Assembly (NCBI GenBank): GCA_973895155.1
Contig: OZ316898.1
Location: 2,083,927 to 2,147,926, forward strand
Length of the DNA: 64,000 nt
Reading direction: 5' to 3'
Source: Marsupella aquatica
Taxonomy: Eukaryota > Plantae > Marchantiophyta
Shown here: positions 1 to 64,000 of the stretch, one piece after another
How positions within the stretch are numbered: position 1 is the stretch's first letter
Layout of the letters: each line of letters opens with the position of its first letter
Made by a program: the position numbers and the translations under genes
The notes under the pieces: generated by a model
Databases searched by the model: none
Told to the model about the DNA's origin: nothing
The model's input: only the letters and a program-made list of their open reading frames with translations

Positions 1-393
1 TCGTTGTGCTCTCTCCTATTCGCACTCGGTCGTTGGGAGCGCTCGTTGGATTCGTAAATTCGTTCGCGATTACAGGGCAGTAGGTTAGGTTTAATCATTT
101 TGTTAAAGCGCAGCAATCTTAGCTGTATTAAATAACACTCATCATTTCATTTGGTCAAGTCTTTTGCAAGGGCGAAGCATTTTCTCAAGCTCCCGCGAAG
201 AAATCTTAGCTCTACTCACTCTGTCGTTTGCTACGATATCTGGTAATGTGCACAGGAAGCTGCAGCACATCGAATCATGAATCCAATACCGATCGAAGAA
301 GACGCCCATCGATCAATTCGGAGCAGCAGACTGATATTGATTGTCGTTGCGTCGTGCCCTCCTCGTCCTTCCCTCGACGCCCTAAACTCTATT

Positions 394-730
394 AGGGCGT
401 CTCAACCCTATAGCATTGCGGGCTCCTTCCGGTCACCCAGATGCCTCAGCATTGCGGGCTCCTTCCGGTCACCCAGATGCCTCAGGTCGCTTCCTGAAAA
501 TGAACACCGGGCCCCAAAATCGGGTGCTCAAAAAACGGAGGTTGAACCTTGACTCGAACCTAATTTAAGTCAGTCCGTGACGGACAGAGTCTAAGTCCGG
601 GTCATAAAAAAAACAGGTAAAAAATTTGCGGGAGTGAACTCGGTGGGCCGACCACCTGATTCGGACTACCCCGGTCATGGAAGTACCCGGTGTACATGGG
701 GAATGCAAAAGTTTATCTTTGAGACGCCCT
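394..730. mobile_element. Non-autonomous MITE of PIF/Harbinger superfamily (Pangu-like, ANT TSD)
   Basis: TIRs AGGGCGTCTCAA (394-405) and TTGAGACGCCCT (719-730) are flanked by the 3-bp direct repeat ATT (391-393, 731-733). The TIR is the same as that of the adjacent large element. Confidence 0.85.
412..483. repeat. Exact 36-bp tandem duplication inside the MITE
   Basis: agcattgcgggctccttccggtcacccagatgcctc occurs at 412-447 and 448-483. Confidence 0.95.
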
Positions 731-990
731 ATTAGTAGGGCGTCTCAAACTTGGCCGTCCGAGTCTTTTCCCGGACGGCCGTCCCCCCAAGTTGAGGTCC
801 GAAACGGTGACTGGAACCGCAGTTCCGGGTGAGTTTAAGCCTGGGGGTACTAACTTTGAGAGGGGTCAATAAGTGCCCCCCACGGATGACGCAGACTTCC
901 AAACCAGCCCCCGCCCATGTGTAGTTCAAAATGCAAATTTGCCACGGCGTGACGGAGTGCTTCCACTCCTCACAATGAGCACGTCAATTC

Positions 991-2474
991 GTGCATATTT
1001 TGACAAAGAGCCATGAATGTGCAGCTGTTTTGGCTGAGAGATTTGAAAGTTGTCGTTCCCCCTCAAAATTTCTCAAAAATTTGGGTAGTGCGAGTGAGGC
1101 TCCTCATATGGACTATACGGTGGACCACGAAGGTGTTAACTTTGCAGGTGAACGTGTTGAAGCAGAGCGCTTTCAATTTTTGGATTCGCCCCCTCTGATT
1201 GTGAGCGATTCTCAGACAGTCAAAGCGATGGTGGTTGCTGGTGCATCAGCTGGAGCACAAGGAAGACCTGCACCACATGCGACCGTGAACATTCCTACTG
1301 AGAACAAGAAGTTGTCTAGGGAGGACCTATCAAAGATCGTTGATTGGCTCGAAAATGCTGATAACTATGCGATGCTTCATGGGACACAATCAAGGCTATC
1401 GGTTGGTGATAAGCATCCGTCGAAGAAAACTGTGTTTAAGCTTATGCTTATTATGCTGCATTCCAACGGATTTGCAAAGTTTGTCCAAATAGGAGAGAAT
1501 TTGGGCAAGAGAAAGCAGATACATGAGCAAGTTTAAGGAGGCGTTGGCAATGAAGAATGATTTGGGTGCTGGGCTCACCCTGGCAGAGCTAAGAGTGGGG
1601 ATTACACTTGACGGTAAGCTTGACAAGATATGCCCGCACTTTGAAAGGATGAATGCACTTTATGGGGAGCGTGCAAATGTGGCTCCTCCTGCACTAGGGC
1701 AATGCGGTATCCCTGGACAGCCTGAGCTCATATATGATCCAGGATCTGATGAAGAAGAGCCCTATGGTGACAGTGTTGGCCCGCAACAGGATGAATCTGA
1801 GATGGCTGACGACAATGGACCACAGACGCAGCACGAACGGGAGCACGAAGGCGTGACCAATGCTGGTGTTGAAACCGAGGCCCAACCTTGCGCCACTGAG
1901 CAGGGTACTGCTAATACTGGGACACCAGGATATGTTGAGAAGGAGTCACAAGCTAGGCCAATCCCAACTCCAACTCCGGTCGGGAATGGGCAAAGGCGGG
2001 TTCCTAATAAGAGATCAGCTCCACCATCATCACAGGCACAGTCAAGGACAAGTATGGCTGATCTTTATTTAGATAAGCTTAGTGACAAATTGTTGTACAA
2101 ACGAGAGATGATCCAGACCAAGGATAAGTGGAGAACCCAAGAATTGGTTGATAGGCGAGAGGCGAGAAAAGTTGCTGCAGCTCAGCTAGACAAAAACAAC
2201 CAATTGCAGAGGATGCAAGTAGACAAAAACAATCAAATGCAAATTAAGGAGACATGAGGAGAAGAGGGCACGGTTGGAGCACAAACACCAGGTGGATTTG
2301 ATTGATCGCCAGCAGCACACAACGTTACTTACCAAGCTTGTTAGGAGCAACAGATCAAAAGATGAGTTGGTAGCGCTATTGAGTATTTCCCCCTGGTCCT
2401 ATCAATGTCAATCCACCCGGAAGGACTTGTCCTCCTACTACTGCAATGCCATGTGCTCCCAACACGCCAATTGA
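991..2474 (+). pseudogene. Harbinger accessory (ORF1, Myb/SANT-like DNA-binding) protein, frameshifted
   Basis: Overlapping ORFs 991-1536, 1523-2257 and 2274-2474 read as one protein. Motifs 'IVDWLENADNY...' and 'LDKICPHFERMNALYGERANVAPP' are followed by a low-complexity linker and a coiled-coil-like tail, as is typical of Harbinger second ORFs. Confidence 0.65.
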
Positions 2475-2999
2475 CTTAGATGAATAGTTTTTTTACATAC
2501 ACTTAGCTGCACATTACCCAATGTCGATGCAGCCTTCTAGACATTGCTCTGTTGCAAGGCTCAAATTTTGAATAAAGGTTCTCTTTTGTGAAATGGATGT
2601 GTTTTCAATGAAGTCCTCTTGAACTGGTTTGTTTGCAATTCTCAAGTGGATCCTATCTGTTCTTCTCTCTGGACCATGATTGACAGTCTGGGTATATAAG
2701 CATGCATCTCCACTGCTCTTTGCAACACTGGGCTAATTTCTGAAGATCTCCATTGTAGACTGGATCGTGCATTGAAAACTTACTTCATTCCAAGACAATA
2801 GAAGCTTTACAAATCACAATTGTATGTCTTCAAGTGCTCACAATGCAAGCACATATTTTAGAAGTGGCAAGATTACAAAAATGCAGAGCCAAGCTTTTAA
2901 ATGCTCAAGGCATTTGACTAAGTTGGTACCAAATGTCAAGCGGTTGACATTGGGTCTTGACACCAAAGCTGTCACTATTGGGTGCCAAAACTATCTCCT

Positions 3000-5540
3000 T
3001 TGTACCTGAGGATCACGGAGGGATGTTGTGAAGGCTGGTATACGCCGGTTTATCCCCTTAACGCCAGACTATCATAGCAAGACTCTGTCACACATCACCC
3101 AAGCTCAATCCCAAAGGACCAAGGTTGGGAATCAGCTCTTGCACTCATGATAGTTCTGGTGAGAAGGGGGTCTTCATGTCGGGCCCGTACACATAGGGCC
3201 TAGCGCTACGGTGCGCATATGTCTATACGTATGCTTACTGCCATAGGTATGTTTCTATTCCGCCGCCGGAATGTACCCATAAATCAATGACTCTGACTGG
3301 TTCCCGGCTTAGGGACTTCTAAGCCATTGCCCCACCACTCTGCCATTCCACTCCCAGCAATCAGAGTTATGACAGCCCTCACCCAACCCACTTCAATGCA
3401 CCCGGTACACCTCTCAGTGGCGCTGCTAGTCCCATCATACACTCAGATTGCCTCACACACACACACACATCCATGAGAGAAATGAGGCCTGAGAGGAAAA
3501 CTCAATTAGATTCAAAGATGTGCACAATAGTTCACTGAGAACACTTGATTCGAACAATAGTCCCGAAGGCTGTCTACTCCAGATTGCGACGTGCTTGCCC
3601 TGCAAGCCCCGTGCTTGCCATGCAAGCTCAATCCTGAACCTGAGCCCGGCTCACTCCAGATTGCGACGGCAGATTGGACTCGAACCAATCCCGTACTTGC
3701 CTTGCAAACTCAATCCTGAACTCAACCTCCTTCACTGCACTTCATTCTTGGGGGCACATATAGATCTCACACCTCCATTTCAGAATGTCAAGTTACGCAT
3801 GCACAGTTGACTCGACTTCAAAGCTGGTACCAGGCCTAACGGCGATCTACCCCAGACTGCAATGAGGCCCGGCCTCATGCTTGCCCTGCAAGCTCAGCTC
3901 TGGCCATAAATCCCTTAGTGCTCTCTACCAGACAAAGGCCGGGACTCCCCACGGATCACGTAGCCTTGCCAAACTGAACTGTAAATGCTCCTCCTGCTGC
4001 ACCTCGATCAGTGTCTCAGCCTCCCTACTGTGCTCATCGTAAATGCAATCAAAATCCTCCCCACAGTTTACAATCACCAATACGTCACCTATCACCAAGG
4101 CTATGTATCGGGGGAAAAGAACCCAGTTGTGCTGCCCACTAGAAAAAGCCACAATCCAGCTCGCAAACCTGGCAAACCATTGCTGTGAAGCTTGGCTGAT
4201 TACTCCCTGAGTAATAGCACAACCTAGCTCTCCCCAACACACGACGTCCAAGTCCAGCCTTGCTTGCACACAGCTCCTCCCTGATGCTCAGTCTACGTGA
4301 GATCACACAACTGAAGTCCCCCCCCCGCCTCTACCGGGGGGGGCTGCCCTATATACTCTCACACTAAGCCCAAATTGGTGGATGCTATGTTGTTGGCGCC
4401 CCATCCTAGCCCTAACAGAGCCGCCACTATATCTAACTACTAAACCCTAACTCGCAACTTTATTTCTATCTCAAACTGACTATGTATTTCGGATTTGGCC
4501 CTCCTCCACAATTTTCGCGAGCTTGCACCTCCTCTCTAGATTTCTCTATTCAACCATTTGCTGCGTGGATAGCAGCATTGGAAGCGGCTTGAGCTCCTCT
4601 TTCCAACGAGGTCAATTATAGCCGATTTGGGCAAATACAAAGAAAGTTATGCCCCCGCAACCGAGAGGGGGTACGCATTGTTGCGCTAACCCGAGTTACA
4701 TAGTTAACCCGAGTTTGGCTAACCAAGCTATCCTATCTAGCCCGAGTAGAGCTAACCCGTGGCCTCTGGCTAATCTGCTACCCGCTAGTCTGCTACCCGC
4801 TAGTCCGCTAGTCTGCTAGCCGCTAGTCTGTAGCCGCTAGTCTGCTATCCGCTAGTCTGCTAGTCTGCTAGCCGCTAGTCTGCTAGCCGCTAGTCTGCTA
4901 GCCGCTAATCTGCTAGCCGCTAGTCTGCTAGCCGCTAATCTGCTAGTCTGCTATCCGCTAGTCCGAGCCCAAACCCGAGCTGACCTATCCTAACCCGGGC
5001 CCGAGGTCAGGCTAACCCAAACTTGGGCTAAGCCTAAGCTGAAGCCGGGCTGACCTAGGCTAAGCCGTGGCCAAGCTTAGGTTAACCCAAAACCGAAGCC
5101 AAACCTGCTAATTCCAGCCACAAGTTAACCCGACACGCTAACCAGGCCGTATCTTTCTTAATACACCTCCGTTTCCCGAGTGTCTTATATCGATTTTACT
5201 TGCCTTGACTAGATCTTTCCAATGCTCTTTATAGATCCGGATTTGGCAACACATTGAAAGAGATACGGTCACCGACCACCCGCGACATATGATTGCCCTT
5301 ATTCTTGCCATCTCGTTGATCCTTCTACAGTCTCACAGTTACTTACTGTGCATAGCATACCAATTCCATCGTATTATTGAATAAGGACCATGTCACCGGT
5401 GTCACACCAAACTACAACTTGTAACTAATTAAACTATAGCCGATCATTGGCTTTAATCATCTGCTACCTCCTACCACCAAGTAACTCCTACTAGCTACGC
5501 TTAAGTCCTCCCAGCTACGATTGAACAAGGAAGCCGATCA
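3000..5540. mobile_element. Probable nested LTR-derived insertion (solo-LTR-like), boundaries unresolved
   Basis: About 2.5 kb of non-coding sequence separates the 3' ends of the two transposon ORFs. It has a TATA-like motif on the minus strand (around 4345-4360) and a tandem-repeat tract. No convincing TG..CA ends with a matching TSD were found. Confidence 0.35.
4770..4965. repeat. Minisatellite of ccgctagtctgctag-type units
   Basis: About 13 degenerate copies of a 15-bp unit built from (ct/cc)gctag sub-units, followed by ctaacccg/aagcc repeats to about 5140. Confidence 0.9.
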
Positions 5541-7112
5541 TTGGCTGTTAAACAAACAGATCCTATGAGCTATGTTTGAACAATCAAGCTTCACGGTGTA
5601 AAAATTGCCCCGGTTGACAATAGTGTTCCAAAGCAGTATCCATAACTCGAACAATAGTGCCTTGCCAGCTCGCACTAGAGCACGTCGCAAAACTACCCTA
5701 GGATCTCGCTTTGCATCAGCCGGTCCACCAACATTGGGCTCTGGATAGAAGTCCTCTTGGGTTTCACCATCTTGCTCTCTCTGCAGCGCAGTATCCTCGG
5801 GTGTCCATGCATCCTGCCTGTGAAGCACATAGTTATGCAATTTCCCACACAAATTGATCCACCTTACCATCCATAGGCTGTCCTTCTTTGAATTCAATTG
5901 AGTTCGAACTTCTTTTAAAGAATGCCATCTGCTCTTCAAAACTCCAATGCAGTGCTCATTGGTTACCCTGCACTTGGCAACACAAGTAGTGAAGTTCTCT
6001 TTATCTGGTACCATGTCAGTCCTTTTAAATGCGGAAACCAGGTGTGGAAGGGCCTGATAGCCTGAATCTCCTAAAATGTACTGGTCAGATTCAAATAGAG
6101 CATTCCTTCTGACATCAGTCAGAAAGGAAAAGAGTGGAGACTTTTGCTCACAAGTCAAGTCGGAGCATGATCCAGGCATTCCTATAGCAAGGCACAAATA
6201 GCAGTAGTCATTGGTTGATATTGGAATGCCCCTTGTATCAACCAATGATCTGTACATTGGCTCACCTGAGAACAAGAACATGATTCTTCTGTGGTGGTCA
6301 CAGACCACCTGTACATTTATGGAATATCGACTCTTGCGATCATAGTAGCACTCTCCATGAACGCCAAGATGCTGAGCCAAGGGGCACAGGCTTCCATCAA
6401 TCAGACCGATACAGCCTGGAAATCCTAACCTTGCAAATGCCTCCAAACTTGCAGCTCGTTCCCTGCTGGTAGGCCACTAGATATAGTCGCTTAAAACATC
6501 ATCCAAAGCCTCAAAGGTACGTTTTGAGTAGTTGACAATTGAACCACAACTCACACCCCATGTGGGGATCATATGATTTAAGCAAGCACCATTCCCATCA
6601 TGACCAAGCCTGTCTAGGCAGACAGCTAATTGGGCCTCAATAGGTGCTTGCTGACAATTAGATTCATTCTGGAAGATAGGGTGTCCTTCAATCAAGCCTA
6701 GAAGGTGATAGAAAGAGGACTTGTCCATCCTAGTGAGTTGCCTAAACAAAGGATCTGCCAAGCAATGAAAGAACTGTTGTGCAAATTCCTTAGATTTCAG
6801 GCTCACATGACGATGAACAATAACGAGTATTATACAACACAAAATATAGCTCTAAGAGGTCTGTTGGATTCTCATCATTCTCCAAATCCTCTTCCCTATT
6901 TTGATCCTCAGATGAGCTATCCAAAGGCAGTCTGAATCACTGTCAGTCCTCTCAGAAATATGAGAGTCAACTTCAGAGAATCCATGGAGGTCAAGGTCTT
7001 CAGATCCAGTATCTTGAGAACTCTTCGAACTCTGAACAACAATGGCTAGTTCAAGTTGTTGTTTGACTCGTTTCAAGCCTCTCTGCCTGTTTGAAAAGCG
7101 AGGCATGTTCAA
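5538..7112 (-). pseudogene. PIF/Harbinger DDE transposase (DDE_Tnp_4/HARBI1-like), disabled
   Basis: HTH region 'FRQLTRMDKSSF...QLAVCLDRLGHDGNGA'; catalytic motifs GFPGCIGLIDGS, YILGDSGY and NEHCIGVLKSRW. There is an 84-nt GT-AG intron at 6265-6182, an in-frame TAG at 6479-6477, and frame changes near both ends. Confidence 0.88.
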
Positions 7113-7267
7113 CCCTAACAGCTGTGAAGAAGTGATAAAGTCAGTTTATACCAAAATGAGCCAAATTTTATTCAATAAGTATAAATTCATTCTAAGCTTG
7201 CAACATTGCGCATCCTGAAAGTGTATACATTTTGAATATGAGGGCCGAGTGCATACAATTGTAATCC

Positions 7268-7942
7268 CTAATCCGAGTCCTCTAAATCTGCATTCTTCAA
7301 TTGCAACACAAGGTCTGCTAGGATTTTCTTGGCACTCTTAGGTTTCCCAGGACTGGACTTTGGTTTGACAAGGGTTTTTGTAGGTGTCTTGGGAATTTCA
7401 GGATCCACAAAACTCAATCTTTGAATGTGCATCTCGAGTCCCTTCACTTCAAGAGAGACTTGTAGCTTGGGCGAATGCTTCAGAATGTCATAAATAATCT
7501 GAATTTGCTCAAATTCAGGTAGAATGCTGAATTCAAGTGCTGTATAATTCAAGAGAATGGTAGCGCAATTCCACAGCAGGACTGTCACAGGCTGCACACC
7601 ACCATGAATGGCATCAAACAAGACCAGTTGGAATCAAAAGGCAGGTTCTCCAGGTAAGTGATGTCCACATTTATCGCCCCATTCTAAAGATTTGTTACAT
7701 CAATGGCCATCATTGTCCCTATGAGGGCAAGAGGAGTAAACAAATTTTTGAGGGTAGGGATTTTGAGCTGTGTAGTTTGCTGCCCAAACTAAAGACGGTG
7801 CGAACTGCGTACTCATGCCTCTAGCCCTCTTCTCCTCCATGTCTGACAAAGAAATCCAATGAGCCATGGCCTCCTGGCAAACGACAAAGCATTCAGCCAT
7901 TTCAACATCCCTTGTCCTGGTTGTGAGCATTGCAGGAAACAA
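7268..7942 (-). pseudogene. Third, degenerate ORF of unknown function inside the transposon
   Basis: ORFs 7700-7942 and 7268-7621 are in the same frame, separated by two TGA codons, and lie inside the TIRs. Confidence 0.35.
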
Positions 7943-8939
7943 AAGCGGAAAAACATTGAGGTGATCTTTAACTTACAATTAGGTGTGAGTCGAGTGCCAA
8001 ACAATCGGGGTCGTCATGCAAGTATGCTCAGTCGTAGCCTCTCAGGATGTCGAAGGTGGGTCCTTTACACTCAGCCGTAGTTTTGTTTACACTCACTTGC
8101 AACTCCTCACTGACAGCTCCTCACTTGTAGCTGCTCACAAAATTGAGCATCAACATGCAGCTCTAGCATGTCAGCCTAAAGCGATCTAGTGTACTCTAAA
8201 TGACTTGCTTAAGTGGGAGCCCAAAACCATAACAAACGTACAGGAAAAAAGCGTGAATCGCTATGAGTTGACAGCCTTGCGATCGTGGGCGCCCTGCATG
8301 TAGTTGCACAAACACGCACAGTGCGAGAAGGAACAGTCAGCCTCAACAGTTTCTCTATTGCGCGCAACTAGTTTCTCTGTCACTGCGTCCCTCAGACGAT
8401 AGGGTTAGTCATGGACCCACTCGGGTCACGGTAACGGTAATGTGACCGTCCGAGTTATTGACGGTCACCAATTTCGGGCACTGCCCACTTTCCGGTCACG
8501 ATTCTGCCCGCACAATTTTGGCACAGTAAAACAACCTGGGAAATCAATAGTTTGAGACGCCCTAGTATCCACTCTAGTAGTGTAGTAATCCGTCCTCTTC
8601 CCTATCCTCGACCTTGACGCAAACTGTGCAACCTTTTTTAGATTGAATGGGGAAGATTGTTGCGCAGCCTTATTTAGATTGAATGTGATAAGTATATTTA
8701 GATTGAATGTGATAAGTACTTGACTAGACTGTAAGCATAACTTATGAGAGTAAGAGTCTGGATATAATGATATATGATTCTCCAGATCGAAGGAGATCTT
8801 GACAATCTGGTAAGATTTTGAGAGTCTCGGAGCACTTGTTAGCTATGGAGAAAGAACTTGAGTGTAATCTTTTTAGTATCTTTAGTTTTCTAGGTCGGGT
8901 AATCATTTGCTAAGAGATCCTCTCTCGTCAAAAACTACT

Positions 8940-9128
8940 GTCACCACTAGGGTATGTCAGGTGGATGTGCAAGTGTGTACCTTTTGTAATATTTCAAGTG
9001 GAATATAACTAATTCTTTATTTTCTTCATTCAAGGTCACCACTAGGGTATGTCAGGTGGATGTGCAAGTGTGTACCTTTTGTAATATGTCAAAGAGTGGA
9101 ATATAACTAATTCTTTATTTTCTTCATC
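8940..9128. repeat. About 90-bp tandem duplication
   Basis: gtcaccactagggtatgtcaggtggatgtgcaagtgtgtacc...ttttcttcat occurs at about 8940 and about 9035. Confidence 0.9.
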
Positions 9129-9563
9129 CAATGCCAAAGTGATCGGTGTGATTTTAACTTTTCTTTTTGTGACCTCCTTGGAATTTCACTTACATTTTAG
9201 TGAAACGTTCCTAAAATTGCATGTGCAATAAGGCGTGTCAAAGAAGGGCCCTAACGGAGTATGACCAAGTATATAAAACGCTACCTAACTATGTGACATG
9301 CCCTAATGATGAAAATTTGCTCAATAGAGAATAATTCAATTACAAGGGTTTAGAGGGTGAAGATGACAACATACATGACATCTATATGACTCTGTGTTCT
9401 TTAGTATGTTGAGCCAATGCATATATCGAGAAAGTATGTGGGAAAGTCTCATGTCTTACCAGTTTCCATAGATGATTTACATTAACTAACTTTCCCAAAT
9501 ATCTCAATCATTGACCTGGAAATATATCAGCACCGCACGTTAAATCTATGTTAATCGTACAAC

Positions 9564-9907
9564 TGTTAGATATTGCTCTAGTCTTGTAACTCTTGTGCTA
9601 ACCACAGTTAGGCTAACTCGGATTAGGACTTAGCTAAGGTTAGCGGTAGTGCTGTTGTGCATATAGCCAGGGCTAATGCCAGACCCTGGTGGAACTTAGG
9701 CTCATTGTTACGGAGCTAGTTGAGAGATAGGAAGAGCTTGTGCTGTGGATGCTTGGTATGGCCGGTCGGCCTAGAGTGCAGTAAAGCTCTTGTGTGTTCC
9801 CGTGGACGTAGCCTCATGTGGAGGTGAACCACGTATCTCTCTATGTCGACTATTGTGCATTGGATGGTTCATGGGCTTGCCGTTGCGAATGTCGTCTATG
9901 CTCAACA
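9564..9907 (+). repeat. 5' LTR
   Basis: TGTTAGATAT...GCTCAACA; I see 3 substitutions relative to the 3' LTR. Confidence 0.97.
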
Positions 9908-9909
9908 AG

Positions 9910-9921
9910 TGATATCAGAGC
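9910..9921 (+). promoter_or_regulatory. Primer-binding site (initiator tRNA-Met), one mismatch
   Basis: TGATATCAGAGC versus the canonical TGGTATCAGAGC, immediately after the 5' LTR. Confidence 0.85.
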
Positions 9922-11610
9922 ATGCCTGGGAGGTGACGAGGTTTTTTTATGACAGGTTTTTCCAGCGTTCATTGTCGATGGTACATTCAGAGTTTCGTCG
10001 CATGAAACTTGATTGTGTGTGGCTGAGCGGATAGGTTAGTGAGTTCTAACGGTGGTTAGAGCTCGCTGATCGGTATCCGTGGTGCGGAGGAATTAAAGTT
10101 TGCGTCGTTCAGGGTTTATTCGTGTTCGACGGTATTTTCGGGGGAGAAACCAGAGATCATTTCTTCAACGATGTGAGCTGTGCGGTGTGCGGGGTGTCGC
10201 ATGTGATAGTTCAAGTTGAAGGTTGGAGCGTGCTGGTCATTTTGGTATCTAGTTTGCTGACGTTTGCGAAACAAGTGCGTCGTGACGAGTGAAGGAGGCG
10301 TTCTGGTTTTTTGACAAGCTATGGTGCTTGTTTTTCCCTAAACCGGATTACTCGTCGTGACGCTTGACTCGGAGGAAGAAATGCAAAGTGTTGAGGCTCA
10401 ACGGAGAGATCATGGCGAGACGGTCATTTTGAGTCCGGGATTGGCACTTGACGCGGAGTGAAGGTGACGCAACAGAAGTTCTTTCTCCGGTGGAGCTTCA
10501 GACGTGCCGGTGCAATTCGGAAACATTTTCATGTCGGCGGTCATCACTTTTCTCATTGGAAACCAAAGCGGAGGCGGCTGAGGTTTGTAACACGGCCTTT
10601 GTGTCATTTTGGGCACATTTTTAAGGTTAGTTTAGGGCATTTTTTGTCCCAATACGGCCCCAATACCCGACAAAACAGGTTCGCCATACGCCCCGGCGTG
10701 CACACCGGCCTCCCACACCCCTTTAAGCGCAAAACATGCTTTTTTGGGCCCAAATACGGCCAAAAACGCCCATACACGGCCCAAAAATGCGAAAATACAC
10801 GCGCTTTGACCCCTTTAAACCCATTTTTTCACGTTTTTTGCTGTTTATACGCGATTCTGGCCGCGAATACGCACGCATTGCCGCGAATATGTGCGCCTTT
10901 GCCAGGGGCTTTAAGACCCCTTTAGAGAGTGTTTTTCTGATTTTTTTTCTCTCCTCCTCCTCATTGGTTGTGCCTCATCCCGGGCCCTATGACCCTCCGT
11001 TTAGGGGGAACGACCCCCTGTGAGCCCTGTTGGACTGTGCGGGAATATTCCCAAAAAAACATAGAGCTGTTTTTCGGCCATCACACAAAGATTCCGTCCG
11101 CAGCACGGTAACTTTTTTGGTTCTTTTTTGGTGAGGACGGTGCCACTGGAGTTAGCAACGCGGCGCACCGATCACATCGCGATTCCGACGACAGGTTGTA
11201 CTTGGTATTTTGGTTATTCTCCGAGGTGGTCAAAACGGGGGAGTTTCCCAAGGTTTTACCCACCCTGACCAAAATTTGAATAACTTTTCTGTCGAATTTC
11301 AATTTTGATTTTGGATTTCAGTATTGGACTCCTAGCTTTGTGGGCTACGCGGCGGTGTTGAGTTTTGAGTTTTATGAGAAGTTTCAAAAAAAGACTTTTT
11401 TCGTGATTGTTTCATATGAGTGACTCGGAGGATATTGGAAGAATTGGCATCGGTGGAGCTTCAGGATCGAGACGGTCAGACGGAAAGTCAGAGGAGGAGC
11501 TGCTACCGTTTGAGGAGGAACTTATAACACCGGTACGATCATCGGTGTGACGTGCAGTGAAGGAAGCCGTGTTACTACCAGAGCTATCGGTAGTAGGGAA
11601 GAAGAGGGAG

Positions 11611-12513
11611 ATGGCTAGATTTGGAGGAGTGAAATTTGAGGTGGAGCAGTATGATGGTCGTACTGATTACTTGCTCTGGGAGAAGCAAGTGAAGGGTGTT
11701 CTACGGGCCATGGGCTTAGCTCATCTGCTTTCATCGCGAGAGCAGTATGATGGAGAGGAGGAGATTTCAGTGAGGCAATGGAGACAGGAGCAGGTGATTG
11801 CTGTCAATGTAGTGATGCTATATCTCAAGCCGCACATCATCAAGCAGCTAGATGATTATGCGGATTGCGCGTCACTATTCAAGGCTCTAAGAGAGAAGTA
11901 CTACCGGGAAGATGCGTCAGACCGGCTGTACAAGAAGTCTCTCTTGATGAGCCTTAGGCTCAAGGAAGGGAGCAAGATGCAGGATCACTTGGATGAGTTT
12001 GACAGTCTAGCGGTTGATCTGTCAAACCTGGGAAAAGGAGTTGAAGATGAGGATAAGGCCTTGCTTCTGCTAAGCTCCTTACCGCCGTCATATCAGGGCT
12101 TGAAACAGGTGCTCTTGTACAGAGATTTGAAGTCCATTTCGTATAATGAGGTGGTAAGCTCTTTACTGTCTGATGATGCTCAGAAGAAGCTCGGTCAATC
12201 ACAAACAGCATCTTCTTCTGGCACTGCGCTCAATGTGAACAGGGGAAGAGCAACGCAGCGTACAAATGGGCAGAACAGGTTTAGATCTACATCACGGGGG
12301 AGATCTAAATCCAGAGGAAAATTGCAAGAGAGGAAGCCTCTTGCATGTAAATCCAGAGGAAAATTGCAAGAGAGGAAGCCTCTTGCATGTTGGAATTGTG
12401 GCAAGCCACGCCACATGAAAAGGGATTGTCGAGTAAAGGTCCCTACTGTCTCTGCTAACGCAGCATCAAGCTCGTATGAGGTAGATTTACTCGATGATGA
12501 TGACATATTGTGA
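11611..12513 (+). CDS. gag: Copia Gag protein
   Basis: 'KFEVEQYDGRTDYLLWEKQVKGVL', UBN2-like 'DKALLLLSSLPPSY' and zinc knuckle CWNCGKPRHMKRDC. Confidence 0.9.
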   Translation: MARFGGVKFEVEQYDGRTDYLLWEKQVKGVLRAMGLAHLLSSREQYDGEEEISVRQWRQEQVIAVNVVMLYLKPHIIKQLDDYADCASLFKALREKYYREDASDRLYKKSLLMSLRLKEGSKMQDHLDEFDSLAVDLSNLGKGVEDEDKALLLLSSLPPSYQGLKQVLLYRDLKSISYNEVVSSLLSDDAQKKLGQSQTASSSGTALNVNRGRATQRTNGQNRFRSTSRGRSKSRGKLQERKPLACKSRGKLQERKPLACWNCGKPRHMKRDCRVKVPTVSANAASSSYEVDLLDDDDIL

Positions 12514-15500
12514 TGTCAAGGTTATGCTCTCAACGTAGTGTCAAATCCAGGTAGTGATGATTGGATTCTAGATAGTGCATGTACTTTTCACATTTGCTCT
12601 AGAAGAGATTGTTTCAGTTCTTACACGGTTTCCAACGGGTCAGTGTTGATGGGAAATGAAATCCCATGTCAAGTTGTTGGACTTGGATCTGTAAGATTTC
12701 AGATGTCTGATGGTGCTGTGAGAACATTGAGGAATGTGAGACATATTCCCAGCATGATGAAAAATCTCATTTCACTTGGAGTTTTAGAGGCAAATGGCCA
12801 TCAATGGAGTTCTGCTAATGGTGTCCTTCAGGTTTCAACTGGTACTAAAGTTGTATTGAAGGGAAAGAGACATTGCAATCTATACGTTATGGAGGGCAGT
12901 GTAGTCTATGATGAAGCCAATGTAACCTTATCTCATGAGGAGACGGCCCGGCTATGGCACTTCCGTTTGGGCCACATGAGTGAAAAAGGTTTGGTTATTC
13001 TTCAGAAGAAAGGATTACTTTCTAATTTGCAATCTTGTAAGTTGGAATTTTGTGAGCACTGTGTGCTAGGGAAGCAGCACAGGAAACCCTTCGGAGTTGG
13101 AACTCACACCAGCAAGGAGGTACTTGAGTATGTACATAGTGATGTGTGGGGTCCCGCCCTTACTCCCTCACATTCTGGACGGTTATACTATGTCACGTTC
13201 ATTGACGATACTCAAGGTATGTGTGAATATACTTTCTACACAATAAGTATGATGTTTTTGCCACTTTTAAGGAGTGGAAAGCCCAAGTTGAAAATCAGAC
13301 TGGTAATAAGGTGAGATATCTTCGATCGGATAACGGCGGTGAATATAGTTCCGATGAATTTGGAACGTATTGTAAAGAGCAGGGGATTACCCGCCATCTC
13401 ACAACAAGCTATACTCCTCAACAGAATGGTGTTTCTGAGAGACTCAACCAAACACTATTGGACCGCTTGAGGAGTATGTTGAGTCAATCATGCTTACCAC
13501 ATGAGTTTTGGGCTGAAGCTGTCAATACTGCAGCTTATTTGGTAAAATTTTCTCCATCCAGTTCTATTGGATTCAAGACTCCATTTGAAATGAGGTACGG
13601 GCGTCCAGCAGATTACTCACATCTGAGGATTTTTGGATGTGATGCTTATGTGCTTACACCTTCCCAGCTTCGATCCAAGCTGGAGTCCAAGTCGAAGTAC
13701 TGCATTTTCCTTGGTTATCAGAAAGGTGTGAAGGGTTATAGGTTATGGGATCCAGTAACCTGTAAGCTAATTGTCAGTAGAGATGTGTCTTTTAATGAAT
13801 CTAGATCATCAAAGGAGGGGGAGAGTTCTCAGGACTCCCATACTGACAAGGGGAAATCTCCCATCCCGGACCGGGTTGAGGGGGAGATTAGTCATGATGC
13901 AGTTCATGACAGGAGAGATGGAGAAGCTCCGGGCTTGGAGCTGGTTCCTATGATGGAACAAGAGGAGAAAATTGTTGTTGGGGTACCTAAAATTCAACCA
14001 GCAGTAGCAACAGATCAGCCTGAGTCATCTACTAGAAGAACTTCAAGTCTTTCTACTAGAGCTCCTACCAGGTATGGTCAATGGGCAGACTCATCTAAGC
14101 TAGATGATATTGACATTGCACCTGATGAAGATGATATGGCTTTGATCTTGGAAGAAGGAGAGCCTTCTTCGTATAGTGAGGCTTGTGCTTCAGAGCAGAA
14201 GCATGAGTGGAATGCAGCAAATGCAGAGGGAGTTGCAATCTTTGAGTGACAACAAGACATGGGAGCTGGTGGAGCTTCCAAGAGGTCAACAAGTGGTGGA
14301 CAGCAAGTGGATTTACAAGTTGAAGGACAGTCCTTCAGAGGGTGGAGATAAGATCTACAAGGCAAGGCTTGTTGCCAAGGGGTTCACTCAGGAGAAAGGA
14401 GTGGATTACAATGAGGTCTTTTCACCGGTGGCTAAGTATTCCACAATTCGGATCTTGTGTCAGCTTGTTGTGTTTTTTAATCTGGTGATGGATCATATGG
14501 ATGTTGTTACTGCTTTTCTCTATGGCAACTTGGAAGAGATGATCTTCATGAGACAGCCACTAGGCTTTATGAAGAAGGGCCAAGAGAACTTAGTTTGCAG
14601 ATTGCTCAAATCCTTGTATGGATTGAAGTAGTCTCCCAGACAGTGGAACAAGCGGTTTGATGATTTCATGCTTGCTCAAGGTTTTACAAGGATGGTGTAT
14701 GATCCTTGTGTGTATACAAAATTAGTCAAGAATGATGTATTTGGTTTCATCATTCTGGTGATCTATGTGGATGACATGCTAATTGTGGCTAAAGATCAAT
14801 CTGAGGTTGACAGTCTCAAGGCAAAATTGAGCGCTGAATTCAAGATGAAGGATCTTAGTAAGGCCAAGAGGATCTTAGGGATGGAGATTTTTAGGAACTC
14901 TGAGACTGGACAGTTGTGCTTGAGTCAAGGCCAGTATGCGAGGAAAGTACTTGCACGAATTCAACATGAAGAACTGTAAGCCAGTGAGTATTCTTTTAGC
15001 TTCACATTTCAAGTTATCATTGGCTTTCTCTCCTACAGATGTTGTGGAGAAAGGTCTGATGGCTAAGATTCCTTATGAGAAGGCAGTAGGCAGTCTAATG
15101 TATTTGATGACTTGTACTAGGCCTGACTTGGCCCTAGCGATGGGCAAGGTTAGCAGATTCATGTCAAATCCAGGGAAGGTACATTGGGAAGCTGTGAAAT
15201 GGATTCTCAGGTATGTGAAGGGAACACAGGACTATGGATTACTATTTGATAACAGATCAAATAGAACGTTAGTTGGCTATGTAGATTCTGACTATGGAGG
15301 CTGTCTGGATACAAGGAGATCTACAATTGGGTTTGTATACACTCTTGGAGGAGGATGTATCAGTTGGAAATCTACCTTGCAGAAGTGCATATCTCAGTCT
15401 ACTACAGAAGCAGAGTATGTTGCAGTAGCAGAAGCTGCAAAGGAAACAATTTGGTTGGATAAGTTGATCGCGGAGATGGGTTTAGAGCATGGAAAAATGA

Positions 15501-15733
15501 CTCTAAACTGTGATAGTCAGAGTGCTCTTCACTTGGCTGCTAACCAAGTGATGGATAGCAAGGTGAAGCACATTGATATCAAGTACCATTTTATCAGGCA
15601 AGCAGTGTCTGATAAAACTTTTGAGCTAGTCAAGATTGATGGAAAGCTCAATCCCGCTGATGCCTTTACCAAAGTGATTCCTTTGGAGAGTTTCTCAAGA
15701 CACCGTGCTACTTTGCAGGTTTTGCAGTTGTAG
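12514..15733 (+). pseudogene. pol: Copia Pol (protease, integrase, reverse transcriptase, RNase H) with frameshifts and stops
   Basis: WILDSAC (PR); WHFRLGH...CEHC, HSDVWG and RSDNGGE (INT); KARLVAKGF and YVDDM (RT); YVDSDY and KHIDIKYHF (RH). Frame breaks near 13210, 14220 and 14955; TAG at 14629-14631. Confidence 0.93.
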
Positions 15734-15940
15734 TGCAAGTAGAGTTATTTAGCAATGTGTGACTATTTGTATATGGATTACTCATTCCTGTTAGGCTACA
15801 GCTTAGTTCTAGTTAACCCTTAGTTAACCCTTGTGGTTTTTAGGGGGAGACCTGGTTTGGTGATTGTCTAGAACTTCCCGCTGAGAATTCCATATGGTAG
15901 CATTTAGTCCAGTCCCCAAGACAAGAGTCAAGGGGGAGTT

Positions 15941-16284
15941 TGTTAGATATTGCTCTAGTCTTGTAACTCTTGTGCTAACCACAGTTAGGCTAACTCGAGT
16001 TAGGACTTAGCTAAGGTTAGCGGTAGTGCTGTTGTGCATATAGCCAGGGCTAATGCCAGACCCTGGTGGAACTTAGGCTCATTGTTACGGAGCTAGTTGA
16101 GAGATAGGAAGAGCTTGTGCTGTGGATGCTTGGTATGGCCGGTCGGCCTAGAGTGCAGTAAAGCTCTTGTGTGTTCCCGTGGACGTAGCCTCATGTGGAG
16201 GTGAACCACGTATCTCTCTATGTCGACTATTGTGCGTTGGATGGTTCATGGGCTTGCCGTTGCGAATGTCGTCTATGCTCAACA
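15941..16284 (+). repeat. 3' LTR
   Basis: Near-identical to 9564-9907 and preceded by a polypurine tract. Confidence 0.97.
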
Positions 16285-19031
16285 ACAACCAGAACATAAA
16301 CCAAAACACATGTTGAAATCACTTGGTTTGTAGATCATAAATATGAATTTTAAATACATTGCCACTAAACATGTTTGAATTTGAAATACTGCCATGATTT
16401 TTATTGTTTTTACAAAAATACCACGGGTGTCTGTATATAGCTCCCCTGGTGACCTTGGGGAACTTGTCATCCATATACAAACCCTTGGCATTTTTATAAA
16501 TATAAAAAAATCATGGCAATATTGTCAATTAGAACATCTTTAGTGACAAAGAGCTTAAAAGCTCCTCAAAAATATAGTGTATTAGTTTATGTTATGGTGT
16601 ACGCACCGCTTTAACTTGATGTAGATTTAACACAGTGTTATATCATATCAGTACCCACATGTCTCCGTACCCACATGTCCCAACCTTGGAGTGTACGTCA
16701 AATTCCTGGTCAATTTTGACTATTGTGGTAAGTTGCTCATGTATTTATAATTATGGAAATAGTAGGTAAGACATGAGTCATGGGTTATTTCCGCTGCTGT
16801 AAAGGAAACTTGTTTTTCAAGCCTAGGAAAAGGGCAAGCTAGGACTATTGTGTTCAGTTAAGCTGTGAAAGATGTAGATTATGAGGGTCTTTAGAATCAC
16901 ACAGATCACCATGACATAACTTACACCATAGTTGAGTTAAACAAAAGATGTATGCCAGGGATGTATGACCAAAGGAAGGTTTCTATAACTCAAAACATCT
17001 ATCCTAACCGTCATTCATGGCTGAGTGAAACAGATATATAATTATAGCCAAAGCAAATTAAGGCACTACCGGTTTAAAAAAATGAAAAATGAAAATATAA
17101 TAAAATATAATAAAATAAAACAAAAAATACAAAGGCATTCCGGGTAATTTTCACACTCATTTGCATGTCAGATGTGACAATATATTGTGTACTATGTCAC
17201 TCCATACCACAAAAATCCAATTATTTTTGTTCGAAATCACATTTTTCTAGATATGTATATATCTGGCTTTTGATATTTGGTCTGCAATTATGGGAGGCAA
17301 AAGTTAGTATGACCTAAACATGTGTCTCACTATTTGTGGCAGTAAACTTTAGTTAGCTGGAGACTCGAAAGGGATGCTCCCATAGACCAACCCTGTGAAC
17401 TATGGAACCCCCATGGACTGTGACACCTTTACACCTTCACTCATTGACATCCTTATCATACCAAAATGTTTGAAATAACAAAGTTGGACCTTTGATAGAG
17501 ATTTTTGTAAAACTAAGAGGACCATCACTAACAGCCGTTTCACTCCACCCTCAGATATAAGTTACGTATGCCTCAAATTTTGTAGGGTGTGTTTGTCTTG
17601 TGTACAGTGCATGGTATGGAATCTCATCCTCTTGTGTAATCTCGTCCTCTCGTGTACCATTCATAAACATTCTCATTGAGAATTGAGAGACTTACAAATT
17701 TTCAGAAGATGACTTTTGTTTTTTGCCACAATTGACTTATGTGTGTAATCTGTACTATGGAAGCAAAAAAAGAGTTTTGTTGCAGTTGATCAGGGTTGCA
17801 AAAATACATCCAAGCCTTCTTGTAAAAGTGGAGGTCCATATGGGCTCTAATTACTGGAGACTTGAAGTGGCAGTCTGGTCCATCCTTGAAAAGATCCCAC
17901 TAGAAGTGCCCTCATGTCAATTCTTGCAAGGTCCCACCAGAAGTGCCCAACCGGTCAATCCTTGTACATTTATTTTGTTGAACCGTCGCTAGCCATATAA
18001 AAGGGGAAAGTGTCCAAGAGTTCTCATTTTTTAACATTTCACTCATTTCTGTCCTCTACTTTGCCATTTTGCTCCACAATTTCAAGAAAATGATACTATA
18101 AATCAATGGTGAAACCTGGTGAATCCTGTTTTGTAATGGCTAGTGGTGGTTCAAGCTAAGCATCAACTTTTGCGTTGACTGAGAATACTCATCACTTGGC
18201 TTCAATATATTGTGTATGGTATCACTCCATACCATGATAAACCCAATTCTTCTGTTTAAATCACCCAGTGTTCTTCTAAATAAGTACATGGCTGTAGATT
18301 TCAGAAGTGCAATTAGGGGGACACCACCCATTCCTCAAGGGAATAGGTGCATCAATTTTGTGGAATGAAACTCCAGATGCTGATACACATATTAGTGATT
18401 CATTGATAGTCAATAAGTAAGTGGGATCACCTATCATGCAAACCAGATAACCTAACAGTTTCAATCTGCTGTCTTCCTATCGGTACAATTAGAGATAGCC
18501 ACTTCAATACGGCTGTTGACTAAGTACTGTACATATTTTAAGTACTGCAAAGAACAAAAGCTTTACACAAGGATCGGATTAGAAATACAAGGAGTCCAAT
18601 AAAAGGGGGAAGATAAAGAAGAACATAATCCAAGAAAACTGTAGAGCCAAAAAGCCCAATAGTCCCAAACAATGCTTAACAACGACAACAAGGGCTAGAG
18701 CTCCACTTAGAGAGTCTCCAACAGTAGCCTAGGTAAATTGGCCCCACCAAGTGGGGAAGGATGGCAAAGAGCTGCGTTCCCACCGCTGGCCCCCGTTCCT
18801 ATTACGTTAGTGGTCGATATACTTGTTTGGTCTAGTACCCTGGCTTCCACATTTTGGGGCAGTGGCAATATTTAGCGAGACAAGTCCCTGCTGGCTTTCC
18901 AACGTACGCTGCCCACATGCTGCCCCGCTCACTGCCCGCCAAAATCCACAAATACATATTTTTTCTAAGGGTCACACAAACTTAGTATGAACCTCACTTT
19001 TGGGTGGGTTTGTGTAAAAAGCTAAAAGCAT

Positions 19032-19090
19032 AGGGATTTGAACCCAACACCACTGCCTCCACACTAGCATGACCGACCACTATGCCACAG
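19032..19090 (-). other. tRNA-derived (SINE-like) head with Pol III A and B boxes
   Basis: The minus strand reads TGGCATAGTGG (A box), about 30 nt, then GGTTCAAATCC (B box). No full cloverleaf is evident. Confidence 0.45.
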
Positions 19091-19228
19091 TGAAAGAGGA
19101 ATTTTTGGTACTTGTCCACTTTTCAGTGTGGATACTTCAAGCACGGCCAATGGGGTGGGAAAGTCATTAATGTCTATGACCTACCACTATGCCAGAGCCT
19201 ACAGCGAAGGAGAAATGTTTGGTACTTA

Positions 19229-19785
19229 GGAGGACTTTACAATAAGTGGGGGCACTTGGGAGTTTTTTTTACCAAAGCAAACTGGATGGCCATTGCACAC
19301 ACTAAATATAGTGTCCCGGGGCTAAAAGCAATTTTTGAGTCCTTTTATTGCCCCCAAGGTCTTGTAAAGCCAAGTGCAGCCAATGGTGCCAGATTAATTG
19401 ACTAAAAGACAGATTGAGGACCCACTCCACTTGAATGTCACCTAATCTTTGGCTAAAGTCTTTGTAAATGTGAGAAGAGAATATCTTATGAAGGACTTGT
19501 GGGTCACTTTTTATTACAAATGACTTAAAATAGAAATGGACCAAGCAGTTAGAAGAAGAGACCACCAAGAGAGGTGGTCTAAAATCTAAGACAAAAGAGT
19601 GCTCCACATAAGCAAAAATTGGGCCCCATTGTATTCCATGTAGGATTGGTAACAGGTTCGGTTGAAAGTGCCCCCAAGGTTTTGTAAAGTGAACAACAGC
19701 AATTTCTCTCAAATGGATGGCCTTGATCAGATCTTGGATACAAAAAAAATGTAAAAACTGCCCCCAACTTCTTGTAAAGCCACCC
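19229..19785. mobile_element. Tourist-like (PIF/Harbinger) MITE, copy 1
   Basis: Degenerate TIRs ggaggactttacaataag and cttcttgtaaagccaccc; TSD TTA; internally homologous to 25808-26370. Confidence 0.7.
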
Positions 19786-21919
19786 TTATTCACTTTTGAG
19801 TGTGGATACTTCAAGCACGGCCAGTGGGTAGGGAAAGTCTTTCAGGGCCAGTTGCCTTGAATGCGGCAACCTGTGGACTCTGCCCCCATCCTGACCTCCT
19901 TTTCCCATCCATAATTTCAAAGCAATATTTACTCACGTCACAAGATTCTGGGTATGCCTGGAACCTTAACCAGACATGGCTTACACACCCAGAGCCAAAC
20001 CCAGAGCCAAATCTGTACAGGCACGGCATTCCCTTTATGCAGACTACAGCCTTTGCACCTAGAGTGTTATGGAATATAGCTAGCCATCGGGTGGGTTTGA
20101 CCAAAATATAGCTAGCCAGATCGAAATAAAGCAAATTCAAGACTTTGGTAGTCTCTGTGGGTAGGGAATATGGACAACAGAACAGTGTGGGAACGTGGGG
20201 TACCGCATTATTCTCTGATTGAAAATAGTATTGTCATTTGGAAGACCCTCTGCACCCGTTTCTGAATGCAGTATAATATCTTCAACAAAAGTCGAGGAAA
20301 TTGATGAAACTGCATATCAGAGAATTGGAGAGGAAAAGAAGCACAATCGGATGTGAAGAGCTCGAGCCTAGCCTCAGGTCCTCCACGATCGATACACCAA
20401 GATCAAAGAGTAGTAAGTTCATCAATATGGAACAAAATGCTGGGGTCGAGGGCAGAAGTCTAGGCTATGCTTCTGATTTGCTACGGTACTCGACGTCTAC
20501 AAGCGTTCTACTGCTTGTTGGAGTGTTGACTCTCGTGATTGGCGTGGTGAGCTATGGATCGTGGAGGAAGAAGATTACCAATTTGCCACCGGGGCCCCGC
20601 AATTGGCCAGTCATTGGAGCCCTCTTGGAGATGGAGCCGCTCTTCTACAGGACCTGCGAGAAATTCTCAACGAAGTACGGGCCCGTCGTGTTCTTCCGCT
20701 TGGGAGTTCAATCCATGGTGGTGGTGTCCTCCGGCGAGGCTGCAGAACAGCTTCTGAAACACAAAGACGCGGAGTTTTGCCACAGAACCACCGCAATGAC
20801 CAGATCTGCTGTGAAATACGTAGCGATCGGTGGAAAAGGCCTTCCGTTCTCGAACTACGATGCTGAGTACAAACTGCACAGAAAGCTCCTCGTTACGGAG
20901 AATTTCACCTTGGCAAAGCTCAAGACATCCGAGAAGATCCGGACCCACGAGATGGCAGTCATGGTGGAGACGATAGTCAGCGTAAGCCGGAGCAGTGGCC
21001 ATAGTTCCAAAGTTAGCGAAGAAAATAGTATCACTTCGCCGATTGGCATGCGGTCCACTGTAATGACCATGATCCAGAACATCTTGTTTTCGCTGGCCGT
21101 CGGCAAGAGGTTCGATAGTTTGCCGCCCACGGACAAGCTGAGGGTATTCCCGGAATTGTTGGACAGGCTACTGAAGATCTTCATGGAAGTGAACTTGGTA
21201 AGACAAAGTTCACAGTAGAGCAACAAGCATGGATATCTGAAACATAAGATCATGAATCCTGTTTTTCTTAGTCATATGGTCTGTTTAAGAATTGTCATTC
21301 TGACGGAAACCTCCATAGCTGTTCAATTAAGGTGACAATTCTTTCTAACCCTGAGATGTACTGAACGGCTCCACTGTGCTCCTACGCAGCTAGAAATGAA
21401 ATGAGCTGCTTTTTGTTCTCATCAATTATTGACCTCCAAAGGGTGGCCATTAGGCTAGAGTGTATCAATTACGCGTCTCTTTCCGCTCGAACACCTTGTA
21501 ATCGAGCTAAATTCGATGTGAAGGGTTTTCTATGCCATGGATGATTGCCGAAACACTACCGACGTACAGTGGTCTGCCTGTTTCCGATGAACTACAATGA
21601 ATACAGGACGTAGACTTGTGCATCGTGAGCAGGATTCGCCACGCAATTTGTAATTAACAACTCATATTGCGGCTGTCCGGGTGCAGGTAGATTTGTTCCC
21701 ATGGTTGACGTGGTTTGATCCGCAAGGGTTGGTGAAGATGATGGGAAAGTTTAGCAAAGACCAGAGTCAATTCTACGATAATCTATTCGAGGCGACCAGG
21801 CGAGAAATGAAGCATAAGAGTGAGTCCGGAATTTGGAACGATGCCGACGAACGAAGCTCGGACCGGAGTCTCGTGCATGTTCTTCTCAGGGCTCAAGAAG
21901 AAGGTCAGCTAGACTCATA

Positions 21920-23400
21920 TAAATACTAGCACAATATACGGAGCCAAGATGGAGGGTCGCCCAAGATGTCATGTAGCCCAAGATATAGAGAAGAAAAAAT
22001 ATGTTGTGTGGCCTAAGATGCAGGGAAGAGAAAAGATATCCGCAAGGAAAAAAATGTACTCTTGTCCAAGATGTCATGAAGAAAAAAGATGTATTGTCCA
22101 AGATTTGGTGAAGAAATTAAGATGATGTCTTGTTGCCCAAGCTAACATAAAGAGGAACAATGTTGTGTCCCCCAATATGTAGTGAAGCTTACTGTCTTGG
22201 CTTTGGCAACCCCAATGCCAAGACCCCTTGGGGCAACGAAATGGCTTGGCTGCCTTTTCTTCGAGAAAATGAGGGTTACATCTCAAGTTTTAGGTAGTTA
22301 TTGTTTTATCATATATAGCCCAATGCTTGCGCGTTGAGTTAAAGATGTTTATGTGAGAAAAGATATATGTTGAGGTGAGAGAAAATGTTGAGGTGACGAA
22401 AAGATGTCAAGGTGAAAAAGATGATGTCAATGAGAGAAAGAGATGTTGAGGTGAAAAAAAGAAGTCGATGTGAAAAAAATTCATGAAAGAAAGAGAGGTC
22501 AAGGCAAGGCAAGGACAAGATTTATGGATGAAAAAAATTTGTAAATGACAGAAAAAATGTTGAGGTGAGGGAAAAATGTTGCACTGAGGGAAAAATGTTG
22601 CAATAAGATACATATGTCAAGGTGAGAAAAAGGTGAGAGGTTGAGATGAGAAAAGATGGTGAGGTGAAGAAAAGAAGTAAAGATGAGTAAAAGATATCGA
22701 GGAGAGGAAAAACGTTTAGGGTGAGAAAAAATGCTAGAGGCAAGATAAAGATGTCAATGTGAAAAAATAAGCGAGATAAGTAACGATGTCAAAGTACGGG
22801 TTGTGGTGATGTTCAATAAAATGTGTGTTGCACAGACGCAAGATAACGTAACAGTGCTTGCAGGTCCAAACACAACCAAGTATCATTTATTATCAAGTTT
22901 GTCCAAAAATCTAAAATGAATATCCAATTTTTTAAATTCCAATTTTACTTATTAATTATTTTCAATTAAATTTCCATCTTGGTCAGGTTTGAGCAAGAGG
23001 CAATTGAGATTTAAAGGGCCGGGTATGGATGGATCTATCTGACGGTGTCAAGAAAATGATTTTTAATAAAGGTTTATGATTAGTTCACATTTTTGATTGA
23101 GTTTGTCAAGGGAGGTCTACTTAACCCTAGTTAGTTGATACTGCCCTCCTCATTTTCTTTGGCTTGTTGTATCTCTTCTTGCTTGGAAACCTTGCACTTC
23201 ATTTTCATTCAGAGTAAATTAAATGTTCTTTTTGCTTTATTCCTTATCTTTGCTTAGATTTTTATGTTTGTCATTTAAAGTACACTGCAAATTTGAAAGA
23301 TGACCACTCTATAAAATGGTGCACCCTTGTATTATAGTATTTCATAAATAAATAAATAAATAAGTAAATTTTTCTTTTGTCAAGAAATTTAAATAATTAG
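21920..23400. repeat. Copy-1-specific intron insertion with purine-rich low-complexity repeats
   Basis: Absent from the matching intron of copy 2; contains many aaaagatgt(t/c)gaggtgag-like units at about 22340-22800. Confidence 0.6.
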
Positions 23401-23775
23401 GGTAACATGTGAAGACAACAACCGTGTATAAGTGCACCCACGGGTCCCGGCCAAGGGAAGAAGGGCTACCATGCACTTCTGCACTCTGCCAAGGTTACTT
23501 GAAGGGCATCACTTCGTGAAATTCCATCTGAATATATAGGTCGCCACATATCTTGAGTCTCATTAGCCACTTTCCTACACAAGGAATATTCTTAGCATCT
23601 CCCCCTTAACATGATGCAGCATTTGCCACCCAGGAGAATGTTTCAGTTGTTAACAAGCACCTTGCACTGTGCTATAAGTACACACTACCTTATGCACTTC
23701 CCCATATATCCCCGGTCTTGATTAATTATGCTATTAGTAGTTCAATACCTGTTTGTCACAAAAATTGTCAAGTTA

Positions 23776-23852
23776 GGAGGACTTTACAAAAGGTCCAGGG
23801 CACTTGGGAGTTTTTTTCAGCTGGCCATTGCACACACCAAATATAGTGTCCC
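23776..23852 (+). mobile_element. Fragment of the same Tourist-like MITE in P450 intron 2
   Basis: ggaggactttacaaaagg...gccattgcacacaccaaatatagtgtcccg matches 19229-19318. Confidence 0.7.
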
Positions 23853-25807
23853 GTATGTTGTACTAAATACTCGCCTGGGTTACTTAAGTTTTATTTTCCA
23901 TCTGGATCACTCAGGCACCAATATAACAGAGACAGGTATGAGGGCAATAATTGAGTGCCTTGTGTCTGCTGGCACCGACACCACCGGTTCCCAAGTGGAG
24001 TAGGTGCTACTAGCGCTAGCACGTCACCCAGAGGTGTTGCAAAGACTGCAGCGCGAAATTGATGGTATTGTTGGTACAGAAAGGCCTTTGGAAGAGGCTG
24101 ACCTCCAAGCTATGCCATTCCTCAATGCTGTCATCTTGGAATCTATGCGCTTGCATGGGGCTGTGCCTTTCTCGTTTCCTCACGTCAACTTGAAGCCTTC
24201 AACCCTGTGTGAGTACTAACCTGCAGTCGTGAGACTGATTAAGGATTCAATTTGAGCATCCTTGAAGTGCTTCAACAAATTGAACTTTGAATGAATTTGT
24301 GCCGGCTCACTGTTACATTTTGTAGACTAGAGTATATTCCCAAGCAAACAATATCAACTTGCAACTGTAATAAAGGTCTTTTTTTTATCAAATGAAAATG
24401 CAGATTTATGGATCAGGATTTCATAGGATTTTGATTTTGGTCGTGTTTAGGCTTTGACAGTCAAGGACTCACTGACACTCTCTTGCGTTGGAACACAATC
24501 AGGTGGTTATGACATTCCTCCAAACACTGCGGTGTTCCTGAATAGTTACAGCATTGGTCGGGACCCGAAGGTGTGGAAGGACCCTCTTCAATTCAATCCT
24601 GACAGGTTCATGGAAGGTGGGTTGTCTGCAAATCCCGCTCTCTCCTCCGAAACTATGAAGGCAAATGGCCTTTACTACAATCTCCTCCCATTCGGCAGTG
24701 GAAGGAGAGTGTGCCCGGGATATAACCTTGCTATGCTGCTAATCTTGAGAACCACTGGGACCCTAGTCCATGCGTTTGATTGGTCCCCTCCTCGAGGATG
24801 TTCTCGAGAGGATCTGAGCATAGACGCAGTAGGATCTTTTCTTCTGCGTCCCAGCCCGGACCTCTACCTTGTACCCACGCCTCGCTTGTCATCCCATGTG
24901 TACAAGATCAACATCACCTGAGTAAACCTTGAGTAAATCTGTGGATCCTGAGGAACTTATTTGGTGTCCTGTAGTGCTAAAGGAGCTACAGTAAATTCTT
25001 GTTGGTTAGGGTGACTTTATCTATGAAGTACATGAATTGTTGTATTTTCTGGTGATGAATCATGTACCTTAATTTTCACTATAATTTTAGGGGGAGGATA
25101 ACTACTTGTTATTTATCAACAATTGGGTCTAGTTAATATCAATATTGTAACCCTTATTCTCAACTTTGAGCATAATTATATAGTTTCATTTGACTTTGAA
25201 GTGAGTGGTTACCATGTTGGACCAAGCCATGTGTGTTGTGTTTATGTATAAGAGGGAACCGCCATTGATATAAAGGTGATTTCACTAAAGCTGAGTGAAC
25301 AAGGTAAACTATGAACCATTATACCCTGAACTCAACCATTTGATCTGAAATACAAAGTCTTATTGCAGCTTGATGAAGTGACATACAGATCCCAGAGCCT
25401 CTCCTCCTCATCCAATCTGCTTAGTCTTTTTCTTCAATTCTCATGAAATCTTTTTGACATGTTTGCGAGAGATCCATTTGATGCAGTCTCTCGAGGATTT
25501 GCTGAAAACTTTCAACACAACAATTGAGAGAAGATAACTCCAGATTGAACAGGGTGCAAGTGGATTGAAACTGCACAAGAAGTGCTGAGGATAGATGAGA
25601 TTGGATAGCAACATGACAATTGCTGCAAGAAGCTTTGATGGTGGAGGCAGCTTGAGTGGTCCACAAAATCCTAAGCTTCAACGACCTGAATTTGAACCAG
25701 TTTGAACCAGGGTAAATGGGATGGAGGCGCTACTACTTTTAAGGACTCCAAACAGTAGACTGTATTTCGGGGTTAGGGGTGCCCCTAAACCGCTGGAGAT
25801 GCTCTAA

Positions 25808-26370
25808 GGGTGGCTTTATAAGATCTTGGGGACAGTTTAAGTGTTTCCTTACCAAAGCTAATCTAGCAGCCTTCTTACATCCTAAAGATAGTGTGAGCTA
25901 AAGTAGAGTTTGGAATCATTTTATGACCCCCAATGTCTTGTAGATCGAGCAAACTACAGCAAATGGTGCTAGAATAGTTTACCATGAGACAAATTGGGGA
26001 CCCACTTCACTAGAAACTCATACAGTCTTAGTTAGGCCCATTCTTTCTGTCAATAAAAAAGCTGATGAGCCGCATTTGGGTCCACTTTCAATGTAAAACA
26101 CTCAAAATAGAATGGATTAAGCTGCCAGATGAAGATAGATTTGCAAGAAAGGTGTTCTAAAAGGTGTTATAAAATCTGGTACAAAACTGGGCCCACTCCA
26201 TTCCATGTAGAGGACGGAGAATAACGGCTCCCCCCCCCCCCCCCCCCACAAAACATTTCGGAAAGTGAACAGCAAGTGTCGTCTCCCAATGGATGGCCCT
26301 CATCATCACATCTTGGAGACCAGAAAAAAAGTTGAAAGCACTGCCTGGGCAGCATCTTTTAAAGCCACCC
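25808..26370. mobile_element. Tourist-like (PIF/Harbinger) MITE, copy 2
   Basis: TIRs GGGTGGCTTTATAAGAT and ATCTTTTAAAGCCACCC; TSD TAA (25805-25807, 26371-26373). Confidence 0.85.
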
Positions 26371-26658
26371 TAAACAACAACTGAAAAGCTCTCGTAGAAC
26401 TCAAGAATAAACCACATGAGAAGGTCTCCATAAGGAATTTGATTAGAAGTACTAAAACCAACTGCCTGCCATGTTAAATCACTGAATGACACGCACTGCC
26501 AAGACTGTACAGGCACCGCATTCCCTTCATGCAGCCTAAGTATCAATGTTTGCAACTAAAGTGTTATGAAACGTCAAAGGCACCTTCAGGGGGAATTGAC
26601 GAAATATAGCTAGCCAGATTGAAACAAAGCAAACCACGACTTGGTAGTGTCAGTGGAT

Positions 26659-26920
26659 ACCGAACATGGACAACAGCATGCGAAAATGGGGTACCGCAAT
26701 ATTTTGTCTGCTTGAAAAGAGTATTCTCGTTGGGAAGATGCCTCTGCACTTGCTTCTGAATTTGCTTCTGAATGCAGTATAATATCTTCACCGAACATGG
26801 ACAACAGCATGCGAAAATGGGGTACCGCAATATTTTGTCTGCTTGAAAAGAGTATTCTCATGGGAATATGCCTCTGCACTTGCTTCTGAATTTGCTTCTG
26901 AATGCAGTATAATATCTTCA
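26659..26920. repeat. 131-bp tandem duplication upstream of P450 copy 2
   Basis: accgaacatggacaacagcatgcg...aatatcttc occurs at 26659 and 26790. Confidence 0.95.
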
Positions 26921-27054
26921 ACAGAAGTCGAGGAAATTGATGAAACTGAGCATAGCAGAGAATTGGAGAAGAAAAGAAGCACAATCGGATGTGCAGAGCT
27001 AGAGACTACTAGACGATCGATAAACCAAGATCAACAAGTAGTAAGTTCATCAAT

Positions 27055-29507
27055 ATGGAACAAAATGCTGGGGTCGACGATAGAAGCTAGGCTCTGCTTC
27101 TGATTTGCTATGGAACTCGTCGACAAGCGTTCTACTGCTCGTTGGAGTGGTAACTCTCGTGGTTGCCGCGGTGAGCTATGGATCGCGGAGGAAGAAGATT
27201 ACCAATTTGCCACCCGGACCCCGCAATTGGCCAGTCATTGGAGCCCTCTTGGAGATGGAGCCGCTCTTCCACAGGACCTGCGAGAAGCTCGCAACGAAGT
27301 ACGGGCCCGTCGTGTTCTTCCGCGTTGGAGTTCAATCCATGGTGGTGGTGTCCTCCGGCGAGGCTACAGAAAAGCTTCTGATACACAAAGACGCGGAGTT
27401 TTGCGACAGAAAACCGCCACGACCAGGTCTGCTGCGAAATATACAGTGATCGGTGGAAAAAGCCTTCCCTTCGCGAACTACGATGCAGAGTTCAAACTGC
27501 ACAGAAGGCTCCTCATCACGGAGAACTTCACCTTGACAAAGCTCAAGACATTCGAGAAGATCCGGACTCACGAGATGGCAGTCATGGTGGAGACCATAGT
27601 CAGCGTAAGCCGGAGCAGTGGCCGTAGCTCGAACGATAGTGAGGGTAATAGTACCTCTTCGCCGATTGCCATCCAGTCGACCGTAATGACCATGATCCAG
27701 AACATCTTGTTTTCGCTGGTCTTCGCCAAGAGGTTCGATAGTTTGCCGCCCACAGACAAGCTGAGGGTATTCCCGGAATTGTTGGACACGGTTCTGAAGA
27801 TCTTCATGGAAGTGAACTTGGTAAGACAAAGTCTGCAGTAACCTTAGATATCTAAACACTATAATATCAATCCGCTTTTTCTTTATGTTAAGGGAAGCGT
27901 CCAAGGCTGTTCAATTATGGGGACAAATTTCCTGAATATGTGTGAAATCAGTTAACGGCTCCGCTGTGCACCAAGCAGGGCAGAATGTACCATCGGTTGG
28001 GATGGGAAATGAAATGACATGCTTTTTGTTTTCACCAATTATTGACCTCCAAAAGGACGGGCATTAGGCCAGTGTGGATCAATTACCCGTCTCTTTCCGC
28101 TTGAACACCTTGCAATCCAGCTGAATTCGATCTGAACGGTATTCTTTGCCATGGAAGATGCAGAAAGGCCACCGACGTACATTGTCTGACTGTTCCCAAT
28201 GAACTATTAATAATGTAAACAGGTCTGAGGTAGACTTGTGCATCATGAGCAGGAATCCCCGGGAAATTTGTAATTAACAACTGACATTGCGGCTGTCCGG
28301 GTGCAGGTAGATTTGTTCCCATATATGGTTGGCGTGGTTGGATCCTCAAGGGTTGCTGAAGGCGATGCACAAGTTTAGCAACCAAAAGAGACAATACTAC
28401 GAGACGCTCCTCGAGACGACCAGGCGAGAAATGAAGCATAAGAGTGAGTCCGGAAATTGGAGCGATGCCGACGAAGGAAGCTCGGGCCGGAGTCTCGTAG
28501 ATATTCTTCTCAGTGCTCAAGGAGCAGGTGAGATTCGGGGTGAAATTCTCCCGCAGCTAAACTCATGCCCCATTTACAGCATTGACTATTTGTTTATTCT
28601 TTCGGGTGTCAAGCAAGCTAAGGTAACCATGTGAAGACAACAACCGTGTGTGTGTAAGTGCACCCACGGGAAGAAGGGCTACCATACACAAGATGCACTT
28701 AATAAAACTGATGGACTACTGTGGACTGTTTACTCAATGATCCTGTGCGTAACTATTGATTCACGTACGTAATTCAGGTTCCTTGATCGATAATTCTGCG
28801 AGAGAGGCTTCATGCAATAGTTATTTCGATTATTTGCCACCCTTCTTATTAATAATTACACTCTAACAAATACTCATTTGGGTTACTTAAATTTGTTTTC
28901 CATCTGAATCACTAGGCACCAATATAACCGAGCAGGGTATCATGATGATAATCAATTGCGCTATGGCTGGTGGTACCGACACCGCCAGTTCCCAAGTGGA
29001 GTGGGTGCTACTAGAGGTAGCACGTCACCCGAAGGTGTTGCAAAGACTGCAGGATGATATTGATGGTGTCGTTGGTATAGAACGGCCTTTGGAAGAGGCT
29101 GACCTCCAAGCTATGCCATTCTCAATGCTGTCATCTTGGAATCTATGCGCTTGCATGGGGCTGTGCCTTGCTCGTTTCCTCACGTCAACTTCAGTTGAAG
29201 CCTTCAACCATGTGTGAGTAACCAACCTATAGTAGTGAGACCCGTAGTGAGACTCATTAAGAATTCAGTCGGGGATTCAATTTGAGCATCCTTGCAAGTG
29301 CACGAATTAACAAACTGAACTTTGAATCAATTTGTGTTTAGTTCAATGTTTCATTTCGTAGAATAGAGTTATTCTGAAGCAGAACGAAATCAAATTGCAA
29401 CCGTAATTGATAATCGAGCATTTCAATGGATATTGATACTCGTCATGCATTAGCTTTACAGTCAAAAACTCACTGACATTCTCTCGAGTTGGAATACGAT
29501 CAGGTGG
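27055..29507 (+). pseudogene. Cytochrome P450 (CYP71 clan), copy 2, frameshifted and lacking the heme exon
   Basis: Co-linear with copy 1. Frameshifts near 27087, 27410, 28325 and 29120; GGTDTA I-helix present. The exon-4 acceptor at 29503 is followed after 4 nt by 3' UTR-homologous sequence. Confidence 0.9.
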
Positions 29508-29584
29508 GAATTGTGGATCCTGAGGAATAAATTGTGGATCCTGAGGAATTTATTTGGTATCCTGTATTGCTAAATGATCTAGAT

Positions 29585-29919
29585 TGTTATGTCTTTTCTG
29601 TTGAATATATGGTCAACCAGATTTTACGCCACTCCCTGTGGCAACTTGATCTTAGCTTGTTTACTATCGTGTGGCGATTACATTAGCTGTACATTATCAG
29701 GATCCTGCTTATCCCTTGGTAATCCCGTAACTATCGGCATGGGGCCCTTTTGTTCTTTAACTTGTAGCTTCTAGGTGTAGTTTCTGCTTATCTATTGGAT
29801 TAGCCCTGTGTGCCTCTTGGGCGGCTCACCCTCCCTTCCTCTCTAGTATTTATCCAGGGGCTTACGGGTGATTTGTATTAAGTTCTTTCTCTAAATCTTA
29901 TCATTTTCTTCATTTATCA
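29585..29919. mobile_element. Possible solo LTR
   Basis: A segment of about 335 bp, TGTTAT...TATCA, absent from the copy-1 3' flank. The TSD is not clean. Confidence 0.4.
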
Positions 29920-31064
29920 GTAGTTGCAGAAAGTCTCTACCAAGTAACTGTATATTTTCTAGTGATAGATCGATCCTGTACATTAATATATCTTCACGAT
30001 TCTCAGATGAACTCACATGATTTTAGTCAACTTCTAGCTGGGATCGATCATGCCACATTTGGGAGAATGAACTACTAACTTGCATTTTATCAACAATTGG
30101 TCTAGTCAATATAAATAACTTCACCCTTATTCTCAACTTTGAGCATATATAGTTTCATTTGACGTTGAAGTGTGTGGTTACCATGAAGAACCAAGCCATG
30201 TGTGTTGTCTGTATGTATACCAGGGAAGTCCCATATAAAGGTGTTTTCACTAGAGCAGAACGAGCAAGGTACATGAGAAACCATTTGATCAGACGTACCA
30301 CTCATTGCTTGATGAAGTGACCTGAAGATGCAACGAATGTTAATTTCTTTAACTAAGTATAAGAGGTATTTGTAAGGTGTGCTAATATTATCTTCTATAT
30401 ATAGTGCAAAGAACAAGAGAATCTTTGGAGACAGGATCCCAAAGGCAAGAGACTTAATCAACTGGGTAAAACAAAGGAAAAACCCAGGAAGTTGGAAGCC
30501 AAGAGTCACAAACAACGGCAAAAATAACAATTCTAGAGCCCTACGCACTGAGCAACCAGCTGAAAAGCCTAGTAGAGCTCCAGTCAGAGTAAACTTCATA
30601 AGAGAGTCACCGCCTCAGCCCGATAAAGGAAAGTGAATGCCTGAGCTCTATGTAGAGCCAGGGTTCAACTGAATTATACAGTGCTTTCAATTCACTCAAA
30701 CCATGCAATAAGTTAATTAATTGTTAAGTTCACTCAAACCATGCAATAAGTTAATTAATTGTTAAGTTCAATGCATTATTCTAAAGACTTTACAAGCACT
30801 TGAATCACCTAGTACACTTCAAGGGGTACTTGCAAATTGTGTTACTAAGTCACATGGAGGATGTGTCAATTCCACAATAGTGGCATATCATATGTGACAA
30901 AGAATATTTAGTATTGTTTAAATGGTTTGACAAAAGACATTAAGTTGTCAATTGAAATATATGGTTCGTTAAAACGCAAAATACATACATGTCATCACAT
31001 GATTGGTGTTATACAAATTTATATGAACATGATTACTTTGATAGGGACTTGAAAACTTATATTG

Positions 31065-31218
31065 CAGAGACTCGGTATGGTTGACAGATCTAGAGTTTAA
31101 TAAAAAAAAATTGTGTTCCTCTGGATGTAGTCTCAGTTGAGATGAATAGCATCTCCATGTGTCGACTACTTGTTCATCGGATGTTCATGGGTATTGTGAA
31201 GTTAATCTTTACTCAACA
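31065..31218 (+). mobile_element. Degenerate LTR remnant related to the copia at 9564
   Basis: ctcggtatgg..ctagagt..tgtgttcctctggatgtagtctc..gtcgactac..gttcatggg..ctcaaca parallels the 3' half of the 344-bp LTR. Confidence 0.7.
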
Positions 31219-32002
31219 AGAATGACACATAAGGTGAATGCAAATATTTTGATTTTTTATCTAATTTTTCTAGATTAATATGTGAACATTAGACATTAGA
31301 TCTCCCTAGATGAAGGATAATAATCATAATTATGGCTAATCTGAATGAAAACCCCTTGCTAATTTTAGCCAAAAGTGGCAATAGCGTTTTACTGAGGTGG
31401 AGTTTTGCCACTAGAAAAGAATTAAAAAAAAACGGTGCATTCAAGTCCTGAAATCAAATTCTTAAACCCTTCGCCACTAGAAAAAAAACGCTGCATTAAA
31501 CTCCTCAAATAAAAGTCTTAAACCCTACCGTAATCTGCACAGTCCAGTAGCTATAGCCAGTTTGCGGCCCAATGTTTAGTGAGCCAGATGGAAATGTTCG
31601 CATTGGCACCGAAGGCACGAGCACCACATCAAATATGGATTGGCACCCGCCGACGAAATTTCTCACAAGTTTATTCAGTTCGAAGACATCCACGGATAAC
31701 AACCATAGATGTATCGGTGGGTATTCACTTTCTTTGCCCTTCTCGCACTTGACTTGACGTCGGCGACATGAGCAAGTGTTCTCTTTCTCTCTCCTCTAGG
31801 GTTTATGGAATTCTAGGAATTGGGCTCATTCACGGGCCATGTTTCTGATTCTGCTGCTGTCTTGGCTTCGCACGCACAGGTACCGTTGATGGAGCAGACC
31901 TGCAGAAGGAGGGATACATCGCTCTCTAATGCCATTGAAATTTTGGAATTTAAGGCCATTGAATTGAATTGACTAATTTAGGGCTTAGGGTTTAAAGTAG
32001 AA

Positions 32003-35000
32003 ATGAAGAAGAGAAAGGGATCGTCGAGTGATGAGCGAGGTGGAACAGAGCTAGATGGTGATATGAATATCGAGAAGGGAAATATAAGACTGAAGAAATC
32101 GAGGGTAGTGAGCAACAGTAAACAGCACGATGATGGTTTGGGAGCGAGGAGCAAATTGACTGGGAAAGTTGGAGCCGGGCATGAAGATTCAGCCAAAGTG
32201 AAAAGTAAAGTGAAGAGGAAAAGGAAGAGAGGAGACGGAACCGAACAGGAAGATGGAGCAGAGGCGAAGAACAAGATGAAAAAGAAGAAAAAAAGCAGAT
32301 TTGTCACTGAAATAGTAGCAGAGGACGCTCTAGAGGAGCGATCTGACCAAGAAAACGTAAATGAAAACCATAACGTAAAAGCTGAGGCGAAGAACAAGCT
32401 GAAGAGGAAGACAAAGCACAATACTGTCATTGAAGACACGGCAGAAGGAGAGGAAGAAAATCTTGATGAAAAAGACGAATTAGAAAAGCCTGCCAGTCGC
32501 AGTGCCATGGGCGCCAAATATGTTCCTCCTCACTTGAGACAAGTTGAGAAAGGTTCTGAAGAGCGCATTCGTTTGGAGCGCCGTATCAGAGGTGGGTGAT
32601 TGTCTCCCTCCACCTCGGCGATGCTTATCTGGCCATTAGCTGGCTCACTGCTTCATTGTAATGTGGCTGTCGAATTGGGTAGATCGAGCCTGCTTATTGT
32701 TTTAGATAGGTCTAACGCTCGTCAAATTACAGGTTTGTTGAACAGGCTTACTGAGACTAATGTCGAGTCCATCACCTCGGATATATCTACGATATTTCAG
32801 GTCAATTCATTAATCCTTCGCCGAGTTGATTAGTTTGGATGAATTGTTTGAAAAGTGTGTTTTAGCTTAAAAATTAATCTTGCTGTCTCGCGTTGCCTGG
32901 TTGAAGACAAATGGCCGTCGCGTGGTGACGGAGATAATAGGCAACGAGATTCTTGGAGCCTGTCGTGAGGGTCCTCGAGGCAACGACCAGTGAGTTGCAT
33001 TTTAGAACCCGTGTAGAACTCGAGAGTTAGAGCTGAGACTTTTATCTATTGTACTATAAGCCGGATGAAGATGTTCTGCTTTCTATTTTTGTGTTTGGAG
33101 AGACAGCACAAACAGATGTGTGTGTCTACGGTTCTTCTTCAGGTTGTTATTTGAGCTTGTATGTTTTGTAGAGAGCTTATCTTGACTGCAAGTTTTGTGT
33201 TCTTCGTCTCTTGTTGAAGATATGCGGCGGTTTTCGCTGCATTTGTCGCAGGCATGTCAGCGACTTCGGGCATAGATTTTGGGGCAAATTTTGTGGCTGC
33301 CCTTGCGACTTCGTTCGAGGTTTGCCCTCTTTCATTGATTTTGACTCTGTTCAATAGTCCCTCTGTTCAGGCAGAGGATGATGTAACGTGTTTCTTGAGT
33401 CAGCGCCAGAAGGCAAGTATGGTAGAATATGACCCTAATTTGATTTGGGGTGCCAGATGGCTTCGCGTACTCAGATTGTTGATTTTTGAAATGGATGATT
33501 GGGGCAGGATGAATACCAACAAGGAGATAGTCTTGCTCTGAGAAATCTTGCCTTGCTACTGTCTCATGTCTACAACTTTCATTTGCTTCCAAGGTGAGTC
33601 AGAGTGTAAACATTTTGCAGCTAATTTTATTTGTTAACAGGATGAAGCATTTCTCAAGCTAGACTCATCTGATCTCACACTCTGTGTCTGCACATTTTGA
33701 TGGCAGTGAGGTCCTGTATCAAGTGCTAGCAGTCTTGTGCAAGAGGTTCGAAGAGCTTGATGTGGCTACCATTTTGACCATTTTACAATGTATGCACCTG
33801 TGGATTTGAGTCTGCATTCAGCGTCTAGTACATTTGAATTATGGTTCTACCAGTGAGTGTGGTGGTGGAGAGCAAGATCCTTGAATTCCAAAATCCTACC
33901 TTTTTGCTTTGAAGGACCGGTTTTTTCATCTCTAGTTGATCGCTTGTTTTCCATTTACTATATTCCTTTCTTACATACCCATCTTAAATGATTATAATAC
34001 TGAATGCAGCTTGTGGAATGGGCTTGAGAGGTGACGATCCTCTGGCAATGAAAGACTTTGTGGTCTCCATTCAGCAGCGAACGTCAGAAGCAAAAGCTGC
34101 TCTATTGAACAAAGGCGATCTTAGCAAAAGGGTATGCACCTTAATTGCCTTAATTTTTGTCCACGACTATCTTTCCTCTACTTATAATGCTACTTGCAAT
34201 GACTTTGAATCATTGTAGAAGCACAGGGATGTAAAAGAGTGAAGACCGCAGGGGTAAAGTGTGCAAGTCCATGTTTTCATAGCTGCTGCTTGAAGCTGTC
34301 ACAAGCAGGATCTACAATCAATGTTCTTCTCTGACGTATGCATTTGGTGGTGGAGTGAACAGGTTCAATTTATGCTGGAAACAATCTGTGACATCAAGAA
34401 CAATAAGAGACAAACGAAGGAAGTCCCAACCCATGTTCGGCTGAAAAAGTGGTTACAGAAGGTAATTGATGATTTCAGATGATGAAAGGGCATTCGCTGT
34501 CGATGTTGGTCTTTTGAAATTGGTTAAGTTTGTTCCTTTCGTCATCAAATCACTGCAGGAGCTCATTTTGGATTCTACTTTTTATGTGAGAGCATCGTGA
34601 TAAAATTTTGCTGGTTTTGAATCTCAGATGGGAGTTGAGGACGTTCAACTGCGGGCCGTCACATGGAACAGTCTTCTGGATCCTGTTAAGAAAGGACAAT
34701 GGTGGCTTCCCTCTGCTGGGAACACAGATCGCAGAACGGATGAGGACGGGAACATGGCTGGAGCCATGGATGCTGACATAGTGGAAGTAGATAAGATGCT
34801 TCAATTGGCAGCCTCTCAAAGGATGAACACTGATTCTCGCAAAGCTGTGTTTTGCATGGTCATGAGTGGAGAAGACTACATTGATGCATTTGAGAAACTC
34901 TTGAGGATGAAGCTCCCTGGAACACAGGTCTGCACTTGCTAATGACGTCCATCTTTGAGACTACAAGATGTCAAGGTGTCAAGTCTCATGTTATTGAGCT

Positions 35001-35942
35001 CTTTGAAAATATACTTTTAATCTGTATTATTATCAAAATATATTGGTACCTTCAAAAAATCTGCCTCGATCCAGCTTTTGAGTGCACATCTTCGGATGGT
35101 TTTTGCCGGTGACCTGTACTTTTGCCTGTGTTTTTATGCCTATAGATGGATATTGACAGAGATATTGACAATGTTCAAATGTCCATGTGCAGGATAGGGA
35201 AGTCCTGCGGGTCATTGTTGAATGTTGCTTGCAAGAGAAGTTATTCAACAAGTACTATGCACTTCTTGCTGCCAAGCTTTGTGATTATGATAAAAACCAT
35301 AAGTTTACCTTACAGGTAATTTACTAGTAATGCTTGTTGGCTTGAATCAAGAACAGCAAGTGAAACTGATGAACCTGTAGTTCTTTGGTTTTCCACGCGA
35401 TGATGATGTGCTTCAAGTGTTTAATTCGGTCTTCTTCTTACCACGTTCTATTACCTTGCTAGAAGCTGCCTTTTACTTAATACTTTGCGTTGTTGCTGAT
35501 GAGTGGCCTGTTTTAATTGTCATAGTACTGCCTCTGGGACCATTTTAAGCAGCTGGATACAATGGAGTTGCGCCGGTCAGCTAATCTCGCCAGGTTTCTT
35601 GCCCACATGATTGGATCATACTCGTTGTCCTTAGCTGTTCTCAAAGCTGTGGACTTTACTGATCCCAATGTAATGACCTCCAAGGTAGTAATGCATTTTC
35701 GGATCTTCTTAGATACATTGTTGACCGAGTATTCGGACGAAGTCATCTGGAACTGCTTCTCCCGAGTTGCTGCGCCTCCAAACCTTGCTACATTGAGAGA
35801 TGGATTAGCTCTGTTTCTGCAACACATCAAGCAGCCAGTGGGAGGGAACTATGGGGGTAAAGAAGTGAAAGGGATTCTTGCAAGCAGATACCGATTAGCC
35901 AGAAAGGGCCTTGCCAACATTGCTGGTATTGTTCTCCAATGA
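32003..35942 (+). CDS. NOM1: Nucleolar MIF4G domain-containing protein 1 (NOM1/Sgd1; MIF4G + MA3 domains), about 11 exons
   Basis: Lys/Glu-rich N-terminus, KYVPPHLR, RIRGLLNRLTETNVESI and MA3 'QRMNTDSRKAVFCMVMSGEDYIDAFEKLL...DREVLRVIVECCLQEK'. Approximate GT-AG exons: 32003-32591, 32733-32800, 32907-32989, 33220-33319, 33508-33593, 33707-33789, 34010-34131, 34363-34461, 34628-34927, 35193-35314, 35526-35942. Confidence 0.92.
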
Positions 35943-38414
35943 TGTGAAATTGCTTCTCTCGAAAATTGGACAACCTTAGTTGACCTGTTTGGAAACGGCT
36001 CCAGTGTGTACCTATAATTCTCTCTTGAGTGTCTGCAGCACTAGCGATCCTTGCTTTTGGACTAGTACACTCCTGCATTCCTCCAGCTTTGCCTCCAGCA
36101 TTTGTCTACACCTTGCTTTATAGAAGTGTGATCCGTTTCACTTACGCTCTCCATGATTCTGGAATTGGAAGAAGCGATTTTGTGACACCGACCCAATTAA
36201 AAGTTAATTTCCACGAGGTGTCTGAGAATGGATACATCACTGGAATGGAAGCTCATTTTTGGTGGACTGTTTAAATAAGCAGCTGAGTAAATGCGTCGTC
36301 TTTCAATATCTGGCTTGGTAACTACGGTGTGGAGCCACTAATAATGACTCAAAATAACGTTTGTCATCCAAGTTTTGTTTGGGAGAAGCAATATATTAGG
36401 AACTAAAGGCCCCATGTACCTACACTGCGGACAAAATGTCACAACCCAGATGGACTGCAAAAAAACCTTTCTTGTACTCTGAAAGCACCTTCCTTTGAAA
36501 AACAATTCATATTTGTCTGGTCAACAGGGATCTGGTCCATCGAAGAATTATTTTTAATATATTACACCAAATTTCCTGATATTGGGAGCCCACACAGAAC
36601 TCCATGTTTGCCAACATTGTAGGATATACTTTTGGGACCCTGACCCTCTGTTCTTTGCCAAAATTGTAGGATAGACTTTTGGAACTTGGAACCTCTGTTC
36701 TGCACAGACAATACATATTACAGACAATGACTGAAATGTGGAAGAAAACTAATCATCTTTGAGAATTTGAAGCTTTTGAGAATTGAGTGACAAGGTTCCA
36801 ATGAATCTTATATAATCAAAATTTCCAGGAGAATTGAGTGGCAAGAAATTTCACTGAAATATCTTCACATTTCATTGAGAATTGAGTAGCAAGATATTAG
36901 ATTCATTGAAAAGATTTTCCAATCCACTTAAGAGGAACACCAAAAAAAAAGGTTCCATTCTATATCAGGTGAGGTCTTTCCAAAAATTTGGAAACATAAA
37001 GTGTGGACAGTGAGTGAAGTAATCTTTAGACTTTTCAATTCTTCTTGAAAATGAGAGATAGTGAACTGTTTGGAAACGGCTTCAAATGATCACAAGAAGG
37101 CCAAGTATGTTGGATATGAAAGGGAGGTATTGATGGGCAAACTTTATTCCAAAAATTCATGTGGAAACAAGAAGGGTGTCAATGAATGAAATTGTAAAAA
37201 GTATCACTGTACCTGGGGTTACATGGTTAATAGAACTGGTCCATAAAAGCATTATTTTCAAAGTTTCCTTTATTTTTGACTTTATCAAGTAACATAATCA
37301 TCAAACATTGTCATTTCCAGTCCTGCCCATTCAAGGCAAAGTCTATTTACAAATGTAGTTTTCACCCAAAAAAACATTTAATTGGATTGGCCAGAAAGCC
37401 CTTGCCACTCTCCCTCCCCACCTTGTCTTTGTGTTCCTTTAATTGCATATCAAAATGTGACAATATAATGTGTATTAGATCACTCTGATAAACCCAATTA
37501 TTCTGTTTAAATCACTGAGTGTTTTTTTAAATATGCATCTGGCTGTCGGATTTTGATGTGCACTTACCTGGACCCCTTGCCATGCCCTATCCCAGCCTCA
37601 CCATTCGTGACTTGATCTCCCCTCGCCCTAGGTGCTTTGTCTTCTCTAATTGTGCTATGCATTCGGATCCTAAAGTCATAAAAGTGCATAGAAAGTAAGT
37701 TACATGTCCATAGGGGAAACTAGGATCTATAGTAGTCTGCTTTCCCATAGTTCAGGAAGAATCCGTATGTTTTAGTTTAGATAGTGTCCCCCTCATGCGA
37801 ACTAAACCACCTTGACGTTACCTCCATCATCCATCATTTATTTCAAAAGATACCGAATCAAATGTAATAAAGAGTCTCAGTTCATAAAACTTTCCCTATG
37901 GTAAGGTACACAAAGTCAACAAATCCACGGCAATCAAGGATCTCCACAAGGTAAAGAGGAGTTGCTTGAATGCCAAGTAAGGCAGTCAGCCTTTTCTGCG
38001 GATTAAAGTACTCCCCCAAACTGTATTGATGAGTTTATTCCACCAACAGAAAACGCCCTTAAACCCTTAAATAAATCCAGTCAATTCGAAGTACAGTAAA
38101 AGCAAGCCACCATCTTAAGTGTGGGAAACCTTAAATCTGGAAAAAATCGATGAATAGATCAATTGCAAGTACAGGAAGCACGCCCATCAATACGGTACGG
38201 TGTAACCAAACCCCTCCCCACCCAAAAAAGGAGGAAATGAAATGATCGGAGAGCCATTTCTCTCAAGTAGACAACGAAGTCAGCAACAATTCATGCCCCC
38301 ACCCCTATTTACTTTCGAATGGGGCTTTAGTACACTCACCTCAATATACTTTCGAAGGAAACACTCACCTCGTATTACATTCAAAGACAACAACACTGTT
38401 TATTTTCCCGCTCT

Positions 38415-39270
38415 ATTTCCTTTGCAAGAAAACAGCAACTGGTAAATATTCGATTTTATGGGTCCACCAAGTTGATCTCTCCCTTTATTTCCTTTACAAG
38501 AAAACAGAAACTTGTAAATATAATAACATGATATCGTTACTCACATCTTTAGTGAAATTGTACTTAAAGAGTAACACACAATAATAATATACATACGATC
38601 ATTATTGTACTTAAGGTGTAACACACAATAATTCTGAAGCAACAAGTCATCCCTCTGTTTCCTTCCCAAGAAAACAGAAAATGGTAAATATATTAAAAAA
38701 TACTGTCATTGTTCATATCTTTAGTGACATTATTGTACTTAAAGTAACCCACAATGTTTTTGAAGCAGCAAGTCATCCCTATATTCCCCACTCATCTCGT
38801 AGGGCCTGAGGCTCATTATGAGCCTTCCTATACTTTGCTGCCTGTGCATCTGGAATGAACCCCGCTTTTTCTTTTTCTTTTGGAGGGGGGGGGGGGGGGA
38901 GGTGTCCTTTCTTTTGGAATTTGGGAGGGGCGGCGGGGAGGATGTCTTTAGAAAGGGGTGCCACCAAGGTATAATCCTCGGACATACCAGCTCCTACTTA
39001 AAGCTCTGCCACTGCTATGTGGTATGTGTTCTAGATCCTCCTGTGGCAACTATTTAACCTAAATTGGGGTCAGTTATACACAAGCAGAACTTTCCTAAAT
39101 TGCACATGCTAATTCGCATTAAATGACCTCATGAGTACCTTTCCTTCTTAATTGTATTTCCTTTCCAAGAAAACAGAAATTGGCAAACATAACAAACATT
39201 CCATCCTTACTCACATCTTTAGCCACATTGTACTTAAAGAGCCACCCCACAATAATTTTGAAGCACCAAG
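38415..39270. repeat. Degenerate dispersed/tandem repeats (about 4 copies)
   Basis: tttcctt..caagaaaacag..a.tggtaaata occurs at about 38417, 38489, 38658 and 39158; the last three continue with ...catctttag...attgtacttaaag. Confidence 0.7.
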
Positions 39271-39600
39271 TCAGCGCCGTTTAGACTTTAAACCCTTCAA
39301 AAGTAAGGTACACACTAGATAGAACTCCCCCTCTAGTAATCCAGGGGTCTCGGTAAGTGCACATCAAAATATGACATAAAAAATGTATGACACCCCTGTA
39401 TACGATGATAATACTAGTTTTTTTCTTTGAATCACAGAATGCAGTCACATTTTGATGTGTAATTACCAACACGGGTAGTCCAGTCCAGTCCTCCCAGCAA
39501 AGAAAAGAAAAAGAAAAGAAACGAAAGCAACGGTAGCAGAGCAAAATAATGCGAACGACCCCCACACCCCTCCCAAATTCCAAAAGAAAGGACACCTCCC
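38896..39600. repeat. About 34-bp perfect inverted repeat pair
   Basis: gggaggtgtcctttcttttggaatttgggagggg (about 38897-38930) versus cccctcccaaattccaaaagaaaggacacctccc (39567-39600). Confidence 0.85.
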
Positions 39601-41320
39601 GAAAAAAGCGGGAGACACGCATCAGGAGTTATTATTACTAGTGGTTCTCGGACATCGCTGCTCTTCTGGACGACCAGTTTATTATTGCTACACTACACTA
39701 GACATATACTACTTCAGTAATAGGGTTGCGACTGGCGACGAGGGAATCGGTCAATGGAATTCGGTAATTAAGATCTTCGTCGTCCCTCCTCGTTTCTTTC
39801 ATGCTTGCCGTCTCCCTCTCGCTCTCTCGCTCGTGCTGTCGAGTTTTCCGTATTTTACAGCATCTTCTCCACCACCGTAGGCCGACGGACGGCATTCATG
39901 GCGGACGAACGAACCTCTCCCGTCCTGTAGCGGAGTCTTGCTAGTCAAGCCAAGCCAAGCCGAGCGGAGCGAAATCGATTCGAGGGAGTGAGAAACGCAT
40001 TTCATTTCGTTTCACTAGTACTGGGAACAGCTGACGACGGCAGCGCGCGAGGAGTGGATCGAGCGTTTGAAGTAAAGCAACGTGAGACGAAGAAAACGCA
40101 CAGAAGTTTTGAAGTAGAGAACGGGAGTAGCTTTCGATCGATACTGCGGGAGGTGGTGGATCTGCTCAGGTGATACTGTGCGCTGCTGCTGTTGCTTCTG
40201 CTGCTGGAGTGCTGGAGTGCTGGACGGACCGTCGTGGGAGTCGTTGTTATGGTCGCCGGAGCTGGATAAGTAGACAGATGCAGCTTGTAGATTGGTAGGG
40301 TATGCGCCGCTTCATGCTGGACGGATCATTGTGCTAGTCGTTGATGTGGTCGCCGGAGCTTGTAGCTTGATAGGGTATGCGCCGCTGCGTGCTGGACGGA
40401 TCGTCGTTATCTTCATCGTCGTGGTTTTCGTGGCAGCTGGATAGAGATGGATAGGTAGATAGACATGCAAGAATGCTCGTCTGCTCTGCTCCCTACACCG
40501 CGCCTTGGATTCGTTCGGTGGTCTCCTTGGAGAGGAAGCGGAGGCCGTATAAACGGGGCAAAGAAAGACTCTTGAAGGAGGAAGGGAAAGAAGTTTAAGA
40601 AAGACGAGGAAAAGAAAGGAAGGGCAAGGCTTGAGAAAAAGCCGAAGTACCGTCGGTCCGTTCGTAAGACTGAGCTGATGCTGAGTAGCGTTATCGGCAC
40701 GGCGAGGTGTGTTCCCGACGATTTGTTTGTTTCTTCGTGATATTTTCTGTCTATCTCGCTAGCTCGCTCGATGGCGTGCTCTCTCGTGACCTGCGGACTC
40801 CGTGCCGTGTGGTCGGCCGAATTGGCTCGGTTGGCACGGTGTTGGTATCCCTTAGTTTCTAGTGAGTCGTCGCGAGAGTTATGAGCATTATGTGAACGGG
40901 AGAGTGATCGATTGTGCTCCATGCGAGAGGCGTGTCCGTCCTTTGGTCTCCGCGGGGCCTATTGAGCTTCGACTTCTTTCTCTCTCCGGACGCGTGTGGA
41001 ACGGAAGCAGTGCTTTTACTAGACTGGAGCTGACGAACGGTCTTTCACTACTTGACCTAGATTGTGTACTCGGTTTATTTATCTATATCAGTTTGTGTTC
41101 TGTATTTCTGAACCTTTTCTCTCCCTTCTTTTTCTGCCATTGTGAAGGCATCTACTCGTGTTTAAGCCCGGGTACCATTTGTTTCTCTTGTATGGACATT
41201 TCTCAATCATTTGAAAGCCCCTTCTGTGATTTTCTCTATGCTGTCCACCGGAAATGGCCGCATTATATTCTTGTGCTTACTGTGAAGATATTTTGTGACA
41301 GCAGGCGAATTCTGGGGTAA

Positions 41321-42661
<1,341 letters not shown>

Positions 42662-45600
42662 GGAAACGTTAAGATTTCTTAATATTCCTGGCATTCTGAA
42701 TTGCATGGGTTGAATCTGTAGAGATCGTAACCAGTGGCGTTTGTGGCATCCAGTGAAATTAATTACCAAAAAGATACCTTTCCCCTTTCTGGACTTCCTG
42801 TCCCGTGTTCCAAACTGACATTTGATGTCTGTGTTGTAAAGTAGGCGATTGATATCATATGTGGATAGTATTTTTGTCTCTGAAGCTCTGGTCACTCACG
42901 ACCTTCTCATGTAAACTGCGTCATGAACTTGAAATTGGATCTGAGAGATGGACTGATTGTCGTTTTAATTGTGATTTTTATTGGGGATGAATAACTTTGA
43001 GTGGACTTAGAAGTACTAAACATGCAGTGGTTAGTCGATGTTGGGACAAATGTCTAGCATATGAATCAAGTTTAAGCTGCATGTATCAGAGCTTCAATTC
43101 GAATTGCACGGGCTAGTTGTCGTTCCTTGAAATCAGCTGAAGAAATAGATTGGCAAATACAACATTGGAGCCTTTCTGCACGCAGTAACTTTTGATGATG
43201 CAAGTAAATGTTGAAGCCTTCAGATTACCACTAAAAGAGCAATACTACAATTGGAGGTCAAGAAGATCCAGATTGCTAAACAAAAATGGACAAGCTGGTA
43301 GGCATCACTTTTAACCTGTAATTCTTAGACGTGAATGCCCGAAAATAACTCTGTCCGCCCTACCTGAACACTTCTGGTCGCCTGTTCCGTTTTTTCCTGA
43401 AAAGTTTGTTATCGTTATTCTCTTGTTACACCAAATAATATGTGTTTGGTGAATTATTGGACATAACTACTGCCAAATTATTGGACATTACTGGCTGATA
43501 CTATCTGTGAAATGCATCCTTGCCTGAAAGGTTTTGGCTAACTGTCAATTTTATTCTTTCTATCTTTGTGTTTTGTTTAATCAGATCAGCCATACATTGT
43601 CATGTTATACTAAGCGACATAATTTTAAACTTGAAGTACCATTTAGGGACAAGGTCCTATTGTCATTTTGAACCAAGGAACAAGCGCAATTAGTCAGCTC
43701 TCAGTTTGTTTTGCCATCTGTCTCTTACCTTGTGAATCTGACAGTAGAGAAATCATACGACAGTGGCTGTGATGGCGAACCTGAACATGGCGTTACTCCA
43801 TGAAATCAATGTTATGGAACCGTCTTCAGGAGGCTGTGGGGGCCGATGCGCCATTTGGTACATGAAGATGAATTTGTCTCAGCCATGTACCCTGGAGTAT
43901 TGTATCTGCTCGGAGATATAACCCATCGAGTAAGACACTTCTCCAGCTTGTTCTACAACAGGATTCCTGTGGAAGCCGGTCAAAAATGGGGTGCAGGGCC
44001 AACTCCTCATCCAGCCCAGAATGCGCCTAAAGAGTCCGCTGGTCCGTGGCTCTCCTGAGCTTGTGAAGCCTTGTGCGATTCCGAACATCATTTCACGGTT
44101 GTTCTGGGTTAAGAAACATCAACCTGAGGTCCGAGTTTGCAAGCAGATGCAGAACTTTGGTTCTGCTTTCATTGTCAGTCTGGAAGGCTTGAATTTCACT
44201 TGGATAGTCCCGTCTTAAAAATTCCAGTCTACAAGTTCAGAGACAGCAAGCCATTCCTGAAATTAGACACTGGAATTTCTCTCAATATCTGAAGCTGCAG
44301 GGTACTTTGGAGAAACCTGGACGTCTAAGGGATAAAGCGGGGAGACGGAGAGCGACGTGTACGAGAATCCTACTACGAGCTTTCATGTTTGGGATTTGCC
44401 AACGCAGGTAAGTCTCTCAGCCTCATTTATTAACCCAGCACTAACAAGCCTAGAATTAAGTACCATGATAATGTTCTGGAGATGGTTGATTTGTGCTGAA
44501 TTTTGTATCGCTAGAAATTCAGAGTTCAATCCTGACTCTTTTGTGGCACTAATAAAGACATCTATGCTCATGTTGTGCTTGATCTAACCTGAACACGCAA
44601 TCATGGTAGCATGGTAAATATGGTTTGAACTTCACACCTGTATTTTTCGTCATTCGGAAATGTCGTTTAAATATTCTCATTGCCCACGGTGTTATTCTGG
44701 AAAAGTTTTAAGTTAGAAGATAACCCAAAGAGTGAAGCAGTTAAGATTTTTTATGGCAATTCAGACAATGCTCTGTGTTGTGTCTGTAATGAACTTCCGG
44801 GCATGGGTTGATCCACTAGTCCAAGTTCTGATGGACAGCCAATTCTCGAGAAGGAAGGAGCATCCCAAGATATTTCTTTATAACTGGTAGTATACTCATA
44901 TGACACTTCAATTGTGCTGGCTACTACAATTCAGCTACTGTGATGTGTATCATAGGCTTGTCCCTTTTCCTCGTTTGGAGCACATGCCTTGGCATCCAGG
45001 TGAAAGCCTTTGTCTCATATGCAGGACCAAGGCTAATAATCTGAATAAATGGGAGCAATTTGAGATGCAAAAGACAGGGTCGGCAACATTTTAACTTCTC
45101 GTATCATTCCATTGTTATCACTTTCTCAATAGATTCCTTGTTACATTCATAGGGGTAACTGTTTGCATAGAGAGTACCAAGGAGCATAGGGGAAAGTCTT
45201 GGGAGTATCCTAATCTTGCCCTTGAAGGACACATAGAGATGAACTTTGTTACTTCAAGGATACAACAATATCTATGGAATGTACTTCGCTAAAGAAGTGA
45301 TCCCAAATTGCAAAAGCAAAGGTTTTTGGACGAGCCACGTGGGGAACAACAGTGAGGCCCTAGGGCCTCAGAACTGTACTTGAAAGTTTACTTCCATTTC
45401 ATTATCGAAATTTCTCCACAAGCCTATGGACCCGAACTGATATGCAAAGTATTGAATTAAACCTTAGGCCTTTGTGTAGTGCCCCCTTGCCCAAAGACAC
45501 TTCCCTGTCAATCAGTGCCTATGGGTTGGGTGCAAAAAAAGAGGTTCGGTGCAAGACAAAAAAAATTGCTTGGAAGAGTTGCAGAAAACTTTTGCCCAAG

Positions 45601-46379
45601 ATATCAAATGGTATTTAAAGCACCCAAAAACTACTGCCCAACCATGCCCAAGGCATCCAATTTCAAGCATTTGGTGGAACCACTATTCCTTCGAATCATT
45701 TTTGCACCTTTCTAAAATGTGGGAAATAATAGGAAGAACAAATTAAAGTGGGTATTGATTGGGGGTATTGATTGGATACTTCATGCTTATCTAGTTGGGT
45801 CCCTATTAAAAGGATGCCCACATCTACCTTAAATTTGTTGATATGCATTTTCCCAACTAAAATGGAACGTGTCCAAACATTTATATTTTGTGGGAGAGCA
45901 CAATTTACACTGAAAGATATGCAATATAACCGTAGAGAGTGCACGCACATGCAACATTCCGCAGGGAGTGAACATGCACATTATGACCAAGAAAGTACAA
46001 AGGTATTAAAGAGTTTCGCACATACAATACAAATTTTCACTTGCTTCTAGGTGATGACAATCAACTCAATTAAAACCATAAATTTTGTAAAGGAAACCAC
46101 GAGTGGAACTTAGTACACCATCTATGCACATTGTTCAGATTCATTTTCTCTCACTCATAAGAAAAATAATAATGCACTAAGGAGTGATTGAAAAGGAAAA
46201 ATTGAACATTTATGAGGGGAGCCATATACATTCAAAATACTCTAAGTTCACTAAAATTAAAAGGGGTCCAAAAGTTAGTTCAAAATCAAATTAATACAAA
46301 TGATTCACCTTGTTAAGGCACATTAAATTAAAATTCTGAACACAAATTCTGAATAAGACAAAATCTGGAAGGTGGATTC

Positions 46380-47590
46380 ACCATATAACAGTTTCATAGC
46401 AATATACCAGTTCCCTCTGGACAGTCAGAAATCCTTCTCAGCCAGATCTGTCTCTTATCCCTGTCTTCTCTAGCTTGTTGGAAAGGGCATCAAACAAACA
46501 TTCTTTGCACAATTTGATCATAGTTGAAAATGTTTGTATACAGTAAAGTCCTATTAGAGGGCACTAGCTCAAATTTTGAGGGGCTACTATTGCCCATGAT
46601 CCTAAGGAAACAGGATTTAGGGATCCTATGAGTTTTACTCCTAAGCAAGCAGGTGAAAAAGATCCCCCAGGTAGCCAATTGCATAGGCCTTCTCCTTGAG
46701 ACGGACTGCCTTGGCTGCAGCATGGCCAGGCACATGGGCTACAACCGCAACATGACTCCCTCCAGGAAGATCAGCAACAAAGACATCCCCAATCCTAGAA
46801 AAGACCAGATCAGCCTGTTACCAGTCAGGAACACCAGCCCAATGGGGAAGTACATGTTGTTGTTCCATAGCGACATGGTATACAGAGTCCCGAGAAATGG
46901 CTGGTCATCACGAAAATCATGTGTGGTGGTTCGCTCGCTCCCATGGCCACACCTGAGGATGTGAACTTTCAGAGGAACACACTCCATGAGACTGGCCAGT
47001 GCTCATGTTCTGGCAAGGTTCCCTTAAGTGGATCCATGATAGACTTACTTTACTATCCTTAGAGATATGCTTAGTAGACCCCCTTCTGGAAAAAGTTGGT
47101 TGATTAACCCCCTCGATACTTTTCCCCAATCTGGACCATTGATGGACCTTTCGATCTCAGATCTGGACCGTTGATAGATCTCAGGGGGTCGATCAAGTAA
47201 CAAGTTTCAATTTGGGGGTCGATGAAGCAAATACCTCCTTAGGTTGCTATCATTAGGTCTAAACTGCAATGAAGCATCTAATCCCATGGAACATACTAAA
47301 TTCATGGGGGGCCGATTGGGACCTGCAACTTGTCCAAGTGGACTTCCCAAAGACCTGCATGCAAGGTATTGTACAATGCGACCAAACAGGACTTTTGTTA
47401 GCAAGGAGAGTGTTATAGCGAGGCACTAAAGGTTTTTAATTTCTTTTGCTTTTTTCTGCCTTTTATATATATATTGTTTTTGTACGACTCCTATGGCTAG
47501 GGAGTTCGCTGGCCAAAAGAGGAGTCCCCAAAATGTATGTTATCAACCAGGTTCTTTGTTAGCTAGGCAGTTTGATATAGAAAAATTAGG
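46380..47590. mobile_element. Possible degenerate LINE-like fragments
   Basis: Short broken ORFs and a T-rich 3'-UTR-like tract at 47430-47590. No diagnostic RT motif was recognised. Confidence 0.2.
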
Positions 47591-50500
47591 GGTCATGTGA
47601 GGAACAATTTTGCTCAGGGGAGTATATTTTTTACTGTTTCCTCGCATGCTACAATGATCTCCTGCATGCACCCCATAGTGAAAACACATATCTGGAAGGC
47701 CGGACTTCCTTGCCGGACTTCCCCACCCGGATACTCTCTAGGTGCCTGGCCCAGTCCTTCCGTAGATAGATTTTCATAGTCCCTAGGTATATTGGTAACC
47801 TTTGCCAGGATTTCTGCATGACATATATGTAGTCCCTAGGTATATTCGTAACCTGTGCCAGGATTTCTGCATGACAGCATTTTCATTGATTTCTGTATGA
47901 CATATATGACACTGCCAAGACAGGAACGCCAAACCAGGAGAAGGCCAAAAACCCCATTAAAGGGGGAAGGAAAAGACCAAAGAGGCACAACAACAAGTCA
48001 AGAGTAACCCACAAAAACCAAAAGACTGAAAAAAAAACCCTACCCGGAGGTAAACTGAAATGTCTGGTATGAGAGCATTTTCATTGATTTCTGTATGACA
48101 GTATTTTCAATGAATTCATTGTCATTGAAGGATGCTGGAGCTGTCTTTCAGGTTTCTCCCTCGCAAGCAGAGCAGAGACCATCGATCTCTACTGTACAGG
48201 GCTCATATTTCTCTTGGAAGGCCGTCGAAATTGAGCCGGGCCATGAGGACGTGCCCAACGTCAAAAACGTCACCTACACAGAATCGTCTGGCAGCCTTGT
48301 TCTAGAAAATATGGGAATCAATCCAGGACGGGAACGTCTCGATTGTTGGCAAAGAGGTGCAGTCCGTAATTATTTCTCGCTAGATTGAATGACGCGAAGC
48401 AGGTATCCGTCGCAAAGATGTACAGTAATCTTTGGTATCCGGGAGTCATTTCCAATCCTTCGTGGGAACTCATGCAATCTTTGGTATCCGGGAGTCAATT
48501 CCAATCCTTTGCAGTGCGCGTAGTCAGATAGCACCTACGGTATTGACATGTGCAGCGAAACCTTGTTCTCTCAAATTTTGAGTTTTCAGATTGGAATTGC
48601 ATGATCAGAAAGCTTGCGTTCAGTCGATGTGATACTGTTTCATGAGCACGGAAATTGGAGAGTTCAGGAAATGAAAGCATCCTGAATCCACAGTATCAAC
48701 CCATACTTTCGACCTACGTGTATCTCATCATTCCTGCAAAGTCCTATTGGCATTTCCTGCTTTTCATGAAGTGGCCTAAATTTTCTTCCATCTTGGATTT
48801 CGTGTTCGGCCTCCAGCATAGCCAGATGGGTTCAATTCCCACTGGAGGATTCGTTGCAATGGTTGCAAAGTTACCATGAAGCCCATCCCCTCGTGGGGGT
48901 TATGGGCTGTAATCTGCGAGTGCGGTTCGCCTGAGCGGGTTAGATGCCATGGCCCCCAAGAGGAAATGGATTACCGAGCATAAACCCAAGAAGTGAATGT
49001 TAGAAAGACTATGCTTGGGAGGAATCGCAGCCTGATCCTTGCAAAGTAACGGAGAGACTTAAATCATGGAATCCCAAGCCAGGTCAACCTTGTACTGTAC
49101 TTGCCGTTATGTCTCACAGAGAAAGCTTTTGCAATTCTATGGGGAATGGGGTTTTATCTTACTGACCCGGACTGTGACCTGAGTACATCCGGCCCGGCGA
49201 AAAACCTCGTTGTGATTTGGGAATCCAAATAATGACGCTTGGAATGTAATACAAGAAACTGTATACAAATGAATGTAGATAAGGGATTGCCTAATCACAA
49301 AGGCCTCCTAACTTTAGCAAAATGAAGACTTCGACAAACAACAACGAGAAAACATAGAATCTTCGCCAGAATGTTTGGTCGTTCTTCATTTGTGATCTCC
49401 ATGGTCGGTTGTGCACTACCTGAGAGATGTAAATTATGAGAGGCATGTGTAACGGGCGCATTCAGGTCAGAGCAGTGTGAAAACTGGGGGTCCGAGTATT
49501 TTATAATTCCCGCGAGGTTTTCACAGAACTCGCGGGTTGAGATGCTTTCTTCATGGGTTAATTGAGCTTGGTATTTTCAATCCTGCACTCCTTTACTCCG
49601 GACCATCTCAACCAACCAAACTTACCATTCGTGCGTCGTATGGTGACTAGTAAGCCAGTGAACTGTTCCCCACGCAGAAAAAGAGTACTGCCCAAAGGAG
49701 GGAAAATACACATTGAAAAAGACGAGGGACCCCTGAAGGAAATTAAGTGTCTCTCGGTTATCCCAAAAAAACCTCACTGCGAAGGTACTGGTCTTTGCAC
49801 CACAGTACTACTAATCGAGTTCATAGTTAGCGACGTGCTCGTCGCTCAATACATTCGTGAACAAATAGATGAAGTCCCTAAATGCGCCTTAATTTGAATG
49901 CCCGGCAAAGATTGCCTCACATCAACATTTGCATCAGCTAGTTCCGCGTCAGCCAGTCCATTGCAGTCCAGGCAACCGCTTCACAGTACATTTCATAGAA
50001 GTGCGTAGAGTGGTCCCACCAAAAGAGCACACTCAAAATGTGGCACTAAAGTCACGAAAGGAGCACTGCGGTCTTATTCTTCGTTTAAGTTTCGCTACAG
50101 TGTGTAGCATGATTTCCCGAATCTGCTGACCACTTGAGGAAGCAACCTGGCGTTTCTTAGGATTACTTTGTCGATTTTTATATGCTGCCGGTTCATCTGT
50201 AGTGACAACCATTAGACAAGGTACGGTGACCTTGGCCTCACGCTATCGTTCGCTCTGGGTTCGCCACCTCAATTTCAGAGGATTGCAGTGTGGACGACTG
50301 ACCACATATATCGAGAGAGCGTGGAGGGCCTCGCCATGATCAAGGTTACTTTGCTACAGGACTGCTGATTGTTCACGCGAACTAGAAGAAGGTGCTGGTC
50401 AGGTAAGTCTTTCGCTTGTTGTTCTCACCCGCACTTGGTTTTGGCTGTTTCAATGGAGATCGGATGTCGACTGTTAGACAGCCAATAAATGAAGTTAGTG

Positions 50501-51146
50501 TTTAACAAAGATCTTCCGTGCTCTATAGTCCTTCCGGGAGAGTTACATTGCCCGAGTATATCTTCTCATAGCTGCGGCTCTCACATCCCCAAAAGATTTG
50601 AACGATACCGCTATTGGCCGTAAATTGAAACCCCCACTGAGCTGTGAGCACAAAAGCCAAATTACTCTACAACTGATTTCTGATGAGTATTTCTGAATCA
50701 ATGGTTCCCTGTTCTCAAAACTTCGCGTCCCAAGCCTCTAAATCTATTCAGCTCGGAAGGACCGGACGAACTGAGGCAGACTATGCTCATGAACAGATGT
50801 CTGGGTCTATTTACCCTCTTCGTTTCCTTTCTTCAATGCACTGCACGGGTATTTTACCTCAGTAGGGATGGTAGTCTTTCAGTCTCGTCCACCAGTTCTG
50901 GTTTAGAGGAATGTCTCGTGACACTTGACCGCATGGCGCATGCCCTGTCGTGATGTCGCAAGCAGACACAATTGCCTTGTTTTCATTTCACTAACGCGAT
51001 GTAAGAGATCACTAACCCTATGTCCCAAACTGTCTCGAATGTGCACGTGCAGAAGATCTATATTGCACCCCTGTTGCCACTAGTCCTCCCCGAGTCATAA
51101 TCATTGTTGCCCCCTGCTTTAAGATTCCTCGTTTTAAGCTGGCAAA

Positions 51147-54100
51147 ATGTTTTCTTGTTGTTCGGGTGGGGGCTCGACTTCTAAAAGTCCGGACGCATGT
51201 GTATCAAAGAGACTCGAAGTCGATGCCCGAAAGGTATTGATCCCACTGTGCAAACCACAGCACTGCAATAGATCGCTGTCTACTCTGAACTTTTTGTTTC
51301 CAAAATTCTGCTGTGCTCTCCCTTCGCAAACGAAAAGGTAACCCTTTTACACCTAAAATTGACTGATCAGACACTAAAGTTTGAAGGAATTGTGACCACT
51401 TTGGCAATGGATACCTTGGTACTAGCCTGGCAATCATGTTCGATCTAGTTACTTGGCTGCACTTCTGGTTCACTCGGTGTCTCTGATCGATGTTGGCAGG
51501 TGAACGATTCCTTGTACGAGTTGTGGAGGCCATCAGGCACTCCTGAGATGGAGCTTTTATTTTTCCATGGACTCCAATCTGGAGACTCATCAGATGCCCA
51601 TTTACGAACATGGGAAACCGAGGATGGTTCTTCACTTTGGCCCCAGACTTGGTTGGCTCAGGAGTTTCCCACTGCCCGCATATTATGTGTTTCATTTGAT
51701 GGCGCTGTGAGAAAGTGCTCAGGGGGCTTCGACATGCACATCATAGTGGAGAACCTGCTCTCCGATTTCATGCAGGGAAATATTGGACAGACTCCCAATT
51801 GTCCGGTTGTGTTGATTGGCCACTGTTTTGGAGGATTGGTGATTGAAAAACTGTGTTGGGAAGCCAATAACCGGAAGCACGCTGGATTGGAGAGTGCGAG
51901 GGCTAAGGTTGGTGCCTTGCTTGAAAATGTGCAAGGAGTATTTTTCTATGGTACTCCTCACCACGGGACTCCGGGCCTAAGCAAAGCAACAAAATTGGTG
52001 AAGAACAGCCCATTGCTAAGTTTCTACAAAACTTTGAGCAAAGAAGCTAGCAGGCTTGATTTTGAATTTAATCAATTACGTCGAGTTTATGCAACTTGGC
52101 AAGTCTGGGGACTGGGAGAAACTCTCCCAACTGATTGGGTATGAACAATTCTTCACCTCCTGTTGCTTTTTCTAATTTCTATGACTTTGTTCGTCAACTC
52201 CCATAGCTTATCTTGCTAGCTTGTTTTATCCCGTTCGTGTGGTTTTGTAGGGTATATTTCAAGGTGTAGTGGCAGCACCAGAACAGTCTGCTAGAAAAGG
52301 AGATCATTTTAACCTTTTGCCAGTAGACCACCTGTCCATTTGTAAGCCCAAAAATACATCTGACAAGAGGTTTTATTTTCTAACGGAGCTTCTTCGCATC
52401 ATATCAAGAAACTCACAGGTGAGATGGCTCTATCCTACCCTACACCTAAGTCGAGATACATGTTCAAGACAGAACCATCCAATAGGAGTGAATAATATAG
52501 CAGTTATACACAACGATAGGAGCAGATAGAAAAGGCAAGCCTACTAAACTCTAGAGGAATCTCTGAAGCAGACTCAATTCTCTTTGATTGTTTTGAATTC
52601 TAGATACAGATTAAGTGGAAAGTTAGGTTCTATTGAGATTAGTATAAGCGTTACCTGTTTTTCCAATCCCACCTTGTTAGTAGGGCAGGATGATGATTGG
52701 CTGGTATTTGCAACCTATGAGAGCAATCACTAAAATCTGCCTGGGGCCTGGTCATCGCTTTCTGGCATTTGTTGAAGAGAGATTCTAAGTAGTCCCAAAA
52801 TTTGGCTAGGGTCAATTTAGGTTGCTAATGGTAACAAAGTTCTTTTTACACATTACCCCATAGTTCACCACTCATCTAGCTTTAGGAACTTTGTAGAGGT
52901 GACCAAATTATGCGCTTCAACCAGAAATGATTATCGTCAGAGTGACCATTGTAGTTGCTATGTATTGGGAAAATGCATGTACAGATGAGCTGATTCAAAT
53001 TATCTGACCTCGTCAGGTGGCGGTGACTGTTCATGAAGTTTATGGGCTTCCAAAGTATCCTCTTGATTTGAGGAGACGAGCCCTGGATGTGAAGGACAAG
53101 CTCATTCGCGGAGCTACTCTTGGAATTTTTGGCATGGGTGGGATTGGCAAGACCACTCTTGCAAAACAGGCATTTAACATTATGTCCGAAGACTTTGAGT
53201 ACACGTGCTTTGTGGATAATGTGAAAAACATCCCACTACACGAATTGCAGGATCGAGTTCTCAGTCGTTTTCACCACAATGGGAAGAAATCAGATAAGGG
53301 TTCAACCGAGTGGTTTCATATGCAGGACAAGTCAGCTTTAGTTGTCATGGATGACGTAGATGCAGAGGATCAGCTCAAAGTTCTACCACAATTGCAGCAT
53401 TTTGGGACTGGCAGCCGTGTTATCATGACAAGTCGGGATAAAGAAGTTTTCAAATATTATGAGCGTTGCATCATCCATGAGGTTGAGTTTTTGAAACACG
53501 ATGAAGCAAAGAAGCTACTCTGCCAACATGCATTTGGATTGAAGGATGTTCCAGACTTTCTGATTGACAATGTCAATGCAGTGGTTAAAAAATGTGAAGG
53601 GTTGCCCTTGACTTTGGAAGTGATAGGCACATACCTTCGAGACCATGGAGCAAGTGTTCAAGTCTGGAATGAAACTCTACATAGGTTGAGAGAAGCACGA
53701 GCCATAACTGGAGACAAAAGGGACAGAGTGTGGGCTTCCTTGAGGATAAGCTATGATGCCCTGTTACCAGAGGAACAGGAGATGTTCACAGCGGCTGCAT
53801 CGTTTTTCTTTGAACAGCCATTGGACCGGGCCCTTGCAGCATGGAGCAGTCTCACGCAAGCAATGCAGACAACGTGGGGAAACTTGGTGAACAGGTCATT
53901 GGTGAAAGAAATCAACAACAGAGTATGGGTCCACGAGCACCTTCGAGACTTGGCTCAGACTATTTCCAAGGACAGCATTGTTTTGGGGTCTAATGATACC
54001 ACAAACTCAGCAGTGGATCAGTTGAATGACAAGGAGGTAATCGTTCTTCCCAGCATAATTTAGGATTTCCCCCTCTCCTCAGATTTACCTGCTTTGTACA

Positions 54101-57100
54101 CCACTACTTGTAGCTAAGAGATACTGATTTCAGATTCATGTTATCAACTTGCAGGTCACAGCAGGGGGGATAGCAATGAAATATTTGAGGCTTGAGTATT
54201 CTGCCGGTTTCCACACACGAAAGATCCTTCAGTTAGATTCGCTGGCTAAACTAACGGGACTAAAATACATGGATCTAATTGGTGTTTCCTCAGAAGGTTC
54301 GGGAAAGGGTCTCACAAAGAGCATATCTTTGCTAGGTATGTATGGATCACCAGGACCCCAACCGCAGAGAAAGTTCGAGTTCAGCCTCAACAAAATGGAG
54401 AACTTAGCTGTCCTGGAACTATCAAATTGTCGGATCCCACAGGAGTTTCCTGAAGAATTGGGGAACCTGACCAATCTGCGCATTTTGTGTCTTTCTAACC
54501 TAGCGGGGTTGGCCCATCTGCCTGACAATTTTGGGAACCTATCAAGATTGACACGGTTGGAGCTGGAGGGTGTAAGATCACTCACATTGCCAAAATCATT
54601 TGGCAACCTCCTAGCCCTCGAACATCTTGAATTTCGCTTGATACAATTCTTGGCGTTACCTCAAACCTTAGGGAATCTATCCAGCCTGGCAATATTCCGT
54701 ATTATGCAATATGCACGGCTTGAAAGTGCCTCAGTGACAATTACGGATGCTCATGAGCTGCGGACTATACCGGCCTCATTGACAATTTCGGATGCCCATG
54801 AGCTGCAGACTCTGCCGGACAGCTTTTCCTGTCTCAAGTCTCTTAAATATTTGGTATTAGAGTCCTCAAAATTGGAGAGTCTTCCCGATGACATGGGAAA
54901 CCTCTCTTTACTGGAAGAATTGTGGATCGCAGCACCAGGCTTGGAGGGCCTCCCAGATAGCATATGCAAGCTCGGTAATTTGAGGAAATTGACCCTCACG
55001 AAAGCTAAAAACTTGAAGGGCTTGCCGGAGAATTTCGGCCAGCTGCTGGAGCTCCAGCATTTGACAATTTGGGATGCCCATGAGCTGCAGACTCTGCCGG
55101 ACAGCTTTTACTGTCTCAAGTCTCTTAAATATTTGTCATTAGAGTTGGAGAGTCTTCCCGATGACATGGGAAACCTCTCTTTACTGGAAGAATTGCGGAT
55201 CCCAGCACCGGAGGGCATCCCACATAGCATATGCAAGCTCGGTAATTTGAGGACATTGACCCTCATGAAAGCTAAAAACTTGAAGGGCTTGCTGGAGAAT
55301 TTCGGCCAGCTGATGGAGCTGCAGCATTTGGAAATTTGGGGTGCTGATGAGCTGCAGACTCTGCCGGACAGCTTTTCCTGTCTCAAGTCTCTTAAAACGC
55401 TGACATTCGAGTCCTCAAAATTGGAGAGTCTTCCCGATGACATGGGAAACCTCTCTTTACTGGAAGAATTGTGGATCGCAGCACCAAGCTTGGAGGGCCT
55501 CCCAGATAGCATATGCAAGCTCGGTAATTTGAGGACATTGACCCTCAAGAAAGCTAAAAACTTGAAGGGCTTGCCGGAGAATGTCGGCCAGCTGATGGAG
55601 CTGCAGCATTTGGAAATTTCGGGTGCTGATGAGCTGCAGACTCTGCCGGACAGCTTTTCCTGTCTCAAGTCTCTTAAAAACCTGACATTCGAGTCCTCAA
55701 AATTGGAGAGTCTTCCCGATGACATGGGAAACCTCTCTTTACTGGAAGAATTGTGGATCGCAGCACCAGGCTTGGAGGGCCTCCCAGATAGCATATGCAA
55801 GCTCGGTAATTTGAGGAAATTGACCCTCACGAAAGCTAAAAACTTGAAGGGCTTGCCGGAGAATTTCGGCCAGCTGCTGGAGCTCCAGCATTTGACAATT
55901 TGGGATGCCCATGAGCTGCAGACTCTGCCGGACAGCTTTTACTGTCTCAAGTCTCTTAAATATTTGTCATTAGAGTTGGAGAGTCTTCCCGATGACATGG
56001 GAAACCTCTCTTTACTGGAAGAATTGCGGATCCCAGCACCGGAGGGCATCCCACATAGCATATGCAAGCTCGGTAATTTGAGGACATTGACCCTCATGAA
56101 AGCTAAAAACTTGAAGGGCTTGCTGGAGAATTTCGGCCAGCTGATGGAGCTGCAGCATTTGGAAATTTGGGGTGCTGATGAGCTGCAGACTCTGCCGGAC
56201 AGCTTTTCCTGTCTCAAGTCTCTTAAAACGCTGACATTCGAGTCCTCAAAATTGGAGAGTCTTCCCGATGACATGGGAAACCTCTCTTTACTGGAAGAAT
56301 TGTGGATCGCAGCACCAAGCTTGGAGGGCCTCCCAGATAGCATATGCAAGCTCGGTAATTTGAGGACATTGACCCTCAAGAAAGCTAAAAACTTGAAGGG
56401 CTTGCCGGAGAATGTCGGCCAGCTGATGGAGCTGCAGCATTTGGAAATTTCGGGTGCTGATGAGCTGCAGACTCTGCCGGACAGCTTTTCCTGTCTCAAG
56501 TCTCTTAAAAAGCTGACATTCGAGTCCTCAAAATTGGAGAGGCTGCCCGACGACATGGGAAACCTCTCTTCACTGGAAAACTTGCGCATCACAGCACCAA
56601 GCTTGGAGGGCCTCCCAGATAGCATATGCAAGCTCGGTAATTTGAGGACATTGACCCTCAAGAAAGCTAAAAACTTGAAGGGCTTGCCGGAGAATTTCGG
56701 CCAGCTGATGGAGCTGCAGCATTTGGAAATTTGGGGTGCTGATGAGCTGCAGACTCTGCCGGACAGCTTTTCCTGTCTCAACTCTCTTAAAAAGCTGACA
56801 TTCGAGTCCTCAAAATTGGAGAGTCTTCCCGATGACATGGGAAACCTCTCTTTACTGGAAGAATTGTGGATCGCAGCACCAAGCTTGGAGGGCCTCCCAG
56901 ATAGCATATGCAAGCTCGGTAATTTGAGGACATTGAACCTCATGAAAGCTAAAAACTTGAAGGGCTTGCCGGAGAATTTCGGCCAGCTGCTAAAGCTCCA
57001 GGATTTGAGAATTTGGGATGCCCATGAGCTGCAGACTCTCCCGGACAGCTTTTCCTGTCTCAAGTCTCTTAAATATTTGGTATTAGAGTCCTCAAAATTG

Positions 57101-60100
57101 GAGAGTCTTCCCGGTGACATGGGATACCTCTCTTCACTGGAAAAATTGCGCATCACAGCACCAAGCTTGGAGGGCCTCCCAGATAGCATATGCAAGCTCG
57201 GTAATTTGAGGGAATTGACCCTCAAGAAAGCTTAAAACTTGAAGGGCTTGCCGGAGAATGTCGGCCAGCTGATGGAGCTGCAGCATTTGGAAATTTCGGG
57301 TGCTGATGAGCTGCAGACTCTGCCGGACAGCTTTTCCTGTCTCAAGTCTCTTAAAAACCTGACATTCGAGTCCTCAAAATTGGAGAGTCTTCCCGATGAC
57401 ATGGGAAACCTCTCTTTACTGGAAGAATTGTGGATCGCAGCACCAGGCTTGGAGGGCCTCCCAGATAGCATATGCAAGCTCGGTAATTTGAGGAAATTGA
57501 CCCTCACGAAAGCTAAAAACTTGAAGGGCTTGCCGGAGAATTTCGGCCAGCTGCTAAAGCTCCAGGATTTGAGAATTTGGGATGCCCATGAGCTGCAGAC
57601 TCTCCCGGACAGCTTTTCCTGTCTCAAGTCTCTTAAATATTTGGTATTAGAGTCCTCAAAATTGGAGAGTCTTCCCGGTGACATGGGATACCTCTCTTCA
57701 CTGGAAAAATTGCGCATCACAGCACCAAGCTTGGAGGGCCTCCCAGATAGCATATGCAAGCTCGGTAATTTGAGGGAATTGACCCTCAAGAAAGCTTAAA
57801 ACTTGAAGGGCTTGCCGGAGAATGTCGGCCAGCTGATGGAGCTGCAGCATTTGGAAATTTCGGGTGCTGATGAGCTGCAGACTCTGCCGGACAGCTTTTC
57901 CTGTCTCAAGTCTCTTAAAAACCTGACATTCGAGTCCTCAAAATTGGAGAGTCTTCCCGATGACATGGGAAACCTCTCTTTACTGGAAGAATTGTGGATC
58001 GCAGCACCAGGCTTGGAGGGCCTCCCAGATAGCATATGCAAGCTCGGTAATTTGAGGAAATTGACCCTCACGAAAGCTAAAAACTTGAAGGGCTTGCCGG
58101 AGAATTTCGGCCAGCTGCTGGAGCTCCAGCATTTGACAATTTGGGATGCCCATGAGCTGCAGACTCTGCCGGACAGCTTTTACTGTCTCAAGTCTCTTAA
58201 ATATTTGTCATTAGAGTTGGAGAGTCTTCCCGATGACATGGGAAACCTCTCTTTACTGGAAGAATTGCGGATCCCAGCACCGGAGGGCATCCCACATAGC
58301 ATATGCAAGCTCGGTAATTTGAGGACATTGACCCTCATGAAAGCTAAAAACTTGAAGGGCTTGCTGGAGAATTTCGGCCAGCTGATGGAGCTGCAGCATT
58401 TGGAAATTTGGGGTGCTGATGAGCTGCAGACTCTGCCGGACAGCTTTTCCTGTCTCAAGTCTCTTAAAACGCTGACATTCGAGTCCTCAAAATTGGAGAG
58501 TCTTCCCGACGACATGGGAAACCTCTCTTCACTGGAAAAATTGCGCATCACAGCACCAAGCTTGGAGGGCCTCCCAGATAGCATATGCAAGCTCGGTAAT
58601 TTGAGGACATTGACCCTCAAGAAAGCTAAAAACTTGAAGGGCTTGCCGGAGAATTTCGGCCAGCTGATGGAGCTGCAGCATTTGGAAATTTGGGGTGCTG
58701 ATGAGCTGCAGACTCTGCCGGACAGCTTTTCCTGTCTCAACTCTCTTAAAAAGCTGACATTCGAGTCCTCAAAATTGGAGAGTCTTCCCGATGACATGGG
58801 AAACCTCTCTTTACTGGAAGAATTGTGGATCGCAGCACCAAGCTTGGAGGGCCTCCCAGATAGCATATGCAAGCTCGGTAATTTGAGGAAATTGACCCTC
58901 AAGAAAGCTAAAAACTTGAAGGGCTTGCCGGAGAATGTCGGCCAGCTGATGGAGCTGCAGCATTTGGAAATTTCGGGTGCTGATGAGCTGCAGACTCTGC
59001 CGGACAGCTTTTCCTGTCTCAAGTCTCTTAAAAAGCTGACATTCGAGTCCTCAAAATTGGAGAGTCTTCCCGATGACATGGGAAACCTCTCTTTACTGGA
59101 AGAATTGTGGATCGCAGCACCAAGCTTGGAGGGCCTCCCAGATAGCATATGCAAGCTCGGTAATTTGAGGACATTGAACCTCATGAAAGCTAAAAACTTG
59201 AAGGGCTTGCCGGAGAATTTCGGCCAGCTGCTAAAGCTCCAGGATTTGAGAATTTGGGATGCCCATGAGCTGCAGACTCTCCCGGACAGCTTTTCCTGTC
59301 TCAAGTCTCTTAAATATTTGGTATTAGAGTCCTCAAAATTGGAGAGTCTTCCCGGTGACATGGGATACCTCTCTTTACTGGAAGAATTGTGGATCGCAGC
59401 ACCAAGCTTGGAGGGCCTCCCAGATAGCATATGCAAGCTCGGTAATTTGAGGAAATTGACCCTCATGAAAGCTAAAGACTTGAAGGGCTTGCCGGAGAAT
59501 TTCGGCCAGCTGATGGAGCTCCAGCATTTGGATATTTTGGGTGCTGATGAGCTGCAGACTCTGCCGGACAGCTTTTCCTGTCTCAAGTCTCTTAAAAAGC
59601 TGACATTCGAGTCCTCAAAATTGGAGAGGCTGCCCGACGACATGGGAAACCTCTCTTCACTGGAAAAATTGCGCATCACAGCACCAAGCTTGGAGGGCCT
59701 CCCAGATAGCATACGCAAGCTCCTTAATTTGAGGACATTGTGTCTCAGCAACGCTAAGAAGTTGAACAGCTTGCCCGAGGATTTCGGCCAGCTGATCGAG
59801 CTGCAGCATTTGGAAGTTGGTGAGGCTGATGAGCTGCAGACTCTACCGGACAGCTTTTCCTTTCTCAAGTCTCTGAAAAAGTTGATATTAGAATCCTCAA
59901 AATTGGAGAGGCTTCCCGATGACATGGGAAACCTCTCTTTACTGGAAGAACTGTTGATCGCAGCACCAAGCTTGGAGGGCCTCCCAGATAGCATACGCAA
60001 GCTCGGTAATTTGAGGGAATTAACTCTGAGCAACGCTAAAAACTTAAAGGGCTTGCCGGAGGATTTCGGCCAGCTAATGGAGCTGCTGCATTTGGCAATT

Positions 60101-62280
60101 GGTGATGCTGATGAGCTGCAGACTCTACCGGACAGCTTTTCCTGTCTCAAGTCTCTTAAAAAGTTTACATTAGAATCCTCAAAATTGGGGAGGCTTCCCG
60201 ATGACATGGGAAACCTCTCGTTACTGGAAGAATTGTGGATCGCAGCACCAAGCTTGGAGGGCCTCCCAGATAGCATACGCAAGCTCGGTAATCTGAGGGA
60301 ATTGACCCTGAAGAACGCTAAAAACTTGAAGGGCTTGCCGGAGAGTTTGGGCCAGCTGATGGACCTGCAGCATTTGGAAATTTGGGGTGCTCATGAGCTG
60401 AAGACTCTACCGGACAGCTTTTCCTGTCTCAAGTCTCTTAAAAAGTTGGCATTAGAATCCTCAAAATTGCAGAGTCTTCCCGATGACATGGGAAACCTCT
60501 CTTTACTGGAAGAATTGTGGATCGCAGCACCATGCTTGGAGGGCCTCCCAGATAGCATACGCAAGCTCGGTAATTTGAGGGAATTGACTCTGAATAACGC
60601 TAAAAACTTAAAGGGCTTGCCGGAGGATTTCGGCCAGCTAATGGAGCTGCTGCATTTGGCAATTGGTGATGCTGATGAGCTGCAGACTCTGCCGGACAGC
60701 TTTTCCTGTCTCAAGTCTCTTAAGAAGTTTACATTAGAATCCTCAAAATTGGGGAGGCTTCCCGATGACATGGGAAACCTCTCGTTACTGGAAGAATTGT
60801 GGATCGCAGCACCAAGCTTGGAGGGCCTCCCAGATAGCATTCGCAAGCTCGGCAATTTGAGGGAATTGACCCTCAAGAAAGCTAAAAACTTGAAGGGCTT
60901 GCCGGAGAGTTTCGGCCAGCTGATGGAGCTACAGCATTTGGAAATTTCGGGTGCTGATGAGCTGCAGACTCTGCCGGACAGCTTTTCCTGTCTCAAGTCT
61001 CTTAAAAAGTTTACATTAGAATGCTCAAAATTGGAGAGACTGCCCGACGACATGGGAAACCTCTCTTTACTGGAAGAATTGTGGATCGCGGCACCAAGCT
61101 TGGAAGGCCTCCCAGATAGCATAGGCAAGCTCTGTAATTTGAGGACATTGACTCACAAATTTTAGAGACTTGAAGGGCTTGCCGGAGGATTTCGTCCAGC
61201 TGATCGAGCTGCAGGACTTGGGGATTTCGGGTTTTGATGAGCTGCACACTCTTACCGGACATCTTTTCCTGTCTCAAATCGCTTCAAAAGTCGACATTAC
61301 AATGCTGATAATTGGCAAGGCTTCCCAAGAACATGGGAAAACTCTCTTTACGGGAAAAATTGTGGATCGGCACCAAGCTTGGAGGGCCTCGCATATAGCG
61401 TACTTCAGCTCCGTAATTTGAGGACATTGACTCTCACCAATGCTGAAAACTTGAAGAGTTTGCCGGAGGATTTTGGCCAGCTGAGCGATCTGCAGGATTT
61501 GACAATTTGGGATGCCGATGAGCTGCAGACTTTACCGGAGAGCTTCTCCCGTCTCATGTCTCTTAAAAAGTTGACATTAAAGTGCTCAAAATTTGAGAGG
61601 CTGCCCGACAATTTCGGAAAACTCTTTTGCATAGAAGAATTAAATATCCGGTCAAGAAGCTTGGAAAGTCTGCCGGAGAGCATACGGCAGCTTCAGTCGC
61701 TGGAAAATATGAACCTTGCGGCGGGAAAAAGCGAGAGGAATCTACTAGATAGCATCGGACAAATTTCATCGTTACGTAAGTTGGAATTCGATTGCGATGG
61801 GCATGAGGAGACACCCGACCTTTTTGAACCCTTTTAATGCTTTGAACATGAGCTAATTCTCACAGGGCGAGGTACACGGATCCTGCCGCAGGTTTGGGTA
61901 GCCTTTCCTCATTAAAAGCCCTGGGTCTGAAACAGTTACCGCTTTTGGAGACGTTACCGGATGATGTTGGAACTCTCTCTTCTCTAGAACGCTTCACCGT
62001 GATGGATTGTAATATGTTGGAGAGCCTTCCGGACAGTTTGGGGCAAGTCTCTTCTCTGAAAGACGTCATGTTTGTCAGTTGCCAGAGACTGAAGACTCTG
62101 CCTGAAAGCTGGGGAAAGTCCGCGATTCAACGAGAATTGCTGCAAGGAGACCTTTCTGTTGAGCATAGGTTGCAAACAGAGGAGTCCTCCCAGACCAAGA
62201 AAACGGAGGTGATGCCACTAATCATTATAGGGTGTCCCTTGATGAGTCGAAGCGGGGAAGTTTCGGTCACCCAATTCTAA
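51147..62280 (+). CDS. Alpha/beta-hydrolase-NB-ARC-LRR immune receptor (HNL-type NLR) with giant LRR array; open frame ends at a premature TAA at 57233-57235
   Basis: Phase-0 exons 51147-51233, 51500-52138, 52251-52418, 53017-54036 and 54155 onward. Hydrolase motifs LLFFHGL, WPQTWL, GHCFGG, FFYGTPHHG and DHLSICKP. NB-ARC motifs: P-loop GMGGIGKTT, LVVMDDV, GSRVIMTSRD, GLPL and VHE. LRRs continue to about 62110. The protein is about 1660 aa up to the first stop. Confidence 0.92.
54779..61700 (+). repeat. Intragenic tandem array of about 25 x 282-bp units (94 aa = 4 LRRs of 23/23/24/24 aa)
   Basis: 'LQTLPDSF' recurs every 282 bp (267 bp in a deletion variant), with higher-order 831-bp and 564-bp duplications. 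Confidence 0.97.
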
Positions 62281-64000
62281 TCACCTACTAGACACCAATA
62301 GAAAGAATCCTTCGAAAGCTTTCAGGTTGCACGGGGAGCTGACTGATGGGATTTTAGCTTGGCCTGAAGGTGTACTCAACGATGTCAAAAGTTACTTTTT
62401 GATATTGAGATGTCTGGACAAGCAAGCCGCATTAGAGGCCAGGGGTTACCCATCGATCAAAGTTGCTTAGGATCATGTTGGATTTATGGTTGACAGCGAT
62501 CGTGGCTGGCCATTTTATGAAGAAACTCAAGGTAGAAAGATGTGGACAGTTTCTTTATCGATTCTAAATGTAATATTTGCCGTGACGAATGGGGCAAAGA
62601 CCTGTTGGGTTGTCCACGTTCTCTGCTGTCACCACTCACCAGTATCTTTTCTAGGTAGGCTGGTAACGAGCTCTTCTTTGGTTGACTACTGGATATCTTA
62701 TGCAAATGATTTCATTGATCCATACAAGATCGGGGATGCAAAGCCTGGGGATGGGCCACGGAAGACGTTGAGATCCATGTTCACGTACAGGAGAGAAGGT
62801 GAGATGAACAGTCTTCACAGGAATATGAAGCTCTTGTCATGGTCGTAAATGATCTTCCATTGCAGTCCTTCATTCCGTTCAAGTATGCAGGCAGCAGCAT
62901 CATGCAACAAGAGTGAGTTGCCGTGCAAGTGCACAGAGAATTGCGTTTGCCGCAAGTGAAACACGATTAGGTGGGTCACGTGGCAAAAACTTATGGCAGG
63001 CAGGTGGGTCAAGTTCGCAATTTATTATGGCTTTCACAGGAGCCATAGTATCACCAGTTGCCCCGACAGTAGAGCTTTACCATGTCTTGCAAGGCATAGA
63101 AAGAGAGTCTGTGCTGGCGTAATTTCCCAGTGCTCATTTTGTAGACAACAGTTAAAATCTGATGCCAAATAATTCAATTCAGAACTTCCTACTAAACTCC
63201 TGCCTTCAGTCGTGACAATACTCGACGGAGAGACGATTCAAGGTTTGGATGTACATACTCGAGCCCCTAATAAAGTGGCACTCAAGTACAGTCTCCATAG
63301 CAAATTACTGTATGTACAGTGGGATAATCGAATTGGACTGGGGCAACGAAGTCTACAGTGGTGCGCCAAATCGCTGTCAATTCATCCACGACTTCAACAA
63401 GTTCCGTGGCCCGCAAAAAATAGTTTTGGGGTTGCCAGTGTGACAATTTTCAGTTCTGGACTTCGGCGGTGAGGTTTCTTCTTACTTCCGTAGCCTTCTC
63501 CAGTTTTCGTCCGTGGTGGGTCATACGTAATCGAGGGCCAATCTCGCCAAACAGCAAACTGAATCCGGATTTTCGGGATGAAATTCTCCACAGCCAGCCG
63601 ATGGAGGTTTCCGAATGAAATCCGTCATTGGAAATGTGGATATTATCCTTGGTGGGTTAAGAGAATGCATCGGGCACATCCACCTCGAATGCTAGGAATG
63701 AAGATGTTGTCCACGACAAGTGAGCCTGGGTTTCCGTGATCTCGAGTCATTCCCACTCCTTGCTTTCCAACCAGTCCAAGCCGAAAATGTTTCCCCTGTC
63801 CAAGCTCGGAGGTACGCACGCATGTGGGGACACCAGGCTCTGAAAGGGTATCAGCAGCCGCATTTCTTCGCCAATTCTCCATGCTTCGCCGACTAAAGAT
63901 CAGAGAAAAGGCATGGCTGACACTGCTCTTCGATCATTTTGCGGCGCATACAGTTCTCTTGTTCTCCACCGATCGAGTGGACCAGCCCCGCTCATCGTCA

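What the first reader, a model, noticed from the sequence alone, without database searches (positions are those of the whole stretch)
51147..62280. Giant hydrolase-NLR with about 100 LRRs built from a 282-bp four-LRR cassette
Seen: an alpha/beta-hydrolase and NB-ARC followed by about 25 near-identical 94-aa units (A LQTLPDSF.., B LESLPDDMG.., C LEGLPDSI.., D LKGLPENFG..) plus flanking divergent LRRs. The full reading frame would exceed 3000 aa. Established: hydrolase-NBS-LRR genes are a bryophyte (liverwort) NLR class, and plant NLR LRRs normally number a few tens and are mutually divergent. Inference: this receptor evolves like fungal NLRs with high-internal-conservation repeats (e.g. Podospora HET-E WD40 arrays), acting as a recombination-driven recognition repertoire in an early-diverging land plant.
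Basis: partly seen in the sequence, partly recalled or inferred. Interest (0 to 1): 0.9.

Follow-up and report, generated by a model that had tools for sequence, protein, structure and literature searches.

The report
Broken liverwort immune receptor, 24-cassette LRR array
A liverwort immune-receptor gene (hydrolase, NB-ARC and LRR domains) has copied a four-LRR block about 24 times in tandem and reshuffled the copies much as fungal receptors do, but stop codons and frameshifts break it, so no 3000-residue protein is made here.

Summary
TRF finds a 282-bp tandem array at 54784-61608 (24.4 copies, 89% matches). It lies in exon 5 of a five-exon gene that encodes an alpha/beta-hydrolase fold, an NB-ARC domain and LRRs. 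Its closest relatives are Calypogeia fissa hydrolase-NLRs. K-mer depth in the best-holding run fits the assembled copy number, so an assembly artefact is unlikely.

The claimed reading frame of over 3000 aa is not open. There are two identical TAA codons (57233, 57797). A 2-bp deletion after 61151 leads to TAG at 61163. Cassette 25 is decayed. There is a further TAA at 61835 and a frameshift at 61888. The longest intact product is 1664 aa with about 41 LRRs.

The cassettes are 85% identical in protein on average, not uniformly near-identical. Amino-acid changes concentrate on the xxLxLxx face (pN/pS 1.52 against 0.45 elsewhere). The sub-repeats are reassorted between cassettes (Rmin 11).

Three C. 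fissa relatives carry their own LRR arrays (72 bp x16, 144 bp x13, 486 bp x4), so cassette amplification looks like a trait of this gene family.

Verdict: a truncated, decaying allele at the extreme of a repeat-amplifying NLR family. It is a new variant of a known kind. Other first-stage notes of this scan cover this same stretch.

The parts
51147..51233 (+). Exon 1: ATG plus 29 codons (MFSCCSGGGS...), followed by a GT donor.
   Evidence: Matches the N-terminus of C. fissa P0001. Junction read.
51500..52138 (+). Exon 2: core of the alpha/beta-hydrolase domain (213 codons). The nucleophile elbow reads GHCFGG, with Cys where the family consensus has Ser.
   Evidence: 68% identical to P0001. AF2 model with pLDDT 86 matches alpha/beta-hydrolases in the PDB. 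Pfam Abhydrolase_6 is only sub-threshold. Elbow residue among 26 relatives: Ser 17, Cys 6, Gly 3.
52251..52418 (+). Exon 3: C-terminal part of the hydrolase domain (56 codons, includes VDHLSICKP).
   Evidence: 63% identical to P0001 residues 240-296. AG/GT junctions read.
53017..54036 (+). Exon 4: NB-ARC domain (340 codons) with the P-loop GMGGIGKT and the DDV, TSR, GLPL and HEHL motifs present.
   Evidence: Pfam NB-ARC E 8.1e-36. 61% identical to P0001. Motifs located.
54155..57235 (+). Open part of exon 5: about 6 unique LRRs, then cassettes 2-9 and 0.7 of cassette 10, ending at the first TAA. With exons 1-4 this gives a 1664-aa product.
   Evidence: ORF 54149-57235. Acceptor site at 54155. 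LRR_14 E 5.6e-33. The AF2 model shows a regular strand/helix solenoid pattern.
54800..61240 (+). 23 tandem four-LRR cassettes (u02-u24). Twenty are 282 bp. Three are 267 bp (u03, u06, u14) and carry the same two in-frame deletions.
57233..57235 (+). In-frame TAA in cassette 10. Its AAAAAC-for-TAAAAC version is found 13 times in the window and the K-N residues stand in 17 of the other 19 full cassettes.
57797..57799 (+). Second in-frame TAA, in cassette 12. It is a copy of the first.
   Evidence: Cassettes 10 and 12 are 100% identical. The sequence context is identical.
56944..58119 (+). Two-cassette (564-bp) duplication that carries the TAA. 612 bp are exactly identical between the two copies.
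61150..61165 (+). 2-bp deletion after 61151 in cassette 24, which shifts the frame into TAG at 61163-61165.
   Evidence: A 986-bp contig of run X1 covers 61060-62045 with no differences.
61241..61519 (+). Cassette 25: decayed, about 80% identical to the others, with stops and indels in every frame.
61520..61801 (+). Cassette 26: an old, divergent cassette (about 60% identical to the others) that leads into the C-terminal region.
61835..61837 (+). In-frame TAA in the non-repeat C-terminal region.
   Evidence: Alignment to the C-terminus encoded by C. fissa locus L001. The variant allele in runs X3 and X5 reads CGT here.
61888..62280 (+). C-terminal LRRs and tail, now in a different frame after a frameshift at about 61888. 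The ORF runs 61894-62280.
   Evidence: 52% identical to the L001 C-terminus but in another frame. Runs X3 and X5 carry an extra G behind 61887.

Best explanation
This is a hydrolase-type NLR immune-receptor gene (alpha/beta-hydrolase, NB-ARC, LRR) of a leafy liverwort. Calypogeia fissa is its nearest relative in the databases.

Its LRR exon grew by repeated, in-register unequal recombination of a 282-bp block that encodes four LRRs. The result is 23 full cassettes plus two older ones. Blocks of 2, 3 and about 8 cassettes were copied very recently.

While the cassettes were coding, amino-acid change was favoured at the exposed xxLxLxx positions and disfavoured elsewhere. Sub-repeat variants were reassorted between cassettes. 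This is the same evolutionary mode as fungal high-internal-conservation (HIC) NLR repeats and tomato Cf-2/Cf-5.

The allele in this genome is damaged. Its C-terminal region and last cassettes have decayed. A TAA in cassette 10, later copied into cassette 12, limits the product to 1664 aa (hydrolase, NB-ARC, about 41 LRRs, no C-terminal cap).

Shown here: the anatomy, the lesions, the copy-number consistency, the pattern of substitutions, and the arrays in relatives. Inferred: the immune function, the order of events, and whether the truncated product still works.
For: - Array and cassettes.
- Gene model: five phase-0 exons with GT-AG borders, colinear with C. fissa P0001.
- Domains: NB-ARC E 8e-36; hydrolase fold.
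- Lesions.
- Copy number: in run X1, k-mer depth per assembled copy is 17.5-18.8 inside the array. That equals the single-copy array pieces (18.6-18.8) and is close to the flanks (12-16).
- Recent copying: exact repeats of 821, 712, 612 and 578 bp at offsets of 3, 8, 2 and 11 cassettes.
- Selection: pN/pS is 1.52 at the 20 xxLxLxx codons and 0.45 at the other 74. There are 31 amino-acid changes in the 20 codons against 29 in the 74 (permutation P<1e-5).
- Reassortment: 264 of 861 site pairs fail the four-gamete test, and Rmin is 11.
- Relatives carry their own LRR arrays: 486 bp x4.2 at 96% (L001), 144 bp x13.3 at 89% (L002), 72 bp x16.4 at 88% (L003), and Riccia 213 bp x2.4 (L004).
- Runs of another organism label (X3, X5) hold a variant allele about 4% different. 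It lacks the TAA at 61835 and restores the frame at 61887.
Against: - No read evidence covers the two TAA codons at 57233 and 57797. The public contigs break inside the repeat.
- There is no RNA evidence at all.
- The 3.4 kb between the second TAA and cassette 24 carries no frameshift. That fits only a very recent truncation or ongoing homogenisation.
- The pN/pS contrast comes from non-independent cassette pairs. It records past selection, not present function.
- K-mer depth could include paralogous copies elsewhere in the genome.
Confidence: 0.75

Rival explanations
1. Dead gene with runaway repeats. The locus lost function first, and most of the array growth is neutral, satellite-like amplification of non-coding DNA with no role in recognition.
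For: - There are six lesions in exon 5.
- The stop codon itself was duplicated.
- About nine of the 23 cassettes belong to error-free recent block duplications.
- The C. fissa relative P0001 also carries an in-frame stop inside its array.
Against: - Replacement changes concentrate at binding-face codons while the scaffold is under constraint.
- The older distal cassettes u19-u23 are open and diverse.
- The intact relative P0151 has a 13-copy array with the same pattern of variable positions.
- Exons 1-4 show no lesion.
Confidence: 0.2
2. Intact giant receptor of over 3000 aa. On this view the stops and frameshifts are sequencing errors, are spliced out, or are read through.
For: - Apart from the two TAA codons, the frame is open from 54155 to 61162, which is 2336 codons.
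- A variant allele in runs X3 and X5 looks intact at 61150, 61835 and 61887.
Against: - A zero-difference 986-bp contig of X1 confirms the 2-bp deletion, the decayed cassette 25, the TAA at 61835 and the frameshift.
- The two TAA codons lie in 612 bp of exactly duplicated sequence.
- The one GT...AG pair I examined around 61140-61380 runs into a stop.
- Nuclear stop-codon editing is not known in liverworts (my own knowledge).
Confidence: 0.04
3. Assembly artefact. The array is inflated or mis-joined because of its repeats, which include exact matches of up to 821 bp.
For: - Exact repeats of 578-821 bp exist.
- No public contig spans the array.
Against: - K-mer depth per assembled copy inside the array (17.5-18.8) equals that of single-copy pieces.
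- Runs of a second organism label also show array k-mers at many times single-copy depth (318 against 23-52).
- Relatives in an independent assembly carry comparable arrays.
Confidence: 0.06
4. Expressed front plus silent store. The 1664-aa product is a working receptor, and the untranslated cassettes downstream act as donors for gene conversion into the expressed part.
For: - Exons 1-4 and the first 8.7 cassettes are intact.
- Exact blocks are shared between cassettes upstream and downstream of the stop.
- Sub-repeat variants are reassorted.
Against: - There is no evidence of expression.
- No directionality of exchange can be inferred.
- The same pattern follows from simple recent duplication.
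- No precedent exists in plants.
Confidence: 0.06

Closest known systems
Bryophyte hydrolase-NLRs (Hyd-NLR / HNL class), e.g. Marchantia polymorpha and Calypogeia fissa proteins (Chia et al. 2024, PMC11218826)
   Same: - The domain order is N-terminal alpha/beta-hydrolase, NB-ARC, then C-terminal LRRs.
- The exon structure is colinear with C. fissa P0001 and 61-68% identical to it in the hydrolase and NB-ARC parts.
- Marchantia hydrolase domains trigger HR-like cell death in Nicotiana benthamiana (PMC11218826).
   Different: - The LRR exon holds 23-25 tandem four-LRR cassettes (6.8 kb), against 1.2-2 kb arrays in the relatives examined.
- The nucleophile is Cys, not Ser.
- The reading frame is broken.
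Fungal NLRs with high-internal-conservation (HIC) repeats (Podospora HET-E/HET-D/NWD family; Dyrka et al. 2014, PMC4986451)
   Same: - A STAND/NLR architecture with tandem C-terminal repeats about 85% identical to each other.
- Repeats are reshuffled in register.
- Replacement changes are focused on the interaction surface.
   Different: - The repeats are LRRs, which fungal NLRs lack.
- The conserved unit is a four-LRR cassette, not a single motif.
- Exchange between paralogues and length polymorphism between individuals have not been shown.
- This allele is truncated.
Tomato Cf-2/Cf-5 receptor-like proteins (Matsushima and Miyashita 2012, PMC4030839)
   Same: - A plant immune receptor with tandem repeats of a highly conserved multi-LRR super-motif.
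- LRR number varies between alleles and paralogues (20-33; Cf-2 and Cf-5 differ by six LRRs).
   Different: - Cf-2/Cf-5 are extracellular receptor-like proteins, not NLRs.
- Their unit is two LRRs repeated about ten times, not four LRRs repeated 23 times.
Calypogeia fissa paralogues P0151 (locus L002), P0071 (L003) and P0001 (L001)
   Same: - They belong to the same NLR clade.
- Each has a tandem LRR array at 88-96% identity.
- In P0151 the variable positions lie at the same places within the LRR.
- P0001 also has an in-frame stop inside its array.
   Different: - Their cassette sizes are 144, 72 and 486 bp (2, 1 and about 7 LRRs).
- Their copy numbers are 13, 16 and 4.
- P0151 is open through its array. 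I did not check the frame of P0071's array.

Membership tests
Plant NLR (NB-ARC + LRR) | NB-ARC nucleotide-binding domain with P-loop, kinase-2, GLPL and MHD-like motifs | tested here: met
   Pfam PF00931 E 8.1e-36. GMGGIGKT, DDV, TSR, GLPL and HEHL are all present.
Plant NLR (NB-ARC + LRR) | C-terminal leucine-rich repeats | tested here: met
   LRR_14 E 5.6e-33. The AF2 model shows a regular strand/helix solenoid pattern.
Plant NLR (NB-ARC + LRR) | Uninterrupted coding sequence through the LRR domain to the family's C-terminus | tested here: not met
   There are three TAA codons, one TAG after a 2-bp deletion, a decayed cassette and a frameshift.
Bryophyte hydrolase-NLR (Hyd-NLR/HNL) | N-terminal alpha/beta-hydrolase fold ahead of the NB-ARC domain | tested here: met
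   The exon-2 model has pLDDT 86 and pTM 0.85. Its top PDB matches are monoacylglycerol lipases, thioesterases and lipases, with E down to 1.3e-06. By sequence alone the match is only sub-threshold.
Bryophyte hydrolase-NLR (Hyd-NLR/HNL) | Closest relatives are bryophyte NLRs with the same architecture | tested here: met
   The top hits are C. fissa proteins with NB-ARC starting at about residue 300. The exons are colinear with P0001.
Bryophyte hydrolase-NLR (Hyd-NLR/HNL) | Serine nucleophile in the GxSxG elbow (catalytic competence) | tested here: not met
   The elbow reads GHCFGG. Among 26 relatives the residue is Ser in 17, Cys in 6 and Gly in 3. Whether the Cys form is active is unknown.
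High-internal-conservation (HIC) NLR repeats (Dyrka et al. 2014) | Repeats more than 85% identical over at least 100 aa | tested here: met
   Mean protein identity between cassettes is 85.3%. 52% of pairs reach 85% or more, and several are 100% identical, over about 2100 aa. This holds at the level of cassettes. The four LRRs within a cassette differ from one another.
High-internal-conservation (HIC) NLR repeats (Dyrka et al. 2014) | Diversifying selection on interaction-surface positions | tested here: met
   pN/pS is 1.52 at the xxLxLxx codons against 0.45 elsewhere. The enrichment of replacement changes has P<1e-5. This is a pairwise method and the pairs are not independent.
High-internal-conservation (HIC) NLR repeats (Dyrka et al. 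2014) | Repeat shuffling (concerted evolution) within the gene | tested here: met
   Rmin is 11. Sub-repeat variants are reassorted between cassettes. Exact blocks are shared at several different offsets.
High-internal-conservation (HIC) NLR repeats (Dyrka et al. 2014) | Repeat-number polymorphism between individuals and exchange between paralogues | not testable with these tools
   The public runs are held only as k-mer contigs that break inside the array. The paralogues examined have different cassettes.
High-internal-conservation (HIC) NLR repeats (Dyrka et al. 2014) | Repeat type is WD40, ANK or TPR | tested here: not met
   The repeats here are LRRs. No fungal NLR with LRRs was found in PMC4986451.

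The most novel reading that the evidence does not exclude
Leafy-liverwort hydrolase-NLRs as a family may diversify recognition by amplifying and reshuffling near-identical LRR cassettes. This would be a plant, LRR-based counterpart of fungal HIC repeats that arose independently. Each gene would have its own cassette size (1, 2, 4 or 7 LRRs). The present locus would be the largest such array known. Intact alleles of over 3000 aa and about 100 LRRs may still segregate in relatives, given the intact-looking variant allele in runs X3 and X5.
Probability: 0.3. Interest if true: 0.75.

Novelty: new variant of a known kind. Interest (0 to 1): 0.55.

Why it matters
Plant NLRs are thought to gain new specificities mainly through gene duplication, point substitution and exchange between paralogues. 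An array of 23 reshuffled four-LRR cassettes points to a different route in an early-diverging land-plant lineage. Four loci of the same clade (this one and three C. fissa relatives) carry tandem arrays of 4 to 24 copies with different cassette sizes. That route is intragenic cassette amplification and recombination, so far documented for fungal NLRs and, on a small scale, for tomato Cf-2/Cf-5.

The idea is directly testable with long reads across accessions. The locus also shows that such arrays are fragile. Two of the four leafy-liverwort arrays examined carry in-frame stops. This matters for NLR annotation, because gene models get cut or split at these points.

Tried and rejected
- **Reads on the array.** I laid public runs on 56400-62399. 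All runs are k-mer contigs that break inside the repeat. No piece covers 56800-57999, so the two TAA codons could not be checked. Array length could only be tested through depth.
- **Expression.** Run X6 is only guessed to be RNA. It gave 45-57-nt matches to conserved LRR motifs that then run on into unlike sequence. I do not count that as evidence of expression.
- **Hydrolase by sequence.** Pfam Abhydrolase_6 has E 0.0065, below its cut-off. The PDB sequence search gave E of 0.35 or worse. The fold comparison settled the question instead.
- **Species identity.** A P450 exon from the window found only paralogues 53% identical, from C. fissa. The runs' organism names are coded.
- **Synteny.** The flanks of the gene in L001 share no nucleotide similarity with the window. 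P0001 is therefore a paralogue or a distant orthologue.
- **Intron hypothesis.** I considered that an intron might remove 61140-61380. I examined one GT...AG pair by eye, and it runs into a stop. This was not a systematic search.
- **LRR model.** The AF2 model of the 1026-aa open LRR part was made from a single sequence. Its confidence is only moderate (pLDDT 65.6). It shows the solenoid pattern, but I could not measure its geometry.
- As required, the joined five-exon protein was not built or searched. Exons were searched separately by reference.


Full report
**Observation.** Tandem Repeats Finder reports one array at 54784-61608 with period 282, 24.4 copies and 89% matches. I anchored on the motif ELQTLPDSF in the frame of the long ORFs. 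This gives 23 cassettes from 54800 to 61240. Twenty are 282 bp. Three (u03, u06, u14) are 267 bp and share the same two in-frame deletions. A decayed cassette follows at 61241-61519 and a divergent one at 61520-61801. The cassette occurs nowhere else in the window, and the window holds a single NB-ARC.

**Gene model.** I used the closest protein, Calypogeia fissa P0001, as a guide. The gene has five exons, all in phase 0 with GT-AG borders: 51147-51233, 51500-52138, 52251-52418, 53017-54036, and exon 5 starting at 54155.
- Exon 4 is an NB-ARC domain (Pfam E 8.1e-36) with its motifs present.
- Exons 2-3 give only sub-threshold hydrolase matches by sequence.
- I modelled exon 2 with an alignment of 25 relatives. 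The model has pLDDT 86 and matches 341 PDB chains at E<=0.001. The top matches are all alpha/beta-hydrolases.
- The nucleophile elbow reads GHCFGG. Among 26 relatives that position is Ser in 17, Cys in 6 and Gly in 3.
- As required, I did not build or search the joined spliced protein. Exons were searched one by one.

**The frame is not open.**
- Exon 5 runs from 54155 to a TAA at 57233-57235, in cassette 10. The same TAA recurs at 57797-57799 in cassette 12.
- Cassettes 10 and 12 are identical. They lie in a 564-bp duplication with 612 bp of exact identity.
- A 2-bp deletion after 61151 leads to TAG at 61163-61165.
- Cassette 25 has stops and indels in every frame.
- I aligned the natural C-terminus encoded by C. 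fissa locus L001 to the window. This shows a further TAA at 61835-61837 and a frameshift at 61888. After the frameshift the homologous C-terminal LRRs and tail continue in another frame to 62280.
- The longest intact product is therefore 29+213+56+340+1026 = 1664 aa, with about 41 LRRs.
- The figure of over 3000 aa describes a hypothetical ancestor, or another allele, not this sequence.

**Is the array an assembly artefact?** All public runs that hold the locus are available only as k-mer contigs. None spans the array, and none covers the two TAA codons. Depth gives an indirect test.
- In run X1 the array pieces have depths of 158, 117, 160 and 30. In the assembly their 31-mers occur on average 8.4, 6.7, 8.7 and 1.7 times. 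That is 17.5-18.8 per assembled copy.
- This equals the single-copy pieces inside the array (18.6-18.8) and is close to the flanks (12-16).
- A 986-bp X1 contig covers 61060-62045 with no differences. It confirms the 2-bp deletion, cassette 25, the TAA at 61835 and the frameshift.
- X1 may be the sample that was assembled. This is therefore a check against collapse or inflation of the array, not an independent replicate.

**A second allele.** Runs X3 and X5 carry another coded organism label. They hold contigs about 4% different from the window over 61575-62315.
- These contigs read CGT instead of TAA at 61835-61837.
- They have an extra G behind 61887. That joins the upstream frame to the 61894-62280 ORF.
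- At 61150 they continue with a sequence that reads as an intact LRR.
- X3 also holds contigs identical to the window at about half that depth.
- So an allele or homeologue with an intact-looking C-terminal region exists.

**How the cassettes vary.**
- Nucleotide identity averages 94% among u02-u18 and 90% among u19-u23. Protein identity averages 85% (range 73-100%).
- Exact repeats of 821, 712, 612 and 578 bp link cassettes at offsets of about 3, 8, 2 and 11 units. Roughly nine cassettes therefore come from very recent block duplications.
- Among 16 distinct full cassettes, the 20 xxLxLxx codons carry at least 31 amino-acid changes. The other 74 codons carry 29 (permutation P<1e-5).
- Pairwise pN/pS is 1.52 at the xxLxLxx codons and 0.45 elsewhere.
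- The four LRR sub-repeats occur as 8-11 protein variants each. These variants are reassorted between cassettes. 264 of 861 site pairs fail the four-gamete test, and Rmin is 11.
- These are the footprints of coding sequence under diversifying selection with in-register recombination, not of a neutral satellite. They record history, not present function.

**Relatives.**
- A search of 1.84 billion representative proteins with the NB-ARC exon found C. fissa proteins at the top. The best is P0001 at 61% identity, with NB-ARC starting at about residue 300.
- C. fissa and Riccia NLRs also stand high in the search with the LRR part, among LRR proteins of many other organisms.
- At the DNA level, P0001 has a 486-bp array (x4.2, 96%). 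That array carries its own in-frame stop, and the annotation splits the gene there.
- P0151 has an open 144-bp array (x13.3, 89%). Its variable positions lie at the same places within the LRR.
- P0071 has a 72-bp array (x16.4, 88%).
- Riccia sorocarpa P0216 has only 213-bp x2.4 and 144-bp x2.2 arrays.
- Of the 262 proteins fetched, 39 show at least 2.5 copies of an internal cassette at 80% identity or more. These include angiosperm and gymnosperm NLRs, and none exceeds about 4 copies at that threshold.
- Cassette duplication in LRR domains is therefore common in plants. High copy numbers mark this liverwort clade, and the present array is the largest I saw.

**Literature.**
- Hydrolase-NLRs are a recognised class enriched in non-flowering plants. 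Two Marchantia hydrolase domains elicit HR-like cell death in Nicotiana benthamiana (PMC11218826).
- Fungal HIC repeats are defined as over 85% identity across at least 100 aa. They show shuffling and positive selection on surface positions. Fungal NLRs have no LRRs (PMC4986451).
- Tomato Cf-2/Cf-5 carry tandem repeats of a two-LRR super-motif in variable number (PMC4030839).
- My full-text searches found no paper that describes high-copy LRR cassette arrays in bryophyte NLRs. These searches are limited and do not prove absence.

**Verdict.** The structure is real and unusual in scale. The analogy with fungal HIC repeats holds at the level of sequence signatures. The headline claim of an intact giant receptor with about 100 LRRs does not hold for this genome. 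The allele is truncated at 1664 aa and its 3' part is decaying. Whether the array's size was ever functional is open, as is whether open alleles exist. Four first-stage notes of this scan (s1-763471, s1-763484, s1-763494, s1-763539) cover this same stretch of this genome. My tests agree with them.

Noticed in passing
window 51818-51835: The nucleophile elbow of the hydrolase domain reads GHCFGG, with Cys in place of the family's usual Ser. Among 26 aligned relatives the position is Ser in 17, Cys in 6 and Gly in 3. Loss or replacement of the serine is therefore recurrent in this NLR clade.
   Followed up: partly
L001:16103-16105, with gene models 10001-16105 and 16547-17263: C. fissa P0001 ends at an in-frame stop inside its own 486-bp LRR array. 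The frame then continues to a natural C-terminus that the annotation calls as a separate gene. This is a second case of a premature stop within a liverwort LRR array.
   Followed up: partly
window 61575-62399 in runs X3 and X5: Run X3 holds two versions of the 3' region. One is identical to the window (depth about 23). The other is about 4% different (depth about 42-52) and looks intact in the C-terminal region. This suggests a polyploid, a heterozygote or a mixed sample.
   Followed up: no
window 54728-54818: A 45-bp direct duplication (2 copies, 86%) sits at the 5' edge of the array. It repeats the boundary motif (ITDAHELRTIP / ISDAHELQTLP). It may be a trace of the first unequal exchange.
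   Followed up: no
window 11557-14249 (+) and 5538-6446 (-): There are fragments of a copia-type LTR retrotransposon (gag, Pol_BBD, pre-integrase, SH3-like, integrase). There is also a DDE_Tnp_4 (Harbinger-type) transposase ORF.
   Followed up: no
window 20301-21218, 27110-27841 and 41324-42025: Two cytochrome P450 exon-like ORFs and a WDR5-type WD40 propeller ORF lie upstream of the NLR. The P450 has only 53%-identical relatives in C. fissa.
   Followed up: partly
window 55108-60282 (-): Long antisense ORFs (up to 700 aa at 58180-60282) run through the array. They are the expected by-product of a stop-free repeat and show no sign of being genes.
   Followed up: no

Follow-up and report, generated by a model that had tools for sequence, protein, structure and literature searches.

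Tandem amplification and reassortment of a four-LRR cassette in the LRR exon of a predicted liverwort Hyd-NLR gene

The window, a 64-kb stretch of Marsupella aquatica DNA, carries a gene that, judged from its predicted domains, is a hydrolase-NB-ARC-LRR (Hyd-NLR) immune-receptor gene of liverwort type, with a long array of repeats inside its LRR exon. The features of this gene in the window are as follows.

51147..51233 (end approximate), + strand: probable first coding exon, beginning MFSCCSGGG, from frame translation and by-eye alignment to the Calypogeia fissa P0001 N-terminus
51500..52141, + strand: exon of the alpha/beta-hydrolase-like N-terminal domain (FFHGLQ, GHCFGG elbow, YGTPHHG), from translation and a domain order shared with P0001 and P0002
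52251..52418 (limits approximate), + strand: probable exon in which the hydrolase-like domain ends (VAAPEQSARKG...VDHLSICKP), from the corresponding stretch of P0001
53017..54063, + strand: NB-ARC exon with the GMGGIGKTT P-loop and GLPLTLEV, from Pfam PF00931
54149..54799, + strand: unique, non-amplified LRRs 5' of the array, single-copy in contigs of public runs
54800..59548, + strand: units u01-u17, the young and homogenised array core, a mosaic of exact copied segments, from repeat parsing and recombination tests
57233..57235, + strand: in-frame TAA in unit 9 (KKA*NLKG; AAA in other units)
57797..57799, + strand: identical TAA in unit 11, copied by a perfect 564-bp (2-unit) tandem duplication
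59549..61240, + strand: older, more diverged units u18-u23, 85-96% identical among themselves and to the core
61163..61801, + strand: degenerate array end, where after a stop (61163-61165) come changes of frame and a double stop, and the two final diverged units are in frame again
61835..62280, + strand: C-terminal tail, identified by its homology with that of the C. fissa orthologue, with a stop at 61835-61837 and a frameshift near 61900

The NB-ARC domain matched PF00931 with E=7.9e-36 and 124 bits against a cut-off of 23.5, and the C-terminal LRR domain matched PF23598 (LRR_14) with E=1e-109 and 2e-129, together with LRR_8 and LRR_13. In the hydrolase-like region the Pfam search returned only a weak match under the cut-off, to Abhydrolase_6 (E=0.0065), and the elbow motif, GHCFGG, has Cys in place of Ser. 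This N-terminus is collinear with the C. fissa proteins P0001 and P0002, both of which have a matching N-terminus, and the related matches P0046 and P0082 carry PF05057. Since the NB-ARC exon and the LRR open reading frame lie in different frames, an intron probably separates them near 54064-54148. The closest relative found was a gene of the leafy liverwort C. fissa, and the best-matching proteins, also of C. fissa, likewise have a hydrolase-like N-terminus, NB-ARC and LRRs. Hyd-NLRs have been described as a class that combines an alpha/beta-hydrolase-like N-terminus with NB-ARC and LRR domains and is enriched in non-flowering plants (PMC11218826).

TRF analysis detected a single array at 54784-61608, with a period of 282, 24.4 copies and 89% matches. 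The repeated cassette of 282 bp encodes 94 amino acids that form four LRRs, and its about 24 copies amount to about 100 LRRs. When we followed the frame of 54149 across the array, we obtained 23 in-register units and two degenerate ones, and three of them (u02, u05 and u13) were 267 bp long, 15 bp under the standard length. The core units are 89-100% identical to one another, the final two units show blastn identities of 81% and 75%, and a 45-bp partial duplication lies at the array edge (54728-54818). Homogenised units occupy the center and diverged units the edges, a pattern expected for tandem arrays. Windows with 85% identity or more, at offsets of 94, 188 and 277, cover 80% and 97% of the two long open reading frames, and a blastn search found no copies of the cassette elsewhere in the 64-kb window.

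The original prediction held that each of the four LRR slots has a few discrete alleles recurring in different combinations, and the translated units contained every allele it named: KYLVL, KTLTF, KNLTF, KKLTF and a short KYLSL in slot A; LWIAAPG, LWIAAPS, LRITAPS and LRIPAP in slot B; RKLTLTK, RTLTLKK, RTLTLMK, RTLNLMK and RELTLKK in slot C; and TIWD, EIWG, EISG and RIWD in slot D. We found four alleles in addition, ENLRITAPS in u07, RKLTLKK in u15, and RKLTLMK and QHLDILG in u17. The combinations were also exact, in that KTLTF accompanies LWIAAPS in u03 and u06 but LRITAPS in u14, and PGDMGY is joined to SSLEKLRIT in u09 and u11 but to LLEELWIA in u17.

These mosaics had been attributed to unequal crossing-over or gene conversion between units, and our tests show that recombination is indeed required. 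First, 176 of the 496 informative site pairs in u01-17 were incompatible, and a permutation PHI-type test gave p=0.002 for u01-17 and p=0.001 for u01-22, while the signal within the older units u18-u23 was not significant (p=0.35). Second, the Hudson-Kaplan Rmin was 4 within one 282-bp unit for u01-17 and 10 for u01-22. Third, a patch in slot A with 7 nucleotide differences and a patch in slot B with 5 occur in all four combinations, a four-gamete violation at the level of blocks. Finally, Mantel comparison of the slot distance matrices showed correlation between adjacent slots (A2-B, 0.52; C-D, 0.26-0.49), whereas the values for non-adjacent slots were close to zero (A-B, r=-0.06; A-D, -0.06; B-D, 0.02).

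The stretch from u01 to u17+198 (4.66 kb) consists of 18 exact copied phrases of 40-793 bp, with a median of about 243 bp, and just one private base, indicating that, measured against point mutation, the copying took place very recently. At offset 564, an exact repeat of 612 bp (u08+200..u10+247 equals u10+200..u12+247) marks a perfect 2-unit tandem duplication, and an 821-bp exact repeat at offset 831 marks a 3-unit duplication followed by one substitution. Further exact repeats lie at offset 1959 (349 bp) and offset 2241 (712 and 352 bp), corresponding to spacings of 7 and 8 units. Shuffling had been predicted at sub-unit scale, and junctions do lie inside units. The segments, however, measure 40-793 bp and several span 2-3 units, as the 821-, 612- and 712-bp repeats do; the LRR slots are not the units of exchange. 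The junctions can be mapped only to the invariant stretches between variable patches, and one haplotype does not distinguish among unequal crossing-over, replication slippage and gene conversion. It might be argued that whole units were duplicated and then acquired the same states by independent or convergent point mutation, without any exchange among units, and a few single-nucleotide incompatibilities, such as those at residue 63 of u15 (K/T) and residue 17 (N/K), could be recurrent. However, the four-gamete violations concern whole blocks, each of 5-7 linked substitutions, the PHI result is significant, and exact segments of up to 821 bp terminate inside units in a region with a single private base. 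These findings refute a mutation-only origin of the mosaics, to which we assign practically no probability.

Here, we need to consider whether the array might have been distorted by assembly, since short-read assemblies do not represent highly conserved internal repeats reliably (PMC12222747). The public evidence consists of short contigs from four runs of two studies, and contigs drop rare variants. Independent public-run contigs reproduced two of the combinations exactly, that of u17 (59285-59395) and that of u09/u11 (57084-57155), but no piece among the listed contigs bridged the u14 junction. No contig in the public runs spanned the whole array, and the order of units is known from the assembly alone. 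Contig k-mer depth in the four runs rose with assembly copy number from 1x to about 9x, and the depth ratios reached just 0.5-0.8 of the assembly k-mer copy number, although the depth of short contigs does not equal copy number. Mis-assembly or polishing of a 7-kb near-identical array could in principle have made the unit order, the unit number or the mosaics, and both the lack of a contig or read crossing the array and the low depth ratios would fit such an origin. Nevertheless, both studies have runs whose contigs match local combinations of variants exactly, the u17 mosaic among them, the depth climbs with copy number, the junctions show clean higher-order repeats of integer units rather than random chimeras, and the frame is preserved over 23 units. 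We therefore consider an artefact quite improbable.

The coding status of the allele bears directly on the predicted mosaic binding surfaces. The TAA of unit 9 was itself duplicated into unit 11, and the array thus went on rearranging after the stop arose. A frame for an intact receptor does not continue through the array, being broken by the stops at 57233 and 57797 and by frameshifts and stops from 61163 on, and units 9-24 are therefore probably untranslated in the present allele. No RNA run contained this stretch. Judged from these lesions, the allele is probably truncated at unit 9 or a pseudogene, and most of the mosaic would form no current binding surface, contrary to what had been proposed. 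On the other hand, the open reading frame is intact in the 5' part, through the hydrolase-like domain, the NB-ARC and the LRRs as far as unit 9, so that the gene may still make a receptor.

Based on these observations, we suggest, with a probability of roughly 0.8, that the LRR exon of a liverwort Hyd-NLR gene was inflated by cassette amplification, that the variants were reassorted by unprogrammed concerted evolution in the germline, and that the allele is truncated or a pseudogene. Tandem amplification of the 282-bp four-LRR cassette would have inflated the sensor domain to about 100 LRRs, and the cassettes, being 90-100% identical, would then have been able to pair out of register, leading to unequal exchange and gene conversion. 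The unequal exchange may have taken place between sister chromatids or homologues, or through replication template switching. Each event would duplicate, delete or overwrite one to several units and leave a junction somewhere within a unit, and successive events could have reassorted a few variant patches, at the xxLxLxx positions of each LRR, giving the array its combinatorial look. The process was probably a mechanical one of the germline rather than a programmed one.

The same mechanism is compatible with a further claim, namely that instability itself was selected, the array being kept because frequent gain, loss and shuffling of cassettes yield new specificities in the population, with the stop allele as one inactive variant among many. 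All positions with at least three states in u01-17 (residues 17, 19, 40, 44, 63, 67, 89 and 91) fall in the xxLxLxx strands of the cassette's four LRRs, and the whole-unit pN/pS was 1.28 in the core compared with 0.52 in the older units u18-u23. The variable residues at predicted ligand-contact positions and the core pN/pS hint that the variants may once have been selected, and a purely mechanical account may understate function; a dead gene, however, also gives a pN/pS near 1. At the homologous place, the C. fissa orthologue has amplified another cassette (486 bp, 4.2 copies, 96%), its paralogues also amplified other cassettes independently, and tandem LRR blocks of at least 85% identity are present in several further matches, NLRs of bryophytes and angiosperms. 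Depth ratios hint at fewer copies of the u09/u11 segment in some samples (0.9 in X2 against 2.5 copies in the assembly, depth not being copy number), and fungal sensors with highly conserved WD40/ANK/TPR repeats, for which such maintenance has been proposed, provide a precedent (PMC4986451, PMC12222747). Against selection for instability stand the nonsense codon, itself amplified, the 3' frameshifts, and a stop within the C. fissa array as well. We regard this claim as possible but unlikely. More speculative, and in our view doubtful, is the idea that the locus is the land-plant LRR counterpart of the highly conserved fungal sensors: a hypermutable array, with turnover fast enough and perhaps continuing while the haploid gametophyte grows clonally, would give rise to new Hyd-NLR specificities, the 3' cassettes would serve as a silent reservoir convertible into the translated 5' units, and independent amplification with an internal stop, here and in the C. 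fissa orthologue, would be a feature of the system and not decay.

The preferred reading, germline concerted evolution in a truncated or dead allele, makes the locus a clean, quantified case of such evolution within an immune-receptor gene of a non-flowering plant. It suggests that bryophyte Hyd-NLR LRR sensors can match fungal WD40/ANK/TPR NLR sensors in repeat instability, that orthologues can amplify differing cassettes at one place, as in Marsupella and C. fissa, and that an apparent combinatorial design can arise when an array within a truncated allele evolves neutrally. It also implies that short reads are unfit for annotating or comparing such genes. Should populations contain intact and polymorphic alleles, the locus would be suited to measuring, in a haploid plant, the rate at which repeat shuffling produces new NLR specificities.

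Direct repeats in the LRR-coding region are found in the TIR-NLR genes flax M/L and Arabidopsis RPP5, where unequal intragenic exchange alters repeat number and specificity; those genes have two to a few repeats, compared with two dozen in the Marsupella array. Lamprey VLRs, to which the array had been likened, are assembled somatically in lymphocytes, where a copy-choice process akin to gene conversion draws on flanking donor cassettes. In both systems LRR modules occur in varying combinations, but the Marsupella cassettes are contiguous germline coding sequence, and the analogy received no support, as we found neither donor cassettes outside the gene in the 64-kb window nor alternative joints in the contigs of the four public runs. 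A programmed assembly of this kind, in which cassettes would be copied into an expressed site during development and the receptor would differ per cell or plant, has only a formal resemblance in its favor, in that many similar cassettes lie 3' of the stop and might conceivably be silent donors to the 5' units that are translated. The cassettes, however, lie in frame inside one exon rather than as flanking donors, variant letters in the array were likewise absent from the contigs of the four runs, contigs being weak evidence here, and we know of no counterpart in plants; we judge such assembly very improbable.

The fitting analogies appear to be germline ones, namely the super-motif arrays of tomato Cf-2/Cf-5 and the fungal NLRs whose internal repeats are highly conserved. 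The Cf-2/Cf-5 super-motif work is reportedly that of Dixon et al. 1998. Cf-2/Cf-5 contain near-identical LRR super-motifs in tandem, super-motif duplication has been proposed, and LRR number differs among homologues (PMC4030839). The Marsupella gene resembles them in its near-identical, multi-LRR super-motifs arranged in tandem within one gene. Whereas the extracellular RLPs Cf-2/Cf-5 have 18-33 LRRs and a super-motif of 2 LRRs, the Marsupella gene is predicted to encode an intracellular Hyd-NLR with a 4-LRR cassette in about 24 copies, about 100 LRRs and a stop-interrupted allele. In the fungal NLRs (HET-D/E/R, NWD family, Podospora), sensor repeats are 80-100% identical and undergo concerted evolution, with shuffling by unequal crossing-over, variability is focused at ligand-contact positions, and stop-codon alleles in the repeats exist (PMC4986451, PMC12222747, PMC1805685). 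The Marsupella array likewise shows the fungal type of high internal conservation, with more than 85% identity over at least 100 residues. The fungal repeats, however, are WD40/ANK/TPR and not LRR, a fungal survey having found no LRR NLRs (PMC4986451, PMC12222747, PMC1805685), one 42-aa repeat is the unit of exchange, and population polymorphism and function have been demonstrated in fungi, whereas the Marsupella array is known from sequence. With the Hyd-NLR/HNL class of bryophytes the Marsupella gene shares its predicted domain order; it differs in the elbow Cys in place of Ser, and the accessible part of the source reports no arrays of such size for the described members (PMC11218826). Taken together, cassette shuffling in Marsupella is a known mode of immune-receptor gene evolution, notable for its scale.

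The 282 bp cassettes form a single array at 54784-61608 (Tandem Repeats Finder: period 282 bp, 24.4 copies, 89% matches), and no further copies were found outside the array within the 64-kb window. In the 54149 frame, the array consists of 23 in-register units (u01-u23) of 94 residues, each containing four LRRs of 23-24 residues, and then two degenerate units. Three of the units are short owing to deletions of 9 bp in LRR A and 6 bp in LRR B, which leave LRRs of 20 and 21 residues, and the unit preceding them is of the ..TIWDAH type in every case. At the 5' array edge (54728-54818), we also observed a 45-bp direct duplication with two copies of 86% identity (TITDAHELRTIP / TISDAHELQTLP), which looks like a partial unit at the array boundary. 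The features of the gene and of the rest of the window are as follows.

5538-6446, minus strand: DDE_Tnp_4 transposase
11557-15733, plus strand: copia-type LTR retrotransposon (gag, zinc knuckle, integrase parts)
20301-21218 and 27110-27841, plus strand: two cytochrome P450 fragments or exons
41324-42025, plus strand: WDR5-like WD40 gene
Upstream of the NB-ARC exon: alpha/beta-hydrolase-like exons with the motifs FFHGLQ, GHCFGG and YGTPHHG
53017-54063, upstream of the array and in another frame: NB-ARC exon (Pfam PF00931, E=7.9e-36)
55082-55348, 55913-56179 and 58154-58420: short units 2, 5 and 13, of 89 residues, mutually identical

Among proteins, the closest relatives come from the leafy liverwort Calypogeia fissa, where they are annotated as 'unnamed protein products'. 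Since their N-terminus, NB-ARC domain and LRRs are alike, we assign the gene to the hydrolase-NB-ARC-LRR (Hyd-NLR) class of immune receptors, which is known from non-flowering plants (PMC11218826); the sole Pfam match of the hydrolase-like exons is a weak one to Abhydrolase_6 (E=0.0065). The nucleophile elbow at 51818-51835 reads GHCFGG, with Cys replacing Ser. GYCFGG is found in the C. fissa orthologue P0001 and GHCIGG in two other matched proteins (P0041 and P0083), and P0002, a C. fissa Hyd-NLR, and others have GHSFGG. As the Cys elbow recurs in P0001, P0041 and P0083, it is a variant conserved among a subgroup of these proteins and is not private to this gene.

The original prediction described a few discrete alleles in each of four LRR slots (A to D) that recur in different combinations, and all of these alleles and both of its example combinations were found at the units named. 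When we aligned the 23 units at the nucleotide level, the 108 variable columns fell in patches matching the xxLxLxx strands in each of the four LRRs. Within u01-u17, the homogenised core, 12 units are distinct, and incompatibility was seen in 176 of the 496 informative site pairs that they provide. The PHI-type statistic was exceeded by almost all of the 2000 permutations of the sites (u01-u17, p=0.002; u01-22, p=0.001), and the Hudson-Kaplan Rmin was 4 within one 282-bp unit for u01-u17 (columns 50-90, 100-110, 110-188 and 188-235) and 10 for u01-22. The A patches KYLVL and KTLTF differ at 7 nt and the B patches LRITAPS and LWIAAPS at 5 nt, and all four combinations are seen, in u09/u11, u17, u03/u06 and u14. 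Recurrent mutation as the source of these combinations is ruled out by the presence of all four arrangements of a 7-nt and a 5-nt block.

Duplication of whole units alone predicts congruent trees for the four slots. The distance matrices of non-neighbouring slots were uncorrelated (A-B, r=-0.06; A-D, -0.06; B-D, 0.02), so that the shuffling survived this test, and those of neighbours were correlated (A2-B, r=0.52; C-D, 0.26-0.49). Linkage was also strong across unit borders: a unit ending in ..WDAH is always followed by a KYL-type unit, and one ending in ..GAD always by K[T/N/K]LTF. The PHI test, Rmin, the four A and B combinations, the uncorrelated slots and the border linkage, five lines of evidence in all, agree on recombination between units. 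In the C. fissa array, a recombination test had no power, as all informative sites of the four copies show one pattern (c1,c3 vs c2,c4).

The long exact repeats within the array have offsets that are multiples of whole units and ends that lie inside units.

612 bp, offset 564: u08+200..u12+247, perfect tandem duplication of 2 units
821 bp, offset 831: 3-unit duplication, the match resuming past one mismatch (KNLTF to KKLTF)
712 bp and 352 bp, offset 2241: spacing of 8 units
349 bp, offset 1959: spacing of 7 units
578 bp, offset 3072, and 322 bp, offset 1677: derived offsets

As the offsets 564, 831, 1959 and 2241 overlap and overwrite one another, the duplications are given as a minimum of four distinct offsets rather than as an ordered series. 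When we parsed u01 to u17+198 (4.66 kb) greedily into the longest exact copies found elsewhere in the array, 18 phrases sufficed, with one private base at u07+119; the phrase lengths listed are 48, 40, 793, 588, 243, 69, 349, 204, 421, 564, 390, 76, 304, 45, 130, 311 and 90 bp. The units u18-u23, with identities of 85-96%, numerous private bases and no PHI signal among them (p=0.35), are older than the core. The homogenised centre, the diverged edges and the higher-order repeats of integer units are as expected of a tandem array in concerted evolution, with out-of-register exchange and conversion as the mechanism.

The exchange of individual LRR modules, as originally proposed, does not follow from this recombination. 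With most exchanged pieces 0.2-3 units long, the LRR slots do not act as units of exchange, and the recombination part of the interpretation stands while the module-wise part is overstated. The discrete look of the slot alleles has two causes: the confinement of variation to short patches, and negligible point mutation since exchange last took place. The junctions map only to the invariant stretches separating the variable patches, too coarse a resolution to reveal whether LRR borders are preferred.

In four public runs, which come from two studies and are available as short contigs only, 34-63% of the sampled words were present. The unique flank is seen once in these contigs, and the array segments are 2-9 times as deep as the flank, which roughly tracks the k-mer copy number of the assembly (ratios 0.5-0.8). 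The local mosaics of u17 (59285-59395) and of the u09/u11 combination (57084-57155) were confirmed by one contig each. The u14 junction and the stops are not crossed by any of the listed pieces, none of which spans the array, and no alternative joints in the array are listed among the short contigs of the four runs; in fungal repeat NLRs, unit order was settled by long reads only (PMC12222747). In run X2, which shares one organism code with run X1 and is a separate sample, the u09/u11-specific segment 57084-57155 was seen at 0.9 times the flank depth vs 2-2.5 assembly copies. This value is a possible hint that some samples lack the 564-bp duplication, contig depth being a poor measure.

The 5' part of the gene is intact, comprising the hydrolase-like domain, NB-ARC, the unique LRRs and units 1-8. 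The 54149 frame stays open as far as unit 9, in which a TAA (57233-57235) takes the place of the AAA of other units, and a second TAA (57797-57799, unit 11) lies within the perfect 564-bp duplication. The stop of unit 9 was thus copied to unit 11, and therefore array rearrangement continued after the nonsense mutation. Taking the C. fissa orthologue's tail as reference, we identified further lesions downstream.

61163-61165: stop, followed in the next unit by a double stop and changes of frame
61835-61837: stop in the 3' tail
Near 61900: frameshift in the 3' tail

Judging from the assembled sequence, this allele is likely truncated or a pseudogene, and no RNA runs were found among the public runs that contain the stretch. 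The proposal that the mosaics serve as binding surfaces is thus overstated, given the TAA codons in units 9 and 11 and the further 3' lesions. Whole-unit pN/pS was 1.28 for the core units vs 0.52 for the older ones, and every position with three or more residues is at an x of xxLxLxx. Based on these observations, it is probable that the variants were shaped by selection as they arose, while the receptor was functional; selection is not needed for their present reshuffling.

Amplified LRR blocks are also found in relatives. The orthologous C. fissa locus (L001, GCA_965154635.1) has a 486-bp cassette in 4.2 copies of 96% identity that overlaps homologous LRRs. Its array contains an in-frame stop at 16103-16105 (SLPESIG*LHNL), at which the annotation divides the gene, and 382 further open codons past this stop reach the conserved C-terminal tail. 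The two species thus have differing cassettes and an internal nonsense codon in both. In the C. fissa Hyd-NLR P0002, a unit of two LRRs and about 48 residues is repeated to about 17 copies. When we scanned ungapped diagonals for blocks at least 85% identical, such LRR blocks were present in 5/13 C. fissa, 2/4 Riccia, 2/2 Sphagnum and 3/7 angiosperm NLRs among the examined matches, a sample biased by the repetitive query. Large near-identical internal repeats were also seen in the matched LRR proteins P0008 (an offset of 554 aa covers 96% of the protein), P0005 (Closterium), P0007 (Sphagnum; 56% covered, periods of 24 and 281 aa) and P0075 (a Pyrus TNL; periods of 92 and 184 aa), some of which may be annotation or assembly artefacts.

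Tandem LRR super-motifs and variation in LRR number are known from flax M/L and RPP5. The same features are described for Cf-2/Cf-5 (PMC4030839). The originally suggested likeness to lamprey VLR assembly was not borne out, as the analogy breaks down on the defining features of that system. The nearest working analogy is provided by fungal NLRs with highly conserved internal repeats. In these, repeats are documented to be shuffled both inside a gene and from one gene to another, their lengths are polymorphic, contact positions are positively selected and stop-containing alleles occur (PMC4986451, PMC12222747). The kind of system is thus already known, and the liverwort array is a new and unusually large example of it.

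Follow-up and report, generated by a model that had tools for sequence, protein, structure and literature searches.

How did one premature stop codon come to stand twice, 564 bp apart, in the leucine-rich repeat (LRR) array of a predicted immune-receptor gene, and what does its second copy say about an array that is predicted to be no longer translated to its end? We addressed this question in a window of 64,000 nucleotides (the whole stretch of DNA analyzed) from the liverwort Marsupella aquatica (GCA_973895155.1, contig OZ316898.1); the genomic sequence of this one assembly is our evidence base. We consider it probable (roughly 0.7) that the locus is a young nonsense allele of an HNL-type gene, whose stop was re-duplicated by unequal exchange in a recombination-prone array.

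Predicted gene and domain architecture

The HNL class (alpha/beta-hydrolase-NBS-LRR) of liverwort NLR genes was described by Xue et al. (2012; PMC3352924), and its members are the Hyd-NLRs of Chia et al. (2024; PMC11218826). Judged by homology and domain order, the gene is predicted to be a liverwort hydrolase-NB-ARC-LRR (HNL-type) NLR immune-receptor gene. We used tblastn with the Calypogeia fissa protein P0001 together with reading of the sequence, and obtained five exons separated by phase-0 GT-AG introns, with the 5' part intact:

51147–51233, + strand: exon 1, 29 codons from the ATG on (MFSCCSGGG...), followed by a GT donor past 51233
51500–52138, + strand: exon 2, putative alpha/beta-hydrolase-like domain with a GHCFGG elbow (tblastn)
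52251–52418, + strand: exon 3, 56 codons that complete the putative hydrolase-like region (phase 0, AG/GT boundaries)
53017–54036, + strand: exon 4, NB-ARC domain (Pfam, tblastn and sequence reading)
54155–57235, + strand: exon 5, from the AG acceptor to the first TAA (1026 aa, about 40 LRRs, Pfam LRR_14)

The N-terminus encoded by exon 1 can be aligned with that of P0001 (MFSWFSGGG...). By tblastn, exon 2 is 68% identical to P0001 and shares 35% identity with the N-terminus of the Riccia protein P0026 (E = 5e-34), exon 3 is 63% identical to residues 240–296 of P0001, and exon 4 is 61% identical to the same protein. Matches of exon 2 to hydrolase profiles and structures are weak: Abhydrolase_6 (Pfam) scored 17.8 bits, under its cut-off of 26.3, and monoglyceride lipase entries in the PDB matched at the elbow with E about 0.4 at best. 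Indirect support for a hydrolase comes from the N-terminus of Riccia P0026, which clears the DUF676 serine-esterase cut-off (25.1 vs 20.3 bits). A Cys occupies the nucleophile position of the elbow (GHCFGG). The NB-ARC domain was recognized by Pfam with E = 7.9e-36 (124 bits, cut-off 23.5), and its motifs are all intact (P-loop GMGGIGKTT, LVVMDD, GLPL and an MHD-like VHE). LRR_14 matched both the upstream part of the array (E = 1.3e-109) and the array past the stops (2e-129), and LRR_8 was also matched.

HNL genes carry phase-0 introns inside the N-terminal domain and on both sides of the NBS, where they separate it from that domain and from the LRR (PMC3352924). The present gene has phase-0 GT-AG introns at the same places (52138/52251, 52418/53017 and 54036/54155) and one extra phase-0 intron (51233/51500). 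It also shares with the class the order of a putative hydrolase-like N-terminus, NB-ARC and C-terminal LRR, as well as the liverwort origin, and Calypogeia and Riccia HNLs are its best homologues. The best protein matches, obtained with exons and between-stop pieces queried separately rather than as one spliced protein, came from Calypogeia fissa (53–68% identity), followed by Riccia and Marchantia.

Organization of the LRR array

The LRR region is a higher-order array that contains long perfect repeats:

54728–61166, + strand: tandem LRR array, 23 units of 282 bp (TRF, unit table and distance matrix)
55557–56268, + strand: 712-bp perfect direct repeat, upstream copy (partner 57798–58509)
57798–58509, + strand: 712-bp perfect direct repeat, downstream copy, beginning directly after the T of the second TAA

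Units encode four LRRs each and measure 282 bp, apart from three of 267 bp and one of 280 bp; TRF reported a period of 282 with 24.4 copies and 89% matches. Units 3–8 and 11–16 are collinear at an offset of 2241, with 30 differences in 1677 bp. These differences are clustered, such that whole module variants have been swapped in patches of ~20 nt (56289–56309, 56571–56591 and 57135–57155). Perfect repeats of 821 and 712 bp are as fresh as the 564-bp repeat described below, which argues for continuous turnover of the array.

One stop codon, probably copied by a 564-bp duplication

57233–57235, + strand: first TAA, in place of AAA (Lys) in ...LTLKKA(K)NLKGLP
57797–57799, + strand: second TAA, copy of the first
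56944–57507, + strand: copy 1 of the 564-bp duplication, made up of the F* unit with its TAA and the greater part of unit C (exact match 564 bp downstream)
57508–58071, + strand: copy 2 of the 564-bp duplication (exact match 564 bp upstream)
57508–57555, + strand: recombinant junction tract of 48 nt, identical to 56944–56991 and 58072–58119 (flank comparison)
59195–59476, + strand: unit F', an older paralogue of F* (8 differences; AAA at the stop position)

A preliminary description of this DNA had reported TAA at 57233–57235 and again 564 bp later at 57797–57799, inside two identical blocks. We recovered both codons in frame and in identical context (AAGAAAGCT-TAA-AACTTGAAG), and they are the only stops in the LRR frame from 54125 to 61163 (about 7 kb). 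The blocks as first described (56945–57508 vs 57509–58072) differ at 0 of 564 positions, as do the two halves of the 2 × 564-bp tandem duplication at 56944–58071, and exact identity at this offset spans 612 nt (56944–57555 = 57508–58119). At the homologous codon, 19 of the 20 other units have AAA and one has AAG, so that TAA is confined to the F* copies. The 45-nt context occurs twice with TAA and once with AAA (60859), against an expectation of 0 from shuffles. It is not credible that the same mutation arose twice independently, and we conclude that the stop was copied.

Two routes of copying were weighed. The middle junction is a hybrid, with a left flank of the C-unit type (C|S boundary) and a right flank of the F* type (E|F* boundary), and deleting one 564-bp copy in silico puts the two six-unit repeat copies exactly side by side. 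Together, these two observations speak for an expansion that followed the nonsense mutation rather than for gene conversion. The copies lie head to tail, and their hybrid junction falls in a tract common to the parental boundaries, as would result from unequal homologous exchange. Conversion would instead mean that the unit number was already as now, and that a tract of at least 564 bp overwrote two units with F*-C and caused no expansion. Patchy conversion is evident in the clustered module swaps between the six-unit blocks; however, the patches seen there are about 20 nt long, not 564 nt. Conversion would also need two extra, now erased units exactly between the six-unit blocks, and the junction falls in the longest tract common to both boundaries, which likewise speaks against it. 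We regard conversion as distinctly unlikely, although it is by parsimony alone that the sequence favors duplication. Of the two origins offered earlier, a stop predating the duplication or one spread by conversion, it is the former that is supported, and with it the proposal that the array kept expanding after truncation.

A second alternative is an assembly or polishing artefact, in which the real genome lacks the second 564-bp block or the TAA. The cause would be a mis-join through identical repeats, or short-read polishing that carried a variant from one near-identical unit to another. The several perfect repeats of 600–820 bp are hard for assemblers, and a false join would give exactly the hybrid junction seen. 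We found no second sequence of the species for comparison: neither the NB-ARC exon nor the first 200 residues of the LRR exon, used as queries in word searches, retrieved anything above 53% identity, and the TAA/AAA context had no exact match when metagenome contigs were scanned for it. Against an artefact, the array is only about 7 kb and can be spanned by single long reads, and assemblers usually collapse repeats rather than expand them. An A-to-T substitution is atypical of long reads, whose homopolymer errors are indels, and an equivalent stop of independent origin is present in the assembly of another species (see below). We therefore judge an artefact to be unlikely.

The preferred reading, a young stop re-duplicated by unequal exchange, would have proceeded in three steps that can be read from the sequence. 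A six-unit block (1677 bp) would first have been duplicated to give [C S B D E F][C S G H I F']. A single A-to-T substitution would then have changed the last Lys codon of unit F from AAA to TAA. Finally, unequal exchange in the 48-nt tract common to the E|F and C|S boundaries, whether by crossover between sister chromatids or homologues or by replication slippage, would have duplicated F*-C (564 bp) and copied the stop along with it.

Predicted product and the frame past the stops

57800–61165, + strand: array past the stops in a single open frame of 1121 codons, which extends from 57800 as far as the TAG at 61163

Up to the first TAA, the predicted product has 1664 aa, rather than the 2974 aa expected without the stop, and about 40 LRRs, in agreement with the receptor of roughly 1660 aa proposed at the outset; the 16 or so downstream units counted then resolve into about 14 intact and 2 decayed ones. 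The downstream frame is open because the stop is young, which is the null expectation. Translation would end at 57233, leaving an mRNA with about 4 kb or more of untranslated array. To our knowledge, TAA-AAC-TTG is not a recognized plant read-through context. As for an intron that would skip the stops, repeats of this kind contain many in-frame GT/AG pairs by chance alone. In plants, a 3' UTR of about 4 kb or more usually provokes nonsense-mediated decay; hence the allele would amount to a shortened receptor or else to a null with weak expression. Like the rest of the array, the units past the stops take part in unequal exchange and patchy conversion, translated or not.

An older, decayed 3' end

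61157–61447, + strand: decayed end of the array (alignment)
61619–62280, + strand: relic of the native C-terminal tail (matched by the Calypogeia tail in two frames of tblastn, at 56% and 52% identity)

In unit 22, the loss of 2 nt gives rise to the TAG at 61163, and unit 23 is damaged by a +1 insertion, by TGA TAA at 61306–61311 and by a 2-nt deletion. The tail relic is interrupted in frame by a TAA at 61835, lacks 1 nt near 61885, and ends with the native stop TAA at 62278. At least six lesions thus fall in 61157–61890, whereas the 2487 bp of unique 5' coding sequence, for which an equal density would predict about 20, contain none (Poisson P about 1e-9, presuming that no intron has newly evolved from unit 23 and that conversion from a paralogue has not lately refreshed the 5' exons). 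We reasoned that, because 61157–62280 bears at least six older lesions and the 5' part none, an earlier C-terminal truncation was tolerated. The tail and the last two units would have been cut off and have decayed earlier, while the 5' part was under constraint, and by this distribution of lesions the present stop appears as the latest step of a 3'-to-5' erosion of the gene.

We rejected a processed or long-dead pseudogene, as the lesions lie only in 61157–61890 and are not gene-wide. The five 5' exons and the array of about 7 kb are free of lesions apart from the copied TAA.

Liverwort homologues

The closest homologue is the Calypogeia fissa gene encoding P0001 (locus L001). There, CAG has become TAG in copy 4 of a 486-bp × 4.2 LRR array, followed by 385 open codons up to a conserved tail. 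This in-array stop arose independently. In tblastx, the flanks of the Calypogeia locus matched the 64-kb window at the LRR and the tail only, with no synteny, and we use the term closest homologue as a statement of sequence similarity that carries no claim of orthology. Seven further liverwort HNL loci (L002–L008) have neither a large near-identical array nor a stop followed by a long open LRR frame. In-array stops therefore occur in 2 of 2 loci with large arrays vs 0 of 7 others (Fisher P about 0.03, from a tiny sample biased via annotated proteins), and an association between the two features is suggestive only. Proteins typical of the family have 1349–1604 aa.

Could the stops act as a switch?

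The preliminary description had also suggested that the downstream units may act as a silent donor reservoir, and that one recombination or conversion event could move or erase the stops. In the form weighed here, the 1664-aa receptor would be functional, and repeat recombination would move or remove the stops reversibly under selection. Some features are compatible with this. The 712-bp repeat pair flanks both stops, and the 2241-bp interval is divisible by three, such that one deletion would restore a long open reading frame. The truncated length fits the family-typical range, an earlier C-terminal truncation was evidently tolerated, and in-array stops are found in both large-array loci and in none of the seven without, albeit in so small a sample picked through annotated proteins. 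However, the open downstream frame is what a young stop predicts in any case, the older cut-off segment (61157–62280) has decayed, contrary to selection keeping untranslated units, and the long 3' UTR should trigger mRNA decay. We consider a selected switch very improbable. The reservoir finds no direct support here; as to the claim that one event could erase or move the stops, the possibility of erasure is borne out by the 712-bp repeat and its in-frame interval, but length tuning or on-off use is not.

A related possibility, also very improbable, is a contingency-like locus, whose length reflects mid-array expansion by unequal exchange set against successive truncation from the 3' end. If so, stops between the 712-bp repeats would be excised far faster than by point reversion, yielding heritable long/short or on/off receptor variants in a haploid, clonally propagating liverwort, and the Calypogeia in-array stop would be a second instance.

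Discussion

Overall, our analyses support the idea of a young nonsense allele re-duplicated by unequal exchange, and these are ordinary NLR birth-and-death dynamics: known resistance-gene turnover, with no new mechanism. The copied stop serves as a clean internal time-marker, which orders block duplication, nonsense mutation and re-duplication within one allele, and indicates that unequal exchange in an NLR LRR array goes on whether or not the units are translated. From the sequences, the decayed tail and the parallel Calypogeia stop suggest that very large homogeneous arrays in liverwort Hyd-NLRs may be unstable and repeatedly shortened from the 3' end. The locus offers a concrete test case for recombination-driven length variation, and it matters for bryophyte NLR annotation, since gene callers will split or truncate such loci.

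Compared with the HNL relatives examined, the present LRR domain is about three times longer and consists of a near-identical 282-bp higher-order tandem array, and the gene lacks the native C-terminal tail and carries a duplicated premature stop.

Silent-cassette donors include the chicken immunoglobulin pseudo-V genes, Neisseria pilS, Borrelia vls and trypanosome VSG. Here too, untranslated homologous copies lie beside an expressed copy and could in principle donate sequence by conversion. Those systems, however, possess dedicated machinery, or conversion directed into their expression site has been demonstrated. The present array offers no sign of either, and its older untranslated part simply decayed.

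Resistance-gene birth-and-death, truncated N and RPS4 isoforms and the control of NLR transcripts by nonsense-mediated decay are reviewed in PMC6032283; a truncated NLR product may lack activity, serve in regulation or be functional, and NLR mRNAs with such stops are known to be targeted for decay (PMC6032283). As in NLR pseudogenes and truncated NLRs, a premature stop takes away part of the LRR domain. The N and RPS4 stops arise by alternative splicing of an intact gene, whereas the present stop is fixed in the genomic sequence.

Tomato Cf-2/Cf-5, flax L/M and Arabidopsis RPP5 and RPP8 reportedly vary in LRR copy number by intragenic unequal crossing-over. A general statement on such variation in flowering-plant resistance genes is given in PMC6032283. 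The likeness to Cf-2/Cf-5, L/M and RPP5/RPP8 lies in units of one to several LRRs being gained or lost by misaligned recombination within coding sequence, and in patchy exchange. The present array is far longer and more homogeneous than in those cases and, unlike them, its duplicated segment carries a nonsense codon, so that the duplication can be ordered relative to the truncation.

An in-frame stop copied within a 564-bp block

Reading the window sequence, we found AAGAAAGCT TAA AACTTGAAG twice in the LRR array of the HNL-type NLR gene, with the TAA codons at 57233-57235 and 57797-57799; between 54125 and 61163 the LRR-exon frame contained no other stops. Both TAA codons are in frame, and the gene is otherwise intact. 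As the preliminary description had stated, they lie in identical 564-bp blocks (0/564 mismatches). Exact identity at an offset of 564 covered 612 nt (56944-57555 = 57508-58119), corresponding to two full 564-bp copies plus a common 48-nt tract. When array units were cut directly 3' of the stop-position codon, 19 other units had AAA at the homologous position and one had AAG; TAA occurred solely in both copies of a single unit type. The TAA was copied, not mutated twice independently.

The affected gene belongs with liverwort HNL genes

We built a five-exon model from tblastn with the Calypogeia fissa homologue P0001 (1601 aa) and from reading of splice sites; every intron has GT-AG ends and is in phase 0.

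Exons of the gene model
51147-51233: exon 1, ATG, N-terminus
51500-52138: exon 2, hydrolase-like domain
52251-52418: exon 3, end of hydrolase region
53017-54036: exon 4, NB-ARC
54155 onward: exon 5, LRR array

All searches took exons and inter-stop pieces separately. In Pfam, NB-ARC matched at 53017-54060 (E = 7.9e-36), with its motifs intact on reading the sequence, and each open array piece matched LRR_14 and LRR_8 very strongly. The hydrolase-like assignment of exon 2 is only indirect: 51500-52141 gave a weak alpha/beta-hydrolase match (17.8 bits vs a cut-off of 26.3), and the Riccia homologue P0026 scored above the DUF676 cut-off. A Cys occupies the nucleophile-elbow position of this domain both here (GHCFGG, 51818-51835) and in P0001 (GYCFGG, residues about 140-146), and is therefore conserved across two genera and not a private change. 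The closest relatives are from liverworts, namely P0001 (68%, 63% and 61% tblastn identity over exons 2, 3 and 4), then Riccia and Marchantia NB-ARC proteins. The gene's architecture, with a putative hydrolase domain before NB-ARC and LRR, and its phase-0 intron pattern are those that characterize liverwort HNL genes (PMC3352924), named Hyd-NLR elsewhere (PMC11218826).

Other content of the window
5541-6446 (minus strand): DDE_Tnp_4 (Harbinger/PIF-like) transposase fragment
11557-15733: Copia-type LTR retrotransposon coding region, split across several ORFs (gag, zinc knuckle, GAG-pre-integrase, integrase with SH3-like domain)
20301-21215: cytochrome P450 exon-like ORF
27110-27838: cytochrome P450 exon-like ORF
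41324-42022: WDR5-like WD40 gene exon

Anatomy and turnover of the LRR array

TRF reported a 282-bp period, 24.4 copies and 89% matches over 54784-61608, each unit encoding four LRRs. A unit-by-unit distance matrix gave the order A S B C S B D E F* C F* C S G H I F' J K L M L' N, followed by two decayed units, where S denotes a 267-bp variant and F* the unit bearing the TAA. The three C copies are identical, as are the three S copies. Units 3-8 (C S B D E F*) are collinear with units 11-16 (C S G H I F') at an offset of 2241, with 30 differences in 1677 bp, and before the 564-bp insertion the two would have formed a six-unit block repeated in exact tandem. Unit F' (59195), the older paralogue of F*, differs from it at 8 positions and has AAA at the stop position.

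Most differences between the six-unit blocks are grouped in clusters of about 20 nt that swap complete module variants (for example, LLEELWIAAP vs SSLEKLRITAP), a pattern that indicates patchy conversion, as exchange of short tracts among units would leave. Such patches, each exchanging a full variant of one LRR segment, lie at 56289-56309, 56571-56591 and 57135-57155. Ongoing turnover of the array is shown by two further perfect repeats.

Perfect repeats in the array
54860-55680 = 55691-56511: 821 bp
55557-56268 = 57798-58509: 712 bp

The minus strand of the array (55108-60282) also contains long ORFs, reaching 700 aa, which are most simply explained as a by-product of repeat composition.

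A hybrid junction between the two copies

Identical 48-nt tracts at 56944, 57508 and 58072 differ in their flanks.

The 48-nt tracts
56944: first, left flank E-type, right flank F*-type
57508: middle, left flank C-type, right flank F*-type
58072: third, left flank C-type, right flank S-type

The middle tract has the make-up of the recombinant junction that unequal exchange or slippage inside it would leave, once E|F* and C|S boundaries had misaligned. Given this hybrid junction and the adjacency of the six-unit blocks, the most economical history would be duplication of the six-unit block, then AAA to TAA in unit F, and then duplication of F*-C by unequal exchange or slippage inside the 48-nt tract, copying the stop along; the earlier proposal that the stop preceded the duplication is sound. 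Gene conversion overwriting two pre-existing units is an improbable substitute for this duplication, since it requires extra assumptions, and we give about equally low odds to an assembly or polishing error behind the duplicated stop. With 0 differences in 2 x 564 bp, the last duplication step would date to less than roughly 0.3-2.7 million generations ago, a rough bound for assumed rates of 1e-8 to 1e-9 substitutions per site.

A probable older truncation at the 3' end

In alignment A1, unit 22 has lost 2 nt at its end, which creates the TAG at 61163, and unit 23 contains a +1 insertion, adjoining TGA TAA (61306-61311) and a 2-nt deletion. Further 3' of the array, 61619-62280 is homologous in two frames (56% and 52% identity) to the Calypogeia C-terminal tail, whose CPL motif also occurs at the native ends of paralogues P0004 and P0011; this relic is interrupted by a TAA in frame at 61835 and by the loss of 1 nt near 61885. 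In total, at least 6 lesions fall in about 730 bp, vs none across the unique 5' coding sequence (2487 bp), where an equal lesion density would predict about 20 (P about 1e-9). We infer that the native tail was lost some time ago and that the gene went on functioning, or remained at any rate subject to purifying selection; the TAA at 57233 would then be a new, further truncation. This reading presumes that unit 23 is exonic rather than an intron and that no conversion had renewed the 5' exons.

Predicted consequences of the truncation

Translation ending at the first TAA is predicted to give 1664 aa, in agreement with the receptor of roughly 1660 aa proposed before; continued to the TAG at 61163, it would give 2974 aa. 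Relatives measure 1349-1604 aa. Termination at 57233 would leave a 3' UTR of about 4 kb or more. Long 3' UTRs normally trigger nonsense-mediated decay in plants. NLR transcripts are known targets of this pathway (PMC6032283), and the allele may therefore be either a receptor of family-typical length or a low-expressed null; the former gains in plausibility from the tolerated earlier truncation.

The preliminary description also suggested that the downstream units act as a silent donor reservoir, or the stops as a recombination-driven length or on-off switch. A substrate is real: both stops lie between the copies of the 712-bp perfect repeat, and since the 2241-bp interval is divisible by three, a single deletion would leave the frame open. 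However, selection for such a role is unsupported, and the older untranslated 3' segment was left to decay; we regard the idea as very unlikely.

A parallel in Calypogeia and known systems

P0001 is encoded at L001 (Calypogeia fissa GCA_965154635.1, CBCUJL010000018.1), which contains an array of 4.2 copies of a 486-bp unit, 96% identical. The annotated protein terminates with a TAG at L001:16103, where the other three copies have CAG; within L001:14577-17263 the closest homologue thus carries an in-frame stop of its own in the LRR array (CAG to TAG). Downstream of this TAG a further 385 codons are open, up to the conserved tail; the annotation divides the gene into a 1601-aa gene and a 238-aa LRR gene. 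About 0.9 kb downstream of the Calypogeia gene, a second relic resembling LRR plus C-terminal tail (L001:18150-18900) suggests a partial tandem duplicate. Among seven other liverwort HNL loci (L002-L008), we observed no large near-identical array and no such in-array stop. That in-array stops go with large arrays (2/2 with vs 0/7 without) is suggestive only, in a small sample ascertained through annotated proteins.

Unequal exchange in resistance genes, like the occurrence of nonsense alleles among them, is a kind of event already known; what is new here is an unusually large example, in a liverwort HNL gene.
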